Made by a program: the position numbers and the translations under genes. From positions 1,376,001 to 1,440,000 of the forward strand of contig CBDETK010000013.1 of assembly GCA_965242865.1 (NCBI GenBank): a stretch of DNA of 64,000 nucleotides, in the 5' to 3' direction. The notes under the pieces are model-generated. The model had not been told where the DNA came from. It made no database searches and saw only the letters and a program-made list of their open reading frames with translations. This stretch comes from Candidatus Latescibacterota bacterium (GTDB lineage: Bacteria; Latescibacterota; UBA2968; UBA8231). Positions 1 through 64,000 of this stretch are shown piece by piece. How positions within the stretch are numbered: position 1 is the stretch's first letter; each line of letters begins with the position of its first letter.

Positions 1-1721
1 CCGAAATCGTAAAAGTGACCTTTGATCTGGTGCTGGCCAACGACTACAAAGTCGAGGTGTGGTCCGACCGCCAGACCGGGCAGGAAGCCTCCCCGGAAGC
101 CCCGCTGACCAGAGCGACCCTCAACGAGAGGAATCCGGTCCTGCTAGCGATCGCCCGGGCGCCCGACAATACCAAGGATGGCTCCAACCGGCGCAGGCTG
201 GTTTTTGACTACGGCTTGCCCACGGCCACGCAGATTTATGGCTTTACCCTTGAGGCCAAAGATGTCCTAGGGTTCAACTTCTATGGCGAGTACGACATCA
301 ACCAGAAATTCAGGCAGTATCCCAACTTGGCCTTGTTTACCGACGACCGTTCCTTTGCGGACGCTTCGACTCGAGCGGATGCTTGGATGATGAACCTCGC
401 CTTTCAGGAGTATCCTTGGTTCTTCTTTGGGGAGGCCTTTTCCATGGACCACGACTACTCCACCAGTTCCTTCCTGCTCAACCAAAATGGCGATGTCAAC
501 TATGACCAACCGGCCCAATTTCTCTACGAGTTCGTCGAAGACAACGACGATCAAGATCGGCTGCCCGACTGGCAGCGAGGGGGCCAGCCGGGACCCGATT
601 TTTCAATCTTCCCCGGTTGGGACGAAAACAACGATTTCGTCAGCGACTTCAACCAGAACGACAATCGGACGATCAGCAACCGCATCCCCGATTACGACGA
701 GCCCTTTCTCCGGTACGCGGTGGACCGCCCCGAATTTCTCTTTGGCATTGACTTGAACAACAACGACTGGATCGACCGCTTTGAGAACGACGACGAGCCC
801 GATTTCCCCTACAAGAGAGACCACAGAGGCTACAATGCCTATTCCGGCGTTCATATCCGCCCGGGGGTTCGGGTGAGTGTGGGGCAAACCCGCGAGGAGC
901 TGCTGTCCTCCGAGCGAGAGAATACGACCACCTACGGGTTGGTAACCGTGGAGGAGGATTGGGCCGGCGTAGGGCGCTTGCGGGTGTTCGACATGCTAAA
1001 AAAAGCCCAAGACACCATTCCCGATGATCGCCGGGCGTCCCAAGCATTTCTCTCGGCCGGCCGGCCCGTCAAGGTCGCCGATATGCTGCCCGCCCAAGAT
1101 ACTTGGGTACATTCCCTGTTTATCGGCTTCGACTATACGCGAATTCCTCGGCTGAACATCCGCAACAAGGTCAAATACGATCTGTACATTCAGCGCAGCG
1201 ATGATATTAGGGCTTTGGACCGAAGTCCGCTCCGCGCTAGATCGTCCTTTTTCGGGCTGATCAACAAAGTGGATTATACCTACCAATTTGAAGGTCTGAG
1301 CATCCAGCCGCGGTTCAAAAGCCAGTATTTGAGGCGCACCCCGTTCCTGCGCCGCGAGGCCGATGTTGAGGAATGGGATGGGTTCTCGTCGGTGATTCTC
1401 AAGTTCCCAATGCTGAGGCATTCGATGATCGAACTGGGCGCGGAGTTTCGCCAGCTCAGAGAATTGCGGGCAGACGAAGCGGCCTTGGTCCGAGAGCAAG
1501 TGCTAGGACCGACCGGGGATCTAAACGAGACCAATTTGGCCGTTCAGTGGTCAACCACGACGGATTACCTAGGGTACGTATTGCTGCTACAGACGGGATT
1601 CCGGCTGTCTAGGCAATCCCTAGAAACCGTCGAGATGCTGGATCTGGAGGTCGCCAAACGGTCCGCTACCGAGACCGGCACCACCACCTTCATAACCATC
1701 TACGCCGGGGTGGAACAGTAG
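1..1721 (+). CDS. Large secreted/outer-membrane protein of unknown function, paralogue 1 (5' truncated by window)
   Basis: ORF open from the window start. Shares motifs with 1722..4496 and 22288..24948 (YGLPTA, DNDDQD, FPGWDxNxDFxSDFNQN, PDYxEPFLRY, GIDxNNN.W.D.FEND) and an aromatic-ended beta-strand-rich C-terminus (TFITIYAG). Confidence 0.8.
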   Translation, partial: EIVKVTFDLVLANDYKVEVWSDRQTGQEASPEAPLTRATLNERNPVLLAIARAPDNTKDGSNRRRLVFDYGLPTATQIYGFTLEAKDVLGFNFYGEYDINQKFRQYPNLALFTDDRSFADASTRADAWMMNLAFQEYPWFFFGEAFSMDHDYSTSSFLLNQNGDVNYDQPAQFLYEFVEDNDDQDRLPDWQRGGQPGPDFSIFPGWDENNDFVSDFNQNDNRTISNRIPDYDEPFLRYAVDRPEFLFGIDLNNNDWIDRFENDDEPDFPYKRDHRGYNAYSGVHIRPGVRVSVGQTREELLSSERENTTTYGLVTVEEDWAGVGRLRVFDMLKKAQDTIPDDRRASQAFLSAGRPVKVADMLPAQDTWVHSLFIGFDYTRIPRLNIRNKVKYDLYIQRSDDIRALDRSPLRARSSFFGLINKVDYTYQFEGLSIQPRFKSQYLRRTPFLRREADVEEWDGFSSVILKFPMLRHSMIELGAEFRQLRELRADEAALVREQVLGPTGDLNETNLAVQWSTTTDYLGYVLLLQTGFRLSRQSLETVEMLDLEVAKRSATETGTTTFITIYAGVEQ

Positions 1722-4496
1722 ATGGCAGGCCCTAATAGCATCTGGCGTGTTGTGGGGATACTCTGCGCCCTAGCGGTATCGCCCGCTCTGGGATGGACGG
1801 CCCAAGACTATGGGGCTCGCTTGGGGCACCGCGCCAATGGCACAGTGGTGTATCGCTCTGAGGGACCTAAGACGCTTTTGGGCCATGCAGAGCCGCTGGT
1901 GCGGAAACGGTATCTGCCCCAAGAGCTGTATCAGGAGTACCAGTGGCAGACTTGGCAGTACACCAACTACGCCGGCAATCCCTACCAGCGATATGTGGCG
2001 CAAAGCCTGTGGGGCGATTATTTCTACGATGTGTACGGAAATTTTCTGACCAGAGGATGGTTGATCTACGACTGGACCGAAGATCATCCGCGAATTTCCG
2101 AGGGCAGCCGGCTGCTGAAAAGGGGCGCGTACGCGGGTTTCTTTCGCTCATTAATTGTAGCTTCAGACCAGAAAGGTCAATACTCTTTTTCCATTTCCGT
2201 TGGCGACGAGTTGGTCACGACCCTGACGCCAATGACCTTTCGCAAGTCCGTGTACAACGGTGCCCAAGTCGATTTCACGTCGGACGCCGTCGAGCTGACA
2301 GGGATCTTTTCCCGCATCAGCGCCCCCGGCTTCATCACCGACCCAAATCCGGCCTCTTTCAACAACTATACGAACCTAATAGGGGGACGCACCAGAATTC
2401 AGCTAGGCGACGCCATAACCGTGGGCGGGGTCTTCGTCAATTCCCACAACGGCCGGGGGACCGTCCAGAGTTTTGCCGGCAATCCCTTCAAAGGAGAATT
2501 GACCTCCCTGCAGTTGCAAAACCAGATCGGTACCATTGTCATCCGGCTGAGCGACGACTCCCCGGCCGACAACATCGGCGGGAGCGTCTTGCTCGCAGAT
2601 AACGTAGAAGTGGCAACCACCATCGGCGACAGAGACACCGTGCTAGTCGGCAACGAGATCGGCTTTACCCCCCAGCGACAGGGCGGCACCATCATAGAAG
2701 GCGTCCGCACGGCCAACGGCACGGAACAGATCACGTTGCGGTACGACTTAAACGACCTAGCCGCGATTCTCGACGACCGGGATGCCATCAACAACATCCG
2801 GGACCTCCGCTTCAGATTGGTCCTAGTCAACGACTACCGGATCGAGATCACGTCCGACCAGCAAACCAACTCTGAAGGACAGCCAGTCTTTTTGCTGATG
2901 GCCCAAGCCGCAGGCAACATTCGGGATGGCTCGAATAAGCGCGAAGTGATGTTCAACTACGGCTTGCCCACCGCTAACCAGCTAATGGGGCTCACGCTCG
3001 AGGCCAGGGATTTCCTAGGATTTGACTTGTACACCGAGTTCGATGTGAACCACCAGTACAGAAAGTATCCCAACCGCCGGGTAAAGACTCACGAGGCGCA
3101 CTCGGGCCTCGTCGGCGACGAAAACGCCAAAGCTTGGATGCTGAATCTGTCCAAAGCGGTCTTCTCTTGGTCCCTCTTTGCCGAAGGTTTCTACATGGAC
3201 GCGGCTTACAACACCAGCCCCTTCATATCGGACGGTAGCGGCCGCATCGATTACGAAGACCGGACCAGGAGCATCTACGACTTTGTCGACGACAACGACG
3301 ATCAGGACAAGAAGCCCGACCAGAAGCGGCGCTACCAAGATCCGAGGACGGGCGCGGAATTCCGCGCCGCTGGCACCGGAAGATCCGCCGAAGGCTTTGC
3401 CGACGAGGCCGTGTTTCCCGGCTGGGACCAGAACAACGATTTCATCTCCGACTTCAACCAAAACAGCAACATCTTCAGCGAGAACCGTTTCCCAGACTAC
3501 GAGGAACCCTTTCTGCGCTATGGTTCAGACCGCCCCGAATACCTCTTCGGTATCGACCTCAACAACAACGGCTGGGTTGACCACTTTGAAAACGACAATC
3601 TGCCCGACTATCCGTACAAAAGGGATCGCAAAGGCTACAACCTGTACCTGCACAATCAGGTAACTCCGCACCTGCGACTCACTGTGGGGCAAGCCCGCGA
3701 GCAACTCCTTTCGGACGACCGCCAAAATCTGACCACGTACGCTTTGGTGAGCTTTGAAAAGGAGTACGCCCGCATCGGCCGGGTGCGCCTCTTCGACCTA
3801 TTCAAAAAGGTGGCCGACGACATTCAGGACGATCTCGTTCAATGGGTACAAACCCCAGGGCTGCCCGGAGCGCACCAAGCCATAGACGATCCCCTCTTCG
3901 CCCAAGACACCTATATCAATACCTTTTGGCTCGGCCTCGACCGTCGGACCAATCTCGGGGTCAATTTTTCCAATAAGTTCAAGTACGAGACCGTGCGGCA
4001 ACGGGAAAAAGGCAGCACCCCAGATTTCAAAGACGATATGCGTTTTCTCGGGATTATCAACAAGGCCGACTACCTGTACCAGTACAAAACTCTGACGGTG
4101 CATCCCAAGATCAAGAGCGAATTTCTCAAGGACAATACTCCTTATTCTATGGGGGGGGTGCGCCCGGTGCGCGATCAATGGACTGGTTTGATCTTCCTGA
4201 CCGTTGAATTTCCCGTTCTACGGCGCACGACCCTAGAGACCGGCATAGAACAACTCTTCTTCCGGGATTCGGTGATTGACGAAGGCGATTTAGCAGCGGG
4301 TGAATTCACCGAGGACTTCAACAGCACGGTCTTGGCTATGCAGCTTTCAAACCGGGGGGAGTACCTAGGCTATGTGCTCACGGCCCAACTCGGCTATAGT
4401 ATCCGTAGAATCAGTCGAGAGCGCGTCGAAGCAGCGGACCGCTCGCAGCTGGATAGTACCGTGTTTATGACGATGTACGCCAGCCTGAAAGAGTGA
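1722..4496 (+). CDS. Large secreted/outer-membrane protein of unknown function, paralogue 2
   Basis: 924 aa with a signal peptide (LCALAVSPALG) and Asp/Asn-rich Ca-binding-like motifs. C-terminal amphipathic strands end VFMTMYASLKE. Starts immediately after the upstream stop. Confidence 0.85.
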   Translation: MAGPNSIWRVVGILCALAVSPALGWTAQDYGARLGHRANGTVVYRSEGPKTLLGHAEPLVRKRYLPQELYQEYQWQTWQYTNYAGNPYQRYVAQSLWGDYFYDVYGNFLTRGWLIYDWTEDHPRISEGSRLLKRGAYAGFFRSLIVASDQKGQYSFSISVGDELVTTLTPMTFRKSVYNGAQVDFTSDAVELTGIFSRISAPGFITDPNPASFNNYTNLIGGRTRIQLGDAITVGGVFVNSHNGRGTVQSFAGNPFKGELTSLQLQNQIGTIVIRLSDDSPADNIGGSVLLADNVEVATTIGDRDTVLVGNEIGFTPQRQGGTIIEGVRTANGTEQITLRYDLNDLAAILDDRDAINNIRDLRFRLVLVNDYRIEITSDQQTNSEGQPVFLLMAQAAGNIRDGSNKREVMFNYGLPTANQLMGLTLEARDFLGFDLYTEFDVNHQYRKYPNRRVKTHEAHSGLVGDENAKAWMLNLSKAVFSWSLFAEGFYMDAAYNTSPFISDGSGRIDYEDRTRSIYDFVDDNDDQDKKPDQKRRYQDPRTGAEFRAAGTGRSAEGFADEAVFPGWDQNNDFISDFNQNSNIFSENRFPDYEEPFLRYGSDRPEYLFGIDLNNNGWVDHFENDNLPDYPYKRDRKGYNLYLHNQVTPHLRLTVGQAREQLLSDDRQNLTTYALVSFEKEYARIGRVRLFDLFKKVADDIQDDLVQWVQTPGLPGAHQAIDDPLFAQDTYINTFWLGLDRRTNLGVNFSNKFKYETVRQREKGSTPDFKDDMRFLGIINKADYLYQYKTLTVHPKIKSEFLKDNTPYSMGGVRPVRDQWTGLIFLTVEFPVLRRTTLETGIEQLFFRDSVIDEGDLAAGEFTEDFNSTVLAMQLSNRGEYLGYVLTAQLGYSIRRISRERVEAADRSQLDSTVFMTMYASLKE

Positions 4497-4504
4497 TGGT
4501 TTAA

Positions 4505-6469
4505 TTACCAGTCGTGTACATTGTGGCCCTGTAGGGGAAACCATATCACATCTACGACTCCTGAGAGTACGACGCCGAGTACATAGCCCACGCCTAAGCC
4601 GTAGAAAAAGGGCTTGCCTTTGCGGTACGCTCGGACCCCTCCGTAGCGCAGCAGGAGCAGTTTAGCTATCCAGACCAAAAACAGGCTGAACCAATAAATG
4701 GATGTGCCCGAGGTGTGCTGAAAGGCGAGCCCAATGGGATGGAGCGAGAACCAGTGAAAGCGGGCCCGCAACAGCGCGATGCCCCCCGCCTCAAACACGC
4801 CCCAACCCCAGACGCCCCACTTGCCCGGATCCCCGACTTTGGGGTTTTGTAGCAGATGCACTGTTTCGTCCAAGAGGCCGGTCGCACCCATCAAAAAAAC
4901 AGCCCCCCCTTTGTCGTATGCCATCTCGAGGCTGGCCCACACGGCCGTTAGAAAACCTGTTGTAAAGGCGACGAGCACGGTAGCGGTCACCAGCCACGGC
5001 TGATCCCGCAACGAGAAAACGCGCAGATGGTGCGGGATAGCTGGCCAAGCGGGTAGGCGAATGTTGCCGAAAAAGGCATGGCCGGTGAACATCTTGAAGG
5101 CGACCAAATCCTGCGGCGACAACCGAGCCGAGCCCACCAAATCGACGATAAAAGAACTCCCCTTGGCATTGGGCCAACTGGGCATGAGGTACGGAAAGCC
5201 CGTGGCCGCAATGAGCTTAATGGAGACGAAAAAGGTCGCTACCATCAGGACAAAGGCCCCGGTGGCCAGCGGCAAACTCGCCCCCAAGCTGCAAGCCCAC
5301 GCGATGACGTAGAGGGCCGACAGGATCAGACCGGCTAGGGCCAAGCGGTAGATCCCGACTTGCCGCCGATCGCCCTCCCCAGTGCGCACCTGTTGCCACA
5401 CTTCTCGCAAGTGTCGGCGGGCCAAGTACACGGACCAGCAGGCCACAAAGACGATGGCCCCCAAGCTCTCCAGCGAGAGAATCGCTTGCGGTGCCAAAGG
5501 CTGCCCCTCCGCACCCACGACGAATCCCACCCAATCCATCAGCCCTATCTTGGCAGTAGCCAGCAGGGCGAAGACCACTAGGCTGCCGAGGATATCCAGC
5601 GGGCATAGATACGTCAAAGCCATGACTAGGGGCAAAACTCGGATGGTTAGGCCCGGGAAGGGGCGGGGCAATTCGAGCTGGAAGCGCTTGGTATAGAGTT
5701 CAAACAGAGGCAAGCCCGGGGTGAAGTAGGCGCCGATATTGTAGAGTAAGGGCAACAGGACAACCCCGCAGCCGATCCAGAACAGACCCGAGCGGAAGAG
5801 GTCGGGCACCCGGCGTGGCCCGTCAAAACCCCGCGTTAGATCGAGGGGCATCTGCGCCAGCGGGAAGGTGAGTTTTTCGGCTTCCACCCACTGGCGCTGA
5901 AATAGCACCACCAAGCAAAAGCCGAATACCACCATGCCCAGCGAGGCCCCCAGCCACTGGACAATCGCCCCGATCCAGCCATCCCACGGCACCGCCGCCC
6001 CTTGCGGCAGCCCCATCCAGAAGGCGTCTAGCACCCGAGGCGAGGAGTCGGGAAAAACGCGCCAAGGCAAATAGGGAAAGATCAGATCCGACCACTGGTT
6101 TTCGGGGGTGGCCAAGTAGAAGGGCGCCCCGATGATGGCGATCCAATAGTCGCTCCAGCCCCACTGCGGCAAGACGCCGACCACCCACAGCATGGTGAAA
6201 ATGGTCAGCAGCTCCCCTTGGTTTAGGGCCTGCCGGGGCCACAAGCGTCCGCAGGCGGCGTTGAGAAAAAGCCACAGCACAAAGGGCATAAAGGCCACCA
6301 TGGGGAACTGCGAGCGGACATAGCTGCCCGACCCGGATGCCTGCCCGACCTCTAGGATGAGGTAGTAGAATACAGCGACAATGGTCAGCCCCCCCAGAAG
6401 CAGGGCACGCCCGGTGATCCGAGGGGACTGGGGGCTATCTGTTGGTCGCGGGTAGCGCATCCTTTCCAA
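4505..6469 (-). CDS. DUF6785/DUF6784-type multi-pass membrane protein (putative OPT-like peptide transporter)
   Basis: 654 aa with many TM helices. Motifs ELLTIFTM, YLATPENQW, RQWVEAEKLTFPLAQMP, HPIG, LLRYGGVRAYRKGKPFFYGL. Confidence 0.75.
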   Translation of the reverse strand: MERMRYPRPTDSPQSPRITGRALLLGGLTIVAVFYYLILEVGQASGSGSYVRSQFPMVAFMPFVLWLFLNAACGRLWPRQALNQGELLTIFTMLWVVGVLPQWGWSDYWIAIIGAPFYLATPENQWSDLIFPYLPWRVFPDSSPRVLDAFWMGLPQGAAVPWDGWIGAIVQWLGASLGMVVFGFCLVVLFQRQWVEAEKLTFPLAQMPLDLTRGFDGPRRVPDLFRSGLFWIGCGVVLLPLLYNIGAYFTPGLPLFELYTKRFQLELPRPFPGLTIRVLPLVMALTYLCPLDILGSLVVFALLATAKIGLMDWVGFVVGAEGQPLAPQAILSLESLGAIVFVACWSVYLARRHLREVWQQVRTGEGDRRQVGIYRLALAGLILSALYVIAWACSLGASLPLATGAFVLMVATFFVSIKLIAATGFPYLMPSWPNAKGSSFIVDLVGSARLSPQDLVAFKMFTGHAFFGNIRLPAWPAIPHHLRVFSLRDQPWLVTATVLVAFTTGFLTAVWASLEMAYDKGGAVFLMGATGLLDETVHLLQNPKVGDPGKWGVWGWGVFEAGGIALLRARFHWFSLHPIGLAFQHTSGTSIYWFSLFLVWIAKLLLLRYGGVRAYRKGKPFFYGLGVGYVLGVVLSGVVDVIWFPLQGHNVHDW

Positions 6470-6504
6470 AAAACCTCCGCCCTCTCGCTAAAGACCGCCG
6501 CTTC

Positions 6505-6894
6505 TTATGGGGTGTGGTCGCTTTCCGAAGGAGCTTGGTAGGCGGTGTATTTGAGGTTTTTGCCCTTGGCCTTTTCCACTGGATAGCGCTGGGCCGAAAT
6601 GGCCAATTTCTCCTCCAGCATGTGCGCGGCGTCCAAGCCGAAGCGGTCGCACATGAGCAGGATAAAGTACAGGGCATCGGCCAACTCGTGACCAACAGCT
6701 CGGCGGAAGGATTCGTCGGCTAGGCGCGCGGCGATCTCTTGGTCCGAGCGGAAGCGGAAGTGCTCCAAGACTTCGGCCGCTTCGGTCGAAAGACCAATGG
6801 CCAAGTCCTTAAGGGTGTGGAATTGCGCCCAGTCGCGCTCGTTTACAAAGCGGCGAACTTCGGCGGTGAGTTGGGTCAGGGTCGCGTCACTCAT
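6505..6894 (-). CDS. MazG-like nucleotide pyrophosphohydrolase (DCTPP1-like)
   Basis: FVNERDWAQFHTLKDLAIGLSTEAAEVLEHF...HELAD...RYPVEKAKG. Start re-assigned to ATG 6894 (MSDATL). Confidence 0.88.
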   Translation of the reverse strand: MSDATLTQLTAEVRRFVNERDWAQFHTLKDLAIGLSTEAAEVLEHFRFRSDQEIAARLADESFRRAVGHELADALYFILLMCDRFGLDAAHMLEEKLAISAQRYPVEKAKGKNLKYTAYQAPSESDHTP

Positions 6895-6904
6895 GGTTTG
6901 GTTA

Positions 6905-6932
6905 TATTGTAAAGCAAGGTCCGCTCGCCGCA
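6905..6932 (-). promoter_or_regulatory. Putative sigma70 promoter for the MazG-like gene
   Basis: Minus strand TTGCGG-N16-TACAAT, 11 nt before the ATG, in the short divergent intergenic region. Confidence 0.4.
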
Positions 6933-6940
6933 ATACGCCC

Positions 6941-8755
6941 ATGCCCACGCCTCCCACCTGCCCAGCCACCGTTGCTTCCCAACCACAACGCCGCCCTTGG
7001 TTCGGGCCGGCCCTCCTGTTGGTGGGGCTCACCGCCGGAGCCTATATACCGGCCATGAGCGGCGGGTTTGTCTGGGATGACGACGACTACGTGCAGGACA
7101 ACCTCACCCTGCGCTCGCTGGCCGGGCTGGGGCAGATTTGGTTCCAGCCGGGGGCCACGCGCCAATACTACCCACTGGTCTATACGACCTATTGGCTCGA
7201 ATACCGGCTGTGGGGATTGGACCCGGCCGGCTACCACGTGGTCAATGTGCTCCTGCACGCCTTCAGCACCGTTTTGGTCTGGCGGCTCTTAACCCGCCTA
7301 AAAGTCCCCGGTGCTTGGGCCGCGGCCGCCTTGTTTGCCCTGCACCCCGTACACGTCGAATCCGTGGCTTGGATTACCGAGCGCAAAAACACCTTGTCCG
7401 GCGCGTTCTACCTGAGTGCGGCTTGGGCCTTTCTGCGCTACGAAGAAGTGCGCCGGCCGCGCTGGTACGGGGCCGCTTTATTTCTTTTTGCCGCGGCCCT
7501 GCTCAGCAAGACCGTCACCTGCACCCTGCCGGCTGCCTTGGTGCTGGTGCTGTGGTGGCAGGGCCAAACGACAATAAAGCGCACGGCTGTAGCGCTCGGG
7601 CCTTTTTTTGTGCTCGGGATCGCCATGGGCGGGGTGACGGTGTGGATGGAGCGGCACAGCGTCGGCGCTTGGGGGCCAGCGTGGGACTTGTCGCTGGTGG
7701 AGCGCGGCCTGATCGCCGGGCGGGCGTTGTGGTTTTACGCGGCCAAACTCCTCGTGCCGCTCGAGCTCGCGTTTATCTACCCCCGCTGGAAAATCGACGC
7801 GACCGCGGCTTGGCAATATCTCTATCCGGCCGGGGCCTTGGGCGTCGGGGGGCTGCTGTGGGCCTTGCGGGCGCGTTGGGGGCGCGGGGTGCTGACCGGC
7901 GCGTTGTTTTTTGCCGGCACCCTAACGCCAGCACTCGGCTTTTTCAACTTCTACCCCATGCTCTACTCCTTTGTCGCCGACCACTTCCAATACTTGGCCA
8001 GTCTGGGGCTTTTGACACTAGCCGCGGCCGGGGGGCACCGCACGTGGACGCGGTGGGGGCGGCCAGCGGCCGGGCCGGTCGCGCTGGCGTTGGTTTTGGC
8101 CCTCTACAGCCTGCTCACTTGGCGGCAAGGCGAGGTTTATGCCGATCTGGAGACCTTGTGGCGCGATACGCTCGCAAAAAATGCCGGCGCTTGGATCGCC
8201 CACAACAATCTGGCCAATATCCTCAAAGAGCGCGGTCAGCTCGACGCAGCCATCGGCCACTACCGGCAAGCCCTCCTGCTAAAGCCCGGCAGCAGCCAAA
8301 TTCACCTCAACCTCGCCGACGCGCACCAAGCCCGGGGCGAGGGCGCGGCCGCCCTGCGCCACTATCGCCGCGCCTTAAACGCCGAGCCGAACCGCGTTGA
8401 AATCCACCTCAAGCTGGGCAACGCCCTCCTCGGCCAACGCGCAGTTGCCGCGGCCATTGAGCACTATCGACGCGCCCTCCAACTGGCCCCGAACCTCGCC
8501 TTGGTCCACAGCAATCTGGGCGCGGCCTTGGCGCTTCAACGACGGGACGCCGCGGCCATTGAGCACTATCGACGCGCCCTCCAGCTCAAACCCGACTTTG
8601 CCGAGGCCCACAACAATTTGGGGCGGCTGTTAGCCCTTCGGGGGCAGCTCGCCGCAGCCATTGAACACTACCGCCGCGCCCTCCAACTCAAACCCACCTA
8701 CCGCCAAGCCCAAGCCAATCTCGCCAGCGCACTGCAAGCGGTGGGGCGACCTTAA
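6941..8755 (+). CDS. TMTC-like GT-C membrane protein with C-terminal TPR repeats (putative protein O-glycosyltransferase)
   Basis: FVWDDDDYV, YYPL, ALFALHPVHVESVAWITERKN, SFVADHFQYL, followed by several TPRs (AIEHYRRALQLxP). Start taken as ATG 6941. Confidence 0.85.
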   Translation: MPTPPTCPATVASQPQRRPWFGPALLLVGLTAGAYIPAMSGGFVWDDDDYVQDNLTLRSLAGLGQIWFQPGATRQYYPLVYTTYWLEYRLWGLDPAGYHVVNVLLHAFSTVLVWRLLTRLKVPGAWAAAALFALHPVHVESVAWITERKNTLSGAFYLSAAWAFLRYEEVRRPRWYGAALFLFAAALLSKTVTCTLPAALVLVLWWQGQTTIKRTAVALGPFFVLGIAMGGVTVWMERHSVGAWGPAWDLSLVERGLIAGRALWFYAAKLLVPLELAFIYPRWKIDATAAWQYLYPAGALGVGGLLWALRARWGRGVLTGALFFAGTLTPALGFFNFYPMLYSFVADHFQYLASLGLLTLAAAGGHRTWTRWGRPAAGPVALALVLALYSLLTWRQGEVYADLETLWRDTLAKNAGAWIAHNNLANILKERGQLDAAIGHYRQALLLKPGSSQIHLNLADAHQARGEGAAALRHYRRALNAEPNRVEIHLKLGNALLGQRAVAAAIEHYRRALQLAPNLALVHSNLGAALALQRRDAAAIEHYRRALQLKPDFAEAHNNLGRLLALRGQLAAAIEHYRRALQLKPTYRQAQANLASALQAVGRP

Positions 8756-8866
8756 AGCACCGCAACTTTTACGCGCTAACGCCGGCCCGGCATTTGGCCT
8801 CTAGTGCGAGAATTCGTAGCCTATCCGCAGCCCATCGCCCCGCATCCTCTCCACGGCAACCAGCCC

Positions 8867-10807
8867 ATGGCGCATCCGCAACCTTCCCTTGCTCCCCACG
8901 TGACCGGGCGCGGCATCCTCATCGGCTGCGTCCTGTGCGCCGTTATTGCCATTGGCGCGCCCTACGGGCGTCAGCTCATTCAAGGCACTTCGCTGGCCCT
9001 GACTTCGGCGACGCCGAGCGCGTTTTTCCTGTTTTTCGTCCTGCTGCTGACCCTACAGCTGGTCTTGGGCTGGTGCCGCCGCGACTGGGCCCTCCAGCGG
9101 GGCGAGCTGATCACCATTTTCACCATGATGATGGTGGCTTCGGCCATTCCCACCAAAGGCGTCAATGGCCTGCTCATGCCCATGATTACGGGCACCTTCT
9201 ACTACGCCACCCCAGAAAACGATTGGGTCAACCAAATCCATCCGTGGCTGCCGCGCTGGATCTTGGTAGCCAACCCAGAAGCGGTTAAGGCATTTTACGA
9301 AGGGGCCGGCCGCGGCCGCGGGATTCCTTGGGCGCATTGGTTGCCGCCGTTGGGGGCGTGGCTGTTGCTCTACTGCTCCTTGTATCTCGCCGCGACCTGC
9401 CTCAGCGTCATTTTGCGCCGCCAGTGGGTCGAGCACGAGCGCCTGATCTACCCGCTCATGCAGGTGCCGCTGGCCATGATGGCCGACGACCCGCAGGGCC
9501 GGCTGGTAAAGCCCTTTTTCCGCAACGGGACCATGTGGATCGGCTTTGCCATCCCCGTGGTTTTTATGAGCTTTTTCGCGCTGCACAACTACTTTCCCTA
9601 CTTCCCCCAAGTCGTCCTCAACACCTCCATCGACGTGTTTCGCCAGACCATTTTCCTGACCTTTGGGCTCAATTTTCTCATGCTGGGGTTTGGTTATTTC
9701 ATCAATACCCAAATCGGCTTCAGCTTGTGGTTTTTTTATTTACTGCACCAACTACAGGAGGGGCTGCTGTTTTACTACGGCTTGCAAGATGTACAAGCCG
9801 AACTGGGCTGGTGGACCGAGCCGGGCATGGGCCACCAGATGATGGGGGCCCTCATCGTCTTGGTCCTGTCGGGGCTGTGGATCGGTCGGCCCCATTTCAA
9901 ACGGGTCCTACTCAAGGCTTGGCGGCGAGACGCCCCGGTCGAAGATGGCGACGAGATCATGTCCTATCGGGCTGCGGTTTGCGGCGCCGCGGGGGGCGTG
10001 GCCGGCCTTTGGCTCTGGCTCTGGCAGACCGGCATTCCCGCTTGGATCGTCCCGGTGTTCCTCTTTGCTGGATTGGTAATTTTCATCGGCCTCGCCCGGG
10101 TCATTTCCGAGACCGGGCTGCCCATCTTTAAGGCCAATATGATCCCGGCGGGCTTTGCCGTGTCTAGCGTCGGCGTGTCGGCTTTGGGCGCAAAGGGCAT
10201 GGTCGCCACCGGCTACACTATGGTATGGTGCGGCGACCTGTTGGTTTTTATGATGGCCCCCTTGGCCCACGGCCTGCGCCTCGGCAGCGAGTTAAAAAGC
10301 GGCCAACGCCGCCTGACGTGGGCCGTGGGCTTGGCCATGATCATCGCCTTAGTCCTGTCGGCGTGGTTCACCCTGTACCTCGCCTACCGCTACGGCTCGA
10401 TGAATCTGCTCATTTCCCAGCACTACGCGGCCGAGCCGTCCCGCTTTGCCCTCGAAAAAATCATCAATCCCACCGGCCCCAGCCTGAGCGGATACTCGTG
10501 GATGGCCGGGGGCGGCCTGATTATGGGGCTGCTGCTTTGGGCGCGGCATCAGTTTTTGTGGTGGCCGTTCCATCCCCTCGGCTTCTTGGTGAGCCATGGC
10601 CGGGTCATGGACGGAATTTGGTTCACGCTTTTTTTAGCTTGGCTCCTCAAGAGTTTGGTGCTCAAGTACGGAGGCGTGCGCTTGTACCGCCAAACCCTGC
10701 CGTTTTTCTTGGGCCTTGCGCTGGGGCACATAGCCATCGGCGGCATCTGGCTGATCATCGACGGCTTTACCGGCATGGTCGGCAACCGCATCCCCCTCTA
10801 CTATTAG
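8867..10807 (+). CDS. DUF6785/DUF6784-type multi-pass membrane protein, paralogue 2
   Basis: GELITIFTM, YYATPENDW, RRQWVEHERLIYPLMQVP, WWPFHPLG, LKYGGVRLYRQTLPFFLGL. Start at ATG 8867, or GTG 8804. Confidence 0.78.
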   Translation: MAHPQPSLAPHVTGRGILIGCVLCAVIAIGAPYGRQLIQGTSLALTSATPSAFFLFFVLLLTLQLVLGWCRRDWALQRGELITIFTMMMVASAIPTKGVNGLLMPMITGTFYYATPENDWVNQIHPWLPRWILVANPEAVKAFYEGAGRGRGIPWAHWLPPLGAWLLLYCSLYLAATCLSVILRRQWVEHERLIYPLMQVPLAMMADDPQGRLVKPFFRNGTMWIGFAIPVVFMSFFALHNYFPYFPQVVLNTSIDVFRQTIFLTFGLNFLMLGFGYFINTQIGFSLWFFYLLHQLQEGLLFYYGLQDVQAELGWWTEPGMGHQMMGALIVLVLSGLWIGRPHFKRVLLKAWRRDAPVEDGDEIMSYRAAVCGAAGGVAGLWLWLWQTGIPAWIVPVFLFAGLVIFIGLARVISETGLPIFKANMIPAGFAVSSVGVSALGAKGMVATGYTMVWCGDLLVFMMAPLAHGLRLGSELKSGQRRLTWAVGLAMIIALVLSAWFTLYLAYRYGSMNLLISQHYAAEPSRFALEKIINPTGPSLSGYSWMAGGGLIMGLLLWARHQFLWWPFHPLGFLVSHGRVMDGIWFTLFLAWLLKSLVLKYGGVRLYRQTLPFFLGLALGHIAIGGIWLIIDGFTGMVGNRIPLYY

Positions 10808-10851
10808 CGGAACCCCAGCCACTTCCCTACCCATAACCCAAGGCATGGCGC

Positions 10852-11868
10852 ATGGCCGAAATCGACATCGTTTCCAAGCACCTGATCCAAACCTACCCGG
10901 CCGACTTCGCCCGCTTTGCCCTCCGGCGCGACGACATCGAAAAAGTCGAAGTGATAGAGAGCGAGCAGTTCACCGTCAAAGCCCGCCGCACCGACAGCCT
11001 CCTCCGCGTGCGCATCGCCAGCAAGGACGCCTTAGTCCACCACGAGTTTCAAACCACCGACCACCCGGCCATGCCCCGCCGCATGGCCGGCTACATCGGC
11101 CGCATTATCGAGCACTACGGCCTGCCGGTGTACGCCCACGTCTTCTACCTGCGCCCGGCTGCCGGGCGCCGCGACCCGGGATACTACATTCAAGAGCATC
11201 CCGACTATCCGGTCGTGATCCGCTATAAGGTGATCCGCCTGAGCCAACTCGCCGGTCAAGCTGTGCTCGACCGCACGTTTGTGGGCTTGCTGCCGTTTGC
11301 CCCGTTGATGCAGCCGCCAGCCGGTCAGACTGAGGCGGCGTGGTTAGAGCAGTGTGTGACCCGGGCGGCAGCCCTACCGCTGGATCAGTCAAGCAAGGCC
11401 GATTTTCTCGCGGGACTGGCGATCTTGAGCGGGTTGGTGTATAATCCGCAGACGATCATGGCCGCTGTTTCCAAGGAGCATCTCATGGACCTCATCCGCG
11501 AATCCTCGTTTGCCCAGTATCTCGCCGAAAACGCCCGCGAGGAAGGTATGAAGCAAGGCATTGAGCAAGGCATTGAGCAAGGCATTGAGCAAGGCATTGA
11601 GCAAGGCATTGAGCAAGGCATTGAGCAAGGCATTGAGCAAGGCATTGAGCAAGGCATTGAGCAAGGCATTGAGCAAGGAGGCCGAGAACGCGCTACTGAA
11701 GACCTGCTCGACGTGCTGGCGATTCGCTTTGCGCTGGCCGCGTCGGATCCGTTGGCCGCCCGCCTTGGCGCCATCGACGATGTGCAGCGCCTCAAGCGGT
11801 TGTTTCGGGCGGCCATACAGGTGCCCAGCCTCGAAGCCTTTAGGCTCCTGTTAGACGCCGACGAGTAG
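10852..11868 (+). CDS. Rpn family recombination-promoting nuclease / PD-(D/E)XK putative transposase
   Basis: DIVSKHL, RRTDSLL, HHEFQT, MPRRM..Y, LLPFAPL, and a C-terminal (EQGI)n coiled-coil typical of Rpn/YhgA-like proteins. Confidence 0.85.
   Translation: MAEIDIVSKHLIQTYPADFARFALRRDDIEKVEVIESEQFTVKARRTDSLLRVRIASKDALVHHEFQTTDHPAMPRRMAGYIGRIIEHYGLPVYAHVFYLRPAAGRRDPGYYIQEHPDYPVVIRYKVIRLSQLAGQAVLDRTFVGLLPFAPLMQPPAGQTEAAWLEQCVTRAAALPLDQSSKADFLAGLAILSGLVYNPQTIMAAVSKEHLMDLIRESSFAQYLAENAREEGMKQGIEQGIEQGIEQGIEQGIEQGIEQGIEQGIEQGIEQGIEQGGRERATEDLLDVLAIRFALAASDPLAARLGAIDDVQRLKRLFRAAIQVPSLEAFRLLLDADE
11485..11868 (+). CDS. Putative internally initiated Rpn C-terminal small protein (RpnS-like antitoxin), 127 aa
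   Basis: AAGGAG (11473-11478) lies 6 nt before an in-frame ATG at 11485 (MDLIRESSF...). Confidence 0.6.
   Translation: MDLIRESSFAQYLAENAREEGMKQGIEQGIEQGIEQGIEQGIEQGIEQGIEQGIEQGIEQGIEQGGRERATEDLLDVLAIRFALAASDPLAARLGAIDDVQRLKRLFRAAIQVPSLEAFRLLLDADE
11551..11678 (+). repeat. 12-bp tandem repeat GAGCAAGGCATT (about 10.5 copies; EQGI)
   Basis: Nine perfect units at 11563-11670, plus near-perfect or partial flanking units. Confidence 0.97.
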
Positions 11869-11947
11869 ATCAAATTTCAAGGTAGCCCCTCCTTAGTACG
11901 CGCCCCTTCCGTTGAGTACGCCTTTTCTGGTGTTGCCGTTGCGTCCG

Positions 11948-11995
11948 GGATCGAGGGCGTCCCCGCCCTCGACGAGGGCAAGATGCCCTCGATCC
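11948..11995. repeat. REP-like double-hairpin palindrome
   Basis: GGATCGAGGGC-gtcccc-GCCCTCGA-CGAGGGCA-aga-TGCCCTCGATCC: two internal hairpins plus an 11-bp outer inverted repeat. Confidence 0.7.
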
Positions 11996-12051
11996 TTAGG
12001 TAGGCGGGCCGCTGGCGTCGTGTAGTAAGGTAGCCCCCGCCCACTTTTTGC

Positions 12052-12080
12052 TTGAGATTGCGGCGTATTCGCCGTATCCT
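12052..12080 (+). promoter_or_regulatory. Putative sigma70 promoter for the 12146 gene
   Basis: TTGAGA-N17-TATCCT, with a strong SD AAGGAGGT at 12133-12140. Confidence 0.5.
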
Positions 12081-12145
12081 ATACGGAAATTAGCAGGCAC
12101 GAGGCACTTTCTCGTTTCATCTAACTCCTCCAAAGGAGGTGGGTT

Positions 12146-13072
12146 ATGCAGCGCATTGCCATTCTCTTTGCAGTCCTCGCCCTAGTGGCCCTGCCTAATG
12201 TGGGCCACGCACACTGGGACGCCGGCACGGTGTGGTTCGTCGTCCAGTTTCCCGATGGAGCTACCCCCACCATCGACGGCAATCACGGCGACTGGGACGG
12301 GGTGCCAGCCTCTTATGGCATCGACAACTCGGTCTTCAACGATGCCCGCGGCCTAGTGCCCGAAGGCTGGAGCAACGCCGATTGGGACGTCACCGACTTC
12401 AGCATGTTGCATCGGGTCGGCTGGAACGACACGGAAAACAAGATTTACATGGCCACCCAAACCTTCGACGACGAACACAACATGGACCGCACCAGCCACT
12501 GGAGCGAGGACGATTCGTGGGAGGTGTCGTTTACCTACAACCACGACGCCTATGCCGACGATGGCGGCTATGTTGACATCAACGACGAAAACATCGGCAT
12601 CAATTCCCGCTACAACTTCGCGGTCCCCGTCCATCCGACCCTCGGCGACTGGTTCTGGCTGCGGCCGGGCGATTTGACCGGCACCGAGTGGATCTGGCCC
12701 GGCACGGACTGGCTCGAATTCAACTACACTTGGGATGGCGACGAATTCGGCGAGAGCACCTACTACTACGAAATGGGCCTCACGCCCATAGGCTCGTACC
12801 CCGTAGGGCTAGAGGGCGGATACCAGCCCGAGGATGTGGAGGTCTGGGATCTGGAGGAAGGTCAGATCATCCACATTTCCATCGTCCAAATCGACAACGA
12901 TGGCGACTTCAACAACTATCGCACCCCGGGTTGCTGCGGCTATTGGAGCACGCTTGACAATTGCTGCGCGTCGGTCAACGACTGGGTGCTGGCCGAGCCG
13001 GATCCGGCCTTTGTCGCCTCTACCTCGGTCGAGGAAGACAGCTGGGCCCGCATCAAGGCCCGCTTTCAGTAA
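12146..13072 (+). CDS. Secreted acidic protein, CBM9/DOMON-like, with C-terminal VExxSWARIK tail
   Basis: Signal peptide; PTIDGNHGDW, VGWND..KIY, DDSWEV, DND motifs of CBM9-like domains; ends STSVEEDSWARIKARFQ. Confidence 0.7.
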   Translation: MQRIAILFAVLALVALPNVGHAHWDAGTVWFVVQFPDGATPTIDGNHGDWDGVPASYGIDNSVFNDARGLVPEGWSNADWDVTDFSMLHRVGWNDTENKIYMATQTFDDEHNMDRTSHWSEDDSWEVSFTYNHDAYADDGGYVDINDENIGINSRYNFAVPVHPTLGDWFWLRPGDLTGTEWIWPGTDWLEFNYTWDGDEFGESTYYYEMGLTPIGSYPVGLEGGYQPEDVEVWDLEEGQIIHISIVQIDNDGDFNNYRTPGCCGYWSTLDNCCASVNDWVLAEPDPAFVASTSVEEDSWARIKARFQ

Positions 13073-13106
13073 GTCGCTTCGCCGCTGGATAGGGGGCAAC
13101 GCTCAG

Positions 13107-13142
13107 AAGCCCGTGTTCCACGCTGGAACGCGGGCTTTTTTT
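13107..13142 (+). terminator. Rho-independent terminator
   Basis: AAGCCCGTGTTCCA-cgc-TGGAACGCGGGCTT followed by a T-run. Confidence 0.85.
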
Positions 13143-13165
13143 CGTTGTTCGCCAAAGGGGACCGC

Positions 13166-15328
13166 ATGAGAAACCACCGGGTGTTGTGGCTGGTCGTTGC
13201 GTTGGCCAGGCCGGCCTTGGGCGATTGGGCCGAGTTCGCGCTGGGCGGCGCCGACGGCAACCCGTGGGCTATTCCCCTCGCGCTCGCCAGCGAAGAAGGA
13301 GGCTTCTACACCGTGTACGGCACCGACGGTCAAGTCGTGCGCACCGAGCCGGTGGGAACGTCGCCCGAATGGGTCGGGGCCGATACCCTGATCGACTACG
13401 CCGACGGGGCCATGACGCCGGCTTGGGTGGACCCCCACTTGAACCTGACCCACATCGTCCGTTGGGACCAAAACGGCCAGAGCCAAGAGCCTTTTCACGA
13501 CCTAGGCGGCAATATCCGCGTCACCCAGGGCGAAAACTCGGCTTTCATGGGCATGACCCTGCCCAGCACCCTGCTGGCCTACGATGGCGACCGCACCTCG
13601 GCCATGTTTCGCATCTTCGTGCAGCGCGAGGGAGCACCCCCGGGGGTGGGACGCGGCTTCCGCAACAATACCATCACCAATTTCGGCGCTGAAATGCCCA
13701 TCAACCGCATCCGCTTCTATCCCCGGCTCAGCAAGACCGAAGACGCCCATATCATCGCGGCTATGGCCGCACCCAAACCCGACCCAGATGCGTTTGGCGA
13801 GGAGAGTTTTGCCGCCAACTTTCTCGAGTGGTACGAGATTGGCGTCGCCGACAGCAGCGTCCCCATCGCCGACGATGCGTTCGCGATTCCCAAAGGGCGG
13901 CGCTGGCACAAAATCCTCGCCTCGGCCGGCCTCGGCGGCTACCGGGTGAGCAACGATCCCGCCTACACCATTCTGCGCAGCGTCCGCGAAAACCTCGACG
14001 TAGTGGTTGACTTTCGCTTTCCCCTGCACCACGTCCGCTGGGTGGCCATCCGCGCCCTAGACCCGGTGCGCGACTGGGAAATCGCCGAGGTAGAAATCTA
14101 CGGACGCGGCTTTGTGCGCCAAGCCCGCTACCTAACCGACATCCTCGACTTTGGCCAGCCCATCAACTGGGGCAAAATTCGCTGGAGCGGCCAGCGTCCT
14201 CCCGGCACCCACGTTGAAATTCGCACCCGCACGGGGGCTGACCCCAATCCCCACATCTACTGGCAGCCCAACGCCATTACCGGCGAGGCCGAGGAAATTG
14301 GCTTTGCCGAGCACTTCGGCCTCCCCGTCCGCGAGCGCGAACCCCCGCTCTACGACCGCGACCACTGGAGCTTTTGGTCGCCTCCCTACGACTTTGCCGA
14401 CGGTTTGCGCGACCCGGCCCAGGAGGCGACCGCTTGGATCGACGGCACGGTCCTCCAGTCGCCCTCTCCGCGCCGCTACATGCAGTTGCAGATCACCTTG
14501 TTTGCCACCGAAACCGAGGCCCCCCGCCTCGACGCGCTCCAGTTTCAGTTGGCGCACTCCCTGTCGGCTTCCGCGCTGCTGGGCGAAATTTGGCCGGTTG
14601 AGGTCAAAGACGTCCGCTCCCAGCGTTTCACGTACGTGGTGCGCCCCGATTTCCAAGCCGGCGACACCGGCTTTGACCGCCTCGAAATCGGCACCCATAC
14701 CCAAGTTGACACCGTCTATCACGTCAAAATCGGCGGCGTGCCCGTCGATCTAGCGGCCTTTCCGCCGCAAGCGCGAGCCGACCGCCTCATCGTGGCGCTC
14801 GACCGCAAGCTGTCGAGCCCGGAAACCGACCGTTTCAAGCAGGTGGAGGTGGCCTTCAAAGTGCCGGTTTTGCGCTTTGGCACGGAGTTTTCCGGCTGGG
14901 TGTACAACAGCGACGATCCCGACCGCATCCGGCAACAAGTACAGCCGGGCAACGCCACCTTCCGCTACGCCGGCGACGGGCTGGCCGTGCGCACCCAAGT
15001 GGGAGGGCGGCTGTTGGCGGACGTGCGGGTGCAGCCCAACCCTTTTTCCCCCAACGGCGACCGGGTCAACGACGCCACGCGGCTGTCCTTTGACGTGCGC
15101 GAAGTGGTGGCGCGGCGGCCCCTGCAAGTGGCCCTGTACGACCTAGCGGGCCACCCCGTCCAGACCTTGGCCAGCACCCAGCTCAAAACCGGCATCGCAG
15201 AGTACGCTTGGGACGGACGCCGGGCCGACGGCCGGCTGGTGGCCCCAGGGACTTATATCTACCGCATTCGGCTCGACACCGATGAAGGCGCCGAAGAACG
15301 AGTCGGCACCATTGCGGTCGCCTATTAG
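13166..15328 (+). CDS. Secreted protein with C-terminal FlgD-Ig/CHU_C-like domain (A)
   Basis: Signal peptide; C-terminal PNPFSPNGDRVND...YDLAG...WDG...PGTY...TIAVAY. Start taken as ATG 13166. Confidence 0.82.
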   Translation: MRNHRVLWLVVALARPALGDWAEFALGGADGNPWAIPLALASEEGGFYTVYGTDGQVVRTEPVGTSPEWVGADTLIDYADGAMTPAWVDPHLNLTHIVRWDQNGQSQEPFHDLGGNIRVTQGENSAFMGMTLPSTLLAYDGDRTSAMFRIFVQREGAPPGVGRGFRNNTITNFGAEMPINRIRFYPRLSKTEDAHIIAAMAAPKPDPDAFGEESFAANFLEWYEIGVADSSVPIADDAFAIPKGRRWHKILASAGLGGYRVSNDPAYTILRSVRENLDVVVDFRFPLHHVRWVAIRALDPVRDWEIAEVEIYGRGFVRQARYLTDILDFGQPINWGKIRWSGQRPPGTHVEIRTRTGADPNPHIYWQPNAITGEAEEIGFAEHFGLPVREREPPLYDRDHWSFWSPPYDFADGLRDPAQEATAWIDGTVLQSPSPRRYMQLQITLFATETEAPRLDALQFQLAHSLSASALLGEIWPVEVKDVRSQRFTYVVRPDFQAGDTGFDRLEIGTHTQVDTVYHVKIGGVPVDLAAFPPQARADRLIVALDRKLSSPETDRFKQVEVAFKVPVLRFGTEFSGWVYNSDDPDRIRQQVQPGNATFRYAGDGLAVRTQVGGRLLADVRVQPNPFSPNGDRVNDATRLSFDVREVVARRPLQVALYDLAGHPVQTLASTQLKTGIAEYAWDGRRADGRLVAPGTYIYRIRLDTDEGAEERVGTIAVAY

Positions 15329-15338
15329 GAGCCTGAGC

Positions 15339-17381
15339 GTGTTGAGAATCCTGCTTGCCGCCCTCGCCCTCGCCGCCCCCGTCGGGGCCTTGGATACGCT
15401 GCGGGTGGGTTTGGCCGCCCCGATGGACTGGGACGGCAGCGGGGCGGCCATCGGTACGCTAGACCCCGAGTACCGCAGCTTGGTCAATCCCAACGCCGTG
15501 CTCATAGGCAATGCTCCGGGCGAGCTCATCGACTTTGCCCAGCGGGTCTTAACGCCGCGCCAACTGCAAGAGGGCGAAAACATCGCGGCCGGGACCCTCG
15601 CCCGCGGCGGCACCATAGCCGCGCCGACCGTGCTGCGCTTCACAGCCGACTTCACCCGCGCAGATCTGGCCGAGGCCCTCGCCGAAATCCTCAGCGACCT
15701 CGCCGGCGGCGAGACCCAGGCCTTTGAGCGCAAAAGCGACGACGTGCGCGGCACCCTCATCATCGGCGATTTAGGAGGCCGCTTCGGCGTCAATCGCTTC
15801 CGCTTCTATCCGCGCAACACGGTCCATCCCGCGCCCACGGCCGCCTTTCAAAACGACTTTTTGCGCGCATTTGAGCTGTTCGTCAACGACGGGCTCAACC
15901 TCACGGCCGATGGCTTTCCCCTGTGGGGTGCTCCCATCGTGGAGGAAGCCCAAAACACCCAGCCCGTGGTTGACATTGAATTCGACCCGCCGCGCTACAT
16001 CCGCTCCTTCCGCCTGCGCGCGGCCACGCCCATTCCCTTTGAAATAGACGAAATCGAAATCTACGGCACCGGCTTTTTGCCGACCGCGACGTACTTCTCG
16101 GACATTTTCGCCACCGGCCTAGCCGCGTGGGGGCGCATTCAGTGGGTGGAAAAAGCCGTGGGCGACTCGGCCCAGTCCAGCCTGCTGATTGCCACGCGCA
16201 GCGGCCACGACGACACCCCTTTTATCTTTCACCGCCAGCGCACGGACAAGCGCACCGATCCAGAGATTCCCTTCTCCATCGCCGATCCCACTCAGCCCAT
16301 GCGCCTAGCCGAGTACGAGCGGCTCCCCCTAGTCGATGCCAACGGCGTCACCTGGTCCAAAGGCTCGATCAAGGACGATTTGGCAAACTGGAGCCCGTGG
16401 ACCCCGCCCTATCCGCTCGACGAGGGCACGTCCTCCCAAGGCACCCCGATCATCTCCCCGTCGCCGCGCCGCTTTCTCCAGTTTCGCGTCAGCGCCCAGA
16501 GCAACGACATCCATTCGGCGCGCCGCCTAGAGCGCATTGCCCTGTCGTACCTGACGCCGCCGCTGGCCGACGAATTCGTCGCCGAGATTTTTCCCCGCCA
16601 AGTCGCGGCTTCCACCTCTACGTCCTTTACCTACGCCGTGCGGCTGCACATGAATTCGCCCGACCTGCTCGGCTTCGATACGTTTGCGATCCGCACCCCC
16701 ATTCGGGTGGAACAGGTGGAGCAGATAGAAATTCTCAACGCCCAAGGCGAACTCATCGCCGCCCACGCCTTTGCCCCAGGCGATACCACCGGCGGTTCCG
16801 GGCTGGCCATCAACGCCATTGCCGCAGACCGCTTCAGCGTGCGCTTTCCGCGCATTCAAGCCGATGGCAGCCTGCTGAAAATCGCCTTTCGCTCGGCCGT
16901 GCTGGCCTTCAGCACTGAATTTCGCGGGCAAGCCTCCCTGTCGAGCGAACCCGGTTCGTTTCAAAACGCCACCTCGGGCAATAGCGCGGACTTGGACGCC
17001 CAAGACCAGCCCACCCACTCCGGCACCACCGTGCTGAGTCCCTCGATAATCCGCCGAGACCGGCTGATCGACGCTCTAGAGCTAACTCCCAATCCCTTTA
17101 CGCCCAACAGCGACGGGATCAACGACCGAGTCGCCATTGCTTACAACATCTTGGCCCTGACTCAAGCCGGGGCCGTTGCCGTGCGCCTGTACGACCTGTC
17201 GGGCCGGCTGATCCACACCCTCCAGCAGACGGCGCTCAGCAACGGGCGCTACGCCCTCACTTGGGACGGGCGCGCCGCTGGGGGCCAACTCGTCCCCCCG
17301 GGCGTGTACTTGCTCGGGGTGACCGTGGCCGGCGACCAAGGCGACGACCTGCGCACCCACCCTTTAGCCGTAGCCTACTGA
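15339..17381 (+). CDS. Secreted protein with C-terminal FlgD-Ig/CHU_C-like domain (B)
   Basis: AGGAG then GTG 15339; signal peptide; PNPFTPNSDGIND...YDLSG...WDG...PGVY...LAVAY. Confidence 0.82.
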   Translation: MLRILLAALALAAPVGALDTLRVGLAAPMDWDGSGAAIGTLDPEYRSLVNPNAVLIGNAPGELIDFAQRVLTPRQLQEGENIAAGTLARGGTIAAPTVLRFTADFTRADLAEALAEILSDLAGGETQAFERKSDDVRGTLIIGDLGGRFGVNRFRFYPRNTVHPAPTAAFQNDFLRAFELFVNDGLNLTADGFPLWGAPIVEEAQNTQPVVDIEFDPPRYIRSFRLRAATPIPFEIDEIEIYGTGFLPTATYFSDIFATGLAAWGRIQWVEKAVGDSAQSSLLIATRSGHDDTPFIFHRQRTDKRTDPEIPFSIADPTQPMRLAEYERLPLVDANGVTWSKGSIKDDLANWSPWTPPYPLDEGTSSQGTPIISPSPRRFLQFRVSAQSNDIHSARRLERIALSYLTPPLADEFVAEIFPRQVAASTSTSFTYAVRLHMNSPDLLGFDTFAIRTPIRVEQVEQIEILNAQGELIAAHAFAPGDTTGGSGLAINAIAADRFSVRFPRIQADGSLLKIAFRSAVLAFSTEFRGQASLSSEPGSFQNATSGNSADLDAQDQPTHSGTTVLSPSIIRRDRLIDALELTPNPFTPNSDGINDRVAIAYNILALTQAGAVAVRLYDLSGRLIHTLQQTALSNGRYALTWDGRAAGGQLVPPGVYLLGVTVAGDQGDDLRTHPLAVAY

Positions 17382-17382
17382 C

Positions 17383-19017
17383 ATGGACCGCTTACGCATC
17401 GCTACAATAGTTGGCGTCCTGCTCGGGGCCTTCGCCGGGGGCTGTGGTGAACCAGCGTCCCCCATCGTGGCTCGGGTCGGCGAGCGGGCCATCACGGCCG
17501 AAGCGCTCCGCTCCTACGTCCTGGGGCTGAACGAGAGCCAGCGAAGCCGCCAACAAGGCCCGGCCGCGCGGCGCGAGTACCTCCAACCCCTCATCGACTA
17601 CCACCTGCTGTGGCTGGAAGCCCAAGGCCTCGGGTTGGACACGACGGCCGCGGTCGAGCGCCAACTAGGGCGCAAAATCCGGCGGCACTTGGTCGCCCTC
17701 TATTTCGAGCACCACCCCGTGCAACCGCCCCTCGTCGAGGAGGCCGAGATCAAACAGCGCTTTGAGCGCAAGGGCCTCGACCACAGGGTCGAGCGGATGA
17801 CTTGGGGCATTATGACCGAGGCGCGGCCGGCGCTAGATCAAGCCGTGGCCGAGTTGGTGGCCGGCGCCCGGTTTGGCGAAGTGGCCGCCCGCTACTCCAC
17901 CACCCCGGACGCGGCCAACGGCGGCGTGCTCGGGTGGCTGCGGGTGGAATCCATCCGCCGCATGGGCCTGCCCGATTCCCTGTTTTACGACTTGCCATTG
18001 GGGGTCTTATCGCCCGTGCTGCCCCACTCGGCTGGCTTTTGCGTCGTGCGCTTTGTCGAGGAGCGGCCGCTATCGTACCTCGACTTCCGCGACGAAATCC
18101 TCCAAGAGTTGCAAGAGGAACGGGTCGGGGAAGCGCGGGCGGCGCGGGCCGAGCAGTTGGCCGACCAATACGACTGGACCCTCCATGCGCCGGGGTGGCG
18201 TCTCCTGCTAAAGGGCCAACCGACGCCCGCGGAAGAGCGGACGCCTTTGTTCGAGTTTGCCGGCGGCCAAGTCCCCCTCGGCGAGCTGCTCGACCAGCTC
18301 AAAAGCCGCCCAGTCAATGCCGTGGCCGACAGCGCGGCCTTAGTCCAACTCGCCGAGCGCTGGCTGCTCCAGCCGTACCTCTTTGCGGCCGCAGCCCGCC
18401 ACGAGGGCCTGATCGACCGCGAGGGGTTCGACGCGCTGCGGCAGAGCCTGCGCGAAGAGGTCGTCATCAGCCAACTGCGCCAGCAAGAGGTCGTGGACTC
18501 CATCGCCATCGCCCCCGAGGCCGTGCGCCGCTACTACGACGAGCAGCCCGAGCGCTTCTATGGCCGCGACCAGATCGACGTGGCCGAAGTGCTCGTGGCG
18601 ACCGAGGAAGAGGCCCTCGCGGTGCGGCGGCAGATCGAAGCCGGGGCCGACATCGCCGCCATCGCCCTGCAGCGCAGCACCCGCCGCGGTGCCCAAGCGC
18701 GCGGCGGCATTTTCCCCCTGGAGAAAACCTCGGACTTGGCGCCCCATATCCTCGCCGCGCAGCCGGGCGAATTGGTCGGGCCGGTGCCAGTCCACGACGG
18801 CTTCTCGGTCTTTGCGATCGTCCGCCGCCAGCCCGGGGAGCGCCTGCCTTTTGCCCAAGTCCGCCGCCAGATTGGCGACATGCTGCGCCGGGCCGCCGAG
18901 CGGGAGCGGTTCCAAGCCTACATAGAAACCCTGCGCCGCCAATACGCCGACCAAATCCAAATAGACCAAGCGCGATTGGCGGCCGCCCTAGCCGACGATT
19001 TTCTCGCCGCTTTCTAA
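17383..19017 (+). CDS. PpiC/parvulin-type peptidyl-prolyl isomerase (SurA/PrsA-like), probable lipoprotein
   Basis: Lipobox-like FAGGC; two rotamase-like domains (FGEVAARYS...GGVLGW; IAAIALQRS...GG; GPV). Confidence 0.8.
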   Translation: MDRLRIATIVGVLLGAFAGGCGEPASPIVARVGERAITAEALRSYVLGLNESQRSRQQGPAARREYLQPLIDYHLLWLEAQGLGLDTTAAVERQLGRKIRRHLVALYFEHHPVQPPLVEEAEIKQRFERKGLDHRVERMTWGIMTEARPALDQAVAELVAGARFGEVAARYSTTPDAANGGVLGWLRVESIRRMGLPDSLFYDLPLGVLSPVLPHSAGFCVVRFVEERPLSYLDFRDEILQELQEERVGEARAARAEQLADQYDWTLHAPGWRLLLKGQPTPAEERTPLFEFAGGQVPLGELLDQLKSRPVNAVADSAALVQLAERWLLQPYLFAAAARHEGLIDREGFDALRQSLREEVVISQLRQQEVVDSIAIAPEAVRRYYDEQPERFYGRDQIDVAEVLVATEEEALAVRRQIEAGADIAAIALQRSTRRGAQARGGIFPLEKTSDLAPHILAAQPGELVGPVPVHDGFSVFAIVRRQPGERLPFAQVRRQIGDMLRRAAERERFQAYIETLRRQYADQIQIDQARLAAALADDFLAAF

Positions 19018-19026
19018 CGAGGCCCC

Positions 19027-22000
19027 ATGAACCGCAAGTCCTACTACATTGGGGCCTTGGCCTTGGGGTGGTTGGCCCTCCAGCCGGTCAGCGCCCAAGT
19101 CCCCTTGGGCCACCGCCTGCAGGGCGACCGCATCGTCGTCGATCGGGCCTCGTACTGGCGGCACTGGAGCGGGCCTTCGCACGTGGTCGATGTGCATCCA
19201 GACGGCACGGTCAAGCCCCATTTCTTTCGCCACGTGTACAACCTCATTGCCGAAGATCGCGCGGTATTTGCCAAACCCGTGCCCCAACCGGGCATCCGCA
19301 AGGCCGACCGGGCGATTATGAACCTCCGGCGCACCCCAGCGTTGGAAGCGGACGGCCGCTTGGCCCTCGGCAAAGCCGAGCAATTGATCAAGTTCCTCAA
19401 TCGCGACTTCCGCCGCTTCCCCGGCAACGACAGCCAACTCCCCCTCGGCGGCCGCCTCCTAACCATCACGGACACCACGCTCAGCCGCGACGGGCAGACC
19501 GTGACCCTGAGCCTGCGCGACGAGCGCACCGGGGTCGCATCGACGCGCGAATTTGGCGCGAAGGACAAAATCGCGTTTCCAGTGTACGACTACGTCCAGC
19601 GCGTCGGCGTCAGCCGGGTCGGGTCCAACGAGGCCCTAGCCCCCCACATCGTCGATGGCGACCGCACCACCTTTTGGGAGCCGGACTTGGCGGCCCCCCC
19701 AGACCAATGGTGGATCGAAATCGACTTGGGCCGCGCCGTCGTAGTCGAGAAGGTGGTGCTGCACTTTGTCGATGAGACCTTGGGCGACCCCTTCCGCCAG
19801 TTCCGAGTCATGCTAGCTCCCCAGCAAAAGCTCATTCAAGCCCAAAGCCGCGTCCTCCAATTCAAGGTCGTCGGCCAGACCCGAGCGCCCAATACGGACC
19901 AGCGGACGCTGGCGTTCTCTTCTGCGGACACGCCCGGCTTTTCCGAAGACGACGACGGCCGCACCGAGTGGACCGGCCGCATGGCCCAGACCGTGCGCAT
20001 TCTCATCGGCGACAGCAAGCTGGGGCGAGCCCACCGCATCGACGAGGCCGCGTGGGCTGCGTTGCCGGCCGGCGAGCGCGGCGAGGTGCTCTACTACATC
20101 CGCGACGACGTCGGCTTTGAGGAGCCGGTGGCGCAGGCCATTTACCAAAGCCTTCCCCAAGCCCAGCAGGGCCGCAAAGAGTACTACCTCCGCGAGCGGC
20201 CCCGATTGGCCGAAGTCGAGGTCTGGGGCTGGGGCGACAACCTATCGCCCCAGCTCATTGACGGCGGCGGCAGCGTCCGCTTTACCGGGCCGGAAGTCCC
20301 GGCCGGCGGCTTTGACGGCGACTGGAACACCACCTTTCGCATGCCGGCTTGGTTTAGCTCCAACCCCACCGCTGGCATTCTCACCGTGGATATGGGCGCT
20401 CGCGTCTGGCTTGATGCCATGCGCTTGGCCGTTCCCTTTATTCCCGGCTACATCGCCGAGGCCGCCGATGGCAGCCGCGACCCCAACGGCCGGCTCCGGT
20501 GGCGTCGGATCAGCCGGCCCGACCGCATGGAAGGAGGCTTCACCCGTGCGGCTGACCGCTTTGACCCCCCCCTCGATATTCGCTTCCTCAACCTGCGCCT
20601 GCCCGGGATCGCCCGCACTTCGGGCTTTTTCTACGACCTGACCGAAGTCTTGCTCTACACCGAGGGGTTTGTCAGCCAAGCCTCGCTGGTGTCCGATATC
20701 ATCCGCCTGCCCGGGCCGCGCAACTTCGGCGCCATCCGCTGGGATCCGCCGCCCGCTGCCCAACCGCCCGGCACGACGGCCGAAGTGCGGACGCGCACCG
20801 GCGACCTGCTGGTGCAGCAAATTCGCCATTTCGACGTCAACGGCAACGAGAAAACCAAAGCAGAGTGGGACAAGCTGATCACCAGTTGGAAAGGGCCTAT
20901 CGACACCACCTTTGCCCTCGGCAGCGGCTGGAGTCCGTGGAGCCAGCAGTACCGGCGGCCGGGCGACCGGGTCCGGTCCCCCGGGCTGCGCAATTACATG
21001 CAAATCCAGGTGCGCTTTACCAGCCGCGACCGCCGGCGAGCCGCCTCCATGCGCTCGCTCGAGGTAGAGCTCGCCCCACCCGTGGCCCGCGCCCTCACCG
21101 CCGAAGTGTGGCCCACACAGGCCGCGGTCGGCCGGTTGGACACTTTCAGCCTGTACCTGCGCCCGACCTTCATCGACGAGCCAGCGGCCGACCGCACCCC
21201 CGGGTTTGACGAAATCCTCCTGCAAGCACCGCCCGGGCTCGCGCTGCACCTGTTGAGCCTGAGCATCGGGACCGACGAAGAGCTAGGGCGCGGCACCCCC
21301 TCGCAGACGTTCACCCCAACCCCGGATGGCCACCTGATCGACGCGGCGGGGGCCATCGCCGAAGTGCGGCGCGACCACGCCGACTCGATCTGGGTCCAGC
21401 TGCCCCAACTCCACCAGACCCTACCGGCGGCACTGGCGGTTCAGACCTACCACCGCATTACCCCCCAAGGGGCCGAAGTCACCGTGGGCGCGGACGGCGA
21501 TCCGATCACCGAAGCGGCCTACGGTCTGCTGCCCGAGGCCGAGCGCGGCGCGATCCTCTTTTTGCAGCAAACGGCCACTGGCTTACAGGCGGTGTCGGGC
21601 CGGGCCGAGTACGAGGCTTTGCCCCCGGCCGAGCAAGGGCCGATTCGCTATTTTCGCAAACTGCGCGGCGGCGGGGGCCAATCGCCCTTTGACGCCTTGG
21701 GCGACTCCCTGACGCGCCGAGCGTACTACGCGCTGCCCCCGGCCGAGCGCGGGGCCATCTTGGGACAGGGCCGCCTGCTCCGCTTGCGCTTTGCCGCGGC
21801 AGTCTTTCGCAACGGCACCACGTTTAAGCCGTTTGTGCGCCGCGCCGGGGCTGGCCTGTGGCAGCAAGCCGCGCCGGGCGATGCCACCTTGCTAACGGAC
21901 AGCCGCCAACTAACCCTGACCCTTCCCGTGGGCGGGCGCGTCCTCGGCGACTTGAGCTTGGCCCCCAATCCCTTTACGCCCAACGGCGACGGGATCAACG

Positions 22001-22263
22001 ACGAGCTCACCGTCGCGTTTTCCATCTTCCAAGTGACCCAAGCACGGCAAGCGCGGCTGCGGCTGTACTCGCTAGACGGGCGTCTCTTATGGGAAAGCCG
22101 CACCCAAGTGGCCGGCGGCCCCCACCAGCTCCGCTGGCCCGGGCGCGATGCGGCCGGCCGCACCGTGCCGCCCGGCCTCTATATCTGCCGGCTAGACTTC
22201 GGCGTCGATTCGGACCGGGCCGAGGCCACGGCCGTGGCCCGCATCGTGGCAGTAGCCTATTAG
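19027..22263 (+). CDS. Secreted protein with discoidin/F5-8C-like region and C-terminal FlgD-Ig/CHU_C-like domain (C)
   Basis: Signal peptide; IVDGDRTTFW...WWIEIDLG; PNPFTPNGDGIND...PGLY...VAVAY. Confidence 0.82.
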   Translation: MNRKSYYIGALALGWLALQPVSAQVPLGHRLQGDRIVVDRASYWRHWSGPSHVVDVHPDGTVKPHFFRHVYNLIAEDRAVFAKPVPQPGIRKADRAIMNLRRTPALEADGRLALGKAEQLIKFLNRDFRRFPGNDSQLPLGGRLLTITDTTLSRDGQTVTLSLRDERTGVASTREFGAKDKIAFPVYDYVQRVGVSRVGSNEALAPHIVDGDRTTFWEPDLAAPPDQWWIEIDLGRAVVVEKVVLHFVDETLGDPFRQFRVMLAPQQKLIQAQSRVLQFKVVGQTRAPNTDQRTLAFSSADTPGFSEDDDGRTEWTGRMAQTVRILIGDSKLGRAHRIDEAAWAALPAGERGEVLYYIRDDVGFEEPVAQAIYQSLPQAQQGRKEYYLRERPRLAEVEVWGWGDNLSPQLIDGGGSVRFTGPEVPAGGFDGDWNTTFRMPAWFSSNPTAGILTVDMGARVWLDAMRLAVPFIPGYIAEAADGSRDPNGRLRWRRISRPDRMEGGFTRAADRFDPPLDIRFLNLRLPGIARTSGFFYDLTEVLLYTEGFVSQASLVSDIIRLPGPRNFGAIRWDPPPAAQPPGTTAEVRTRTGDLLVQQIRHFDVNGNEKTKAEWDKLITSWKGPIDTTFALGSGWSPWSQQYRRPGDRVRSPGLRNYMQIQVRFTSRDRRRAASMRSLEVELAPPVARALTAEVWPTQAAVGRLDTFSLYLRPTFIDEPAADRTPGFDEILLQAPPGLALHLLSLSIGTDEELGRGTPSQTFTPTPDGHLIDAAGAIAEVRRDHADSIWVQLPQLHQTLPAALAVQTYHRITPQGAEVTVGADGDPITEAAYGLLPEAERGAILFLQQTATGLQAVSGRAEYEALPPAEQGPIRYFRKLRGGGGQSPFDALGDSLTRRAYYALPPAERGAILGQGRLLRLRFAAAVFRNGTTFKPFVRRAGAGLWQQAAPGDATLLTDSRQLTLTLPVGGRVLGDLSLAPNPFTPNGDGINDELTVAFSIFQVTQARQARLRLYSLDGRLLWESRTQVAGGPHQLRWPGRDAAGRTVPPGLYICRLDFGVDSDRAEATAVARIVAVAY

Positions 22264-22287
22264 TTTACACGAGCCAAAGGGAAAATT

Positions 22288-24948
22288 ATGGAAGCGATAC
22301 GGCGAAGTACCGCGGCGGTCGCGGTGGTTTTGAGCGGCTTACTAAGCCCGGCCTTTAGCCAATCCGACTACGGCACGCGGCTGGGCGTCCCCCGCGGGAG
22401 CGGCGAGACCAGCTACGCCCCTTATGGCCCGGGCGTCCTGTTTGACGCGCTGGACCCGGCCATCAAAAAGTGGTACGTGCCGCAGGAACTCTACAACGAG
22501 TACCGCTGGCGTCAGTGGGAGTACAGCAACTACGCCCGCAACCAGTACCAGCGCTACGTCGATATCCAGCTAGAGGGCGATTACTACTACGACCTGTTTG
22601 GCAACGCCGTCACCCGCGGCTGGCTCATCTTTAGCAACTCCCAGACTCAGCCGCGGCAATTTGGCAGTTCGCTGGTCAAGGCCACTCGCTTCAACAACTG
22701 GTTTTCGGGCGTGGCCATTGCCTCGGACAGCAAGGGGCAGTACCACTACGCCCTGACGGTGTCGAATCGCCTGCGCACCACGCTCACCCCCATGAGCTTT
22801 TCCAAACCCGCTTGGGACGGGGTGCAATTCGACCTAGCGACCGACAAGTACCAAGGCACCGTCATCTACTCGCGCCTCAGTTCGCCCGGCGGGGCCTCGA
22901 CCGACAACACCGAAGTCCTCACCACCAACCTCACCACGCTCATGGGGGGCCGGGCCACCGCCCAGATCGGCGACTTCACCCAGCTCGGAGTCCACTTCGT
23001 CAACACCCACCAGTCCAACACCTTGCGCGATGGCTTTAAGGGCAACCCCATTGCCGGGGCCTTGACCGTGGACCAAAACCAGACCGTTTCCTTTATCGAA
23101 CTAGTCCTGCGCGACGACTCGCCGGCCGACGGCAGCGGGGGCGCGGCCTTCTTCCCGGTGGGGTCGGACATCCTCATTACCTACAACGACGGCACCGTGG
23201 ACCGCGGCCGGGAAATTCGCTTTGAACCCGCCATCCAAGGGGGGTTCGTCCAAGAAGGCTTTATCTCGGCCGATGGGTCCGAAGAGATCCGCCTGCTCTA
23301 CGACTTTGACACGCCGGCCTTTGTCAACCGGGCTTCGGGGCCTAAAGAAGAGATCGCCCAAGTCGAGTTTGAGCTGACCATTGGCAACGACTATCAGGTG
23401 TGGATGACGTCCAACAACCAGACCAATCGCAGCGGCGAACCCGTGCTGTTGCTCGTGGCGCAGGCCGAGGGCAATGTGCAGGACAACACCAACTTGCGCA
23501 TCCTCAAGTTCGAGTACGGCTTGCCAACGGCGACCCAAATTGTCGGGGCCACCCTAGAGCTGCGGGATGTGGCCGGCTTCAACTTGTACGGCGAGTACGA
23601 TTTGAGCGTAGCGTACCGCAAGTACCCCAGCGTGACGCGGACCAGCCACACCACGTCGGCCGGCGTGGCCGGGGAGCCGGTCGAGCCCGCTTGGATGCTC
23701 AACCTGTCTAAGGTGGCTCATCCTTGGTTCTTTTTTGGCGAAGCGTACAGCATGGACCCGCTCTACAACACCCGCACCTTTGTCACCGGCTCGGCCGGCA
23801 ACATCGACTACGAAAACGAGCGGTTCCACGTGGTGGAGCTGGTAGAGGACAACGACGATCAAGACCGGGCCCCCGATCTCGTGCGCGCGGATTCCCAAGC
23901 CGGCGACCGCCGGGTCTTCCCGGGCTGGGACGAAAATTACGACTTCATCTCGGACTTCAACCAAAACGACAACCTAACCATCTCCAATGGCATTCCCGAC
24001 TACGACGAAGCCTTCCTCCGCCACCGCGTCGATCGCCCGGACTTTCTCTACGGGATCGACATGAACAACAATCTGTGGGTCGACCGCTTTGAAAACGACG
24101 AAGCCCCGGATTACCCCTACCAGAAAGACCGTCGGGGTTTCAACGCATATCTGGGCTACCGGCTGACCCCGGACATCCGCGTTACTGTGGGGCACCTGCG
24201 CGAGGAACGGATCTCGGCCGACGAGCGCAATCACACATCCTACGCCCTGCTCAGCCTAGATCGGGACGATCCCCAGCAGGGGCGCGTGCGCTTTATGCAG
24301 ATGGTCAAGCTGGCCCGCGACAATATAGCGGACGACCTGCTGCAGTGGTTCCCCGAAAACACCCAGCGCGATGGCCAACTCCAAAAGGTGGTGGACCCGC
24401 TTTTGGCCCAAAACACTTGGATCAACACCACTTGGCTGGGGCACACCTACAACCGCGGCGGCTTGGAGACCTACAACTATCTCAACTTGGAGCTTTTTCA
24501 CCAGCGCGACCGAGCGGCCCCGCGTGCGACCGACTCCTTTTTTGGCGTCATCAACAAATTCAGCTATCGCTACGATCTGGGCGCGGTCCAACTCGAGTCG
24601 CGCTGGAAAAGCGAGTTTCGGCGCCAGACCGTGGGGCTGTTCACCGCCGACGAGGAGACCGTGCTGACCGAGATACTGGGGTTCCTCTTGGGGTTTCCCA
24701 TCCTCAACAACACCCGCATTCAAACCGGGATCGAGTACTCGTATGCCAACGACATGAAGCGCGACAACAACGATTTCACCGGGCTGGCCGGCGCCGTGCA
24801 GCTGGCCAATGTGAGCTCCTACTTGGGGTACGAGGTCTCCGCCCAAGTGGGGCTCAAAGCCGATTGGCGCGATTTCAAAAGCATCGAGCGCGAATCCGAA
24901 ATTCTGACCCAAGGCTTTATCACCCTGTATGCTGGCTTGGGCAAATAA
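22288..24948 (+). CDS. Large secreted/outer-membrane protein of unknown function, paralogue 3
   Basis: Signal peptide; DYGTRLG, YVPQELYNEYRWRQWEYSNYA and the same Ca-like motifs as 1722..4496; ends FITLYAGLGK. Confidence 0.85.
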   Translation: MEAIRRSTAAVAVVLSGLLSPAFSQSDYGTRLGVPRGSGETSYAPYGPGVLFDALDPAIKKWYVPQELYNEYRWRQWEYSNYARNQYQRYVDIQLEGDYYYDLFGNAVTRGWLIFSNSQTQPRQFGSSLVKATRFNNWFSGVAIASDSKGQYHYALTVSNRLRTTLTPMSFSKPAWDGVQFDLATDKYQGTVIYSRLSSPGGASTDNTEVLTTNLTTLMGGRATAQIGDFTQLGVHFVNTHQSNTLRDGFKGNPIAGALTVDQNQTVSFIELVLRDDSPADGSGGAAFFPVGSDILITYNDGTVDRGREIRFEPAIQGGFVQEGFISADGSEEIRLLYDFDTPAFVNRASGPKEEIAQVEFELTIGNDYQVWMTSNNQTNRSGEPVLLLVAQAEGNVQDNTNLRILKFEYGLPTATQIVGATLELRDVAGFNLYGEYDLSVAYRKYPSVTRTSHTTSAGVAGEPVEPAWMLNLSKVAHPWFFFGEAYSMDPLYNTRTFVTGSAGNIDYENERFHVVELVEDNDDQDRAPDLVRADSQAGDRRVFPGWDENYDFISDFNQNDNLTISNGIPDYDEAFLRHRVDRPDFLYGIDMNNNLWVDRFENDEAPDYPYQKDRRGFNAYLGYRLTPDIRVTVGHLREERISADERNHTSYALLSLDRDDPQQGRVRFMQMVKLARDNIADDLLQWFPENTQRDGQLQKVVDPLLAQNTWINTTWLGHTYNRGGLETYNYLNLELFHQRDRAAPRATDSFFGVINKFSYRYDLGAVQLESRWKSEFRRQTVGLFTADEETVLTEILGFLLGFPILNNTRIQTGIEYSYANDMKRDNNDFTGLAGAVQLANVSSYLGYEVSAQVGLKADWRDFKSIERESEILTQGFITLYAGLGK

Positions 24949-27151
24949 GGCGCGGGCACTGGCCGCCTTAGCTATCTTGGCCCTGGGACTGCGCTTGATT
25001 TACCTGTTCCAAGCCGCGGACAGCCCCTTTTTCGACGCGCCCATTGTAGATGCCAGAAGCTACACCGAATACGCCCGCGAGCTGACGACCGGCGCTTGGG
25101 CTGGGCGTCCCCTGCCGTTTTGGCAAGCCCCTTTTTACCCGTACCTCCTAGCCGTTCTTTTCTCCCTGTTTGGCGAAAACTACTACCTGCCGCGGCTACT
25201 CCAAGCCCTCGCTGGCACGGCCACTTGCCTGATCGTCGTCAAGTTAGGCCGCGCGGCCTTTTCCCCGACCGTGGGCTGGGTGGCCGGCCTAGCCGCGGCT
25301 TGGTACGGCCCCTTCCTCTACTTTGAGGGCGAACTTTTGCCCACGACTTGGGCCGTGCTTTTCGACGCCCTGCTGCTGGTGGTCTTGTTGTGGGGCCAAC
25401 GCCGGGGCGGGCTCCTTCCCGCGCTCAGTGCCGGTCTCGTCCTAGGGCTGGGCACTTTGGCCGTGCCAAATGTGTTGCTCTTTGCGCTGGTCGCGGCTTG
25501 GTGGGTGTATCGCGTGGCTCCGGGCCGCGGCGTCCTCCGCGTGGCGGTCTTTGCCGCTGGCCTACTGCTGCTGGTCGGCCCGGTGACCCTGCGCAATCGC
25601 ATCGTCGGCAACGAGTGGGTGCTCATCTCCTTCAACACGGGGGTCAACTTCTACCTCGGCAACAACCCGGACTACGACCGCACCGTAGCGGCGCGGCCCG
25701 GAGCCGGGTGGCACGAGGTGGTTGACTTGCCCCGCCGCGAGGCCGGCATCACCGAGCCGGGCGCGGGCTCAAACTACCTTTGGGGCAAAGCTTGGGAGTA
25801 TATACGCACCGATCCGAGCGGCTATTTGGCCCTGCTTTTGCACAAGGGCTATCTGTTTTGGCACGGGGCCGAGATCCCCCGCAACACCGATCCATACTGG
25901 GCCGCTGAGTACTCGCCGCTCTTGCGCCTGTTGCTGTGGAAGTACGGCCTCGCGTTTCCCTTTGGCTTGGTCTCGGCCTTGGCCCTGCTCGGGGCGGCCT
26001 ACGTCCTGCTCAAACCAGAACGCCGCACCCCGGGGGCCTATCTCGTCTTGCTCTTTGCCGGGGTCTATATGCTGTCGGTGGTGCTGTTTTTCGTCACCGG
26101 CCGCTACCGCTTGCCGGCCGTGCCCTGCCTTTTGCTGCTGGCCGCTTATGGGGCCTGCACCTTGGCCGGTTTGCGCGGCCGGTCCTTGTACCTGTCGGCT
26201 GGGGCCTTCGCCGGGCTGCTGTGGGTCACCAACGCCGGGACCGCAGCGACCCGGCCGCACGTGGCCGCCTTCCACCACTACTCGCTGGGTGCGGTCTATG
26301 AGAGCAAAGGCATGAAGACCAACGCCTTGCAGCACTATCGCCGCGCCATCGAACTCGCCCCGGCCCACCGTCGCGCGCTGCTGGGCCTAGCCTATATGTA
26401 CGGGGCGACTCAACGCTACGACGATGCCGCCCACACTTGGCGGCAATTCCTCGACCACTATCCAGACCAAGACGACATCCGCCTCCAGTTAGCGGATTTT
26501 CTTAGGCTGCGGGGCCAGCCCCAAGAGGCGGCGGTCGAGTACCAAAAGCTCCTAGTGCGGCAACCCAATCGCGCCGACCTGTACCTCCGCCTCGGTCGGG
26601 CCGAAGCCGCGGCTGGTCAACGGGTGCAAGCCGAAGCGGCCTATCGCCGCGCCCTCGAACTAGGCGCTCCGGCGGCTCACTACCTGCTGGGCCAGCTATA
26701 CGAAGCCCAAGGCGAGCCAGCCCGCGCCGAGCAAGCCTATCAGCAGCTCATCGCCCAGCATCCCGACCATCGCGCTGGGTTGTGCCATTTAGCCGATTTG
26801 CTGCTAAAGCGGGGGGACGAGGAAGCAGCCAAAAACCTTTTGCTCGCGGCGCTGGCGCTCGATCCCGACGACGCCCACGCCTTGCACAGCATGGGCACTT
26901 TAGAGGCCAACCAAGGTCAGTACCGCCAAGCCCTCCAGCGCTTTGAGCGCATCTTGCAACGCCATCCCCGCGATTTGCCGGCCCGCCGCTCCCTATCCCA
27001 CCTCCTGCTCAAAACGGGCCAGCGCGCCCGCGCCGATGCCGAGTACGCCCACTACCAGCGCCTAAAGCGGCAGCACCGCATGCAGCAACAGACGCAGGAA
27101 AAAACCAAGAAGCTAGCCGATCAACTGCGGCAGATGTTCAAAGCGCACTAG
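24929..27151 (+). CDS. GT-C (ArnT/PMT family 39-like) glycosyltransferase with TPR repeats
   Basis: PIVDARSY, PFYPYLLA, GVNFYLGNNP, FFVTGRYRLP, followed by multiple TPRs. Confidence 0.82.
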   Translation: MLAWANKARALAALAILALGLRLIYLFQAADSPFFDAPIVDARSYTEYARELTTGAWAGRPLPFWQAPFYPYLLAVLFSLFGENYYLPRLLQALAGTATCLIVVKLGRAAFSPTVGWVAGLAAAWYGPFLYFEGELLPTTWAVLFDALLLVVLLWGQRRGGLLPALSAGLVLGLGTLAVPNVLLFALVAAWWVYRVAPGRGVLRVAVFAAGLLLLVGPVTLRNRIVGNEWVLISFNTGVNFYLGNNPDYDRTVAARPGAGWHEVVDLPRREAGITEPGAGSNYLWGKAWEYIRTDPSGYLALLLHKGYLFWHGAEIPRNTDPYWAAEYSPLLRLLLWKYGLAFPFGLVSALALLGAAYVLLKPERRTPGAYLVLLFAGVYMLSVVLFFVTGRYRLPAVPCLLLLAAYGACTLAGLRGRSLYLSAGAFAGLLWVTNAGTAATRPHVAAFHHYSLGAVYESKGMKTNALQHYRRAIELAPAHRRALLGLAYMYGATQRYDDAAHTWRQFLDHYPDQDDIRLQLADFLRLRGQPQEAAVEYQKLLVRQPNRADLYLRLGRAEAAAGQRVQAEAAYRRALELGAPAAHYLLGQLYEAQGEPARAEQAYQQLIAQHPDHRAGLCHLADLLLKRGDEEAAKNLLLAALALDPDDAHALHSMGTLEANQGQYRQALQRFERILQRHPRDLPARRSLSHLLLKTGQRARADAEYAHYQRLKRQHRMQQQTQEKTKKLADQLRQMFKAH

Positions 27152-27514
27152 CAGAGGTCAATAATCGATAGGTTATATTCTTGAAACTGTTCAGGAACAT
27201 TTAGAGGAATCTTTGAGCAGTTATCTACAAGAATAATCTCCCTTGGAAAGCTAGTTATCTGGTGAATCTCGAAGATACCGTGTTTGTATAGAGCCGCGAG
27301 AACTTTTTCGAGTACGGCATCAGGGTCGAGATGGCTAGTGTCGATCTCGATGGGCTTGAACATTCGGTACGTTTGAAGCACGGCTTTCCGGGGGGCAGTA
27401 TCTGCTGCGAGGTTTTGCTCTTCAATTGTGGCCGGCTCACCGCGTCCACGCATCCGCTTCGTACGATTTTCCTCATCTACCGTAAGCAGGATAACCACAT
27501 CTATTACCAGTCAT
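27148..27514 (-). pseudogene. CMPK2/thymidylate-kinase-like nucleotide kinase, N-terminal (P-loop) half deleted; tail resembles a GT2 fragment
   Basis: DVVILLTVDEENRTKRMRGRG...EEQNL...IEIDTS...VLEKVL matches the NMP-kinase LID/C-terminus. No P-loop. The SD+ATG at 27514 is out of frame with it. The tail contains EIILVDNCS. Confidence 0.7.
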
Positions 27515-28373
27515 ACCGTCCTCCTCTCTGAAAAAACCGCTTGGCGTCGAGCGATATATCTTTTAAGGCTTCCTCGACTCCGACACCCAGAATGGGCCTA
27601 CTGTAGGTATGGGTCCCTCGATCGTTATCAAAAAAGCGTCCCGCTGGGTCAATCATAATGTAACTCGCGGTCATTAACTCATTGCTTTCCGGTACGACGA
27701 TTATTCCGTCATTTTCGACCACGCGATTTCGTCGAACGTACGCTTCAAATTGTTCTGTCGCGATCTCCAAATCAGCGATATACTCGTCGTTTTGCCCCTT
27801 TACAGGGAGGACTTGAAGAATTTTCCATCGTTCTGGTTTTGCCAATTTTATGAAATTGGTAAAATCCGACTCCCATGTTTCGGAGCTTACGACAGTGTTG
27901 ATTTTTAGACGTACTCCACGCTGTTTTATCGCAGCGATTTTTTGTAGATATTCTTCCTCAGTTATGGGCCTAGTATGGACGGTGCGCCCCAGTCGTTGCA
28001 GTCTTTCTGGATCGACGGTATCTATACTTAGAGCGATCCAATCTAGACTTCCATTTAGACTGTCCAGCCACTCTGTAGTGATTCTCGATCCGTTCGTGAC
28101 GATAGAGGTCACCATCCCACGTTTCTTTGCTCTTTTAATCAAGTCCGGCAGCCACTTACAGAGGGTAGGTTCACCGCCGGCAAAATTGATTTTCTCAAAG
28201 CCTTCCTGAGCGATCCGCTCTACAATCGAGATACAATCTTGTTCTGGCAGGTGACCTTTGGGTAGCTTCATATCTTGCTTGACGTCTTGAAATGTGGCAA
28301 AACAGAATCGACAGCGCATATTGCATGGTTCCCAAATATGATAGTTGACTGATGGAATTTTTGTGCTAGACAC
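27504..28373 (-). CDS. vip: Prokaryotic viperin (pVip), radical SAM antiviral ddhNTP synthase
   Basis: SVNYH..CNMRCRFCF, KINFAGGEP, SIVTNGS, LSID, KINTVV, RWKILQ, ESNELMTASY..IDPAGRF and C-terminal RGGRYDW. AGGAG RBS before the GTG start. Confidence 0.95.
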   Translation of the reverse strand: MSSTKIPSVNYHIWEPCNMRCRFCFATFQDVKQDMKLPKGHLPEQDCISIVERIAQEGFEKINFAGGEPTLCKWLPDLIKRAKKRGMVTSIVTNGSRITTEWLDSLNGSLDWIALSIDTVDPERLQRLGRTVHTRPITEEEYLQKIAAIKQRGVRLKINTVVSSETWESDFTNFIKLAKPERWKILQVLPVKGQNDEYIADLEIATEQFEAYVRRNRVVENDGIIVVPESNELMTASYIMIDPAGRFFDNDRGTHTYSRPILGVGVEEALKDISLDAKRFFQRGGRYDW

Positions 28374-28440
28374 GACTTCCCTCCTAAGACAGTTTTCTGA
28401 GCAGAATATCGCTACACTTCATTGCCGGTGAAGCCATTTA

Positions 28441-28490
28441 TTGGATAGGTGCTGACCGCAAAAAGAAATACCGCAGTCAGCACCGACCAA
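28441..28490 (-). terminator. Stable hairpin between the small ORF and pVip (attenuator or processing stem)
   Basis: Minus strand GGTGCTGACTGCGG-loop-TTGCGGTCAGCACC, 14-bp stem with G-U pairs; no U-tract after it. Confidence 0.55.
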
Positions 28491-28494
28491 TCAA

Positions 28495-28644
28495 TCATTT
28501 GCTTTTTGGAGAGGCATTATCTCGGCCTTTACCAGAAGGGTTGCCCGTTGTGCTGGGCTTGCCGCCAGGTCCGCGACTTTTGCCTTTACCGCCGTTTTGT
28601 GGACCGCCTTTACTGCCTCCGCGACCACCTTTCGATTTAGCCAT
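28495..28644 (-). CDS. Small Gly/Lys-rich basic peptide (49 aa)
   Basis: Perfect SD AAGGAGGTGA before ATG 28644; MAKSKGGRGG...PSTTGNPSGKGRDNASPKSK. An in-frame TTG at 28686 is an alternative start. Confidence 0.7.
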   Translation of the reverse strand: MAKSKGGRGGSKGGPQNGGKGKSRGPGGKPSTTGNPSGKGRDNASPKSK

Positions 28645-28683
28645 TTTCTCACCTCCTTTCTCGCAGAGATTCACCGCATCACA

Positions 28684-28742
28684 CAAGTATTCCCTAGCGG
28701 TGTACTACTTAAACACCTTCAGCGGCGCGGAGCGTTACTTTT
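28684..28742 (-). promoter_or_regulatory. Putative ECF-dependent promoter/5' UTR, copy 2 (upstream of peptide-pVip)
   Basis: AAAAGTAAC-N17-GTGTTTAAG; 49/59 ungapped identity with 32666..32724. Confidence 0.75.
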
Positions 28743-28783
28743 GCAGTGGATTTTTGTTGCGACGAAAGGATGAGTAGGCCCGT

Positions 28784-30823
28784 CTAGCGGCTGTAGCGCA
28801 GGCCAAAGAAAAAGCCCGGCCACGCGAAAAGCCCATCCTTCCATTCCTTCTCGTAGCGGCTACCCGACTCGATCAGCCGAAGATGGCTATCGGTCCACAA
28901 CTGGTTCAAGGAGACGCCGCCAAACAGCGACAGATGGCGGTGCAAAAAGACCCCGGTTCCGAGTTTGATTCGGGCCAGATAGTTGTCCTTACTCAAGCGG
29001 TCCAAGCCCAAATCCACCTTGAGCGGCCAAAGGCCAACGCCTGCTTTGTAATCGTCATCGAGAGCGCGGCTGATCCGGTAGATATGTGCATCGAGGCCGA
29101 GGAAGAACCGCTGGCCGCGCTTCTGCACCCCGACCCCTAAGCCCAACGCCCAGCGTCGCTGGCCGCCCGCGTCGGCAAAGCCCGTGGTAAAAGAGGTGTA
29201 AAACGAGCGGCTGCCCGAGGCGAGCGTGAATAGGGTAAAGCCGACTTCGTCGCGCCAAGTGCTGAAGTTGAAAAGCCCGCTGCGCGAGTAGTTGATCAGC
29301 CCGATGGGCAAGCCGCCCTCGATATGGCCAGAAAGGTTGATCACGCCCACCTGCAAGCCCTTGACCTCGCTCGCCGCGTTCAATACCCCGACCTGCCAAC
29401 CGCGGATTTTGCCGGCGATGTTGAGCAACCCTACTTGGCCACCCTGCAAAGGCCCCAACCCCGAGCCGCGCACTTGAGAGGCGATGTTGAGCAACCCTAC
29501 TTGGCCGCCTTGTAACGGCCCCAGCCCCCAGTTGACGCCTGTGAGGGTCGCCTGCCAGCCATCGATCTCCTTGAGTGCCAAGTTGCCCACCCAACTGACT
29601 TGAGTGCCCGTCCGCGCCCGCGCTTGGTTGACCAGTAAGGCGAACTGGACGCCGCGGAACGCCTCGTCTTGGGTATTGGTCAGCAGCCCCAGCGACAGCG
29701 TATAGCGCTCGCCGGCGGCAACCTCGATTTGGCGGCCCAAGGTGATCCTCGGCCGCGAGCCGCCGCGTAGCCTAGCGTCCTCTGGGGACAGGGCGCGAAA
29801 GTCGCCGCCCCGCACCTCGGCGAACCCGCCCTTAGTCAGGTCCAACTCGGCCACTTGCCAGCCTGCATCCCCCATTGCCAAAAACAGGGTATAGGCCCCC
29901 GGCACCAATCCCAACTCGACCGACCGCCCGGGGGACTTGTTCAGTTCGGCGACTAGGCGTTGCTGGGCATTGCGAACGAAGAGCCGACCGGCGAGGCCCT
30001 CGTCTAGCAACAGGCCCGCGGCGTTGCGGCGCACCGCAGTCAACACCACGTCGCCGGTGCCGCGCATCTGGCCCTCATAGGCTGGATGCTGAGTGCCCCC
30101 GGCGGTGCCAATAGTCCGCGCCCGCGTCTCGTCAAAGACGAACTGGTAAGCCTCGTGGAGGGTCACCCAGTCATCGCCGTTAACGTTGGCCGCGCCGCGC
30201 AGCCCGGAAATTAGATAGTGAGTAAAAAAGGACGCCTCGATCCGGTCCGATTCCTGCGCGGCCTCGTCGGCCGAGCTCGACGTGAGGAAGGCGTACCCCT
30301 GCATGTCGAAGGACTCGTCGACCAAAAAGGGCGGCTGGCGCTTGCCCCCTTTGGTGCGGGTTATGGCCCCGGAGTTACAGGCGTCGAGGATGGCGATGCG
30401 GAAGGCGGCCTCGGTCGTCTCTAGCGAGTCGAGCAACTGCTGATAGCCGAGGCGGTCGCCCTTCGCCAAAAGCAGGCCCTCTTCGTCGGCGTGGCCCGAG
30501 TAGTAAAGCAGCACCTCTAAGCGGCCCGCCCGCCGCCGGGCCGCCTGCACCCGCCGGCCTAGATCGGCCAGCCCCTGCTCAAAAGCAGCCAAATCCGGGT
30601 CGCGCAACAGCAACACATCGGCCGGGTCCAAGCCCCCCATCTCCTGCAAGACCGCGACGAAGTGTTCCGCGTCCGAGACCGCGTAGCGCAACAGTTCGCG
30701 GTCCACCCCGCCGTTGTTGGCCCCGGCAGCCAGCACCAACCGGCGCACCTCGGCCGCGGCCGGCTGCAAAGACAGGCTCGCCGCAACCACGAGCGCGATT
30801 AGCCCACTCAGCCGCGATACCAT
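28784..30823 (-). CDS. Secreted caspase-family (peptidase C14) protein with Gly-Gln repeat region and C-terminal beta-rich domain
   Basis: Signal peptide; LRYAVSDA, YYSGHAD, LDACNSG (His-Cys dyad), SFFTHYLISGLRG; GxQxGLxN repeats; ends WPGFFFGLRY. Confidence 0.88.
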   Translation of the reverse strand: MVSRLSGLIALVVAASLSLQPAAAEVRRLVLAAGANNGGVDRELLRYAVSDAEHFVAVLQEMGGLDPADVLLLRDPDLAAFEQGLADLGRRVQAARRRAGRLEVLLYYSGHADEEGLLLAKGDRLGYQQLLDSLETTEAAFRIAILDACNSGAITRTKGGKRQPPFLVDESFDMQGYAFLTSSSADEAAQESDRIEASFFTHYLISGLRGAANVNGDDWVTLHEAYQFVFDETRARTIGTAGGTQHPAYEGQMRGTGDVVLTAVRRNAAGLLLDEGLAGRLFVRNAQQRLVAELNKSPGRSVELGLVPGAYTLFLAMGDAGWQVAELDLTKGGFAEVRGGDFRALSPEDARLRGGSRPRITLGRQIEVAAGERYTLSLGLLTNTQDEAFRGVQFALLVNQARARTGTQVSWVGNLALKEIDGWQATLTGVNWGLGPLQGGQVGLLNIASQVRGSGLGPLQGGQVGLLNIAGKIRGWQVGVLNAASEVKGLQVGVINLSGHIEGGLPIGLINYSRSGLFNFSTWRDEVGFTLFTLASGSRSFYTSFTTGFADAGGQRRWALGLGVGVQKRGQRFFLGLDAHIYRISRALDDDYKAGVGLWPLKVDLGLDRLSKDNYLARIKLGTGVFLHRHLSLFGGVSLNQLWTDSHLRLIESGSRYEKEWKDGLFAWPGFFFGLRYSR

Positions 30824-30834
30824 GGATTTTAACT

Positions 30835-31407
30835 CTACCAGATTTCGCTGAGATCCAATACAAATCCCGGCAAGAGGGGATCGGCCGATAGGGCCTTGAG
30901 GTTTTGCCGCACTTCAACCGGGGTTTGCGGGCAGTAGATCGCTATGGTTTTTTGCTCTGGGACCATGAGCCAGCCGAGTTGAGTGCCGTTTTCAATGTAT
31001 GCTTCCATTTTCTGTTGCAACGCGGGCAGGTAATCCGAGGGCGACTTGAGCTCGATGACAAACTCTGGACAAAGCGGCAAAAAGCGCTCCTTTTGCGCCT
31101 CGGTCAGGGCATCGTATCGCGGCCGCGCAACCCACGCGCCATCCGGCGAGCGAACCGAGCGGTCCGGTAGCACAAAGCCGCTCGAGGAATCAAAGGCCAC
31201 GCCAGTGCCATCGCGTTTGGCCCACAAGCCCAACTGCATGGTGATTTCTGCATTCCGGGCACCCGTTGCTCCGCCCGTTGGTAGCATAACGAGTACTTCT
31301 CCTTTTGCATTGCGCTCAATGCGCACATCGCGATTGAACTGACAAAAGTCAAAGAATTGCTCTTCGGTCAGGTCGATAACGGGCTGAAAGTTTAGTACGG
31401 CTTCCAT
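30835..31407 (-). CDS. Uma2 family PD-(D/E)XK endonuclease
   Basis: ERNAKGE, FDSSSGF.LP...RSPD.AW, CPEFVIELKSPSD, KM..Y..NG..LGWL, LPGFVLDLSEIW. Start MEAVL at 31407. Confidence 0.92.
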   Translation of the reverse strand: MEAVLNFQPVIDLTEEQFFDFCQFNRDVRIERNAKGEVLVMLPTGGATGARNAEITMQLGLWAKRDGTGVAFDSSSGFVLPDRSVRSPDGAWVARPRYDALTEAQKERFLPLCPEFVIELKSPSDYLPALQQKMEAYIENGTQLGWLMVPEQKTIAIYCPQTPVEVRQNLKALSADPLLPGFVLDLSEIW

Positions 31408-31430
31408 AGAGATACCTCGCGGGTCGAGTG

Positions 31431-32198
31431 CTAAGGGGCCGCTGGTTTGCGTAGGGTGAAGGTAAAGAGGTGGACGTCGTCGGCCAGCGCCTTGTCGCCG
31501 GCGGCCAGCTTGGCCCGGATCGGAGCTAGGGCAAAGCGGCGGTCGGCCGCCACCAAGTAAAACCGCTCCCACAGCGGCGCGTCGTCGAGTTCGTAGGCCG
31601 CGTCGAGGGTATCTTGCGCTGCCAACGGCACGGCCTGGGTTCCGGCCGTTGGCAAGTGCCAAGTGACAGCCCCGCGCCCATCAATGGACAGGATCGCCCC
31701 GTACTGCAAGCCGCCGGAGCGGTAGGCGAGCTGCACCCAGTCCCCGCTTTGGGCCAAGGTCCAGTCCTGCAAGCGCTCGGCCCCGCTGGCCTGCTTGCGG
31801 AAAACCTGCAAGCGCGGCGTCCGCTCACCGCCCTTGACCCGCAGGGCGGGGGCTTGCGGGGTTTCTCGGTCAAAGAGAGTGGGCACCGCCACCACCGCCA
31901 GGATCAGGGCCACGGCCGGAACGGCCCAAAGGCGATACCCACTCCACGCTCGTCGGGCGCGCCGGCCCGACGCCCGCTTGAGTTTTAGCTCGATCTGGCC
32001 GCGCATCCATTCGGGGGGATAGCGCCTAAGCACGTCCTCGTTGGACCGCGCTAGGGCGGCTAGACGCTCTGCGAGCGCGGGGTCGGACGCCAACTGGCGG
32101 TCCAAAGCCGCCAACTCAGCCTCCGTACCCTCGCGCAACAAGTAGCGTTCTAGCTGGTAGTCGCTGATGGGGCGCTCTTCTTGCTCTTGCTCGTTCAT
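31431..32198 (-). CDS. Putative membrane anti-sigma factor (ActD-like, DUF4384-like periplasmic domain)
   Basis: Coupled to the ECF gene (4-nt overlap). N-terminal LERYLL.E, one TM helix, RVKG, then QLAY...ILSIDGRG...YELDDAP..ERF. Confidence 0.75.
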   Translation of the reverse strand: MNEQEQEERPISDYQLERYLLREGTEAELAALDRQLASDPALAERLAALARSNEDVLRRYPPEWMRGQIELKLKRASGRRARRAWSGYRLWAVPAVALILAVVAVPTLFDRETPQAPALRVKGGERTPRLQVFRKQASGAERLQDWTLAQSGDWVQLAYRSGGLQYGAILSIDGRGAVTWHLPTAGTQAVPLAAQDTLDAAYELDDAPLWERFYLVAADRRFALAPIRAKLAAGDKALADDVHLFTFTLRKPAAP

Positions 32199-32668
32199 GC
32201 TTTCTCCATCTCTTGCAGCGACGCTCTCAGGCCGAGCAATCGCTTGCGCACCCCGGACACGGACAGCCCCACTTCCCGCGCTACCTCGGCCAAAGTCATG
32301 CCGTCAACGTAGTACAAGACGGCCATCGTGCGCGTTGACTCGCGCTGCTGGCCAAAGAGCTTGGCGAGCACGGCACGCGCCTCTATTCGGCCCTCGGCGT
32401 CCTCCCAGCAGGCGATCTGCTCCAGCAGCGTTGAGTCGGCCGTGGTCTTGCGCCGCTGGGTGTCGCGGATGCGATTGAGGCAGAGGTTGGTGGCCATGCG
32501 GTAGAGCAGGCTGGAGGGGGCGTCGGCCCGCAGGCGGTCGCGCCGCGTCAACAGCCGCACAAAGACATCCTGCGTGGCGTCGAGCGCTTGGTCTTCGTCG
32601 CGCAATAGCTGCCGACAGCGACGCAGGACCATCGGTCCGTAGCGACGGTACAGTGTATCTACATCCAT
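32195..32668 (-). CDS. ECF RNA polymerase sigma-70 factor
   Basis: LYRRYGPMVLRRC, ALDATQDVF, LYRMATNLCLN, DGMTLAEVAREVGLSVSGVRKRL. Start ATG 32668. Confidence 0.93.
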   Translation of the reverse strand: MDVDTLYRRYGPMVLRRCRQLLRDEDQALDATQDVFVRLLTRRDRLRADAPSSLLYRMATNLCLNRIRDTQRRKTTADSTLLEQIACWEDAEGRIEARAVLAKLFGQQRESTRTMAVLYYVDGMTLAEVAREVGLSVSGVRKRLLGLRASLQEMEKA

Positions 32669-32724
32669 GTAGTTCCTGGCGGTGTACTCCTTAAACACCT
32701 ACGGCGGCGCAGGGTGTTACTTTT
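32666..32724 (-). promoter_or_regulatory. Putative autoregulatory ECF promoter/5' UTR, copy 1
   Basis: AAAAGTAAC-N17-GTGTTTAAG, about 25 nt before the sigma ATG; an AAC-containing -35 is typical of ECF promoters. Confidence 0.75.
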
Positions 32725-32781
32725 CCTCGCTCTGGGCCGGGTCGTCGATCGGCATAACAGGCTCCTGAAACTGGGCCAACC

Positions 32782-34512
32782 CTAGGCGGTAAAGAGCGCC
32801 AAGACGGTCCAGCACAAAGCCGCCAAGCACGCCGCAAGCGTCGCCTGCGGGATTTGCGTCTTGACGTGGTCCATCAGGTCGCAGCCTGTACACATGGAAC
32901 TCAGCACGGTGGTATCCGAAATCGGCGAGCACTGGTCGCCGTACACGCTGCCGTCCATGACCGCGGCAAAACACAGCGTCATAAACAGCTCGGGATGCGC
33001 CAAGCCGTTGGAGCCGGCCACCGCCCAAGCAAGCGGCATGGCCAATGGGAACGCCACCGCATACGTGCCCCAGCTCGTGCCGGTAGAAAAGGCGATGACC
33101 ATGGTGAGGAGCTGGAGCAGGACCGGCAGGAGGAAATACGGAATGGCCTCGCCGAGCAGTTCGACCAAAAAGATGCTGCCGCCCGCCTCCTTGCTGATGC
33201 CGCCGATGGTGATGGCTAGCAGCAAAATAACCGAGCCGAGCACCACTCCCTTAATGCCGTCGTGAAAGCCGGCGATGAGGTCTTTCAGCGCCATGCCCTT
33301 GGCCAAGGCCATGCCCGCGGCCAACAAAAGCGCGATGCCAAAGGCCCACTGCACATTGGGCGAGCCGCTCGTGATAAAGGTGCCGACCGCAATGGCGATG
33401 AGCGTGCCGAGCGGCAAGAAGAATTCGAGGACGTGCGGCGAGTACCCGGCCGGCACGTTGCTCCCTTGCAGCTCCTTGGCGCTCAAAGGGTCGGCAGAAG
33501 GCGAGTCGAGCTGGCCGGTCGTGCGGGCGCGCTGCATGGCCGCCTTGAGTTGCGACCCCAAAAAGAGGGGCCTTTCAATGCTGAGGAGGAACGTGCCCAA
33601 GACGGCAAAAATGGCGTAAAAACAAAAGGGCACGCTTTGGAAAAAGAAGGCAATGCGATCCGCTTCCGTGGCCAAAAAGCCCACGCCGGAGACGAAGATA
33701 AACGCCTGCACATAGCCGGGCCAAGCGTTGAACGCGAGCTGAGAGGCAATCGGCGAGGCCGTTGAATCGACCACGTAAGCCAACTCCTCGTGGCTGATTT
33801 TTTCGTTGTCGGCAATGGGTTTGACCGTGGTGCCGACCAAGACCGTGCTGACCGTCCCGCCTTGGAAAAAGACTACCCCGAGCATCCAAGCGACCAACTT
33901 GGCACTGCGGGGGCCGCGCACAAAGCGCTCGGTCATAAATTCGGCAAAGGCTTGAGCCGCGCCCGTGCGCGACCATATCCCCATCAGCCCGCCCAACAGC
34001 CACAAGTAGAGCAGCAGAATCCCGGCCGCGTTTTTGGTCGCCAAGGAGGGAATGAGCACCTCGCCGGTGAAGTCGTAGCGGCCCAACAGGAGCGCGCCGG
34101 AGATGATGCCGCCCAACAGGGAGGTGACCGGTTCTTTGGTCAGCCAACACAACAGCACGGCCACCAAGGCCGGCAGCAGCGACCAATAGCTCCAGTGGCG
34201 CTTGGCTACCAGTTTGTAGTAGCGGTCCGTCAGGGCCTTTTTGTCAAACTCTTTGACGAACTCTTCGCGGACCGACGGTGCAGTACCCGACCGATGTATT
34301 TTGGCCGGGTCGAGCTGGGCTTGCTCTAGGGGCACGGCCTCAAAATAGACGGGTTTTTCGCGGTAGATGTAGTACAGCTTGCCGTCGCTGTCCGCTTTCA
34401 CGTCTAACTCGGCCCTTTCGACCGTCCAAGTCGGCGTCACGTTGGCCCCGACGATCCAAGACGCGAGCATGGCGACGACAAAAATGGCAAAGTTGCGAAT
34501 GCCTCTGGGCAT
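32782..34512 (-). CDS. Na+/H+ antiporter NhaC family protein
   Basis: ISHEELAYVVDSTASP, FSTGTSWGT, GDQCSPISDTTVLSS...DHVKTQ. Confidence 0.88.
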   Translation of the reverse strand: MPRGIRNFAIFVVAMLASWIVGANVTPTWTVERAELDVKADSDGKLYYIYREKPVYFEAVPLEQAQLDPAKIHRSGTAPSVREEFVKEFDKKALTDRYYKLVAKRHWSYWSLLPALVAVLLCWLTKEPVTSLLGGIISGALLLGRYDFTGEVLIPSLATKNAAGILLLYLWLLGGLMGIWSRTGAAQAFAEFMTERFVRGPRSAKLVAWMLGVVFFQGGTVSTVLVGTTVKPIADNEKISHEELAYVVDSTASPIASQLAFNAWPGYVQAFIFVSGVGFLATEADRIAFFFQSVPFCFYAIFAVLGTFLLSIERPLFLGSQLKAAMQRARTTGQLDSPSADPLSAKELQGSNVPAGYSPHVLEFFLPLGTLIAIAVGTFITSGSPNVQWAFGIALLLAAGMALAKGMALKDLIAGFHDGIKGVVLGSVILLLAITIGGISKEAGGSIFLVELLGEAIPYFLLPVLLQLLTMVIAFSTGTSWGTYAVAFPLAMPLAWAVAGSNGLAHPELFMTLCFAAVMDGSVYGDQCSPISDTTVLSSMCTGCDLMDHVKTQIPQATLAACLAALCWTVLALFTA

Positions 34513-34553
34513 GGGAGTCCTTTCGATTGAATGGAGTGAGGTGGGTTATCGGC

Positions 34554-36137
34554 TCATATTCCCGACGGTTCGCTCGGCCCTAGATCCGGGTCTTGGCCGC
34601 GGTGGAAATTGCGCCCCATCAGGTATTTTATATCCAGTTCCACATCGCGCACAAAAATCTCCGGCAGCGCTTGGGCGTCTCGCCGCACCAATTCGACGGC
34701 GAGCGCGTTGTTCCCCTTTTTCGGCCAGTGTTTGGCGTCCAGCCTAAACGCGTACCAATACCCCGAGCCCGTGCGATAGCGCGGGGCCGACATGCGGTAC
34801 AATTCGTTGATCTTGCGCAACAGGTGGGCGGGCAGCTCCCGGCCGTTGAGGTAGAATGTTAGCCGGTCGCGCTCGGTGTGGCCCATCACCCGCACCCGCA
34901 GCAACACCTCGTGGATTCGGCCCACCTTGGCCCAGTGCCGCAGATCGTCGCTGACCGACAGGGTGATGGACGCTCGGTGGCCCTTTTGCAACGGGGCCGG
35001 TAGCTGCATCGTCGTCCCCGGCTCGGTGGTGGGCTGGGGGAAGCGGCCGGTCGCGGTCGGCACGTAGTAGATTTTGTCGCGGGCGGCCATGACCTCTGGA
35101 TAGGGCAATTCCCGCAGCTTCTCGTAAAAGGAGGCCTGGTACGGCCAATTCCCGAACCAGTGCGCCAAGTACAGGCCATCGACGCCTTGCGCCCAAAAGT
35201 TGCAAGCGGCCCCGCGCACCATCTCGATGGTCGCCTCTCCTAGGCGGTCTGAATCCACGTGACTTTGCAAGGCCGCCAACACCCGGCAGTCCGTGCCTTT
35301 GGCCGCGGCCACCAAGGGCCGGAAATCAATGGTCGAATCGAGCAGCTCGGGGCCGGAAAACGCTTGGCCGATGAGCGCGTCGACCCGCCCTGCACGCAAC
35401 CACGCTGCCACGTCCATGCCCACGCCATAGCACCCCTCCATGCTGTGGGGAATGCGGATGGCCAATTCGCGGTGCTTCCCGCTTTGCTTGACCACGCGAT
35501 ACACCTCGCCCACCCACTCGGTCATAATCGCGCGGCCGGCCGCGACTTCGTCGGGGTGGAAGTAGTAGGGCTGGTAGTTCATCTGCAGCTCAAAGCCATC
35601 GACCGGATATTTTTCCAAGGTCTCGGCAATCAGGGCCAAGCGTTCGTCGCGGACTTCTTGGTGCTTAAAATCGAGACAGGTGCGGCCGGGAAAGTCGTCG
35701 GGGACGCCGGGTTGCGCCCCGATTTCGAGGTGGGCGTTGTCAAAGCGGAAGTTTGAGCAGCGCACATCCTCTGCCCGCGGCCCCCGGCCCTGCTGCACCA
35801 ACAGCGTCGGATAAATCAGCTTGCCGTACTGGTGGGCGCGGTCGCAAATCAGGCGCAGGGGATCGTGCCCCTTGCGGATTAGGTCGCGGGCATTTTGGTG
35901 GGCGCGGCGAAAAATCAAATGGGGCCACCGCTTCACATTGTGGCCCCACAGTTCTCCCACCTCGGTGTCGTGCAGCACGGTGCGACCGTCGCCGAGGCAA
36001 AACATGAGGGCCTCGACCGGCGTCCCCAGCAGCTCATCTACGCCCTGCTCGTATTCCTCTTTTTGGATCGGCGGCTCGTACATGTAAATCAGCGGGTGCC
36101 GGCCGTCGTGGTAAAACATGATCTTGGGCTTGGGCAT
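34554..36137 (-). CDS. Glycoside hydrolase-like (GHL10-type TIM barrel) protein
   Basis: GHDPLRLICDRAH, LDFKHQEVRD, YPVDGFEL, GVDGLYL. Confidence 0.6.
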   Translation of the reverse strand: MPKPKIMFYHDGRHPLIYMYEPPIQKEEYEQGVDELLGTPVEALMFCLGDGRTVLHDTEVGELWGHNVKRWPHLIFRRAHQNARDLIRKGHDPLRLICDRAHQYGKLIYPTLLVQQGRGPRAEDVRCSNFRFDNAHLEIGAQPGVPDDFPGRTCLDFKHQEVRDERLALIAETLEKYPVDGFELQMNYQPYYFHPDEVAAGRAIMTEWVGEVYRVVKQSGKHRELAIRIPHSMEGCYGVGMDVAAWLRAGRVDALIGQAFSGPELLDSTIDFRPLVAAAKGTDCRVLAALQSHVDSDRLGEATIEMVRGAACNFWAQGVDGLYLAHWFGNWPYQASFYEKLRELPYPEVMAARDKIYYVPTATGRFPQPTTEPGTTMQLPAPLQKGHRASITLSVSDDLRHWAKVGRIHEVLLRVRVMGHTERDRLTFYLNGRELPAHLLRKINELYRMSAPRYRTGSGYWYAFRLDAKHWPKKGNNALAVELVRRDAQALPEIFVRDVELDIKYLMGRNFHRGQDPDLGPSEPSGI

Positions 36138-36149
36138 GGTCTCGCTCCG

Positions 36150-37253
36150 TTAGGTCCAGTGGCGCGAATCGGGCACGACCACCCAAGCCGATCCTTGGGC
36201 GATCGACTGTTGGCTGACGAGGCCGGGCAAAGTCATGTCCAGCGCGAAGTCGATGTCAATGGCCGGGGCCTTTTCGCCGCGAATGGCCGCGACAAAGTCC
36301 TGTACCTCCCAATAGTCGCCGCCGCCGTGTCCGGCCGCCAGGGCTTCGGCCGGCGGCTGTCGCCAGTAATCGGGCAAAAATTCCGCGAGGGCTGCCAAAG
36401 GCTCCCAGCGCGGCTGGGCGCTGCGCCGGCGCAGCCAGATTTTGGCCGCGCTCGCCGAGCCGTCGCCCGACTCGTACGCGCCATCGGTCCCTTGCAATGC
36501 GTAATGCGTCATCTGGTGCGGCCGATCCGAGAGCATATCGACCCGGATGTGAACCAGTCCGCCGCCCGAGAGCCGGCACATCATGGTCACTGAATCCTCC
36601 ATTTCGTACCAAGCGCCGCGCGGGTCGCGGTAGTGGTGCCCGGTGCCCACGGCGCAGACCGCCACCACCCGCTGCCCGGCAAACCACGTCAGCACCGGCC
36701 CTAAGCTGTGCGTGGCATAGGTACAGCCATTGACGCCCGTCTGCCAGCGCCGCCGCCAAGGCGTGGTCTCGTTGAGCTGCTTGAGTTCGTGGATATAAGC
36801 CCCTTCGGCGTAGTACAGCTCGCCGAAAAAGCCGCGCTCGACCAGCGCCCTCACCAGCGCGTTGGGCTGGGTGTACACGTAGTTCTCGGCCATCATATAG
36901 ACGGCTCGGCTGCGCCGCGCAGTGCGCGTCAAATCGCGGCATTCCTCCACGGACACCCCGGCCGTCACCTCGCTGAGCACGTGGATGTCGCGCTCTAAGG
37001 CCGCGATGGCCTGCGGCGCGTGCCACGGCATGGGCGTCCCCACGACGACCGCGTCCACCCCGCCAGCGTCCAGCATGTCGTCGGCATCTGTAAAAATTTG
37101 TTCGACGCCCAACTCAGCCGCGTAGCGCGCCACCGCTTCCGCCCGGAGGTCGCACAGCGCGGTAATCTCCGCGGCGGGATGGGCCAGCAGGGCCGGGACA
37201 AAGCCGCGGCCGCGGCCAGCGGCCCCTAGGATGCCAAAGCGTATTTTGTCCAT
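36150..37253 (-). CDS. Gfo/Idh/MocA family oxidoreductase
   Basis: RFGILGAAGRG, DAVVVGTP..H, HVLSEV, YMMAENY, GHGGGD. Start MDKIRF at 37253. Confidence 0.9.
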   Translation of the reverse strand: MDKIRFGILGAAGRGRGFVPALLAHPAAEITALCDLRAEAVARYAAELGVEQIFTDADDMLDAGGVDAVVVGTPMPWHAPQAIAALERDIHVLSEVTAGVSVEECRDLTRTARRSRAVYMMAENYVYTQPNALVRALVERGFFGELYYAEGAYIHELKQLNETTPWRRRWQTGVNGCTYATHSLGPVLTWFAGQRVVAVCAVGTGHHYRDPRGAWYEMEDSVTMMCRLSGGGLVHIRVDMLSDRPHQMTHYALQGTDGAYESGDGSASAAKIWLRRRSAQPRWEPLAALAEFLPDYWRQPPAEALAAGHGGGDYWEVQDFVAAIRGEKAPAIDIDFALDMTLPGLVSQQSIAQGSAWVVVPDSRHWT

Positions 37254-37334
37254 TTCCTTGCCGTTTGACAACCGGCCTGAGCGGCCGTACTGTTGGGGCC
37301 GTTTATCCAACCCATTTCCCACAGGAGGAACATC

Positions 37335-37769
37335 ATGGCTATCATACCTAATATCAGTTCGGACCTCGCAGGGCCGCTCGGAGCCATTCACCTGCCGCGC
37401 CTGTGGTCCAAGCTGCGCCTGAGCGCGGCCGGCGAGCTGCCGGCCGACTACCCAGAATGCGGCGCGGGCTTCGACCAGATGGTTCTCGACGGCCTCGGCA
37501 TCGACCGCGACGCGGCCGTGGCCTATGTCAAGGACAACAAGGCCAGCTATATCGAATTTGAAAACTGGGTCAAAGCCCAGCGCGGCGGCGCCATTCCCCA
37601 AAGCGAAATCGACGCTTCCAACGCCGCCATCCGCGGCTACAACCACGACGACGAAACCCGCGGCAGCATCCTCGACGCCGCTGGCCTCAGCGACGACGGC
37701 AGCATCCTCGACGCCGTCAACCTCAACAACCTCGACGACTGGACTGAGCTGCACAACGCCCTGAGCTAA
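37335..37769 (+). CDS. DUF5069-like protein
   Basis: AGGAGG RBS; GAIHLPRLWSK.RL...G.L..DY...FD...L..LGID. Confidence 0.7.
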   Translation: MAIIPNISSDLAGPLGAIHLPRLWSKLRLSAAGELPADYPECGAGFDQMVLDGLGIDRDAAVAYVKDNKASYIEFENWVKAQRGGAIPQSEIDASNAAIRGYNHDDETRGSILDAAGLSDDGSILDAVNLNNLDDWTELHNALS

Positions 37770-37792
37770 AAGGACGGGTCCCGCTCGTCTGC

Positions 37793-37834
37793 CGGCCCGC
37801 TTCCTCTCTTTGGAGGCGGGCCGCTTTGTTTGTT
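37793..37834 (+). terminator. Probable intrinsic terminator
   Basis: CGGCCCGCTTCC-loop-GGAGGCGGGCCG followed by CTTTGTTTGTT. Confidence 0.65.
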
Positions 37835-37952
37835 GTCGCCCGCCTATTCATATCGCCTTTTGGCGGGGCTGTCAACGCCCTTGATAGCCTCCTACTAAAT
37901 TTGTACCTTGTGCCAATCACTCCTCGGCCCCTCGGTGAAAGCGAGTCTGAAG

Positions 37953-39083
37953 ATGAAATTCGACGTCGTCTCCCTAACCAAGGCAATAGTCGCCTATCCC
38001 TCGGAAAGCCAAACCAGCAACGTCGAAGTCACCCAACATCTAGCCGGGGTCTTGCGCCAGCTTGGTTTCCACCTAGAAGAGGTGCCCTACACGGATGCGG
38101 CGGGCGTGGCCAAGCTCTCCATCGTCGGCAAGCTGGGCCGCGGCGAGGGCGGGTTGGCCCTGATGAGCCACGACGACGTCGTTCCCGCCAATCCGGCCGA
38201 CGGCTGGCACCGCGATCCCTACGACCCCTACGAGGCCAACGGCCGGCTCTACGGCCGCGGCGCCTGCGACATGAAAGGCCCCCTTGCCGCTTCGATTTGC
38301 GCGGCCGCTCGCTTCAAGGCCGCGGATCTCACCGCCCCGCTCTACATCGTCGTCACGGCTGACGAGGAAGTCCACGCGGTCGGCGCCCAAAAAGTCACGG
38401 CGTACTCCGAGCTGTTTGCCGAGGCCAGCACCGGCTGCGGCATTATCTGCGAGCCGACCAGCCTCCGCGTCGTTCACGCCCACAAAGGCTCGCTCGCCAT
38501 CCAAGTCACCGCCAAGGGACGCCCCGCGCACACCAGCACCTTAAAGGGCATCAACGCCAACCTCAAAATGATTCCCTTTCTCGCGGAGATGAAACAATTC
38601 AACGAACAGGTGCTCAGCGCTCGCCGCTACCGCAACGAGGAGTTTGCCCCGCCGCATTCCGAGTGGTGCATTGGCATCAACGACCACAACCGCGCCACCA
38701 ACATCTCCCCCGCCCAGAGCATCTGCACCCTCAACTACCGCCCCATGCCCGGCATCAACGTCGAGGATTTGATCGACAAAACCCGCCAAAGCGCGCAAAA
38801 GCACGGCCTCGACTTCGAGCTCAAGCACCGCGGCGAGCCGCTTTACACCGCAGTGGACGCCCCGCTGGTCCGCACGGCACTCGAGCTAACGGGCCACGAC
38901 CAACCCACCACGGTCGCTTACGGCACCGACGGCATGGCTTTTGTCGAAAAGATGAAACAGATGATCGTCCTCGGCCCGGGCGACATTGCCCAAGCCCACA
39001 CCGCCAACGAATGGATCAGCCTCGACCAACTACACGCCAGCGTCGATCTCTACGCCCGCTTCATCGAGCATATCTGCGCTTAG
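37953..39083 (+). CDS. argE: M20 family metallopeptidase, acetylornithine deacetylase-like
   Basis: SHDDVVP, LYGRGACDMKG, DEE, EPT, HKG, YGTD, GPGDIAQAHTANEW. Confidence 0.8.
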   Translation: MKFDVVSLTKAIVAYPSESQTSNVEVTQHLAGVLRQLGFHLEEVPYTDAAGVAKLSIVGKLGRGEGGLALMSHDDVVPANPADGWHRDPYDPYEANGRLYGRGACDMKGPLAASICAAARFKAADLTAPLYIVVTADEEVHAVGAQKVTAYSELFAEASTGCGIICEPTSLRVVHAHKGSLAIQVTAKGRPAHTSTLKGINANLKMIPFLAEMKQFNEQVLSARRYRNEEFAPPHSEWCIGINDHNRATNISPAQSICTLNYRPMPGINVEDLIDKTRQSAQKHGLDFELKHRGEPLYTAVDAPLVRTALELTGHDQPTTVAYGTDGMAFVEKMKQMIVLGPGDIAQAHTANEWISLDQLHASVDLYARFIEHICA

Positions 39084-39288
39084 GGAGCAAAACAGGGCAA
39101 AGCCCAACACTATGTTAGAAAAAAAAGAAAGAACCATATTATTATTGCATGTTTGGTAGTTGTTTTCTTGCTGAACCCAGCAGGCAACAAAAAAACTTGA
39201 CGCACAACACAGATACTCCCGCGAAAGAACGTCACCCCGTGCCCCGCAACAGCGGGAATCCAAGATCTTTATTTGCTAGCGATCGGCG

Positions 39289-39807
39289 ATGCGGCTCCTA
39301 GCGCTGTTGTGGGCCTTTGCGTTCAGCGCGAGCGCGGCGTCGGCTGGGGACTTGGCAGATGTCAACGCTGGGTTGCGGGCTTGGTTGCAGGCCATTGAAG
39401 GAGACGCGCCGTACTTGCTGGTGGACCGGGAAGCGGCCGAGTTGCGGCTGATGCACGGGAAGGCTCTGTTGCGGCGCGTACCGCTGTTGGCCGACTCCCT
39501 GGGGACGCGGCCGCCCGTGCAATTTTCGCTCGCGGCCCGGTTGCGGCGCTATCGGCCGAGCAGCCCGTGGCGCGGGTTGACGCCCAGCCCTTTCGACTGG
39601 GAACAGAACTTGGTCGTCGATGCCGCGGCCACCAGTGCGCTGTACTTTGCGCACGGCCTGCTAATCTACGCCAGCCCGGCTTGGCGTCGCCGCGGTGCTA
39701 GGGACCTGCAAATCGGGACCGCTGATTTGCGCGCGCTGTACAATGCCTGTCGCCCGGGAACCGCTCTCGTCGTCCTGCCCGCTGGCTGGAAGGAGGGGCC
39801 GCCGTGA
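39289..39807 (+). CDS. Secreted hypothetical protein, possibly a degenerate YkuD/L,D-transpeptidase fold
   Basis: Signal peptide; YLLVD...LRL and DLRALY...PGT.LVV resemble the YkuD termini; no HG...GC motif. Confidence 0.5.
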   Translation: MRLLALLWAFAFSASAASAGDLADVNAGLRAWLQAIEGDAPYLLVDREAAELRLMHGKALLRRVPLLADSLGTRPPVQFSLAARLRRYRPSSPWRGLTPSPFDWEQNLVVDAAATSALYFAHGLLIYASPAWRRRGARDLQIGTADLRALYNACRPGTALVVLPAGWKEGPP

Positions 39808-41063
39808 CCTTGCACTTTGGCGCGGCGGCCGCCGACATCACGCCGCCGGTGGGCATCGCAATGGGTGGATACTGGGGGCGGCGATCCGGGGCCACGCACA
39901 TCCGCGACCGCCTCAGGGCCAAGGCCCTCGTCTGCGGCCGAGGGGCAGCACGCGTCGCCCTCGTCGCGGTCGATTTGGTGGGGTTGGACGCGGAGGTTGT
40001 GCGGGCAATCCGCGCGCGGATCGGCTGCGCAACGGGCATTGAAGGCGCGGCGATCATGGTCTGCGCTTCCCACACCCACTCCGGCCCGCTGACCTTCCCC
40101 TTCCGCGGCATAAACCGCATCGACCGCCGCTACTTGGAGCAGGTTGTGGACGCCGTGGTCAAAGTCGTGGTAGCGGCCGCCAGCGACAGCCGACCGGGCC
40201 GCTTGTACTATGCGCGCCCCGAGGTGCAGCTAGGGCGCAACCGCCGGCCGCAGAGCGTCCGAGGCGAAGTCGTGCCCTACGCGCATGTATTGCGCTTTGC
40301 CGCCGAGCGCGGGACGGAGGCCACGATCTTTAGCTGTGCTTGCCATCCGGTGGTCTTGGGCCGCGACAACCACCAGATCAGCGGCGACTTCCCCGGGGAA
40401 GCGGCTCGCTGCATTGAGGCCGCGACCGGCGGGCTGGCTCTGTTTGTAAACGGGGCCTGCGGCGACGTCAATCCGCGGATCGCCAACGGCTCATTTGCCG
40501 ATGTGGAAAAATTGGGGCAGGAGTTGGGTCGGGCCGTGCTGGAGGGGCGGGCTGCGGCCGCGCCCGTGGATGCCTCGGCCTTGGGTTGGGCGCACGAGCG
40601 GTTGGACTTGCCGCTGAGGCCCCCGCCACCGCGCTGGCGCGCTGAGGCCGAGAAACTCAAATGGAACCTGCGGGCACGTCTAGCGCGGGGCGGCGAGGTC
40701 CCCAAGGCGCAACTCGAATGGGCGGCGGCGATGTGCAAATGGGTGCGGGCCGGGGCGAGCTGCGCTCGGGTCCAGCCCTTTGAGATACAGGCGTTGGCCT
40801 TTGGCGAGCTCGTGCTCTTGGGCGTGGAGGGCGAGCTTTTTGCGCGTTATCAACTCGATTTGGAGGCCGCGCATGGGCCAGCTGTCTTGTGCGGCTTTGC
40901 CAATGGCTGCATTGGCTATGTGCCCACGGCCGACGAGTACGCACGCGGCGGCTACGAGATTGACCAAGCCTACAAGTTCTATCCGAGTGTGCAGATGATC
41001 GCGCCGGCGAGCGAGGCCCTGATACGGCAGCGAGCCGCGGCGTTGATAGCCAAGGTGCGCTAG
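39804..41063 (+). CDS. Neutral/alkaline ceramidase-like amidohydrolase
   Basis: DITPP, DRLRAKAL, ASHTHSGP, ACHP, ISGDFPG, GACGDVNP, GYVPT..EY..GGYE. Confidence 0.82.
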   Translation: MTLHFGAAAADITPPVGIAMGGYWGRRSGATHIRDRLRAKALVCGRGAARVALVAVDLVGLDAEVVRAIRARIGCATGIEGAAIMVCASHTHSGPLTFPFRGINRIDRRYLEQVVDAVVKVVVAAASDSRPGRLYYARPEVQLGRNRRPQSVRGEVVPYAHVLRFAAERGTEATIFSCACHPVVLGRDNHQISGDFPGEAARCIEAATGGLALFVNGACGDVNPRIANGSFADVEKLGQELGRAVLEGRAAAAPVDASALGWAHERLDLPLRPPPPRWRAEAEKLKWNLRARLARGGEVPKAQLEWAAAMCKWVRAGASCARVQPFEIQALAFGELVLLGVEGELFARYQLDLEAAHGPAVLCGFANGCIGYVPTADEYARGGYEIDQAYKFYPSVQMIAPASEALIRQRAAALIAKVR

Positions 41064-41167
41064 CGCATTGAGTCTTTGACAGGGTTATTTGGGGCGGCGA
41101 TTTTTGACGGGCCGGCCGCTCCCCGTTCAAGTGGGAGCGGCGAGAATTCGAGTGGAGGATTCATGCG

Positions 41168-41842
41168 ATGCGCGAGCTAGAGGTGCTCTACGATCAAGTG
41201 CCGGCGACGCGGTGCGCGGGCACGGGCGATTGCTGTGCGCTCACGGACGAGGAGTTCGACACGTACTACGCCACCATGTTCCCGCTCTACCGGGCCGAAT
41301 ACCTCTACATCGTCGCTTATGTGGAGCGGCACTTTTCCCCGCAGCGTCGCCGAGAATTGCTGAATTTTACCGAGGAGCGGCCCCGCCGCTGTCCCTTTCT
41401 CGGCGCGGACCATAGCTGTACCATCTATCCGGTGCGCCCGCTGATCTGCCGCACTTATGGGGCGATGAATCCGGTCTCAATCGCCCGCCAAGCCCGCGCG
41501 TATCAGGGTGCCTTGCCGTCGGCACCCATTCGCGCCTTTGTGCGGCGCGAGGCCGGCATGGTGTGTCCGCGGGTGGCGGTGCTGGAGCCGGAAAAAGTCG
41601 CTCAACACGCCCGCATGCTCATCGAGGGAACGTACGAGCGCGAATTGGCCCGACTCAGCACCGAGGTGGAGCTGGCGGGCGGGGTGCGTCAAGTGCTCTA
41701 CCAACGGCTCACCGGCCGGCAAGAGTGGCCGGTGCGCTGGTCTTGGGGGGGGTTTAATGCGGTGCGCTTTTCGCCGCTGGCATGGCTGCGCCGGCACTTT
41801 GCCGCGTATTGGAAAAAGGCCGAGCTCATCGACGGCAAGTGA
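41168..41842 (+). CDS. YkgJ family cysteine-cluster protein
   Basis: CAGTGDCC...CPFL....CTIYPVRPLICRTY. Confidence 0.8.
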   Translation: MRELEVLYDQVPATRCAGTGDCCALTDEEFDTYYATMFPLYRAEYLYIVAYVERHFSPQRRRELLNFTEERPRRCPFLGADHSCTIYPVRPLICRTYGAMNPVSIARQARAYQGALPSAPIRAFVRREAGMVCPRVAVLEPEKVAQHARMLIEGTYERELARLSTEVELAGGVRQVLYQRLTGRQEWPVRWSWGGFNAVRFSPLAWLRRHFAAYWKKAELIDGK

Positions 41843-41858
41843 CGCGGAGGGAGAGGCG

Positions 41859-43313
41859 TTAGCCGCCGAGCTTTTGCAGCAGGCCCCAGCCGCTGACGAC
41901 GGCCGAGGCGATTAGCACCCCAGTCGAGAGCACGGCGCCGCCGAGGACCCAAGCGCGGGTGCGGTACGAGGCGGGTAGCTTGAAATTGAGATAAATGGCT
42001 GCCACCATCATTATGGCAATGGCTAGGTTGGCGATGAGGAAGCCGGCGATCTGGGTCAGGATGTCGAAGGGGATGTTATTCCAGACGATGAGCATGGTCG
42101 CGGCGAAAATGTACAGGCAGATGACGCGCTTGATCGCTTGGTACTCCCAGGTGCGGTCCGGCCAGCGGGCGGCGAGAAATTCTTGGGCCACGCGAGCGTA
42201 GATTTCCGGCAGGGCTTGCAGGGTGCCCCACAGCGCGGCGAGGATGCAGACGTAGTAAATCCACACCAAGCTCGGATGAATCTGACGCCAGACATGGGCT
42301 TGGTGCGTCAGCAGGCTCCAGCCCTCAAAGCGGGTCTCGAGCGGAAAGAGCACGGCCGCCCCGGAAATCATAAAGGCCCCGGTGACGATGAAGAGGACCA
42401 GTGCTCCCAACGCCACGTCCCAGCGCAGCGGCGAGACGCGTTGTCGCAGGCGGCCGACTTGCTGGGGGTCGTCGGGTAGATAGTCAATGGCGTCGCTGCG
42501 AGCGGCGCGGGCGCGGATGGCCTCGATGTCTTGGTGGCCCGTCAGCCCCCACTTGTGTAGGCCGACCCAGTTGGCGTAGGCGATGTAGCCAATGACGGAC
42601 CCACCGACGTAGCCAAACGTGGTGCCCAACGTCAGCAGCGGATGCGCGACCGCGTCCTCGGGCGCCCAGTCCGGGAAGGGCGGCAGGTCGCCAAAGCGGA
42701 AGGTCCCCAACAACGCCGCGCCCAAGTCTGGACGCACAATCAGGGTCCCGACGATGGTGCCCACGACTAGGATGGCGCAGATGAGGAGTTGTTGCTTTTC
42801 GAGGCGTTCAAAGGACAGGCGGATGCCAAAGAGCAGGGCCAAGGCAACAAAGGCCGAGGTGATGGCGTTTTCCCACAAGACCTCTTCCTCGCTGGCCGGC
42901 AGCAGGTCGCGCAGCAGGAAGTGGAACAGGTCGCCGCAGGGCTTGGAGATGGGCACCCACGCGAGGGGCGCGCCGATCATCTCAAAGAGCAAGATGGTCA
43001 ACAGCAGCCACCCGCGCGGCCCGGGCAGGCGCACGAGACGGTGGCCGATCAGCTCGCCGCTAACGGCCGTATAGCGGCCGATCAGATAGGTGAAGAAGAC
43101 GCCCTTGACCAAGCAACTGAGCAAGACCATCCACAACAAGCCATAGCCGGCCCAAGCCCCGGCCCGCACCACGACGATGGTCTCGCCGGCGCCAATGGCG
43201 ACCGAGGCGACGATGGCGGCCGGGCCAAAGACCGCGAGCATCCCCAAGAGCTTTTTCAGCGACCAAGGCTGGGCAAAGACGCCTTCGGCCGCTGGGATTT
43301 CTACTTTGTTCAT
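41859..43313 (-). CDS. Nramp-like / APC superfamily transporter
   Basis: GPAAIVASVAIGAGE...GYGLLW...RYTAVSGE and many TM helices. Start MNKVEI at 43313. Confidence 0.75.
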   Translation of the reverse strand: MNKVEIPAAEGVFAQPWSLKKLLGMLAVFGPAAIVASVAIGAGETIVVVRAGAWAGYGLLWMVLLSCLVKGVFFTYLIGRYTAVSGELIGHRLVRLPGPRGWLLLTILLFEMIGAPLAWVPISKPCGDLFHFLLRDLLPASEEEVLWENAITSAFVALALLFGIRLSFERLEKQQLLICAILVVGTIVGTLIVRPDLGAALLGTFRFGDLPPFPDWAPEDAVAHPLLTLGTTFGYVGGSVIGYIAYANWVGLHKWGLTGHQDIEAIRARAARSDAIDYLPDDPQQVGRLRQRVSPLRWDVALGALVLFIVTGAFMISGAAVLFPLETRFEGWSLLTHQAHVWRQIHPSLVWIYYVCILAALWGTLQALPEIYARVAQEFLAARWPDRTWEYQAIKRVICLYIFAATMLIVWNNIPFDILTQIAGFLIANLAIAIMMVAAIYLNFKLPASYRTRAWVLGGAVLSTGVLIASAVVSGWGLLQKLGG

Positions 43314-43437
43314 GCGCGGGGAGGTGCTTTGTAGGAGGGAATACGGCACCGGACGAAAATGCCCGGGCCGCTGATGCGTACGCTCATGGGCAGGCAAGAT
43401 ATAGCGGGCGGATAGGCGACGCAATACCAGCGAGTGC

Positions 43438-44451
43438 TCAATCACCACCCGCGTCGGTGAGGAGGTCGATGACGGCCGCGAGCCGATCCGCGTTTTTGAC
43501 CGTTGAGCGCAACGCAGTCGCCAGCGGCGTCTGGCTCTGGTGGTCTTTGGCGTTGACGTCGGCCCCGCGGTTGAGCAGCAAGGCGACGATGGGCACGAAC
43601 CCGGCCTTGGCCGCGCAGTGCAATGCCGTCTGGCCCTTGTGGTTCCTGGCGTTCACGTCGGCCCCGCGGTCGAGCAGGTCGCGCACGCGCTGGACATTGC
43701 CGCCGCGGTCGCCGCGCGCCTGAAAGACTAGGGGCGGCCAGCCGCCTTCGGCGCGGTTCACATCCACGGCCACGCCGCGGGCGGTCAACAACTCGATGAT
43801 CTCGGCATTGACGATGCCGGAACGAGGGGCCTCGGCATGGGCTGGATCGGCCCCGGCGTCGAGCAAGGCGCTGAGGATGTCGGCGCGATCCCGCCACACG
43901 GCAAAGCGAATTAGCCAGCCGCTGTACGGCCGCGGATCGGCCCCCCGCGCCAACAGCATTGAGACAATGTCGAGGTGCCCGGCGCTGACGGCGTAGTGCA
44001 AAACCGTCGTGCGCCGGTCGGAATCGTGCTGCGCCTTCTCAGCCGTTACCAACCGCGGTTCCCGGTCGAGGTAGCTGGCGACCGCAGCGCCGTCGCCGAG
44101 AAAGGCTGCGGTGTAAATGTCGGGCGCGCCCCCGCGTGCCAACAGCCGGTCGGCGACCGCGTCGTGGTGCTTGTACCGCGCAGCGCAGTAGGGGGAGATT
44201 TCGACGAGCAGGGGCGTGAAGTGGCAGCCGCAGGCGTGGATGTCCGCGCCGCGGTCGAGCAGGTAATCAACCATGGCCAGCCGTCCCCGGTACGCGGCTT
44301 CCCACAGCATGGTGCGGCCGTGCGAGCCGACGCGACGGATCCACGCGGGCTGCTCGGCCAAGGCGGCTCGGACCGTTTGGAGATCGCCGCGCCCGGCGGC
44401 TGCCACCGCGATCTTGAGAAAATCACTCACTTTTCCCGGTAGAATCGACAT
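43438..44451 (-). CDS. Ankyrin repeat protein
   Basis: GRTMLWEAA, TVLHYAV, GADVNAR..GQTALHCAA, GADVNAKD..QTPL. Confidence 0.9.
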   Translation of the reverse strand: MSILPGKVSDFLKIAVAAAGRGDLQTVRAALAEQPAWIRRVGSHGRTMLWEAAYRGRLAMVDYLLDRGADIHACGCHFTPLLVEISPYCAARYKHHDAVADRLLARGGAPDIYTAAFLGDGAAVASYLDREPRLVTAEKAQHDSDRRTTVLHYAVSAGHLDIVSMLLARGADPRPYSGWLIRFAVWRDRADILSALLDAGADPAHAEAPRSGIVNAEIIELLTARGVAVDVNRAEGGWPPLVFQARGDRGGNVQRVRDLLDRGADVNARNHKGQTALHCAAKAGFVPIVALLLNRGADVNAKDHQSQTPLATALRSTVKNADRLAAVIDLLTDAGGD

Positions 44452-44465
44452 GGCTGCATTCCTCC

Positions 44466-47400
44466 TCATTTGATAAGGATCATCTTGCGCACATGGGCGA
44501 CCGGCCCAGCTTGCAAGCGGTACAAATACACGCCGCTGGCGACTTGTGCGCCGTGCTGGTCGCGGCCATCCCAGTGGGCGGCATTAGCACTGGTCAAGTA
44601 CGGACCGGCCGCCCGATAGCCCAAGTCGATTTCTCGGATCAAGGCTCCCCGGACATCGTAGATGCTCAGGCGAACCGGAGCGGGCGCGTGTAGTTGAAAG
44701 GGCAGCCAAGTCTCTGGGTTGAAGGGATTGGGGTAGTTGGCCAGTAGTGCGGTTTGCATCGGTAGTGGGGGCGAAGCCTGAATCGCCTTTGGCGCAGGAT
44801 TGAGGAGTGTGACGTAGGGCAACATATCCCATAGCAGGGTCGTGCCGTCCCGACTCCGACTCGCCAATCTGCTCCCATCCGGCGAAAACGCCACCAGATT
44901 GACGCTTTCCGTATGCCCCTCCAGCGTCGCTTTGAGTTGGCCGCTGCCTACGTCCCACAACCGGATCGTCTCGTCGTCGCTGCCGCTGGCGAGGGTGTTG
45001 CCATCCGGCGAAAACGCCACCGAACGGACATCCTCCCTGTGCCCGTATAAAGTGTGCAGGAGTTGGCCGCGGTCCACAGCCCACAACCGGATATCATCGT
45101 TGCGGTCGCCGCTGGCCAGCGTACTTCCGTCTGGCGAAAACGCCACGGAAATGACCCCCCAGCTTGGCGTCCCCTCCAGCGTCGCTTTGAGTTGGCCGCT
45201 GTCGGTGTCCCACAGACGGGTCATGCCGTCCTCATTTCCGCTGGCCAATATACTCCCATCGGGTGAGAATGCCATCGCCATCGCATGCCCACTGGTTAGG
45301 AGGACGGCTTTGAGTTGGCCGCTGTTGGCGTCCCACAGCCGGATCGTCCCATCCCAACTCCGGCTGGCCAAGATGTGGTCCGTGGGGGAAAACGCGACCC
45401 CATTGATCCAGTCCGCATGCCCGGCCAAAGTGGCCAGCAGTCGGCCGCTAGCTGTATCCCACAAGCGGATTGTTTTGTCGCGGCTTCCACTGGCCAACAT
45501 ACTGCCATCGGCGGAAAACGCCAGCGCATCGACCCAGTTCCCATGTCCTACCAAAGTGGCTAGCAAATTGATCTCGTCCGCATGTCCTGCTAGGGTGGCT
45601 AGTAGTCGGCCGCTGCCTGTATCCCACAAGCGGACCGCGTTGTCATAACTTCCACTGGCTAACATCCTTCCATCAGGGGAAAACGCCAGCGCATTGACCC
45701 AATCCGCATGCCCTGCCAAGGTGGCTAGTAGTCGGCCGCTGCCTGTATCCCACAGGCGGACCGCGTTGCCATAACTTCCACTGGCCAGCAGGCTCCCACT
45801 AAGAAAAAAAGTCACCGGATGAACGGAACTCCTGTGCCCATCTAGGATGCCTTGGGATTCGCCGCTGATTGTATCCCACAGCCGGATCGTGCCATCCTGA
45901 CTGCTGCTGGCGAGGGTTGTGCCATCCGGCGAAAACACCACCGAATAGACAGCGGAATAAATAGAACTTCTGTGCCCTGTGAGGGTGGCTTGGGGTTGGC
46001 CGGTATCCACGTTCCACAGCCGGATCGTGCCGGTCACACTGCCGCTGGCGAGGGTTGTGCCATCCGGCGAAAATGCTACGGAATAGACCCAACCTCCCTG
46101 TACCCTACGATTGACTTGGGATACACCGTCCCTGCTTACATAAGTTATCACGGTGTCCAATCGGCTCGTATGACCCGCTAGGGTGGCCTTTTCCAGCCCG
46201 CTGATTGTATCCCACAGGCGGATCGTGCCGTCCTGACCGCCGCTGACGAGGGTGTTGCCATCCGGCGAAAACACCACCGAATAGACATCCTCTATATGGC
46301 CGTGCAGAGTGGCCTCGGGTTCGCCGGTATTCGCGTTCCACAGGCGGATCGTGCTGTCCTCACTGCCGCTGGCAAGGGTCTTTCCATCCGGCGAAAACGC
46401 CACTGAATGGACCCAATATCGATGCCCGCTAAGGACCGCCTTGTATTGGCCGCTGGCCACGTCCCACAGCCAGACCGCACTTCCACTAGCACTGGCGAGG
46501 GTGTTGCCAGCCGGTGAAAACGCCACCGCACTGACCGCCCCGGTATGTCCTTTGAGAATCGCCTTGAGGTGGCCGTTGGCCGGATCCCAAAGCCGAATCA
46601 TCCGGTCAGAACTCCCACTAGCCAGCATGTTGCCATCCGACGAAAACGCCACGGTCGTTACGGGAGCTGTATGCCCCGTCAGCAGCGCGACTTCGGCGCC
46701 GGTAAGCGCATTGTAAAGCCAGATGCCGATACTGCTGGCCACTGCGAGTTGAGAGCCGTCGGGCGAATACGCGAGCTCGGATATACTCCCTTTACCGAGG
46801 CGTACTTGGGCTCCATCGGGCAACCCCCAGCGGGTATAGTCTCGGTCCATGCTGTCGGGTACAACCGCAGACATATCCCACAGCATAACCGTACAATCTT
46901 GGCTTCCATTGGCCAGCGTCTGACTATCTGGAGAAAATGCGAGGGAAGTAACGGCCCCCCCAAAGTCTCCGAGCGTAGCTTGGTGCCGGGCGAGGGCCAC
47001 ATCCCACAGCCGGATCGTCTGGTCAGAACTCCCGCTGGCTAGCGTGGCCCCATCCGGCGAAAATGCCACAGCGTGAACCCCGCTCTCATGCCCCTCGAGG
47101 ATTACCTGCGATTGGGCACGAACCGCATCCCACAACCGAATTGTCTCATCAAGGCTCCCACTGGCGAGGGTGCTGCCGTCGGGGGAAAAGGCCACGGAAT
47201 AGACATAACTTGTATGCCCTTCCAGCGTCGCTTTGAGTTGGCCGCTGTCGGCGTCCCACAGCCGGATCGTCTTGTCGCTGCTGCCGCTGGCCAGCACACT
47301 GCCATCAGGGGAAAGAGCTACGGAATAAACGGGACGGGTATGGCCTTCTAGCGTGGCCTTTAGCTGGCCGCTGCCGACCTCCCACAACCGAACTGTGCGG

Positions 47401-47861
47401 TCCTCACTGCCGCTGGCGAGGGTTGTTCCATCCGGCGAAAACGCCACCGAACGGACGGGACGGGTATGGCCTTCTAGCGTGGCCTTTAACTGTCCGCTGG
47501 CCACCTCCCACAAGCGGATTGTGCGGTCATCGCTGCCGCTGGCGAGGGTGTTGCTGTCCGGCGAAAACGCCACCGAACGAATCGAACCCCAATGTCCCTT
47601 TAGGGTCGCTTTGAGTTGGCCGGTGCGTGCGTTCCACAAGCGGATCTCGTTGTCGTCGCTGCCGCTGGCGAGGGTTTCTCCATCCGGCGAAAACGCCACC
47701 GAAACGACCCAATCCCTGTGTCCGGCGAGGGTCGCCCGGGGGTGGCCTCTGTTGGCCTCTTGCAACCGCGTCCGGTCCCCAATCCCGCCAGCCAGCGTGC
47801 CCCCATCCGGCGAAAACGCCACGGACAAAAGGATGATGTTCAACAGTAGGGTCTTTTTCAT
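44466..47861 (-). CDS. WD40 repeat protein with C-terminal T9SS-type-A/FlgD-like domain
   Basis: About 20 GH...VAFSPDG..LASGS.D..IRLWD repeats; C-terminal TALLANYPNPFNPETW...WDG...SGVY...KMILIK. Start ATG 47861 or GTG 47870. Confidence 0.92.
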   Translation of the reverse strand: MKKTLLLNIILLSVAFSPDGGTLAGGIGDRTRLQEANRGHPRATLAGHRDWVVSVAFSPDGETLASGSDDNEIRLWNARTGQLKATLKGHWGSIRSVAFSPDSNTLASGSDDRTIRLWEVASGQLKATLEGHTRPVRSVAFSPDGTTLASGSEDRTVRLWEVGSGQLKATLEGHTRPVYSVALSPDGSVLASGSSDKTIRLWDADSGQLKATLEGHTSYVYSVAFSPDGSTLASGSLDETIRLWDAVRAQSQVILEGHESGVHAVAFSPDGATLASGSSDQTIRLWDVALARHQATLGDFGGAVTSLAFSPDSQTLANGSQDCTVMLWDMSAVVPDSMDRDYTRWGLPDGAQVRLGKGSISELAYSPDGSQLAVASSIGIWLYNALTGAEVALLTGHTAPVTTVAFSSDGNMLASGSSDRMIRLWDPANGHLKAILKGHTGAVSAVAFSPAGNTLASASGSAVWLWDVASGQYKAVLSGHRYWVHSVAFSPDGKTLASGSEDSTIRLWNANTGEPEATLHGHIEDVYSVVFSPDGNTLVSGGQDGTIRLWDTISGLEKATLAGHTSRLDTVITYVSRDGVSQVNRRVQGGWVYSVAFSPDGTTLASGSVTGTIRLWNVDTGQPQATLTGHRSSIYSAVYSVVFSPDGTTLASSSQDGTIRLWDTISGESQGILDGHRSSVHPVTFFLSGSLLASGSYGNAVRLWDTGSGRLLATLAGHADWVNALAFSPDGRMLASGSYDNAVRLWDTGSGRLLATLAGHADEINLLATLVGHGNWVDALAFSADGSMLASGSRDKTIRLWDTASGRLLATLAGHADWINGVAFSPTDHILASRSWDGTIRLWDANSGQLKAVLLTSGHAMAMAFSPDGSILASGNEDGMTRLWDTDSGQLKATLEGTPSWGVISVAFSPDGSTLASGDRNDDIRLWAVDRGQLLHTLYGHREDVRSVAFSPDGNTLASGSDDETIRLWDVGSGQLKATLEGHTESVNLVAFSPDGSRLASRSRDGTTLLWDMLPYVTLLNPAPKAIQASPPLPMQTALLANYPNPFNPETWLPFQLHAPAPVRLSIYDVRGALIREIDLGYRAAGPYLTSANAAHWDGRDQHGAQVASGVYLYRLQAGPVAHVRKMILIK

Positions 47862-47911
47862 CTGCTTCACGCTCCGGTTATCCGCTGGTCCACCCATTCC
47901 CGCCGGCAGCC

Positions 47912-50900
47912 TTATTTCAACAAGAGCATCTTGCGCACGTGGGCAACCGGCCCGGCCTGTAAGCGAGACAAGTACACGCCGCTGGCGACTCGCTCGCCGT
48001 GCTGGTCGCGGCCATCCCAATAGGCAGCGTTGGTGCTAGTCAGGTACTGACCGGCCGTGCGATAGCCCAAGTCGATTTCTCGGACCAGTGCCCCCCGGGC
48101 ATCGTAGATGATCAGGCGGACCGGAGCGGGCGCGTGTAGTTGAAAGGGCAGCCAAGTCTCTGGGTTGAAGGGATTGGGGTAATTGGCCAACAGCGCGGTC
48201 TGGGTCGTCAGCGCAGGTTGGGGGACGTCTAAGGCGATGCCCCGCACAAAGCGCAAATTTTCGAGGAGGATTTCGGCATTCGAGCCATTGAGGTCGGCCC
48301 GGTGAATGCCGTTCTCGTCCGTCCAGTACATCTTGCCCTCGGTTTCGTCCACGGCGAGGTCCCTCAGTGACTCCGGTCCGGTGAAGAGGTCTTCGCTGTT
48401 CGAGCCATCGAGGTTCGCCCGGCGAATGGTGCGGTCGAGGGAGCGGTCCCTTCCGTCCGTCCAGTAGATTTTGCCCCTAGTCAAGTCGAGGGCAAGGTGG
48501 GATGGCCCCGATAAGTCCGCGAGGATCTCTTCGACGTTGGTCCCGTTGAGGTCGGCCCGGTAGATTGAGCCGGTACTCTCTAGCCAATAGAGCTGGCCCC
48601 CGGCCGCATCAAGGGCGAGGCCCCTTATAGTCGCCAACCCCGCGAGGATCGTCTCGACGTTGTCCCCGTTGAGGTCGGCCCGCTGGATACTCCCGTTCCC
48701 GTCGTAGTTCCAGTTCGTCCAATATACTTTTTCGGCGACCGCGTCCAAGGCGATGCGATTTGATGGCTCACCAGTAAAGAGCGTTTCGACATTCGAGCCA
48801 TCGAGATTGGCCCGACGGATTTTGCCCCGCCTCTCCTCCAGTTCCCAGTCGGCCCAGTACATCTTTCCGCCGGTCGCGTCAATGGCGATATCTTCTATTG
48901 AATCTCGTCCAGGGGCGACGAGTTCTTCGAGGTTGGTTCCGTCGAGGTTGGCGCGGCGGATGGCTATTCCTTCCGCCCAGTACATCGTGCGACCAGCGAC
49001 ATCGAGGGCGATTGCCCATGGCTCTTGGACCCCTCCGCGGAGATATTCGCTATTGGCCCCGTTGAGGTCGGCCCGCCGGATGGCATTCCTCTCGTAAGCG
49101 TAGAACGTGCCGGACTCCGTCCAGTAGATTTTGCCGCCAGCTATGTCAAGGGCGATGCCGCTTGGATATACCAGATCGGCGAGGAGGATTTCGCTGTTGC
49201 TGCCGTCGAGATTGGCCCGGCGGACGGTATTTTCCTCAAAGTCGGTCCAGTACACCTGGTCGTTGATTAGGTCGAGGGCGACGCCGTAAGGCCACGGCAG
49301 ATCGGCGAGGAGGGTTTCGACGTTGCTGCCGTCGAGATTGGCGCGGCGAATTCGTCCGGTCGCCCCGGCCCCTTCGGTCCAGTACATCTTGCCCCGAGGC
49401 AGGTCTAGCGCGATTCCCCTAGAGGCCGTTGTCGCCACGAGGGTTTCGCGGTTGGTGCCGTCGAGGTTGGCGCGGCGAATTCTCCCCTTTCCGGGCTCCC
49501 ATTCGGTCCAGTACATCTGGCCCCCGCCAACATCAAGGGCGATGCCACTCGGAAGCCTCCATGTTGCAAGGACGAGATCCTCGCTGTTGGTGCCGTCGAG
49601 GTTGGCGCGGCGGATCTTGCCAACTCCCTCGGTCCAATCCCATTCCGTCCAGTACATCTTGTCTGCAACGACATCGAGGGCAATGTCGATGGGAATATCC
49701 ACCTTCCCCGAGAGGAGGATTTCGCTGTTGGTTCCGTTGAGGTCGGCCCGGCGAATGATGGCCTCTTCGGTCCAGTAGAGCTTGCCGCCGGTCGCGTCGA
49801 GGGCGAGTTCTACGGAACCGGGAGCGAAGAGGTAATCGTCTTCAAAGACATCGCGGAGGTTGGGGAAGAGCTCTTTGACTTGGGAACCATCGAGGTTGGC
49901 GCGCCAGATCGCGCTCGTGTACGTATCCTCATCCCATATCGTCCAGTACATCTTGCCCTCGGCCACGTTGAGAGCAAGGTCCCTGGCTCCTGTGGTGAGA
50001 AGGGTTTCTCGGTTGGTTCCGTTGAGGTCGGCCCGGTGGATACCGTATCCCGCCCAGTAGAGCTTGCCGCCAAGCCCATCGAGGGCCAGGGCGACCGCAG
50101 GAGAGACTTCGCCTTCGACCGCGGCGATGACGACTTCGACGTCCGTGCCGTCGAGGTTGGCGCGGCGGATATCTCCTTTCCCCGAATAATATCGTCCCTC
50201 TATCCAGTACATTTTACCGCCGGCCACGTCGAGGACAATGTCGCTCGGAGGCCGGTCTGGCGCGAGGAGGATTTCGACATTGGAGCCGTTGAGGTTGGCG
50301 CGGCGGATCTTGTCCCTTTCAGTCCAATACATCTTGTCCCCAGAGGGGTCCAACGCGAGACCTCCCGGTCTGACTATGCCGGCGAGCAGGACTTCGACAT
50401 TGGAGCCATTGAGGTTGGCGCGGCGGATGGTATCGGTATCTCGCTCCGTCCAGTATATCCGGCCCCCGGCTCGGTCCAAGGCAATATTTTCCGGTCCCGC
50501 TGCTTCCGTGAGCAGGATTTCGGCATTCGCGCCATCCAAATCGGCGCGCTGGATGGTGGCTGCCCAGCTCGTCCAATACATTCGGCCTCCGGCCGCATCG
50601 AGGGCGATGTTGATCGGATCCTCTACTTCCGCGAGGACTGCAACATCCGTGCCGTCGAGATTGGCGCACAGGATCCTGCCTGTCTCCGAGCCCCACTGGG
50701 TCCAGTAGATCTTGTCGCTCGCCCCGTTTAGGGCGATGTCGTTGGGATACTCCAGCCCGGTGACGAGGACCTCGACGTTGGTGCCGTCGAGATTGGCCCG
50801 CCGGATGATGTTCGGGTAGTATTCATCTCCGTCCGTCCAGTATATTTTTCCGTCGGTCGCGTCGAGGGCGATGTCGTTGGAATTCGCCAATTCATTGAGG

Positions 50901-51484
50901 AAGATTTCGCTGTTAGAACCGTCGAGATTGGCCCGCCGGATCGATCCGTTACCCAAGTCCCGGTCGTACTCGGTCCAGTATATTTTTCCGTTGGCCGCGT
51001 CGAGGGCAATGTCGTTGGGATTCTTCAGCCCGGTGACGAGGACCTCGACGTTGGTGCCGTCCAAGTTGATCCTGTTAATGGTGCCCGACGCTTCGTAGTC
51101 GTACTCTATCCAGTATATTTTTCCGTTGGTCTCGTCGAGGGCAATGTCGTTGGGGTTATTTGTTACAAAGAGGACTTCAGGGTTGGAGCCGTCGAGATTG
51201 GCCCGCTGGATTGATCCTTTACGCAATTCCCCTCCATACTCGGTCCAGTATATTTTTCCGTCGGCCCTGTCGAGGGCAATGTCGTATGGAGCCCTCAATC
51301 TGGCCCGGACGAGGTCTTCGACGTTGGAGCCATTCAGGTTGGCGCGGTGAATGCTCTCCCGCTCCGTCCAGTATATTTTTCCCTCCTCAACGGGCGGCTC
51401 AAGCCTCATGCCTTGGACGCTGGTGGCCAACCACCCCGCTGCGAATACGGACGCAATGACGCGACCAATTTGGGGACTCATCAT
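47912..51484 (-). CDS. YWTD (LDL-receptor class B) repeat protein with C-terminal T9SS-type-A/FlgD-like domain
   Basis: Signal peptide; more than 20 IALD....KxYWT....IRRANLDGxN repeats; same C-terminal domain as the WD40 gene. Confidence 0.92.
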   Translation of the reverse strand: MMSPQIGRVIASVFAAGWLATSVQGMRLEPPVEEGKIYWTERESIHRANLNGSNVEDLVRARLRAPYDIALDRADGKIYWTEYGGELRKGSIQRANLDGSNPEVLFVTNNPNDIALDETNGKIYWIEYDYEASGTINRINLDGTNVEVLVTGLKNPNDIALDAANGKIYWTEYDRDLGNGSIRRANLDGSNSEIFLNELANSNDIALDATDGKIYWTDGDEYYPNIIRRANLDGTNVEVLVTGLEYPNDIALNGASDKIYWTQWGSETGRILCANLDGTDVAVLAEVEDPINIALDAAGGRMYWTSWAATIQRADLDGANAEILLTEAAGPENIALDRAGGRIYWTERDTDTIRRANLNGSNVEVLLAGIVRPGGLALDPSGDKMYWTERDKIRRANLNGSNVEILLAPDRPPSDIVLDVAGGKMYWIEGRYYSGKGDIRRANLDGTDVEVVIAAVEGEVSPAVALALDGLGGKLYWAGYGIHRADLNGTNRETLLTTGARDLALNVAEGKMYWTIWDEDTYTSAIWRANLDGSQVKELFPNLRDVFEDDYLFAPGSVELALDATGGKLYWTEEAIIRRADLNGTNSEILLSGKVDIPIDIALDVVADKMYWTEWDWTEGVGKIRRANLDGTNSEDLVLATWRLPSGIALDVGGGQMYWTEWEPGKGRIRRANLDGTNRETLVATTASRGIALDLPRGKMYWTEGAGATGRIRRANLDGSNVETLLADLPWPYGVALDLINDQVYWTDFEENTVRRANLDGSNSEILLADLVYPSGIALDIAGGKIYWTESGTFYAYERNAIRRADLNGANSEYLRGGVQEPWAIALDVAGRTMYWAEGIAIRRANLDGTNLEELVAPGRDSIEDIAIDATGGKMYWADWELEERRGKIRRANLDGSNVETLFTGEPSNRIALDAVAEKVYWTNWNYDGNGSIQRADLNGDNVETILAGLATIRGLALDAAGGQLYWLESTGSIYRADLNGTNVEEILADLSGPSHLALDLTRGKIYWTDGRDRSLDRTIRRANLDGSNSEDLFTGPESLRDLAVDETEGKMYWTDENGIHRADLNGSNAEILLENLRFVRGIALDVPQPALTTQTALLANYPNPFNPETWLPFQLHAPAPVRLIIYDARGALVREIDLGYRTAGQYLTSTNAAYWDGRDQHGERVASGVYLSRLQAGPVAHVRKMLLLK

Positions 51485-51616
51485 CGGATAACTCCTATCA
51501 TTAAGGGGGTTTTGACGATCCGCCCACTTAGCCGCCCATCTGCGCGATCCTGCGCGCCATAGTCGATTAGTGCAGGATATCGGAGCATGGTCTCTCTTGT
51601 TTTCTCGGCCGCTTAT

Positions 51617-52198
51617 TCATCTAACGATGCGGCGGAAGGTCAGGTTGAGGCGCGGGGCGCACGGGCGTCGAGTCTTGGGGACTTGGTGCTGCCAATGGGT
51701 TTGGGTGGGGCCGCGCATGATGAGGAGCGCACCGCGTCCGAGGGGGATTTCGACCGGGGGGTGGTCGCGGTGCTTGTGCCGCATCAGGAAACGCCGCGTC
51801 TCGCCCAAGCTCAGCGAGGCGATCGTCGGGTCGGCACCCAGCTCGGGCTCGTCGTCGCTGTGCCAGCCCATGCTGTCGCGGCCGTCGCGGTACTGGTTGA
51901 GCAAGACGCTGTTGAAGGGGCTGTCGGCCGCGGCTTCGACCCGCGTCTTGAGTGCCCGCAGCGGCGCGGTCCACGGGCGCGGCTCCAGCGCCAGCCCCGA
52001 ATAGGCGTAGCGCGCCTCTGCGGACCCATGCCACGCCGAAAGCCGCGGCGCGGGAAGCCGGCGGCCAAAGACGACGACATGGTGCTGCTGCCACTCAATG
52101 CCGTCCAACAGGTGCCGCATGAATTGGTCGGCCTCGGCTGGGGCCAAAAAGCCGGAGGCGTAGCGCAGGTCGCCGTCAGGGAGGGGAATGGCCTTCAT
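51617..52198 (-). CDS. alkB: AlkB-family (ALKBH2/3-like) 2OG-Fe(II) dioxygenase
   Basis: PRLSAW, YAYSG, FNSVLLNQYRDGRDSMGWHSDDE, WQHQVPK, RLNLTFR. Confidence 0.92.
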   Translation of the reverse strand: MKAIPLPDGDLRYASGFLAPAEADQFMRHLLDGIEWQQHHVVVFGRRLPAPRLSAWHGSAEARYAYSGLALEPRPWTAPLRALKTRVEAAADSPFNSVLLNQYRDGRDSMGWHSDDEPELGADPTIASLSLGETRRFLMRHKHRDHPPVEIPLGRGALLIMRGPTQTHWQHQVPKTRRPCAPRLNLTFRRIVR

Positions 52199-52241
52199 GC
52201 CACTGCGCGGTTGTCGCCATAGCGTTTGATCCTTCGGTGCG

Positions 52242-52565
52242 CTATCGCCAAGCGGTTGACAATTGGTCCGCAATCCACTGGTTCAGGCTCTTGCCTTCTC
52301 GCTGTGCCCGCACGTAAATCTCGCGGTGCAACGCCGGCGGCAGACGAAGCATTAAGCGGCCAGAAAAGGGTTTATCCGGTGCTTCGCCTCGCGCTTGGCA
52401 GAAGGCCAAGTATTCCTCTACTGATTCGCGAAAGGCCCGCTCTAGTTCCTCAACGGTTCGCCCTTGAAACGTGACGACGTCTTTGAGGTCGAGCACCTCG
52501 CCGTGAAAGAGGCCAGCTTCGTCGTCGAACTCAACGCGGCCCGTATAACCTTTATGATTTAACAC
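52242..52565 (-). CDS. hicB: HicB antitoxin
   Basis: KGYTGRVEFD...VTFQG..VEEL..AF..SV..YL..C, KPFSG...LR....LH, SLNQW. Confidence 0.92.
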   Translation of the reverse strand: MLNHKGYTGRVEFDDEAGLFHGEVLDLKDVVTFQGRTVEELERAFRESVEEYLAFCQARGEAPDKPFSGRLMLRLPPALHREIYVRAQREGKSLNQWIADQLSTAWR

Positions 52566-52571
52566 GCATTC

Positions 52572-52838
52572 CTATCCTTTCGGAGTCGCCCCCGCTCGTT
52601 GTAAAAAGCGTCGCATAGACTTCAACGCTCCTTTGTCCGTATCTGGCTGTGGATGGGGGCGGTGAAAAACAGCCCGCACCCCGTTGAGGTGTATGCGGAC
52701 GCGAGACCCGTGTCCTTCCGTCAATTCTGCCCCAAGTGCCCGCAATAAATGCTCAATGTCCACCCACTTCACGTTGGCGCGAATGGGATCTGCAAAGACT
52801 GCTTGGAGCGTTTGGCGGTGTTTGCCGCTGAGGCGCAT
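52572..52838 (-). CDS. hicA: HicA mRNA interferase toxin
   Basis: W.DIE.LL.ALGA...EG.GSRVR, FHRPHP. Confidence 0.92.
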   Translation of the reverse strand: MRLSGKHRQTLQAVFADPIRANVKWVDIEHLLRALGAELTEGHGSRVRIHLNGVRAVFHRPHPQPDTDKGALKSMRRFLQRAGATPKG

Positions 52839-52844
52839 AGTGTC

Positions 52845-52872
52845 AATGTACGATACTGTTGTGAGAGGTCAA
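52845..52872 (-). promoter_or_regulatory. Putative hicAB promoter giving a leaderless transcript
   Basis: TTGACC-N16-TACATT ends 6 nt before the hicA ATG; no SD. Confidence 0.55.
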
Positions 52873-52949
52873 GGATACAACTTAGACGCGATTCAGGTTT
52901 CGTTGACAAGGCCGCCAGTACCGCTCGCCCGCACCGATAGGTCTTCGCG

Positions 52950-55301
52950 TTAGTAGGCCACGGCGATGGTGCGGAGCGCGGTGTCGTGGCCGGCATCGGC
53001 CCCCAGATTGACGCGCAGGACGTACAGGCCGGGGGCGGTGCGCGCTCCGCTGGCGGCGCGGCCGTCCCAAGTGAAGAGGCGTTGCGAGCCGCCGGTGCTT
53101 GGGGCGAGGATGGCTACTCGACGCCCGGCGAGGTCGAAGACTTCCACGTGCGGCTCGCGGCCCTCGACTTTGAAGGCGACGAATCGCACCTCGAGCCGGT
53201 CGTTGATGCCGTCGCCGTTGGGGGTTATGGTCGCAGAAGCGAGTTGCAGATCGCTGATGAGCTGGCCGCTGCTGGTCAGCTCGGGCAGCATGACGATGTT
53301 GGAGCGGCGCTCGGCCGCCTCGACCGACTGCCACAGGCCCGGGGCCTCGCTCAAGCCTAGGTCGAGGGCAAAGACGGTGGCGTTTTGCAGCAGGCGGGTG
53401 GTAAAGCTCACTTGCAGGGAGTCGCCAGCGACCGCCTGCGGCAACGCGATGAGCAGGGAGTCGGCCTGCATGTCCAAGGCGGTCGGCACGACCTCTTCCG
53501 CGCCGACCCGTACCGAGACGCTCCCTAGGTCAACAGGTTCGGGGATGGTGAAGCGCAGGCGGTCAAAGCCCCGGTCGAGTTCGTCGGTCTCGGGCCAGAG
53601 GGTATAGGTGAAGCGCGTGTCTTGGTTGGGGCGGGCCTCGCGGGGGGCGACGCGACCGCGTGCGCCTTGGACTAGGGCGTCCTCAAACTCGACCGAGACC
53701 GAGTTGACGGTCGGGGCGATAGCGGGATCGTCCGTGGAGAGGATCATCTCCAGCACGATGAAGCGGCGCGGGCTGGCCGACTTGAAGGGCTCGCCCGAGA
53801 ACTGGTAGATGTTGCTAAACGCGCTCCAGTCCTCGCCCGTGACCAAGGTCGAGTCAACAGGCCCTCTAATCACTTTGGGCAAGCTCTTCCACTTCTCCTC
53901 GGTGACCATGTCGCCCTTCTTGTCGTAAAAGGTGTACTCCGCGCCGAGCGCGTTGCCCGAGCGGGAGCGGAATTGCAACCGAGTGCCCGGCGGCAGGTCC
54001 GCGTCCCAGTGCAGGGCCTTGATGACTTTGGGCCGCCCATCGCCGGCTTCCTCTCCGAGGTTGATAAAGCCGGACTGCAACTCGACTTGCGCTGGATACC
54101 CTGGGGAGAACAGTTGCATCTCGCCCCACTTGACGATGCCCCACCCCCTACAACTCACCCCGTGCCAGAACAAGTAGCGGGCCTTGCGCGGCTCAAACAG
54201 GTAGCGCATGTAAAGCAGGTTGTCGGCGTTGGGGGCTAGATGGGTGAAGACCTCTTCGTAATCAACGTTTTCGGGCACTTCGACGAGGGGGGCTGTGCCC
54301 GTGGCCGGGGTGCCGTCGGAAAAGAGGAGGGTGTGCCCCGGCCCCGTGCCAGATATGGTAAACCCCAAGGTGCCTTCGTCTGGCTGCATGGAGTAGATGA
54401 ACATCTCGTCGATAAAGAACGTCGCGCCCAAGTCCGCGCGGAACCACGTGCCGCCTTCGGCCCATTCCGACAGCGCGCCGCGGCAGCCGGTGACGGTGTT
54501 GTTGGTGTTGAGGTTGGCGTCAAAGAGGTTGAGGGTGGAGCCGGTGCCATCGCCTTCGACGAAATTGCCGCGTTGGCTGGTGCCGATGGCGATGTTGTCG
54601 CCGACGCCGATGACCTCGATCTCGGCGAGGGCCGCGTCGGGGTTTTGCTCCTCGGCAATGATTTGGATGTACTGGATCAACTGGTAGTGGTTGCGCTCGG
54701 CGGGCGTTAAATCCAAGGCGGGGTTGGTCACCAGCGCGGTGTCGCGGCCGGCGTAGCGCAGCGGGATGACGATTTCGGCGTCGGCGTTGGGGCGCGTGGT
54801 GCGGAAGACCGGGCGGTAGAGGAAGAGATCGTCCGTGGCCGAGATGCGCACGCCCGAGGTGGTGAAGACGCGGAATTGGCGGAATGGGCGCGCGCCTTCT
54901 TGGTCGGGGAATTTCAGGCGAATCGCGCGGGCTAGAGCCGCACGGCCCAAGTCGATGGTGATAAACCAGTCCTCGCGGGCGTCGTCCGGGCTGGGTTGCC
55001 AATAGGTCGTTGGGTCGCCGTCGATGGCCAGCGGCGCGTCGGCTGCATTGGAACCGGCTTGCCAGAGGCCGCCGGCGACCGCAGTGCCTCGGGTGCGGGT
55101 TTCGTGGACGAAGCGGTGCGCGTCCTCCACGAGGTTGATGTCCCGGCGGAATTTGACGAGCGTGAGCTGGCCCTGCTCGCCGACTTGGACCAAGCCAAAG
55201 GGTTGTTGCCAGCGGCCCCATTCTTCGGCGCTGTCGAAAGCGAGCTCGTCAGCCGCGAGTGAGGCGGTCAGTACGAGACCGGCGATTATGGCGCGTCGCA
55301 T
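52950..55301 (-). CDS. Secreted protein with discoidin-like region and FlgD-Ig/CHU_C-like tail (D)
   Basis: AAGGAGG before ATG 55301; AIDGDPTTYW...WFITIDLG; TPNGDGIND...WDG...PGLY...TIAVAY. Confidence 0.82.
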   Translation of the reverse strand: MRRAIIAGLVLTASLAADELAFDSAEEWGRWQQPFGLVQVGEQGQLTLVKFRRDINLVEDAHRFVHETRTRGTAVAGGLWQAGSNAADAPLAIDGDPTTYWQPSPDDAREDWFITIDLGRAALARAIRLKFPDQEGARPFRQFRVFTTSGVRISATDDLFLYRPVFRTTRPNADAEIVIPLRYAGRDTALVTNPALDLTPAERNHYQLIQYIQIIAEEQNPDAALAEIEVIGVGDNIAIGTSQRGNFVEGDGTGSTLNLFDANLNTNNTVTGCRGALSEWAEGGTWFRADLGATFFIDEMFIYSMQPDEGTLGFTISGTGPGHTLLFSDGTPATGTAPLVEVPENVDYEEVFTHLAPNADNLLYMRYLFEPRKARYLFWHGVSCRGWGIVKWGEMQLFSPGYPAQVELQSGFINLGEEAGDGRPKVIKALHWDADLPPGTRLQFRSRSGNALGAEYTFYDKKGDMVTEEKWKSLPKVIRGPVDSTLVTGEDWSAFSNIYQFSGEPFKSASPRRFIVLEMILSTDDPAIAPTVNSVSVEFEDALVQGARGRVAPREARPNQDTRFTYTLWPETDELDRGFDRLRFTIPEPVDLGSVSVRVGAEEVVPTALDMQADSLLIALPQAVAGDSLQVSFTTRLLQNATVFALDLGLSEAPGLWQSVEAAERRSNIVMLPELTSSGQLISDLQLASATITPNGDGINDRLEVRFVAFKVEGREPHVEVFDLAGRRVAILAPSTGGSQRLFTWDGRAASGARTAPGLYVLRVNLGADAGHDTALRTIAVAY

Positions 55302-55335
55302 TGGGCCCCTCCTTAGCAGGCGATGGTACGCGGCC

Positions 55336-56805
55336 TTAATGTATGCCATATCGACTCGCTCCTTGATTGCGGATGTAGGAAAGTCCTTTCATTCTGAATA
55401 TGGCGGCTTTCTGCTGTCGCTCTTCGGAAAATTGCTCCAAGTTCGACACACCGTGCAGGGAATGGAAGACGTTCAGCACCGCGCCATCGGCCAGGCGCAC
55501 CTCAACGGCCACGCCCTCCTGGGTGAATGCGACCAGTGCCCGGCGGCGGTCGGGCGAGATGTCGAGGGCGCCTTGGTAGGCGGAGAACAGGTTCCGCAGA
55601 GATTCGGGGGTCCGGTCGTTGGGAAAGATAGTCGTCTCTCGCCGGCTGTCGGCGAGGTCGAGCATCAGCAGCCGCGAGGGCCCGTGGACGCCATCGCCGC
55701 CGTAATTGTCGAACATCAGGAAGGTTGAGCCCGTCAGGTGCTGGACGCTGTGTTGATAGAAGAAGCTGCCCCGGACCAGCCGCTTGACGCGACCCGATGC
55801 GCCATCGAGGATGGCAAACGCGCTTAGGTTGCGCAGGGACGCCACGAGGTCGCCCGGCGCGAGGCCCCACGCACCGCCAGCGTCGTCCCCAAGCCGGTGA
55901 ATGAAGTTGAGGTGTAGAGGATCGCACGGTGCGGCAAGCCGGCTGGGCGCCGAGGCGGATAGCATGAGGTGGGCGAATGGCGAATCGCGCAAGGCGTCGA
56001 TCAGGTTGATGCGCTTTAGGAGCTGTCCATGCCCGTCGATCCTGCTTATCGCGTCGAGATACGGCCGGCCCGTGCCGCATGGGAGCGCGATGGTCTCGCC
56101 GGCTCGCTCAAAGGATATGGACCGACGGCCAACCAACGCGCCGGGCACCAGCGCGACGCCGTCGTTGCCGATATGAGGCCAGTGATGGCTGTAATCGCGC
56201 CGGAACCACACCGGATGCCCGGCGCGGTCGACCCGCGCCACCCCCGCCCCAGCGGGGAAAGCCGTGGATTGGTGAAAAACTACCAGCAGGTCGCCATTCG
56301 CGTATCGCGCTAGGGCGTCCGCCTTAACATCCCTGGCGAACGAGGAGGCAGGGGATACCTCATACGGGAACTCGCCGGAGTAGGCCGCGTCGGCGGCCTG
56401 TTCTAGTGCAGTGCTGCGAAGCGGGTAGGCATGGGTGACTTCGCCAGTGGCCGTGTACTCGACCGCTAAGCACCCCTCGTCGGGGCAGTAGTCGAGGAAC
56501 TGATAGCGTCCACCCTGCCACAGAATCGGACCGCTAAGAGAATCGCCTTGCACGAATTGGAAGCGGTTGGCGGCCGTGCTGTCCAGCGGCACCTCGGTGA
56601 AGTCCAAGAATTCGCCGTTGTTAGAGCTCGTATGTATCGTGTGCAGCGTCTGCAAGGTCTTTACGCTGTCGGAGAGGAGCGGGAAGGGGAATAGCTCATA
56701 GACGACCACCAAGCCGCCGCAGGCCAATAACGCCAGCGCAATGGCGAGCACCAGCAGAAGTCGAGACAGGTGATCCCATATCTTCCCGCCGCTTTCGTCG
56801 CTCAT
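55336..56805 (-). CDS. Arylsulfotransferase (ASST)-family protein, copy 1
   Basis: N-terminal TM; SHH, DPLHLN, ASLRN, QH, FDN motifs. Confidence 0.8.
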   Translation of the reverse strand: MSDESGGKIWDHLSRLLLVLAIALALLACGGLVVVYELFPFPLLSDSVKTLQTLHTIHTSSNNGEFLDFTEVPLDSTAANRFQFVQGDSLSGPILWQGGRYQFLDYCPDEGCLAVEYTATGEVTHAYPLRSTALEQAADAAYSGEFPYEVSPASSFARDVKADALARYANGDLLVVFHQSTAFPAGAGVARVDRAGHPVWFRRDYSHHWPHIGNDGVALVPGALVGRRSISFERAGETIALPCGTGRPYLDAISRIDGHGQLLKRINLIDALRDSPFAHLMLSASAPSRLAAPCDPLHLNFIHRLGDDAGGAWGLAPGDLVASLRNLSAFAILDGASGRVKRLVRGSFFYQHSVQHLTGSTFLMFDNYGGDGVHGPSRLLMLDLADSRRETTIFPNDRTPESLRNLFSAYQGALDISPDRRRALVAFTQEGVAVEVRLADGAVLNVFHSLHGVSNLEQFSEERQQKAAIFRMKGLSYIRNQGASRYGIH

Positions 56806-58298
56806 GGACTCGCTCCTCTTTGATTGTGGATGTAGAAAAGTCCTCCTTTCATTACGAATATGGCGGCTTTCTGCTGTCGCTCTTCGGAAAATTGCTCCAA
56901 GTTCGACACATTGTGCAGGGACTTGAAGACGTTCAGCACCGCGCCATCGGCCAGGCGCACCTCAACGGCCACGCCTTCCCCAGTGAATGTGACCAGCACC
57001 CGGCGGCGGTCGGGCGAGATGTCGAGGGCGCCTTGGTAGGCGGAGAACAGGTTCCGCAGAGATTCGGGGGTCCGGTCGTTGGGAAAGATAGTCGTCTCTC
57101 GCCGGCTGTCGGCGAGGTCGAGCATCAGCAGCCGCGAGGGCCCGTGGACGCCATCGCCGCCGTAATTGTCGAACATCAGGAAGGTTGAGCCCGTCAGGTG
57201 CTGGACGCTGTGTTGATAGAAGAAGCTGCCCCGGACCAGCCGCTTGATGCGACCCGATGCGCCATCGAGGATGGCAAACGCACTGATATGGCGCAGGGAC
57301 GCCACGAGGTCGCCCGGCGCGAGGCCCCACGCACCGCCAGCGTCGTCCCCAAGCCGGTGAATGAAGTTAAGGTGCAGGGGATCGCACGGTGCGCTAAAGC
57401 CGAGGTCAAAGGGATCGCACTGTACGGCAGCCTCTGCGGGCCTCGAGGCGGATAGCATGATGTGGGCGAATGGCGAATCGCGCAAGGCGTCGATCAGGTT
57501 GATGCGCTTTAGGAGCTGTCCATGCTCGTCGATCATGCTTATCGCGTCGAGATACGGCCGGCCCGTGCCGCACTCGAGCGTGATGGTCTTGCCGGCTCGC
57601 TCAAAGGATATGGACCGACGGCCAACCAACGCGCCGGGCACCAGCGCGACGCCGTCGTTGTCGATATAAGGCCAGTGGTGGCTGTAATCGCGCCGGAACC
57701 ACACCGGATGCCCGGCGCGGTCGACCCGCGCCACCCCCGCCCTAGCGGGGAAAGCCGCGGATTGGCGAAAAACTACCAGCAGGTCGCCATTCGCGTATCG
57801 CGATAGGGCGTCCACCTTAATACCTCTGGCGAACGAGGAGGCAGGAGATACCTCATACGGGAACTCGCCGGAGTAGGCCGCATCGGCGGCCTGTTCTAGT
57901 GCGGCGCTGCGAAGCGGGTAGGCATGGGCGACTTCGCCGGTGGCCGCGTACTCGACCGCTAAGCACCCCTCGTCGGGGCAATACTCGAGGAACTGATAGC
58001 GTCCACCCTGCCACAGAATCGGACCGCTAAGAGAATCGCCTTGCACGAATTGGAAGCGGTTGGCGGCCGTGCTGTCCAGCGGCACCTCGGTGAAGTCCAA
58101 GAATTCGCCGTTGTTAGAGCTCGTATGTATCGTGTGCAGCGTCTGCAAGGTCTTTACGCTGTCGACGATGATCCGGGAGGGAAATAGCTTATAGAAGACC
58201 ACCAAGCTGCCATAGACGAATGACGCCAGCGCAATGGCAAGCACCAGCAGAAGTCGGGACAGGTGATCCCATATCTTCCCGTCGCTTTCGTCGCTCAT
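56802..58298 (-). CDS. Arylsulfotransferase (ASST)-family protein, copy 2
   Basis: Near-identical tandem paralogue of 55336..56805; ATGA coupling. Confidence 0.8.
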   Translation of the reverse strand: MSDESDGKIWDHLSRLLLVLAIALASFVYGSLVVFYKLFPSRIIVDSVKTLQTLHTIHTSSNNGEFLDFTEVPLDSTAANRFQFVQGDSLSGPILWQGGRYQFLEYCPDEGCLAVEYAATGEVAHAYPLRSAALEQAADAAYSGEFPYEVSPASSFARGIKVDALSRYANGDLLVVFRQSAAFPARAGVARVDRAGHPVWFRRDYSHHWPYIDNDGVALVPGALVGRRSISFERAGKTITLECGTGRPYLDAISMIDEHGQLLKRINLIDALRDSPFAHIMLSASRPAEAAVQCDPFDLGFSAPCDPLHLNFIHRLGDDAGGAWGLAPGDLVASLRHISAFAILDGASGRIKRLVRGSFFYQHSVQHLTGSTFLMFDNYGGDGVHGPSRLLMLDLADSRRETTIFPNDRTPESLRNLFSAYQGALDISPDRRRVLVTFTGEGVAVEVRLADGAVLNVFKSLHNVSNLEQFSEERQQKAAIFVMKGGLFYIHNQRGASP

Positions 58299-58349
58299 GG
58301 ACTCGTTCCTCTTTGATTGTGGATATAGAAAAGTCCTTCCATGCTGAAT
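58295..58349 (-). pseudogene. 3' remnant of a third ASST copy
   Basis: Reads FSMEGLFYIHNQRGTSP*, compared with FVMKGGLFYIHNQRGASP* at the end of copy 2. Confidence 0.8.
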
Positions 58350-58363
58350 CTGGTGGCTCTCTG

Positions 58364-60397
58364 CTAGTACGCAATGCCCAACGGGCGGAGCTGGGGCTCG
58401 GTGGCAAATTCCGAGCGCAGGTCTAAGGTCGTCAGGTAAAGGCCGGGCGGCAGGAGCCGGCCCGTTTCGTCGCGCCCGTCCCAGCGCAGGTGCTGCGGGC
58501 CGGCGTTTTGCAAGCCGGCCTCGATGGAGGCCACGCGCCGGCCGTTGAGGCTATAGATGGCGAGGACGACCGGCACGGCTTGGGGCAGGCGAAACAGCGA
58601 ATAGGCCACGTGCAGTTCGTCGTTGATGCCGTCGCCGTTGGGCGAAAAGACCGGCGGGGAAAAGGTCAGGTTCTGGATAAAAGCGGTTTTTTGCGCGGTG
58701 GTGCCGAACACGCGCAGGCTGTTGGTCGAGAGGGCTTCGCCCACATCGGCGCCGACGACCGGTTGCGGCAGAACGTCGCGGTCGCTGTCTAGGACTTCGC
58801 TCTGGAACGTGGTCGCGAACTCAAAGACCTCCGTGGCAAAGACGATGCGGATCGGCGGGTTATTGGCGCGGGTGATGCGCTCGGGCAGGTGGATGAGCAG
58901 GCCCTCGGGCTCTGGGGTGACCGCGGCCGGCGCAGTTTCTCGGCGGCCTTGGCCGAGTTGCAGGCTCTTGAGTTCGGTCTGGTGCCCGGTGCGCAGGCGC
59001 AACAGGTCGAAGCCGGGCGCATCCACCGCTGCGAAATCGGCTTGGAGGTCATAGACGAATTCGATGGTTTCGCCCAAGGGAACTTGGGTAATCCCGCTGA
59101 CGGGCTGGGGGTCGTCGGTGGCGGCCACTTCGCCGCGCACGGTCGTGGCCAACAGCGGAGCGGTCTCGATCCACAACGAGTCGAGGCGCGCGAAGTCGTC
59201 AAAGGAATCGCTTTCCATGGCGACTCGGAACTGCAAGTACGCGCCGTTGCGCAGGTTGATCGGTTGGCCCGATTCGACAAAGGGCGCCGACCAGAACGTC
59301 CAATGATCCGAATCGTAGCCAATGGACGCGCGGACTCCCGGCTTGGGCTGGCGTTCGCTCAGGTCGTCTGCGGCCGTGATGCGCACAAACCGAGTGCGGA
59401 GGGCGTTTTCGTAGTGATCGCGCGCCACCACCCGCTCCAGCCCGGTGTCCATGTATTCGTGATAGACGGCCGGGTCGTCGTCTAGGCCGGTGCGCACCTC
59501 GACCTTGACTCGGGCGGCCACATCCGGGGCTTCCACTGCGGTCCCATTGACCATGCGGAATTTCGTGGCCCGCCAGAACAGCCGCCCGAAATTCACTGGC
59601 TCGCCGAGGTGGATTATCTTGGTCTTGTAAATGGCCTGCTGGGGCACCCCTTGGGCAAAGAGCTGGAACTCGCTGATGGAGCCGATGAGGGCGATGGCCA
59701 CATTGCCGCTCTTGGCTTGGGCGTCCTCGTCGAGTAGCGACAGCGTCCGGCGGTAGCGAAAGAAGCGCAGGTACTGACGAGTAAAGTCGATGCGCACCTT
59801 CGGTTCAAAATTGGAATTGATGTCGGCGATGACGGTGGAGAGCGGGTTGACGTTGCCTTCGAGCACCGGGGGTTCGGGGGCTACGGCCGCGGTCACCTGA
59901 AAGGCGGGGACGAAGTCCGTTTGCAGCGGGGTGCCGTCGGAGCGAAAGCCCTCGCTGGGCGGGATAAAGCCGAAGGCCACGGCCGGCACCAAAACGGCCA
60001 AATCCATGGTGAAGGTTTCTTTTTCAATGCGGTCGGCTTTGGGCGGGTTGTACGTGATAGGGTCGCCGTCAATGAGCCACGAGCCGTTTTCCGATGGGTC
60101 GGGGACGCCGTGATTCCACTTCCACATCCGGGGGGTTTCGCCGTCTAGGTAATCGAAGACGCGGTCGCTGGGGTCGCGCCAGAAGGCCCAATTGTCGATG
60201 TGGGAAAAAACCGTCTCGTCAAGCGTGAAGTACGTGGGCTGGATAGCCCTGGGGGTGGTTGCAAAGTCGATGAAGAGGCGGGTCGTGTCGTTTTCGCTCC
60301 AAGCTAGGCCGCTGCCGCCGAGCTGCCAGTGGGAAATCTGGGCGGCGGTGCTTTGCGCGAAAATTAGGATCGACAAGGCAGTGATGGGGACGCGCAT
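58364..60397 (-). CDS. Secreted protein with FlgD-Ig/CHU_C-like tail (E)
   Basis: Signal peptide from ATG 60397; VRTGLDDDP, WTFWSAP, FSPNGDGIND...WDG...PGLY...LGIAY. Confidence 0.82.
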   Translation of the reverse strand: MRVPITALSILIFAQSTAAQISHWQLGGSGLAWSENDTTRLFIDFATTPRAIQPTYFTLDETVFSHIDNWAFWRDPSDRVFDYLDGETPRMWKWNHGVPDPSENGSWLIDGDPITYNPPKADRIEKETFTMDLAVLVPAVAFGFIPPSEGFRSDGTPLQTDFVPAFQVTAAVAPEPPVLEGNVNPLSTVIADINSNFEPKVRIDFTRQYLRFFRYRRTLSLLDEDAQAKSGNVAIALIGSISEFQLFAQGVPQQAIYKTKIIHLGEPVNFGRLFWRATKFRMVNGTAVEAPDVAARVKVEVRTGLDDDPAVYHEYMDTGLERVVARDHYENALRTRFVRITAADDLSERQPKPGVRASIGYDSDHWTFWSAPFVESGQPINLRNGAYLQFRVAMESDSFDDFARLDSLWIETAPLLATTVRGEVAATDDPQPVSGITQVPLGETIEFVYDLQADFAAVDAPGFDLLRLRTGHQTELKSLQLGQGRRETAPAAVTPEPEGLLIHLPERITRANNPPIRIVFATEVFEFATTFQSEVLDSDRDVLPQPVVGADVGEALSTNSLRVFGTTAQKTAFIQNLTFSPPVFSPNGDGINDELHVAYSLFRLPQAVPVVLAIYSLNGRRVASIEAGLQNAGPQHLRWDGRDETGRLLPPGLYLTTLDLRSEFATEPQLRPLGIAY

Positions 60398-60498
60398 GAT
60401 GGCTCTGCTTCCGTAGGGCGCAAACGAGGGACGAGCAGCATGGGCTTTGGGCTTACAATAAATAAATGGTAAGCAATTGCCCAAACGCAGCCAATAAA

Positions 60499-61719
60499 CT
60501 AGGCCCGGAACGGCACCAGCCAATCCTCCTCGATCCCCAAATCGAACCCCGGCCCCCGCGGCACAAATTCCAGATAGCTGTCTTGGGGCACCAGCGCCCC
60601 CGGCTCGGATACTTCTTTTAGCGGAACCCCTGGGTCTGAGCCGATGTAGTATTCGCCCCAAGGCGTGTTGGGCATGGCCCACGTCAAGTGCTGGCCGTAA
60701 GGGTCGCGCCCGCCGCCGTGGAGGCAGACTTCGAGGCCAGCGGCCTCGGCCAGATGGCAGATTTTGATACAGGCGGTCAGCCCGCCGACCCAGTGGATGT
60801 CGGGTTGGAGCACATCGAGGGCGCGGTGCTCGATGAGTTGTTGGTACGGGTAGGGCGTGTAGAAGTGCTCGCCGCTGGCCAGCGTTTGCCACGGCAGGCG
60901 CTCTTTGAGTTGGATGTGCCCTTTGACGTCTTCGGGGATCAAGCACTCCTCCAGCCAGCGCAACTTGTAGGGCCGGAGACGCTCGGCTAGGCGGACGCTG
61001 TATTCGACGTCAAAGGCCATGTAGCAGTCGAGCATGAGCTCGCAGTCGGCGCCGACGAATGCACGGACTTCGGCCACCCGCCGCTCGTTTTGGTCGAGGC
61101 CCCACAGGCCATCGGCCGGGCCGTATTGGCAGGGGAGTTTGAAGGCTTTGAAGCCCAGCTCGCGATACCAATCGACGTCGTCGCCCGTGGCGTAGGTGAA
61201 GATGCGCTCCCGAGCCGGGCCGCCGATGAGCTCGTACACGGGCTTTTGTTGCAGCTTGCCGGCCAGATCCCACAGGGCCAAGTCCACGGCGCTGATGGCG
61301 ACGGTGGCGATGCCGACAGTGCCGAAGGGCTTGGAGACGCGGAACATCATGTCCCACAGCTTGTCGATGGCTAGGCAGTCCTCGCCGACGAGGATGTGGG
61401 CAAAGGCGTCTTCGATTACGGCCGCGACCGGCCGACCGGCGGCCGTGCCCAAGCCCCAAGTGCCGTCCTCGGCCGTGACTTTGACCGCAAAGCCGGGCCA
61501 TTGCCGAGCGGCGTAGAGCTGACGCCGCGGCTTGAAGCGCGGAAAGCGCGACATGGGGTTGGCCACTTCGATTTCGGTGGGCCAAGCCTTGCGGCGGGGG
61601 CGGCTTTGTTGGGCGGGGGCGGTTGAAGCGGAGAGCGTCGAGCCAGCTTGGGAACGGGCGCGGAGGGCCGGGCCATCGGGCCGTTCGACGCGGACGAGAT
61701 CGATGGATTTGATTTTCAT
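60499..61719 (-). CDS. rhmD: Mandelate racemase family enolase, L-rhamnonate dehydratase-like
   Basis: AISAVDLALWDL, LMLDCYM, WLEECL, SGEH, LQPD, KLPCQYGPADG. Confidence 0.75.
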   Translation of the reverse strand: MKIKSIDLVRVERPDGPALRARSQAGSTLSASTAPAQQSRPRRKAWPTEIEVANPMSRFPRFKPRRQLYAARQWPGFAVKVTAEDGTWGLGTAAGRPVAAVIEDAFAHILVGEDCLAIDKLWDMMFRVSKPFGTVGIATVAISAVDLALWDLAGKLQQKPVYELIGGPARERIFTYATGDDVDWYRELGFKAFKLPCQYGPADGLWGLDQNERRVAEVRAFVGADCELMLDCYMAFDVEYSVRLAERLRPYKLRWLEECLIPEDVKGHIQLKERLPWQTLASGEHFYTPYPYQQLIEHRALDVLQPDIHWVGGLTACIKICHLAEAAGLEVCLHGGGRDPYGQHLTWAMPNTPWGEYYIGSDPGVPLKEVSEPGALVPQDSYLEFVPRGPGFDLGIEEDWLVPFRA

Positions 61720-62182
61720 TGGAACACTCGCGATTTGCGTTGTTGCGTTGCGACGGCAGAACGGGTTGAGTAAAGGCAAGGCATTCACACGGGTCAAGCC
61801 GAGATAGCGTTAGTACAGATGCGTCTCGTGGTCCCGGCTAGGCTTGACGGCGACCGTGCTCAATAAGGGCCGCTGGGAATACTTCACCTACTCATGGGAT
61901 TACATCGGTACTGAGCCAGAGGATGGACAAGTCTCCTATGGGATCAACAATGGTCGTATCACCTTCCCCGGCGACCAGCTAGCTACATGGCTAAAAATAG
62001 GGATAGCTCCCTGTTTTTGACTTGATGATCCCTGTAATTTACCTTATATAGTGTCCTAATTCTTAGCCACAAGGGGAGATCGAGGGTCAGAGACGCCCTA
62101 CGATTGTGGCAATTATAAGGCGATAAAGGGAATAGGTCTAAGCCTTTGTTTTTTGGAGGCTTGTACCTTTTTCGATGGAGAG

Positions 62183-62761
62183 ATGAAGATGGAGAGTTCC
62201 GCTGCGACCGCGACCGTCGCTACAACTCCTGCATGGTGGACATTAGGAACGTGGATAAGCGCGATTATACTGACCGTTAGCGCACTAGCCACCATATTTA
62301 TTTGGGTTGGAAGAATGATTGAGTTTAAGGGTGATACCAAGCCCATATTGGACGATATAAGGGATAAGGTAAATCATATCCTTGGAAAAATTGATTCTCC
62401 TGTTGTACGCAGTCAAAGCCCATTAAGTCTAACCGAACTAGGTCAATCGGTATCAGGAGATTTGGGTGCAAAATTGTGGGCCTCGGAGAAATCCAAACAG
62501 GTGCAAAATCTTATTCAAGGGAGTAGGCCCTATAGAATACAAAGATTCTGTTTTGATGCTGTAAGGAGAGAAAACAAAGAAGCGTTAGGGCTTCCGCATG
62601 ACTTTATTGACGATGATATGAATACAAAAATTGAGGATTGCGCTTTTAATAGAGGATTATCTCTACAAAATATACAGGAGGTTCTTGCAATAGAATTGAG
62701 GGATGCAATTCTCGATCTTGAGGGTATTTCTGTCGAGCATCCAGATTTAGACAGTGGTTAG
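62183..62761 (+). CDS. Hypothetical low-GC membrane-anchored protein (probable IS passenger)
   Basis: AT-rich ORF with one TM helix and an SPLSLTELG motif; convergent with the IS1595 remnant. Confidence 0.6.
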   Translation: MKMESSAATATVATTPAWWTLGTWISAIILTVSALATIFIWVGRMIEFKGDTKPILDDIRDKVNHILGKIDSPVVRSQSPLSLTELGQSVSGDLGAKLWASEKSKQVQNLIQGSRPYRIQRFCFDAVRRENKEALGLPHDFIDDDMNTKIEDCAFNRGLSLQNIQEVLAIELRDAILDLEGISVEHPDLDSG

Positions 62762-62765
62762 CCGA

Positions 62766-63044
62766 TCAGTCAGCAATCAAATACGCGTACATCAACCGCT
62801 TACCGATCATCCTCTGCTCCCGCACCTGCTTGGTCTCGCGGTCCTTGAGACCTACGACAATCGCTTTACCAACAGGACCGCGCCCCGAATGTTGCTTCTT
62901 ACTCTCATGCTTATTCTTCTCTTTGCCGCCGACATAGGTTTCGTCGATCTCTATGGGTCCATCCAGCAAAGGCGCATCTAGCTCGTAGGCTTGACGGATG
63001 CGATGTAACATAAACCACGCCGATTTTTGTGTAATTCCTAAATC
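62766..63044 (-). mobile_element. IS1595-family transposase remnant (5' and internal deletions)
   Basis: DLGITQKSAWFMLHRIR...GPIEIDETYVGGKEKNKH...GRG.VGK..VVG.KDR.T.QV joined directly to the C-terminal GKRLMY..LI. Confidence 0.88.
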
Positions 63045-63100
63045 AGATCGTCCAATACAGCCACGAGCCGTTGATATTCGCTCTCTGCATGAGGAACTTC
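63038..63100 (-). pseudogene. Short HigA-like antitoxin N-terminal fragment
   Basis: VPHAESEYQRLVAVLDDLI*, fused at GAT microhomology to the IS fragment. Confidence 0.5.
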
Positions 63101-63146
63101 GTTCAGGCGTTTTCGCGTGATGATATGCAAGGGTACTCCTATCGAT

Positions 63147-64000
63147 CTACCCGTTCCCGCCCCACGCGAGGGCCTCGGCTTCGGCGGCCGACAGGGTGAG
63201 ATCGGCTTCGGCTTCGGCTGGCTCTTGCCACGCGGCGAGCAGCTCGGCCAGCTCGGCCAATGAAGCGGTCGTCAGCAGGCGGCGGCGCAGCGCAGAGGCG
63301 CGGGGCAAGCTCTTGAAGTAGAGCGCGAGGTGCTTGCGCGTCTCGCGGACGCCGGCGCGCTCGCCTTTGTACGCGGCCATCAGGCGCAGCTGCTCCAGCG
63401 CCAAGTGAATGCGCTCGGCGAGGGTCGCGCCGTTGCGGCCAGAAAAGAGCCACGGATTGGCCAAGGCCGCTCGACCGACCATGACCGCGGCACAGCCCGT
63501 TTCTCGCTGCATGCGGCGGGCGTCGTCGAGGGTGAGCACATCGCCGTTGCCGATGATGGGCAGGGCCGAGGCCGCGACCGCCCGGCCGATCCAGTGCCAG
63601 TTGGCGCGGCCCTTGTATTTTTGCACGACCGTGCGGGCGTGAATGGCCACGGCTCGGGCGCCGGCGTCCTCGCAGCGGCGTACCACTTCGAGGATGTTGA
63701 TCTGATCCTCGTCCCAGCCGAGGCGCGTCTTGACGATGACCGGCACAGACACGGCGTTGACGGTGCGCTCAACGGCTTGGTAGAGCCGATCGAGATCGCG
63801 CAAATACGCCGCACCGCAGCCTTTGGCCACGATCTTGGGGACGGAACAGCCAAAGTTTATATCCACCACCTGCGCTCCGCGCCGCTCAAATTCCCGCGCC
63901 CCATTGGCGATCAGGTCGATGTCGTTGCCGTAGATTTGCGCGGCCAGCAGGGAGAGGCCGGTGTCGGCGTAGATGGGCGCGTCGGAAAAGTCGAGCATCT
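63147..64000 (-). CDS. dusB: tRNA-dihydrouridine synthase DusB-like (5' end outside window)
   Basis: QIYG, DINFGC..PK, VKTRLGWD, AIHART, IIGNGD, VMVGRAALANPW. Confidence 0.92.
   Translation of the reverse strand, partial: MLDFSDAPIYADTGLSLLAAQIYGNDIDLIANGAREFERRGAQVVDINFGCSVPKIVAKGCGAAYLRDLDRLYQAVERTVNAVSVPVIVKTRLGWDEDQINILEVVRRCEDAGARAVAIHARTVVQKYKGRANWHWIGRAVAASALPIIGNGDVLTLDDARRMQRETGCAAVMVGRAALANPWLFSGRNGATLAERIHLALEQLRLMAAYKGERAGVRETRKHLALYFKSLPRASALRRRLLTTASLAELAELLAAWQEPAEAEADLTLSAAEAEALAWGGNG

What the first reader, a model, noticed from the sequence alone, without database searches (positions are those of the whole stretch)
27148..32724. Candidate signal-inducible antiviral system: ECF sigma / anti-sigma / secreted caspase controlling a peptide-viperin-kinase operon
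Seen: ECF sigma, TM anti-sigma-like gene, (Uma2), secreted His-Cys caspase-domain protein, small peptide, pVip and a CMPK2-like kinase remnant are all co-directional. The sigma's own promoter-like element is repeated in front of the pVip cassette. Established: ECFs usually autoregulate; pVips make chain-terminating ddhNTPs; animal viperin and CMPK2 are neighbouring interferon-induced genes; in type III-E CRISPR a caspase-like protease (Csx29) cleaves Csx30 to release a sigma factor. Inference: an envelope signal activates the periplasmic caspase, which cleaves the anti-sigma, and the released ECF induces viperin, giving a bacterial analogue of an interferon-stimulated gene. I do not know of this wiring being described. 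Caveat: the pVip cassette is visibly lower in GC and partly decayed, so it may have captured the promoter by chance.
Basis: partly seen in the sequence, partly recalled or inferred. Interest (0 to 1): 0.9.

Follow-up and report, generated by a model that had tools for sequence, protein, structure and literature searches.

The report
Viperin captured behind an ECF promoter
A widely conserved stress-sensing gene trio (sigma factor, its membrane inhibitor and a secreted caspase-like protease) lies next to an antiviral viperin gene in this uncultured bacterium, but relatives show the pairing is a recent local accident, not a designed antiviral switch.

Summary
The 59-nt repeat is real: it has two copies in the 6-Mb genome and is conserved in relatives.

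The ECF sigma, TM anti-sigma and C14 caspase form a conserved trio. It was found in all 33 loci fetched with the anti-sigma, including MAGs labelled Myxococcota and Acidobacteria. The repeat is the trio's own promoter, GTAAC-N17-GTGTTTAAG. In relatives its extra copies precede a small Gly/Arg/Lys peptide, an LptE-like lipoprotein and secreted proteins.

The viperin link is not conserved:
- pVip occurs in 6 of 31 genus genomes, and in only three at this locus.
- In the other two, pVip lies behind a canonical terminator and a sigma-70-like promoter, and the ECF promoter is deleted or IS-disrupted.
- This genome lacks about 230 nt there, so pVip sits 121 nt behind the ECF-driven peptide.
- The pVip reading frame looks healthy; the kinase is a stump.

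Verdict: promoter capture by insertion and deletion. ECF control of pVip is plausible here but untested. The closest known system is DdvS/DdvA of Myxococcus.

The parts
32666..32724 (-). Promoter copy 1 (GTAAC-N17-GTGTTTAAG) with the 5' UTR of the ECF sigma operon; inferred to be autoregulated
   Evidence: Repeat D2. Conserved upstream of sigma in 15 of 20 loci by a 46-nt pattern and in 17 of 33 by a strict regex. Related motifs are seen by eye in more distant loci.
32195..32668 (-). ECF (group 4) sigma factor, 157 aa from the ATG
   Evidence: Pfam Sigma70_r2 and r4_2 and TIGR02937 all score above their cut-offs. Best PDB match by sequence is SigW, E 1.7e-7.
31431..32198 (-). Single-pass TM anti-sigma-like protein, 255 aa: helical N-terminal domain, hydrophobic segment around residues 90-109, periplasmic beta-sandwich 129-250
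   Evidence: Start overlaps the sigma stop. Present next to sigma in 33 of 33 loci. AF2 model pLDDT 78. No Pfam or PDB sequence match. The family has 2,091 representatives at E<=1e-30.
30835..31404 (-). Uma2-family endonuclease gene, an inserted passenger and not part of the conserved trio
   Evidence: PF05685, 127 bits. Full length in 3 of the 33 loci, plus fragments in a fourth.
28784..30823 (-). Secreted C14 caspase-domain protein, 679 aa: leader peptide, caspase domain with H111/C149, beta-rich middle with LA_2272-type repeats, C-terminal beta domain that weakly resembles small outer-membrane barrels
   Evidence: PF00656 36 bits and NF047436 27 bits. Catalytic dyad invariant in 17 sequences. 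AF2 pLDDT is only 62. Foldseek hits to NspA, OmpW, PagL, OprF-N and to caspases have E 4e-3 to 5e-2, none <=1e-3.
28684..28742 (-). Promoter copy 2, the same ECF-type promoter, in front of the peptide gene
   Evidence: The same module follows the caspase gene in G005 and twice in G019, and follows it at about 1.1 kb in G021, all without pVip.
28495..28644 (-). 49-aa Gly/Lys/Arg-rich peptide gene with a strong RBS; the direct target of promoter copy 2
   Evidence: Sequence. Homologous peptides follow the same promoter in G005, G019, G021, G042 and G041. No Pfam match. Only 4 database relatives, none with an informative name.
28448..28484 (-). Conserved 14-bp hairpin after the peptide gene, with no U tract behind it
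   Evidence: 127 nt, -42.6 kcal/mol, z -3.4. The same hairpin follows the peptide in G005, G019 and G014 and survives as a remnant in G010.
28385..28465 (-). 81-nt spacer: a remnant of the 311-nt region that in G014 holds a perfect terminator and a sigma-70-like promoter. Only the 5' arm of that terminator is left here.
   Evidence: blastn mapping, sequences, fold of the G014 region, promoter scans.
27504..28373 (-). Prokaryotic viperin (pVip), 289 aa, GTG start, intact
   Evidence: NF038283 316 bits; PADLOC pVip 309 bits. dN/dS 0.12 against G010 and G014. Differs at 2 of 108 columns that are invariant in 11 other pVips, both changes conservative.
27148..27498 (-). Decayed tail of the cassette: the C-terminal part of the viperin-associated kinase (27271-27501) fused to an internal GT2 fragment (27162-27275). 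The P-loop half, 351 nt, is missing.
   Evidence: Intact G014 genes: Thymidylate_kin 56.8 bits, PADLOC PDC-M51B 98 bits and VakA 51 bits, Glycos_transf_2 52.9 bits.

Best explanation
The locus is two things of different age joined together.

(1) An old, conserved envelope-type signalling module. It consists of an ECF sigma, its single-pass anti-sigma and a secreted caspase that is probably tethered to the outer membrane. The sigma is inferred to transcribe its own operon from GTAAC-N17-GTGTTTAAG. The same promoter, with a characteristic 5' UTR, has been copied in front of other genes in this genus: a small Gly/Arg/Lys-rich peptide, an LptE-like lipoprotein and secreted proteins.

(2) A low-GC viperin cassette (pVip, thymidylate-kinase-like kinase, GT2). 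It sits in the variable slot just behind the ECF-driven peptide gene in the lineage of G000, G010 and G014. There it had its own terminator-insulated, sigma-70-like promoter.

In this genome later deletions removed the 3' half of that terminator, the cassette's own promoter, the kinase P-loop half and most of the GT2 gene. The intact pVip now lies 121 nt behind the peptide stop codon. Only a U-tract-less hairpin lies between them.

The most likely consequence is that pVip is now transcribed mainly by read-through from the ECF-dependent peptide promoter. That would be an accidental promoter capture, not an evolved ECF-viperin circuit.

Shown: gene identities, the promoter family, the comparative anatomy and the deletions.
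Inferred: that the sigma uses this promoter, read-through of the hairpin, the anti-sigma role, any caspase-anti-sigma proteolysis and pVip activity.
For: - Trio in 20 of 20 and in 33 of 33 fetched loci.
- Promoter family: two copies in G000; 17 aligned copies from 13 genomes with GTAAC and GTGTTTAAG invariant; related motifs upstream of sigma in distant loci.
- Targets in relatives: peptide, LptE-like lipoprotein (PF04390, 23.2 bits against a cut-off of 23) and secreted proteins. In G023 and G002 the promoter, UTR and first peptide codons are fused in frame to the lipoprotein.
- Promoter-peptide module without pVip in G005, G019 (two copies) and G021.
- pVip in 6 of 31 genus genomes and 13 of 168 phylum genomes. 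It is at the ECF locus only in G000, G010 and G014, all with the same left junction.
- G014 has a 17-bp stem followed by UUUUUAUUUUU (z -6.95) and a 10-of-12 sigma-70-like site about 100 nt before pVip. The window has neither.
- dS between G000 and G010 is 0.74 for pVip and 0.42-0.61 for sigma, anti-sigma and caspase, so the cassette has been there for roughly as long as the species have diverged.
- pVip shows no sign of decay: dN/dS 0.12, and 2 of 108 invariant columns changed conservatively, within the range of 0-4 seen in ten of the other eleven pVips (G166: 26).
- Elsewhere in the phylum pVip also follows a small peptide gene and a hairpin, which makes read-through of such hairpins more plausible.
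Against: - No transcript data exist: no RNA run is listed for this organism.
- The hairpin is strong and conserved and may terminate efficiently even without a U tract. pVip would then be silent or use an unrecognised promoter.
- Promoter scans use an E. coli-type consensus, which may not apply in Latescibacterota.
- The order of events is not resolved. A peptide-pVip-kinase unit is conserved in four genera.
- That the sigma recognises this promoter is inferred from conservation and position only.
- The direction of the 230-nt difference, deletion here rather than insertion in G010/G014, rests on the orphan terminator arm.
Confidence: 0.6

Rival explanations
1. One reading: a dedicated, signal-inducible antiviral system. 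An envelope or phage cue activates the periplasmic caspase, which cleaves the anti-sigma. The released ECF then induces a peptide-viperin-kinase operon as its evolved output.
For: - The trio is conserved, and the catalytic dyad is invariant.
- A real ECF promoter lies 214 nt upstream of the pVip start, with no consensus promoter or terminator between.
- A peptide followed by pVip and a kinase is a conserved unit in four genera.
- There is a precedent in DdvS/DdvA.
Against: - pVip follows the trio in 1 of 33 loci.
- G010 and G014 insulate pVip and have lost the ECF promoter.
- Regulon members in relatives are envelope proteins and small peptides, not defence genes.
- The kinase is destroyed here.
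- The closest relative has neither the module nor pVip.
- Outside this locus the pVip units follow a different upstream gene and a structured leader, not the ECF promoter.
Confidence: 0.12
2. pVip is a transcriptionally orphaned relic. The deletions that removed its promoter and its kinase are steps in the loss of the cassette, the hairpin terminates the peptide transcript, and viperin is not expressed to any useful level.
For: - Three internal deletions and a truncation surround pVip.
- The start codon is GTG here and ATG in G010 and G014.
- The strong hairpin is conserved after the peptide gene.
- The cassette is missing in most relatives.
- In run X4 a contig that differs from the window at 86 of 4,174 positions runs past the caspase stop into sequence unlike the window.
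Against: - The pVip ORF, its RBS and all conserved columns are intact, although everything around it has been deleted.
- dN/dS is 0.12, though this averages over both lineages.
- PADLOC has a model for viperins not associated with kinases, and this protein matches it at 309 bits.
Confidence: 0.2
3. pVip is expressed independently of the ECF. The source would be a promoter inside 28374-28500 that the consensus scan does not recognise, or transcription running through from the sigma-caspase operon.
For: - An 8-of-12 match (TTCACC-N16-GATATT) can be read in the spacer, below the scan's threshold.
- No terminator is called between the caspase stop and the module.
- Promoter rules for this phylum are unknown.
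Against: - The candidate is weak.
- Read-through from the sigma operon would still be ECF-dependent, because that operon carries the same promoter.
Confidence: 0.08

Closest known systems
DdvS/DdvA of Myxococcus xanthus: ECF sigma plus TM anti-sigma controlling a CBASS / type III-B CRISPR defence island (PMC11506125, passages read; PMC6061681, abstract seen in the listing)
   Same: An ECF sigma is held by a single-pass anti-sigma, with a caspase-family His-Cys protease module in the periplasm. Proteolysis is proposed as the first step of sigma release. A defence gene lies behind an ECF-type promoter.
   Different: In DdvA the caspase-like TPR-CHAT domain is part of the anti-sigma. Here the anti-sigma has a small beta-sandwich domain and the C14 caspase is a separate secreted protein. 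DdvS control of the island was shown by experiment; here nothing has been tested. Here the defence gene is attached in only one lineage.
Type III-E CRISPR craspase (Csx29 TPR-CHAT cleaves Csx30 and so frees a sigma factor): PMC10028731, abstract seen in the listing; the mechanism is otherwise recalled
   Same: A caspase-family protease is proposed to release a sigma factor during defence.
   Different: That system is cytoplasmic and RNA-guided. No CRISPR component was seen among the genes examined at 24-36 kb. Here the protease is secreted and belongs to C14, not TPR-CHAT.
Cell-surface signalling (FecA/FecR/FecI type) and sigmaE/RseA/DegS envelope stress pathways (reviews seen only in the listing; mechanisms recalled)
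   Same: Three-part logic: an envelope or outer-membrane partner, a TM anti-sigma and an autoregulated ECF. The regulon includes outer-membrane biogenesis genes such as the LptE-like lipoprotein.
   Different: No TonB-dependent transducer, no FecR domain and no DegS-type serine protease. The envelope partner is a caspase.
pVip and pVip-kinase defence systems (PADLOC models PDLC02903-02905; NCBIfam NF038283; the biochemistry of ddhNTP chain terminators is recalled, not read here)
   Same: The viperin matches at full length. In relatives the neighbouring kinase matches viperin-associated kinase models.
   Different: The kinase is truncated here. The ECF-type promoter and the small peptide upstream are not part of the described systems as modelled in PADLOC.

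Membership tests
Prokaryotic viperin (pVip) | Full-length match to curated viperin models above the cut-off | tested here: met
   NF038283 at 316.4 bits against a cut-off of 180; PADLOC pVip at 309 bits.
Prokaryotic viperin (pVip) | Radical-SAM CxxxCxxC cluster motif and conserved core residues intact | tested here: met
   The CNMRCRFC motif is present. Only 2 of 108 columns invariant in 11 other pVips differ, I for L and I for V.
Prokaryotic viperin (pVip) | Makes ddhNTP and protects against phage | not testable with these tools
   Needs expression, LC-MS and phage challenge.
pVip-kinase pair | Intact nucleotide kinase next to pVip | tested here: not met
   Only the C-terminal ~77 residues of the kinase remain, and the P-loop half (351 nt) is deleted. 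The gene is intact in G010 and G014.
ECF (group 4) sigma factor with cognate anti-sigma | [quoted passage not shown] | tested here: met
   Sigma70_r2 at 55.4 bits, r4_2 at 26.9 bits and TIGR02937 at 81.7 bits, all above their cut-offs.
ECF (group 4) sigma factor with cognate anti-sigma | Co-transcribed TM anti-sigma with a recognisable anti-sigma domain | tested here: inconclusive
   Position, overlapping stop and start, the helical N-terminal domain with one hydrophobic segment and 33-of-33 synteny all fit. No Pfam or PDB sequence match to known anti-sigma domains was found.
ECF (group 4) sigma factor with cognate anti-sigma | Autoregulated bipartite promoter conserved upstream of sigma | tested here: met
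   GTAAC-N17-GTGTTTAAG in 15 of 20 and 17 of 33 loci by pattern; related motifs in distant loci by eye. Use of the promoter by this sigma is inferred.
DdvS/DdvA-type ECF-controlled defence island | Anti-sigma carries a periplasmic TPR-CHAT domain | tested here: not met
   The periplasmic domain is a beta-sandwich of about 125 aa. The caspase is a separate gene.
DdvS/DdvA-type ECF-controlled defence island | Defence genes are the conserved output of the ECF promoter | tested here: not met
   pVip lies behind the trio in 1 of 33 loci. The outputs in relatives are peptides, an LptE-like lipoprotein and secreted proteins.
Caspase / peptidase C14 | C14 domain with a His-Cys dyad | tested here: met
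   PF00656 at 36 bits against a cut-off of 21.4. H111 and C149 are invariant in 17 sequences.
EACC1-associated caspase (NF047832) | Score above the curated cut-off | tested here: not met
   70 bits against a cut-off of 140.
Fec-type cell-surface signalling | TonB-dependent transducer and FecR-domain anti-sigma | tested here: not met
   No such Pfam domains in the caspase protein or the anti-sigma.

The most novel reading that the evidence does not exclude
The ECF sigma, anti-sigma and outer-membrane-tethered caspase trio is an undescribed and widespread envelope-surveillance pathway. Its anti-sigma family has more than 2,000 representative clusters and no Pfam model. In this pathway a periplasmic C14 caspase would serve as the site-1 protease. 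In this strain a deletion has put an intact viperin under its control, so an envelope insult such as phage attack would induce an antiviral nucleotide synthase, a natural example of a defence gene being recruited into a stress regulon. In parallel, Latescibacterota viperins in general would be expressed behind a small basic peptide and a leader that sequesters the Shine-Dalgarno sequence, in a slot where the cargo is swapped between pVip, a beta-CASP RNase and a B12 radical-SAM enzyme. That would be a new regulated defence platform.
Probability: 0.2. Interest if true: 0.75.

Novelty: new variant of a known kind. Interest (0 to 1): 0.5.

Why it matters
How bacteria switch antiviral genes on is mostly unknown. 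The one well-studied ECF-controlled defence island, DdvS/DdvA, also involves a periplasmic caspase-like module.

This locus offers three things:
- A second architecture, with the caspase as a separate protein, that is conserved in MAGs labelled as several phyla and could be tested for caspase-driven anti-sigma proteolysis.
- A dated natural experiment in regulatory capture. The same viperin cassette is insulated in two species and fused to a stress promoter in a third.
- A pointer to a conserved leader RNA and peptide that accompany viperin elsewhere in the phylum.

It does not, as it stands, show a bacterial equivalent of an interferon-stimulated gene.

Tried and rejected
Complex prediction. 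The caspase (residues 25-360) was folded against the anti-sigma periplasmic domain (105-255), both as 17-row alignments. The verdict was 'no answer', with scores of 0.00 and 0.01 against a mark of 0.32. This counts neither for nor against binding.

Expression data. No RNA holder is listed for the stretch. Only contigs of DNA-type runs could be laid, so nothing can be said about transcription. In X4 the segment 27151-28788 is covered only by short contigs identical to the window. The contig covering 28788-32962 carries 86 other letters over 4,174 positions and runs into unlike sequence before 28779. I use this only as a hint of strain variation.

Rfam. Nothing relevant was found in 27000-33000: one sub-threshold asX3 match, E 0.84. 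Nothing at E<=0.1 was found in six loci that hold the viperin leader.

Small peptides. No Pfam hit was credible; the best were E 0.1-0.25. My initial guess of a KGG-type stress protein was not supported. The word-index search found only 4 relatives, none with an informative name.

Anti-sigma. No Pfam match at E<=5. No PDB sequence match better than E 0.09. Foldseek gave only generic Ig-like sandwiches of the RhoGDI type, with no hit at E<=1e-3. My guess of a DUF4384-like domain was not confirmed.

Caspase model. Mean pLDDT is 62 and the caspase domain itself is poorly modelled. The outer-membrane-barrel reading of the C-terminus rests on Foldseek hits with E 4e-3 to 5e-2 and is only a lead.

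The ~580-aa protein that precedes the peptide-viperin unit elsewhere. No Pfam or PADLOC hit. The Atlas returned only weak leads, HEAT repeats and DUF6138, at scores of 0.88-0.90 with low recognition.

G000's own LptE-like gene (41% identity) has no copy of the promoter. In this genome the strict regulon is therefore only the sigma operon and the peptide.

A relaxed motif, G[GT][AG]AC-N15-17-GGTGTT, has 29 hits in G000, most of them inside genes. I do not treat it as a regulon.

Literature. Searches found no paper on a C14 caspase gene next to an ECF/anti-sigma pair, nor on sigma-factor control of pVip. The main text of the ECF re-classification paper (PMC7826278) contains none of the terms C14, CHAT, peptidase or cysteine protease. 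A review mentions CHAT proteins in the context of group ECF54, which lacks an anti-sigma (PMC8999054, one passage).

Full report
**What is there**

The window is G000:C13:1376001-1440000 of a 6.0-Mb genome with 60.6% GC. Relatives carry record titles of Candidatus Latescibacterota MAGs. Some runs that hold parts of the stretch are labelled sponge metagenome.

On the minus strand between 32724 and 27148 lie, in order:
- a promoter-like element;
- an ECF sigma gene;
- an overlapping gene for a single-pass membrane protein;
- a Uma2 gene;
- a 679-aa secreted C14 caspase-domain protein;
- a second copy of the promoter-like element;
- a 49-aa Gly/Lys/Arg-rich peptide gene with a very strong RBS;
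- a 14-bp hairpin;
- a full-length prokaryotic viperin;
- a 116-aa ORF.

Family assignments come, and the scores are given under the observation check. The region from about 27000 to 28700 has 45-50% GC against about 60-69% in the flanks. The GC3 of pVip (0.46) and of the peptide (0.40) is far below that of sigma, anti-sigma and caspase (0.80-0.81).

**The repeat is a real promoter family**

The two 59-nt copies are 83% identical. They are the only two places in the genome within 12 substitutions of a 47-nt core.

In 20 loci fetched from the genus and one sister genus, a copy stands about 55 nt upstream of the sigma start in 15 of 20. In 33 loci found with an anti-sigma profile, 17 of 33 match a strict pattern there. 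By eye, related motifs of the form GT[AG]AC-N16-GGTGTT stand at the same place in most of the more distant loci, including MAGs labelled Vicinamibacteria and Myxococcota. I saw none in L087 and L094.

An alignment of 17 copies from 13 genomes has GTAAC and GTGTTTAAG invariant, with a variable G+C-rich spacer between them. That is the signature of a bipartite ECF promoter. That this sigma reads it is inferred from position and conservation. It was not tested.

**The trio is old; viperin is not part of it**

Sigma, anti-sigma and caspase are adjacent in 20 of 20 loci and in 33 of 33. In one locus the caspase lies upstream of sigma, and in one the contig ends inside the caspase gene. The catalytic His and Cys are invariant in 17 caspase orthologues.

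The anti-sigma family is large, with 2,091 representative clusters at E<=1e-30, yet it matches no Pfam model. Uma2 is a passenger: it is full length in 3 of the 33 loci and present as fragments in a fourth.

pVip lies within the fetched flank in only 1 of the 33 loci. It is present in 6 of 31 genomes of the genus and in 13 of 168 genomes of the phylum.

The closest relative fetched has 87-88% amino-acid identity in the anti-sigma and the caspase. It is collinear with the window from the Na+/H+ antiporter gene to 10 nt past the caspase stop, and then continues with unrelated genes.

**What the promoter drives elsewhere**

Extra copies of the promoter, together with a conserved 5' UTR ending in GGAGGTGA, precede:
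- homologues of the small peptide, in G005, G019 (twice), G021, G042 and G041, and a second peptide type in G014;
- a lipoprotein that reaches the Pfam LptE threshold (23.2 against 23 bits), in seven genomes;
- secreted proteins of unknown family.

In G023 and G002 the promoter, the UTR and the first eight peptide codons are fused in frame to the lipoprotein's signal peptide. In one G019 copy the peptide is followed directly by a secreted-protein gene with no hairpin between them. The promoter-UTR-peptide-5' segment thus behaves as a portable expression cassette. The regulon looks like an envelope regulon, not a defence regulon.

**How viperin came to sit here**

G010 and G014 carry the same cassette at the same place, with the same left junction just after the peptide hairpin. 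There the cassette is complete. It has pVip, a 213-214-aa thymidylate-kinase-like protein that matches the viperin-associated kinase models, and in G014 also a GT2 gene.

Between the peptide hairpin and pVip these genomes have two features:
- a perfect 17-bp stem followed by UUUUUAUUUUU (z -6.95);
- an A+T-rich stretch with a 10-of-12 sigma-70-like site about 100 nt before the start codon.

In G010 the ECF promoter and the peptide gene are deleted, leaving only the upstream flank and the hairpin. In G014 what reads as the start of an IS gene, and the contig end, replace the promoter.

Against G014, the window shows these differences:
- 81 nt where G014 has 311; only the 5' arm of the terminator is left;
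- the first 351 nt of the kinase are missing;
- a further 259 nt are missing, which joins the kinase tail to an internal GT2 fragment;
- homology ends at 27162.

A consensus scan of 28300-28800 finds no sigma-70-like promoter and no canonical terminator.

The pVip frame itself is untouched. dN/dS is 0.12 against G010 and G014. Only two conservative differences occur in 108 columns that are invariant among 11 other pVips, within the range of 0-4 seen in ten of those eleven; G166 is divergent, with 26. dS between G000 and G010 is 0.74 for pVip and 0.42-0.61 for the three neighbouring genes. The cassette has therefore probably been at this locus for about as long as these species have been separate.

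**Reading**

The simplest account is an insertion of a self-sufficient viperin cassette into the variable slot behind the ECF-driven peptide. In this lineage, deletions then removed its insulation and its own promoter. Viperin would now be transcribed, if at all, by read-through of a U-tract-less hairpin from the ECF-dependent promoter.

I put about 0.55 on such read-through taking place. I put about 0.6 on the whole account, which holds that any ECF control is incidental.

The rivals are:
- an evolved ECF-viperin circuit (0.12);
- an orphaned and silent relic (0.2);
- ECF-independent expression (0.08).

Outside this locus, pVip in four genera lies in a conserved low-GC unit. The unit consists of:
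- a gene of about 580-650 aa of unknown family;
- a small peptide gene, in three g2 genomes clearly homologous to the window's peptide;
- a hairpin;
- a leader of about 127 nt;
- pVip;
- usually a kinase or a fragment of one.

So 'peptide-viperin-kinase' is a genuine recurring unit. The order of events at the ECF locus is not settled: the promoter-peptide module may have come first, or the peptide-pVip unit may have. The upstream regions differ, however. The ECF-locus cassettes lack the leader, and the other units lack the GTAAC...GTGTTTAAG promoter.

**Mechanism of the trio (inference)**

The anti-sigma model has a helical cytoplasmic domain and a confident periplasmic beta-sandwich. The caspase protein has a leader peptide, an intact dyad and a beta-rich C-terminus that weakly resembles small outer-membrane barrels. 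A periplasmic caspase tethered to the outer membrane could plausibly act as the site-1 protease for the anti-sigma. It could equally be just an output of the operon. The complex prediction gave no verdict.

The closest published system is DdvS/DdvA. There the caspase-like TPR-CHAT domain is part of the anti-sigma, autoproteolysis is proposed but not shown, and the ECF controls a CBASS/CRISPR island (PMC11506125, passages). The general idea is therefore in print. A separate C14 caspase gene and a viperin output did not appear in my four searches.

**Verdict**

- Observation: confirmed.
- Interpretation: partly supported. The promoter and the trio are real. The viperin wiring is a lineage-specific capture and not a conserved system.
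- Novelty: a new variant of a known kind.
- Interest: 0.5. This rests on the conserved and unstudied sigma/anti-sigma/caspase trio, the clean natural example of regulatory capture, and the side finding of a leader-plus-peptide slot with swapped cargo.

Noticed in passing
Outside the window: G000 C13:4314341-4314469 (L102:2842-2970); also L096-L101, L047, L048, L104-L116: A conserved structured leader of about 127 nt lies directly upstream of pVip in four genera. It has three stems, then CCUUUC paired with the Shine-Dalgarno GAAAGG. RNAalifold gives 29 pairs, 5 of them with compensatory changes. There is no Rfam match. Covariance model R1 finds one copy per genome in 15 of 151 phylum genomes. 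The gene behind it was read in 14 of these: pVip in 7, a beta-CASP/RMMBL metallo-beta-lactamase-fold protein in 5 (including G000) and a B12-binding radical-SAM protein in 2; G041 was truncated and not read. This looks like a slot with swapped cargo and a shared regulatory leader.
   Followed up: partly
L047:3650-5389, L102:791-2548 and the equivalents in L096-L101: A protein of about 580-650 aa with no Pfam or PADLOC match always precedes the small peptide gene of that slot, and its stop codon lies inside the conserved peptide 5' region. The Atlas gave only weak HEAT/DUF6138 leads. It may be the constant partner of the variable cargo.
   Followed up: partly
L052 (G023), L055 (G002), L051 (G013), L054, L056-L058: The ECF promoter, its UTR and in some genomes the first eight codons of the peptide are fused in front of an LptE-like lipoprotein gene (PF04390, 23.2 bits). 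The promoter module appears to move as a portable cassette.
   Followed up: partly
L047/L048 about 5400-5530 (oriented so that pVip is on the + strand; L048 reversed); L101 about 4480-4600; G000 C13:261459 and C13:4311988: A ~110-nt insert carrying a GGAAC-N16-GGTGT motif, flanked by a duplicated TGGGAAG.ATAG, lies between the 580-aa gene and the peptide in G001, G013 and G166. Near-identical motifs occur at two other places in G000. It may be a small mobile promoter-bearing element, or a second ECF-type promoter family.
   Followed up: no
window 27151-28788: In run X4 a contig that differs from the window at 86 of 4,174 positions covers 28788-32962 and then continues before 28779 with sequence unlike the window. 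Only short contigs identical to the window cover the pVip segment. Run X5 holds pieces of pVip and of the peptide at about 96-97% identity. This is a hint that the module and pVip vary between strains.
   Followed up: partly
window 30835-31404: A Uma2-family gene is inserted between the anti-sigma and the caspase here and at full length in 3 of 33 related loci. In G019 only fragments of it remain.
   Followed up: partly
window 29387-29518: A tandem 66-nt repeat (76% identity) inside the caspase gene, in the region where the protein matches LA_2272-type surface repeats.
   Followed up: no
L028 (G010), oriented 5088-6990: In G010 an HSDR_N plus HRDC protein gene, and a 372-aa ORF that I read as a transposase (not checked against any family library), lie between the caspase gene and the viperin cassette. 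This shows that the slot collects mobile and defence-type genes.
   Followed up: partly
L049 (G020), oriented 460-2493: In G020 pVip lies at a third locus next to a PLD/NgoFVII-like protein (PF09565, 28 bits). No peptide gene was detected upstream.
   Followed up: no

Follow-up and report, generated by a model that had tools for sequence, protein, structure and literature searches.

Two copies of a 59-nt segment in a 64,000-nt window of a Candidatus Latescibacterota genome are probably promoters read by one ECF sigma factor, of which copy A precedes an operon for the sigma factor, its predicted anti-sigma factor and an exported caspase-like protease, while copy B precedes genes for a small basic peptide and a prokaryotic viperin (all coordinates below are positions in this window). 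A duplicated ECF promoter is ordinary by itself, and the interest lies in what is wired to it. To the duplicated promoter described in an earlier note on this DNA we add the caspase operon and the viperin, which that note had not named, as genes predicted to be under its control. The arrangement is most likely an ordinary kind of ECF autoregulation within an undescribed caspase-linked regulon that may also induce viperin, such that a switch placed mainly before cell-envelope genes is predicted to turn on antiviral defence too. The locus offers a concrete candidate route for switching on a bacterial viperin, and on a more tentative reading that viperin would be induced downstream of a caspase-gated surface alarm, in parallel to the interferon-induced viperin of animals.

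The 59-nt Repeat

Copy A (32666-32724) and copy B (28684-28742), both read on the minus strand, align without gaps at 49 of 59 positions, and their identity stops abruptly at both edges. On either strand of the 6.0-Mb genome the next-best ungapped match to copy A reaches only 34/59 and that to copy B 35/59, which puts the repeat well outside what chance would give; the duplication reported in the earlier note is real. Each copy contains a -35-like GTAAC (32716-32720 in A, 28734-28738 in B) and a -10-like GTGTTTAA (32691-32698 in A, 28709-28716 in B), followed by a leader. Five mismatches (positions 10, 12, 14, 22 and 24 in minus-strand numbering) all fall in the 17-nt spacer and five (36, 47, 51, 53 and 57) in the leader, while the first 9 nt and the 11-nt second box are free of them. 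This sparing of the boxes had been read as a sign of selection; the sparing is real, but two copies give weak evidence of its cause, with P = 0.010 for the 20 nt that were chosen after the alignment had been viewed, rising to P = 0.13 when only the 10 nt of GTAAC plus GTGTT are counted. A single public contig (run X1) covers both copies with no differences, and in run X2 a single contig, 8941 nt long like that of X1, shows no differences in a comparison covering copy B; these contigs argue against mis-assembly and are not independent support, as the two runs may be where this DNA comes from.

The Sigma Operon and Its Probable Promoter

The sigma factor (32195-32668, minus strand, 157 aa) matches Pfam Sigma70_r2 and Sigma70_r4_2 over their cut-offs and TIGR02937 with 82 bits against a cut-off of 42.9, and as a short protein with sigma2 and sigma4 domains only it belongs to the ECF type. 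An Asn and an Arg of this protein align, through AlgU, to residues that we take to be N84 and R171 of RpoE. Residues at these two positions have been tied to -12G and -31C (Todor et al., 10.1101/2020.06.23.168245). The next gene, whose start overlaps the sigma stop (31431-32198, minus strand), encodes a predicted single-pass anti-sigma factor of 255 aa with a hydropathy peak at residues 90-108, modeled (pLDDT 86.9) as four N-terminal helices, one membrane helix and an Ig-like outer domain, predicted to be a 125-aa beta-sandwich. A fold search returned generic Ig-like matches only (best Z 9.4), with no CI-2 or pro-peptide fold among the matches listed, and sequence searches gave no informative solved relative for the anti-sigma profile or for the caspase. 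Relatives of the anti-sigma factor number 2976 at the 50% cluster level, and a DUF4384 match (E <= 0.01) was found in 28 of 139 homologs and not in this protein itself. A gene for a Uma2-family putative endonuclease (PF05685; 30835-31407, minus strand; 55% GC) is an accessory insert, missing from most relatives and present in full or in part at the same-genus loci L021, L022, L025 and L035. The caspase-like protease (Peptidase C14, PF00656, by profile matches; 28784-30823, minus strand, 679 aa) has a hydrophobic, signal-like N-terminal stretch, a His111/Cys149 dyad that is invariant across 33 sequences, LA_2272-type repeats and a variable C-terminal domain.

The motif shared by the two copies has the core GT(A/G)AC-N17(16)-G(T/G)GTT, or GT(A/G)AC-N17(16)-G(T/G)GTT-NN-A in its corrected long form, and is, on conservation of the DNA, very probably the promoter of the adjacent sigma gene. 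Of 45 loci across phyla (sigma identity 54-97%), 39 have it no more than 150 nt from the start of the sigma gene, including 19 of the 24 with less than 80% sigma identity, compared with 40 of 8710 random windows; the 45 loci leave out those below 46% identity (L066-L099), which were scanned with the strict pattern only and gave no match. The spacer is 17 nt in 38 of the 39 motif-bearing loci and 16 nt in one. Two further sigma promoters, from another family, score 24 bits. Because the motif also recurs before many envelope genes with unrelated spacers, it is best explained as the promoter of this sigma factor. Conservation before orthologous sigma genes was one of the checks proposed in the earlier note, and together with the recurrence elsewhere it supports that note's promoter and leader reading, while the proposed GTAAC-N17-GTGTTTA has the right core but is too narrow, missing this genome's M48 site and most distant sites.

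In a scan with a matrix trained on 19 distant promoters and L023, copies A (24.3 bits) and B (22.5 bits) rank second and fourth in the genome. Eight sites exceed 21 bits and none does so in the reversed genome (maximum 19.3), while at 14 bits there is no excess of sites (44 real and 47 control). A high score does not confer specificity, since five of the eight top sites fall within ORFs on one strand or the other. The best site of all (C13:2510484), which genome G019 shares, is within a short ORF, with a TerY-like vWA gene following after about 180 nt. Generic scans for sigma-70 promoters and intrinsic terminators gave results at chance level, and an Rfam search for structured RNA gave a single match (E 0.91), inside the caspase gene.

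By the general rule of ECF autoregulation, the sigma factor would read sites of the copy A and B type, and the architecture of the adjacent membrane protein suggests that it would keep the sigma factor inactive, with its Ig-like domain outside the inner membrane. In the least supported step, proposed by analogy, the co-encoded exported caspase with its intact dyad might cleave or gate the anti-sigma factor upon envelope damage, as a split analogue of the myxobacterial DdvA described below.

Copy B, the Basic Peptide and Viperin

Copy B lies in a strain-variable, low-GC island (27152-28783; 47% GC compared with 64-65% in the flanks) between two convergent genes, together with the peptide gene, the viperin gene and a kinase remnant. 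Contigs of run X4 branch at 27151 and 28788, and relatives carry other content, or none, at this position. The viperin gene (27504-28373, minus strand, 289 aa, an open frame) matches NF038283 with 316 bits against a cut-off of 180 and is called pVip by PADLOC; this places the protein well over the curated family cut-off, and production of ddh-nucleotides and protection from phage are putative here. The remnant of a viperin-associated nucleotide kinase gene (27148-27514, minus strand) lacks about 350 nt, among them the part for the P-loop, relative to the intact gene at locus L026.

The peptide gene (28495-28644, minus strand) encodes 49 aa, 15 of them Gly, with a pI of 11.8, and begins at an ATG at 28644 behind a Shine-Dalgarno-like AGGAGGTGA (28649-28659, minus strand); this pair is kept in other B copies. 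The sigma ATG at 32668 aligns exactly, as pointed out in the earlier note, with a TTG at 28686 in frame with the peptide ORF, but the alignment is no evidence of function, and the TTG is not kept in frame in other B copies: at the aligned position L021 has an in-frame stop and L022 a TAT, and in L108 it is out of frame. The TTG was therefore rejected as the peptide start and reads as a vestige. The family to which the peptide belongs is widespread, has no name and is marked by a core of the PSTTGNPSG type; a literature search on its motifs found nothing, and an ESM Atlas search weakly matched three unnamed small-protein clusters (0.91-0.92, of low recognition value). Of 41 peptide loci from metagenomes, only one carries the motif.

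Directly 3' of the peptide stop is a 14-bp hairpin (28448-28484, minus strand; -29.1 kcal/mol for a 65-nt fold), and five other peptide loci fold alike, with a comparable stem of different letters. Induction of copy B would then yield large amounts of a short mRNA for the peptide that stops at the hairpin and, by read-through, less viperin, whose start is 122 nt beyond the peptide stop; a hairpin of this strength may also block read-through to viperin. It is on this point that the chief alternative turns, namely that copy B serves the peptide only, that transcription ends at the hairpin, and that viperin is cargo of an insertion hot spot, expressed otherwise or not at all. We consider this improbable, though it draws on several observations in addition to the stem: the kinase is broken at this locus, what occupies the site after the caspase gene varies from genome to genome (HSDR_N-HRDC, GIY-YIG, IS and toxin-antitoxin-like genes), and at L026, which lacks copy B, the viperin is accompanied by an intact kinase and preceded by a long AT-rich region. 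Against it, the hairpin has no downstream U tract and is absent from the terminator scan output, the AT-rich region of L026 is missing from the short interval between peptide and viperin here, and in genome G020 just 58 nt, with no peptide in them, separate a motif site from the start of viperin.

Control of viperin by copy B, the reading we prefer, is also consistent with a site of at least 16 bits within 700 nt upstream of four of the six viperins in the genus, compared with 15 of 16,038 random windows. The four sites represent three different promoter types, and the cases are not independent since G013 and G001 share one viperin arrangement. Of the remaining two viperins, that of G010 has its promoter and peptide deleted, and that of G014, near a contig end, has the peptide with other DNA upstream. 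In family f2, three viperins follow the same peptide without the motif, in genomes where the sigma factor was not found, and the pairing of peptide and viperin thus does not need this promoter.

The Predicted Regulon

The motif pattern was found 56 times in 31 genomes of the genus compared with 31 in the control, and in a second count 127 times compared with 59, while in family f2, genus g8, it was not enriched over control. The sites of the genus group into recurring classes, with a spacer similarity of only 37%. Most lie within about 170 nt of the starts of genes for TonB-receptor-like, M48 peptidase, TatT, LptE-like, CotH and TolC-like proteins, and the motif also recurs before lipoprotein genes. 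This genome has further sites before genes for the M48 lipoprotein (site at C13:1836706), for a lipoprotein of the TPR type and for a PDC-M51A radical SAM protein (site at C13:3393903). The regulon is thus predicted to be dispersed and concerned chiefly with envelope upkeep, with accessory defence genes repeatedly put under its control.

Turnover of sites across genomes is rapid. In the present genome, which has the sigma factor, the homologs of the TatT, TonB-receptor, CotH, LptE-like and helicase genes are not preceded by a site, and the TatT site is absent in G004. Three genomes gave no sigma or anti-sigma factor in a search run without a positive-control genome; one of their 13 target homologs keeps a site of at least 14 bits, compared with four of eight in two sigma-bearing genomes; this test of co-loss is weak because the sites turn over so quickly. 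In G027, where the sigma factor was not found, the M48 promoter is cleanly lost.

The same genome retains a 15-bit site and an orphaned sigma promoter, as might be expected if the motif were bound by another regulator, either a different ECF sigma factor or a dimeric repressor on the partial inverted repeat AACACC...GGTGTT of copy A. The genome has 13 first-look sigma candidates, and some sites have GGGAC or GGAAC variants. We nevertheless give another regulator very little weight: across phyla the motif accompanies this sigma family at a constant upstream position, its half-sites are asymmetric and 16-17 nt apart as in ECF promoters, and the inverted repeat is not retained in copy B or in sites of the GTGAC/GGGTT kind.

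Origin of Copy B

Copy B arose long ago by duplication of the probable sigma promoter with its leader, was joined to the ribosome-binding region that belongs to the peptide, and has moved round the genus as a cassette. By sequence comparison it is neither a fresh duplicate nor a scar, and is a member of an older promoter-leader-RBS cassette lineage found across the genus. The B copies of different genomes are more alike than each is to its own A copy; here the copy B spacer matches that of L103 at 16 of 17 positions and the upstream flank that of L022 at 24 of 25, compared with 12 of 17 spacer positions shared with its own copy A. B copies across genomes keep both boxes and also occur unlinked, before other genes. 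That the repeats are instead scars of recombination, or attachment sites at the two ends of a 4-kb insertion, and that copy B does not act as a promoter, is barely credible and was rejected as already largely refuted, for although direct repeats do flank the operon and 16 of 20 same-genus loci lack the second copy after the caspase gene, it is the segment between the repeats (sigma, anti-sigma and caspase) that is conserved and the DNA outside copy B that varies, while the B copies form a lineage of their own. The earlier note would have concluded scars from such single-copy sites; they occur, but the conclusion fails because the retained copy is the sigma promoter and the second travels as a cassette. 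Cassettes of this kind are seen here in reuse, rewiring accessory genes into the predicted regulon.

Comparison With Known Systems

A bolder proposal, which we put forward as a tentative possibility, is that a widespread, undescribed module of ECF sigma factor, DUF4384-type anti-sigma factor and exported caspase senses envelope damage or phage attack extracytoplasmically, and that it has captured viperin at least three times via different promoter copies, having also acquired further defence-like genes (PDC-M51A radical SAM, Mokosh-like helicase) and a position that basic Gly-rich peptides occupy. For this uncharacterised module the analysis supplies a testable promoter consensus and a predicted regulon. 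Our literature search found no description of viperin under such a module, and the sigma group or motif may already be tabulated in supplements of ECF surveys; searches on Latescibacterota or sponge with sigma or viperin, and on control of prokaryotic viperin, found nothing on these subjects.

Among the closest known systems is DdvS/DdvA of Myxococcus xanthus (PMC6061681, PMC11506125), likewise an ECF sigma factor and single-pass anti-sigma factor with a caspase-type protease domain outside the inner membrane, and an autoregulatory promoter beginning GTAA that is repeated before defence genes. The mapped DdvS promoter is GTAA-n16-CGT, with four promoters at one CBASS-CRISPR locus (PMC6061681); our motif resembles it in the -35 part and in having some defence-like targets, but differs in its -10 part, G(T/G)GTT, and in its usual spacing, and the regulon predicted here is dispersed and mostly of envelope genes. 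DdvA itself bears a TPR-CHAT domain and a zinc-bound N-terminus, whereas the protease of the present module is encoded apart, as an exported C14 caspase, the outer domain of the anti-sigma factor is Ig-like, the H-x3-C-x2-C zinc motif occurs in none of 139 anti-sigma homologs, and the A3 consensus is without Cys.

The ECF25 group (Nostoc SigG/SapG; Casas-Pastor et al., PMC7826278) also has a single-pass anti-sigma factor at +1, DUF4384 among its named domains and an envelope role, and it overlaps the present module in Gemmatimonadetes, Deltaproteobacteria, Acidobacteria and Spirochaetes. An ECF25 anti-sigma factor is single-pass at +1 with a zinc-binding, DUF4384 or DUF4349 domain, and our protein agrees with this, DUF4384 coming through its homologs and not from the protein itself. 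The promoters disagree, that of ECF25 being GGAAC/GTC (given for subgroups s1 and s2 only) as opposed to GT(A/G)AC/G(T/G)GTT, and the conserved context of ECF25 in part 9 of the supplement names no caspase.

In type III-E systems (Csx29/Csx30/RpoE; 10.1101/2022.08.17.504292) a caspase-like protease likewise cuts a sigma-binding protein, and DUF4384, described as a frequent fusion partner of protease domains, makes up one group of the C-terminal domains of Csx30. That system is triggered by CRISPR RNA, whereas the present operon is without Cas7-11 or a CHAT protease. The viperin gene followed by a nucleotide kinase gene is known from prokaryotic viperins (10.1101/2023.09.13.557418; NF038283; PADLOC pVip), a report whose consulted portion does not treat transcriptional control of viperin; unlike the known pairs, the present one has a broken kinase and is preceded by a gene for a basic peptide and by an ECF-type promoter. 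Lastly, the PCc-sigma/PCi/PCk/PCaspase system of Haliangium ochraceum (10.1101/2023.06.23.546230) similarly has a sigma factor, a small partner gene and a Peptidase C14 caspase in one operon, in a cascade that SAVED-CHAT and cyclic oligoadenylate set off and that includes a kinase, with a PCi predicted to be CI-2-like. In contrast, a Pfam scan of the 11 ORFs at 22288-36137 found no SAVED-CHAT activator and no PCk-type protein kinase, the N-terminus of our caspase is signal-like, and the protein partnered with it lies in the membrane and has an Ig-like domain; the two systems have in common a C14 caspase with a His/Cys dyad encoded beside a sigma gene.

Genomic Organization and the Duplicated Promoter

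All genes of the sigma operon and of the copy B-viperin segment lie on the minus strand. Copy A (32666-32724) directly precedes an ECF sigma gene, which is followed by genes for a 255-aa membrane protein (the predicted anti-sigma), an accessory Uma2 protein and a 679-aa Peptidase C14 caspase with a signal-like N-terminus. The caspase His111/Cys149 dyad is intact and invariant across 33 aligned homologs. The membrane protein is predicted to fold as four helices, a single membrane helix and a beta-sandwich of Ig-like type. DUF4384 was matched in 28 of its 139 aligned homologs, and the 50% cluster library contains 2976 relatives of it. Copy B (28684-28742) starts 42 nt past the caspase stop and is followed by a gene for a 49-aa basic Gly/Lys peptide (ATG at 28644), a 14-bp hairpin, viperin (NF038283, 316 bits) and a broken kinase gene missing ~350 nt relative to the intact gene of locus L026. 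Within the caspase gene, a 66-nt tandem duplication (29387-29518) encodes LA_2272-type repeats; relatives differ in the number of these repeats and in the C-terminal domain.

The repeat described in the earlier note was confirmed: the two copies match ungapped at 49/59 positions. The 17-nt spacer and the leader contain five mismatches each, the -35-like GTAAC and -10-like GTGTT boxes are free of them, and the best match elsewhere in the 6.0-Mb genome is at most 35/59. One public contig, possibly the source of the same DNA, spans the whole region with zero differences. The interpretation offered there is partly supported. The box-sparing pattern is present, but two copies alone are only suggestive of selection (P = 0.010 for 20 nt picked post hoc; P = 0.13 for the 10-nt core). 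The TTG that had been aligned with the sigma ATG is not conserved; a strong RBS and the ATG at 28644 are conserved instead.

A Promoter-Type Motif Conserved Upstream of Related Sigma Genes

The motif GT(A/G)AC-N17(16)-G(T/G)GT(T/C) was found within 150 nt upstream of the sigma gene in 39 of 45 related loci (L021-L065; sigma identity 54-97%; Latescibacterota, Gemmatimonadetes, Acidobacteriota, Myxococcales, Planctomycetota and others) versus 40/8710 background windows, so that the expected conservation before orthologous ECF genes was borne out. The six remaining loci include L035, whose promoter is damaged, and L041, with a site 869 nt upstream, ahead of an extra gene. The more distant sigma loci L066-L099, excluded from this count, gave no match to the strict pattern. 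A matrix built from 19 distant promoters and one same-genus promoter ranked copies A and B second and fourth in the whole genome, with eight sites above 21 bits versus none in the reversed control; however, five of these eight fall within ORFs and at 14 bits genome and control counts are equal. Judged by its conservation, the bipartite motif is of promoter type and belongs to this sigma family; it is probably recognised by the sigma encoded here. This protein has Asn and Arg at positions aligning with RpoE N84 and R171, a numbering that we take to transfer through AlgU. Such residues fit -12G and -31C, according to Todor et al. (10.1101/2020.06.23.168245). The mapped DdvS promoter, GTAA-n16-CGT (PMC6061681), has a layout of the same kind.

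The genome's top-scoring site, C13:2510484 (L216; position 2510484 of contig C13), lies within a short ORF ~180 nt ahead of a TerY-like vWA / phosphatase-like / kinase-like triad and is retained in G019. At L112 (G027:C1 near 113057) sigma and anti-sigma have apparently been deleted, and the orphaned sigma promoter now abuts the caspase gene's C-terminal half.

Copy B Belongs to an Old Cassette in a Strain-Variable Island

A second copy 3' of the caspase stop is present in 4 and absent from 16 of 20 same-genus loci, searched up to 4.5 kb past the stop (two loci being short). The 27152-28783 region has a GC content of 47% versus 64-65% in its flanks, and in sequencing run X4 the branch points in the contigs of the dominant strain coincide exactly with the two ends of the region, which a minor strain carries. 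Low GC, absence from most relatives and these branch points thus identify copy B, the peptide, viperin and the kinase as a strain-variable island. On a tree of 22 A copies and 20 B-type copies (one "B" being an orphaned A promoter) the two types separate with rough support (2 label changes vs. 14.3 when shuffled), and the window's copy B resembles the B copies found in other genomes more closely than it does the window's copy A, which argues that copy B is old. The cassette comprises promoter, leader, RBS and first codons. It also occurs unlinked from the sigma locus, in front of an LptE-like gene and of genes for other peptides and exported proteins; these comparisons show a cassette history for copy B.

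At L107, L108, L109 and L104 an LptE-like lipoprotein gene is either fused to the first codons of the cassette or follows them, in several cases 3' of what is presumably an rpoN-like gene; this is promoter capture. Close to several shuffled promoter modules, the intergenic DNA of L037, L157, L162, L163 and L171 contains a recurring short element similar to CTGCGTAACATCAG or to its reverse complement; it may be the end of a repeat or a recombination end.

Viperin and the Peptide Slot

Of the 31 genus genomes, six encode viperin, and in four of these a site of at least 16 bits lies within 700 nt upstream of it (vs. 15/16,038 random windows). The window's viperin acquires its site through the B-type cassette; those of G013 and G001 carry a copy of the promoter of a lipoprotein that we take to be TPR-type, a single shared event; that of G020 has a third promoter type, 58 nt ahead of the start. 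In G010 promoter and peptide are lost, and in G014 other DNA lies upstream. In family f2, three viperins come with the peptide but have no motif; their genomes yielded no match for the sigma either.

The peptide is one of a widespread family that has no name (184 matches; 11/61 related genomes). Outside the genus it generally comes without the motif, which occurs at 1/41 metagenomic loci, itself a B-type cassette. A basic Gly-rich peptide gene lies directly upstream of 7/9 viperins examined; in two f2 genomes PDC-M51A, not viperin, follows it. The 3' hairpin recurs elsewhere in a different sequence, again without a U tract.

A single gene slot (same RBS, MAKS start, 3' hairpin) takes three different basic peptides, of PSTTGNPSG type, NRANQLNPNN type (our NPNN-type label is assumed from appearance) and a type we presume to be SMP-like (L160:3283-3450; L187; L161:752-922; L215 after 3551; L100; L103). 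One database protein combines the PSTTGNPSG-type peptide with PF04927. Regularly ahead of the slot, which is followed by viperin, PDC-M51A or a metallo-beta-lactamase-fold gene, is an unknown 580-650 aa protein (L215:1761-3551, G000:C13 near 4312290; L160, L187, L189-L191) without Pfam or PADLOC match.

A Dispersed Set of Motif-Bearing Genes

Across the 31 genus genomes, two motif patterns gave 56 vs. 31 and 127 vs. 59 matches (reversed-pattern control); in genus g8 of f2 the pattern was not enriched. Matches group into recurring classes whose spacers are unrelated (37% alike). In 63 regions around pattern matches or sigma/peptide genes, largely class representatives chosen non-randomly, most sites lie a short way upstream of genes with signal-like N-termini (TonB-receptor-like, M48 peptidase, TatT, LptE-like, CotH, FG-GAP, TolC-like, and unnamed lipoprotein or outer-membrane-like proteins). 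A minority precede cytoplasmic genes: peptides, viperin, PDC-M51A radical SAM, an MkoA-like helicase and the unknown 580-aa protein. At sequence level, the motif thus recurs before a coherent gene set, a predicted regulon that is dispersed over the genome. In the window's genome, sites precede an M48 lipoprotein (C13:1836706), the presumed TPR-type lipoprotein (C13:261459), PDC-M51A (C13:3393903) and the unknown protein (C13:4311988), which is accompanied here by a second peptide, of NPNN type. No site precedes its TatT, TonB-receptor, CotH, LptE-like or helicase homologs, so site turnover is high. Target homologs bear a site in 1/13 cases where sigma was not found vs. 4/8 in sigma-bearing genomes, a small sample that points in the expected direction.

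The radical SAM gene at L214:2508-3995 (G000:C13 near 3394000), behind its motif site, matches PADLOC PDC-M51A at 1.3e-89. PDC-M51B is matched by the kinase that accompanies viperin in L026, so kinases of one family may partner both viperin and PDC-M51A.

Proposed Mechanism and Relation to Known Systems

The ECF sigma would recognise the motif at copies A and B, the membrane protein encoded beside it would inhibit it, and transcription from copy B would read through past the hairpin into viperin. The least supported step, in which the exported caspase would gate the membrane anti-sigma, is suggested by constant gene linkage, by the dyad being intact and by parallels with DdvA (PMC11506125), Csx29/Csx30 (10.1101/2022.08.17.504292, which mentions DUF4384) and PCaspase (10.1101/2023.06.23.546230). 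In a bolder, tentative reading, which we consider rather unlikely, the caspase would gate a surface alarm and this alarm would switch on viperin.

The module would work like autoregulated ECF/anti-sigma envelope regulons and partly like DdvS/DdvA. Lacking both TPR-CHAT and a zinc motif, it is not of the DdvA type, and with neither SAVED-CHAT nor a kinase in its cluster it is not a PCaspase system. Anti-sigma type and taxa fit ECF25, but the ECF25 promoter published by Casas-Pastor et al. (PMC7826278) does not. Among the open-access papers and bioRxiv main texts searched, none dealt with this sigma/anti-sigma/caspase module or with the control of viperin by an ECF sigma.

Near G000:C13 4787400 lie genes with type III CRISPR RAMP / Cas10 appearance by sequence; the motif match there is antisense and intragenic. 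In the window, a 158-aa ORF (37293-37769) overlaps an oxidoreductase-like ORF of the opposite strand and contains a repeat with 36-nt spacing (37661-37730).
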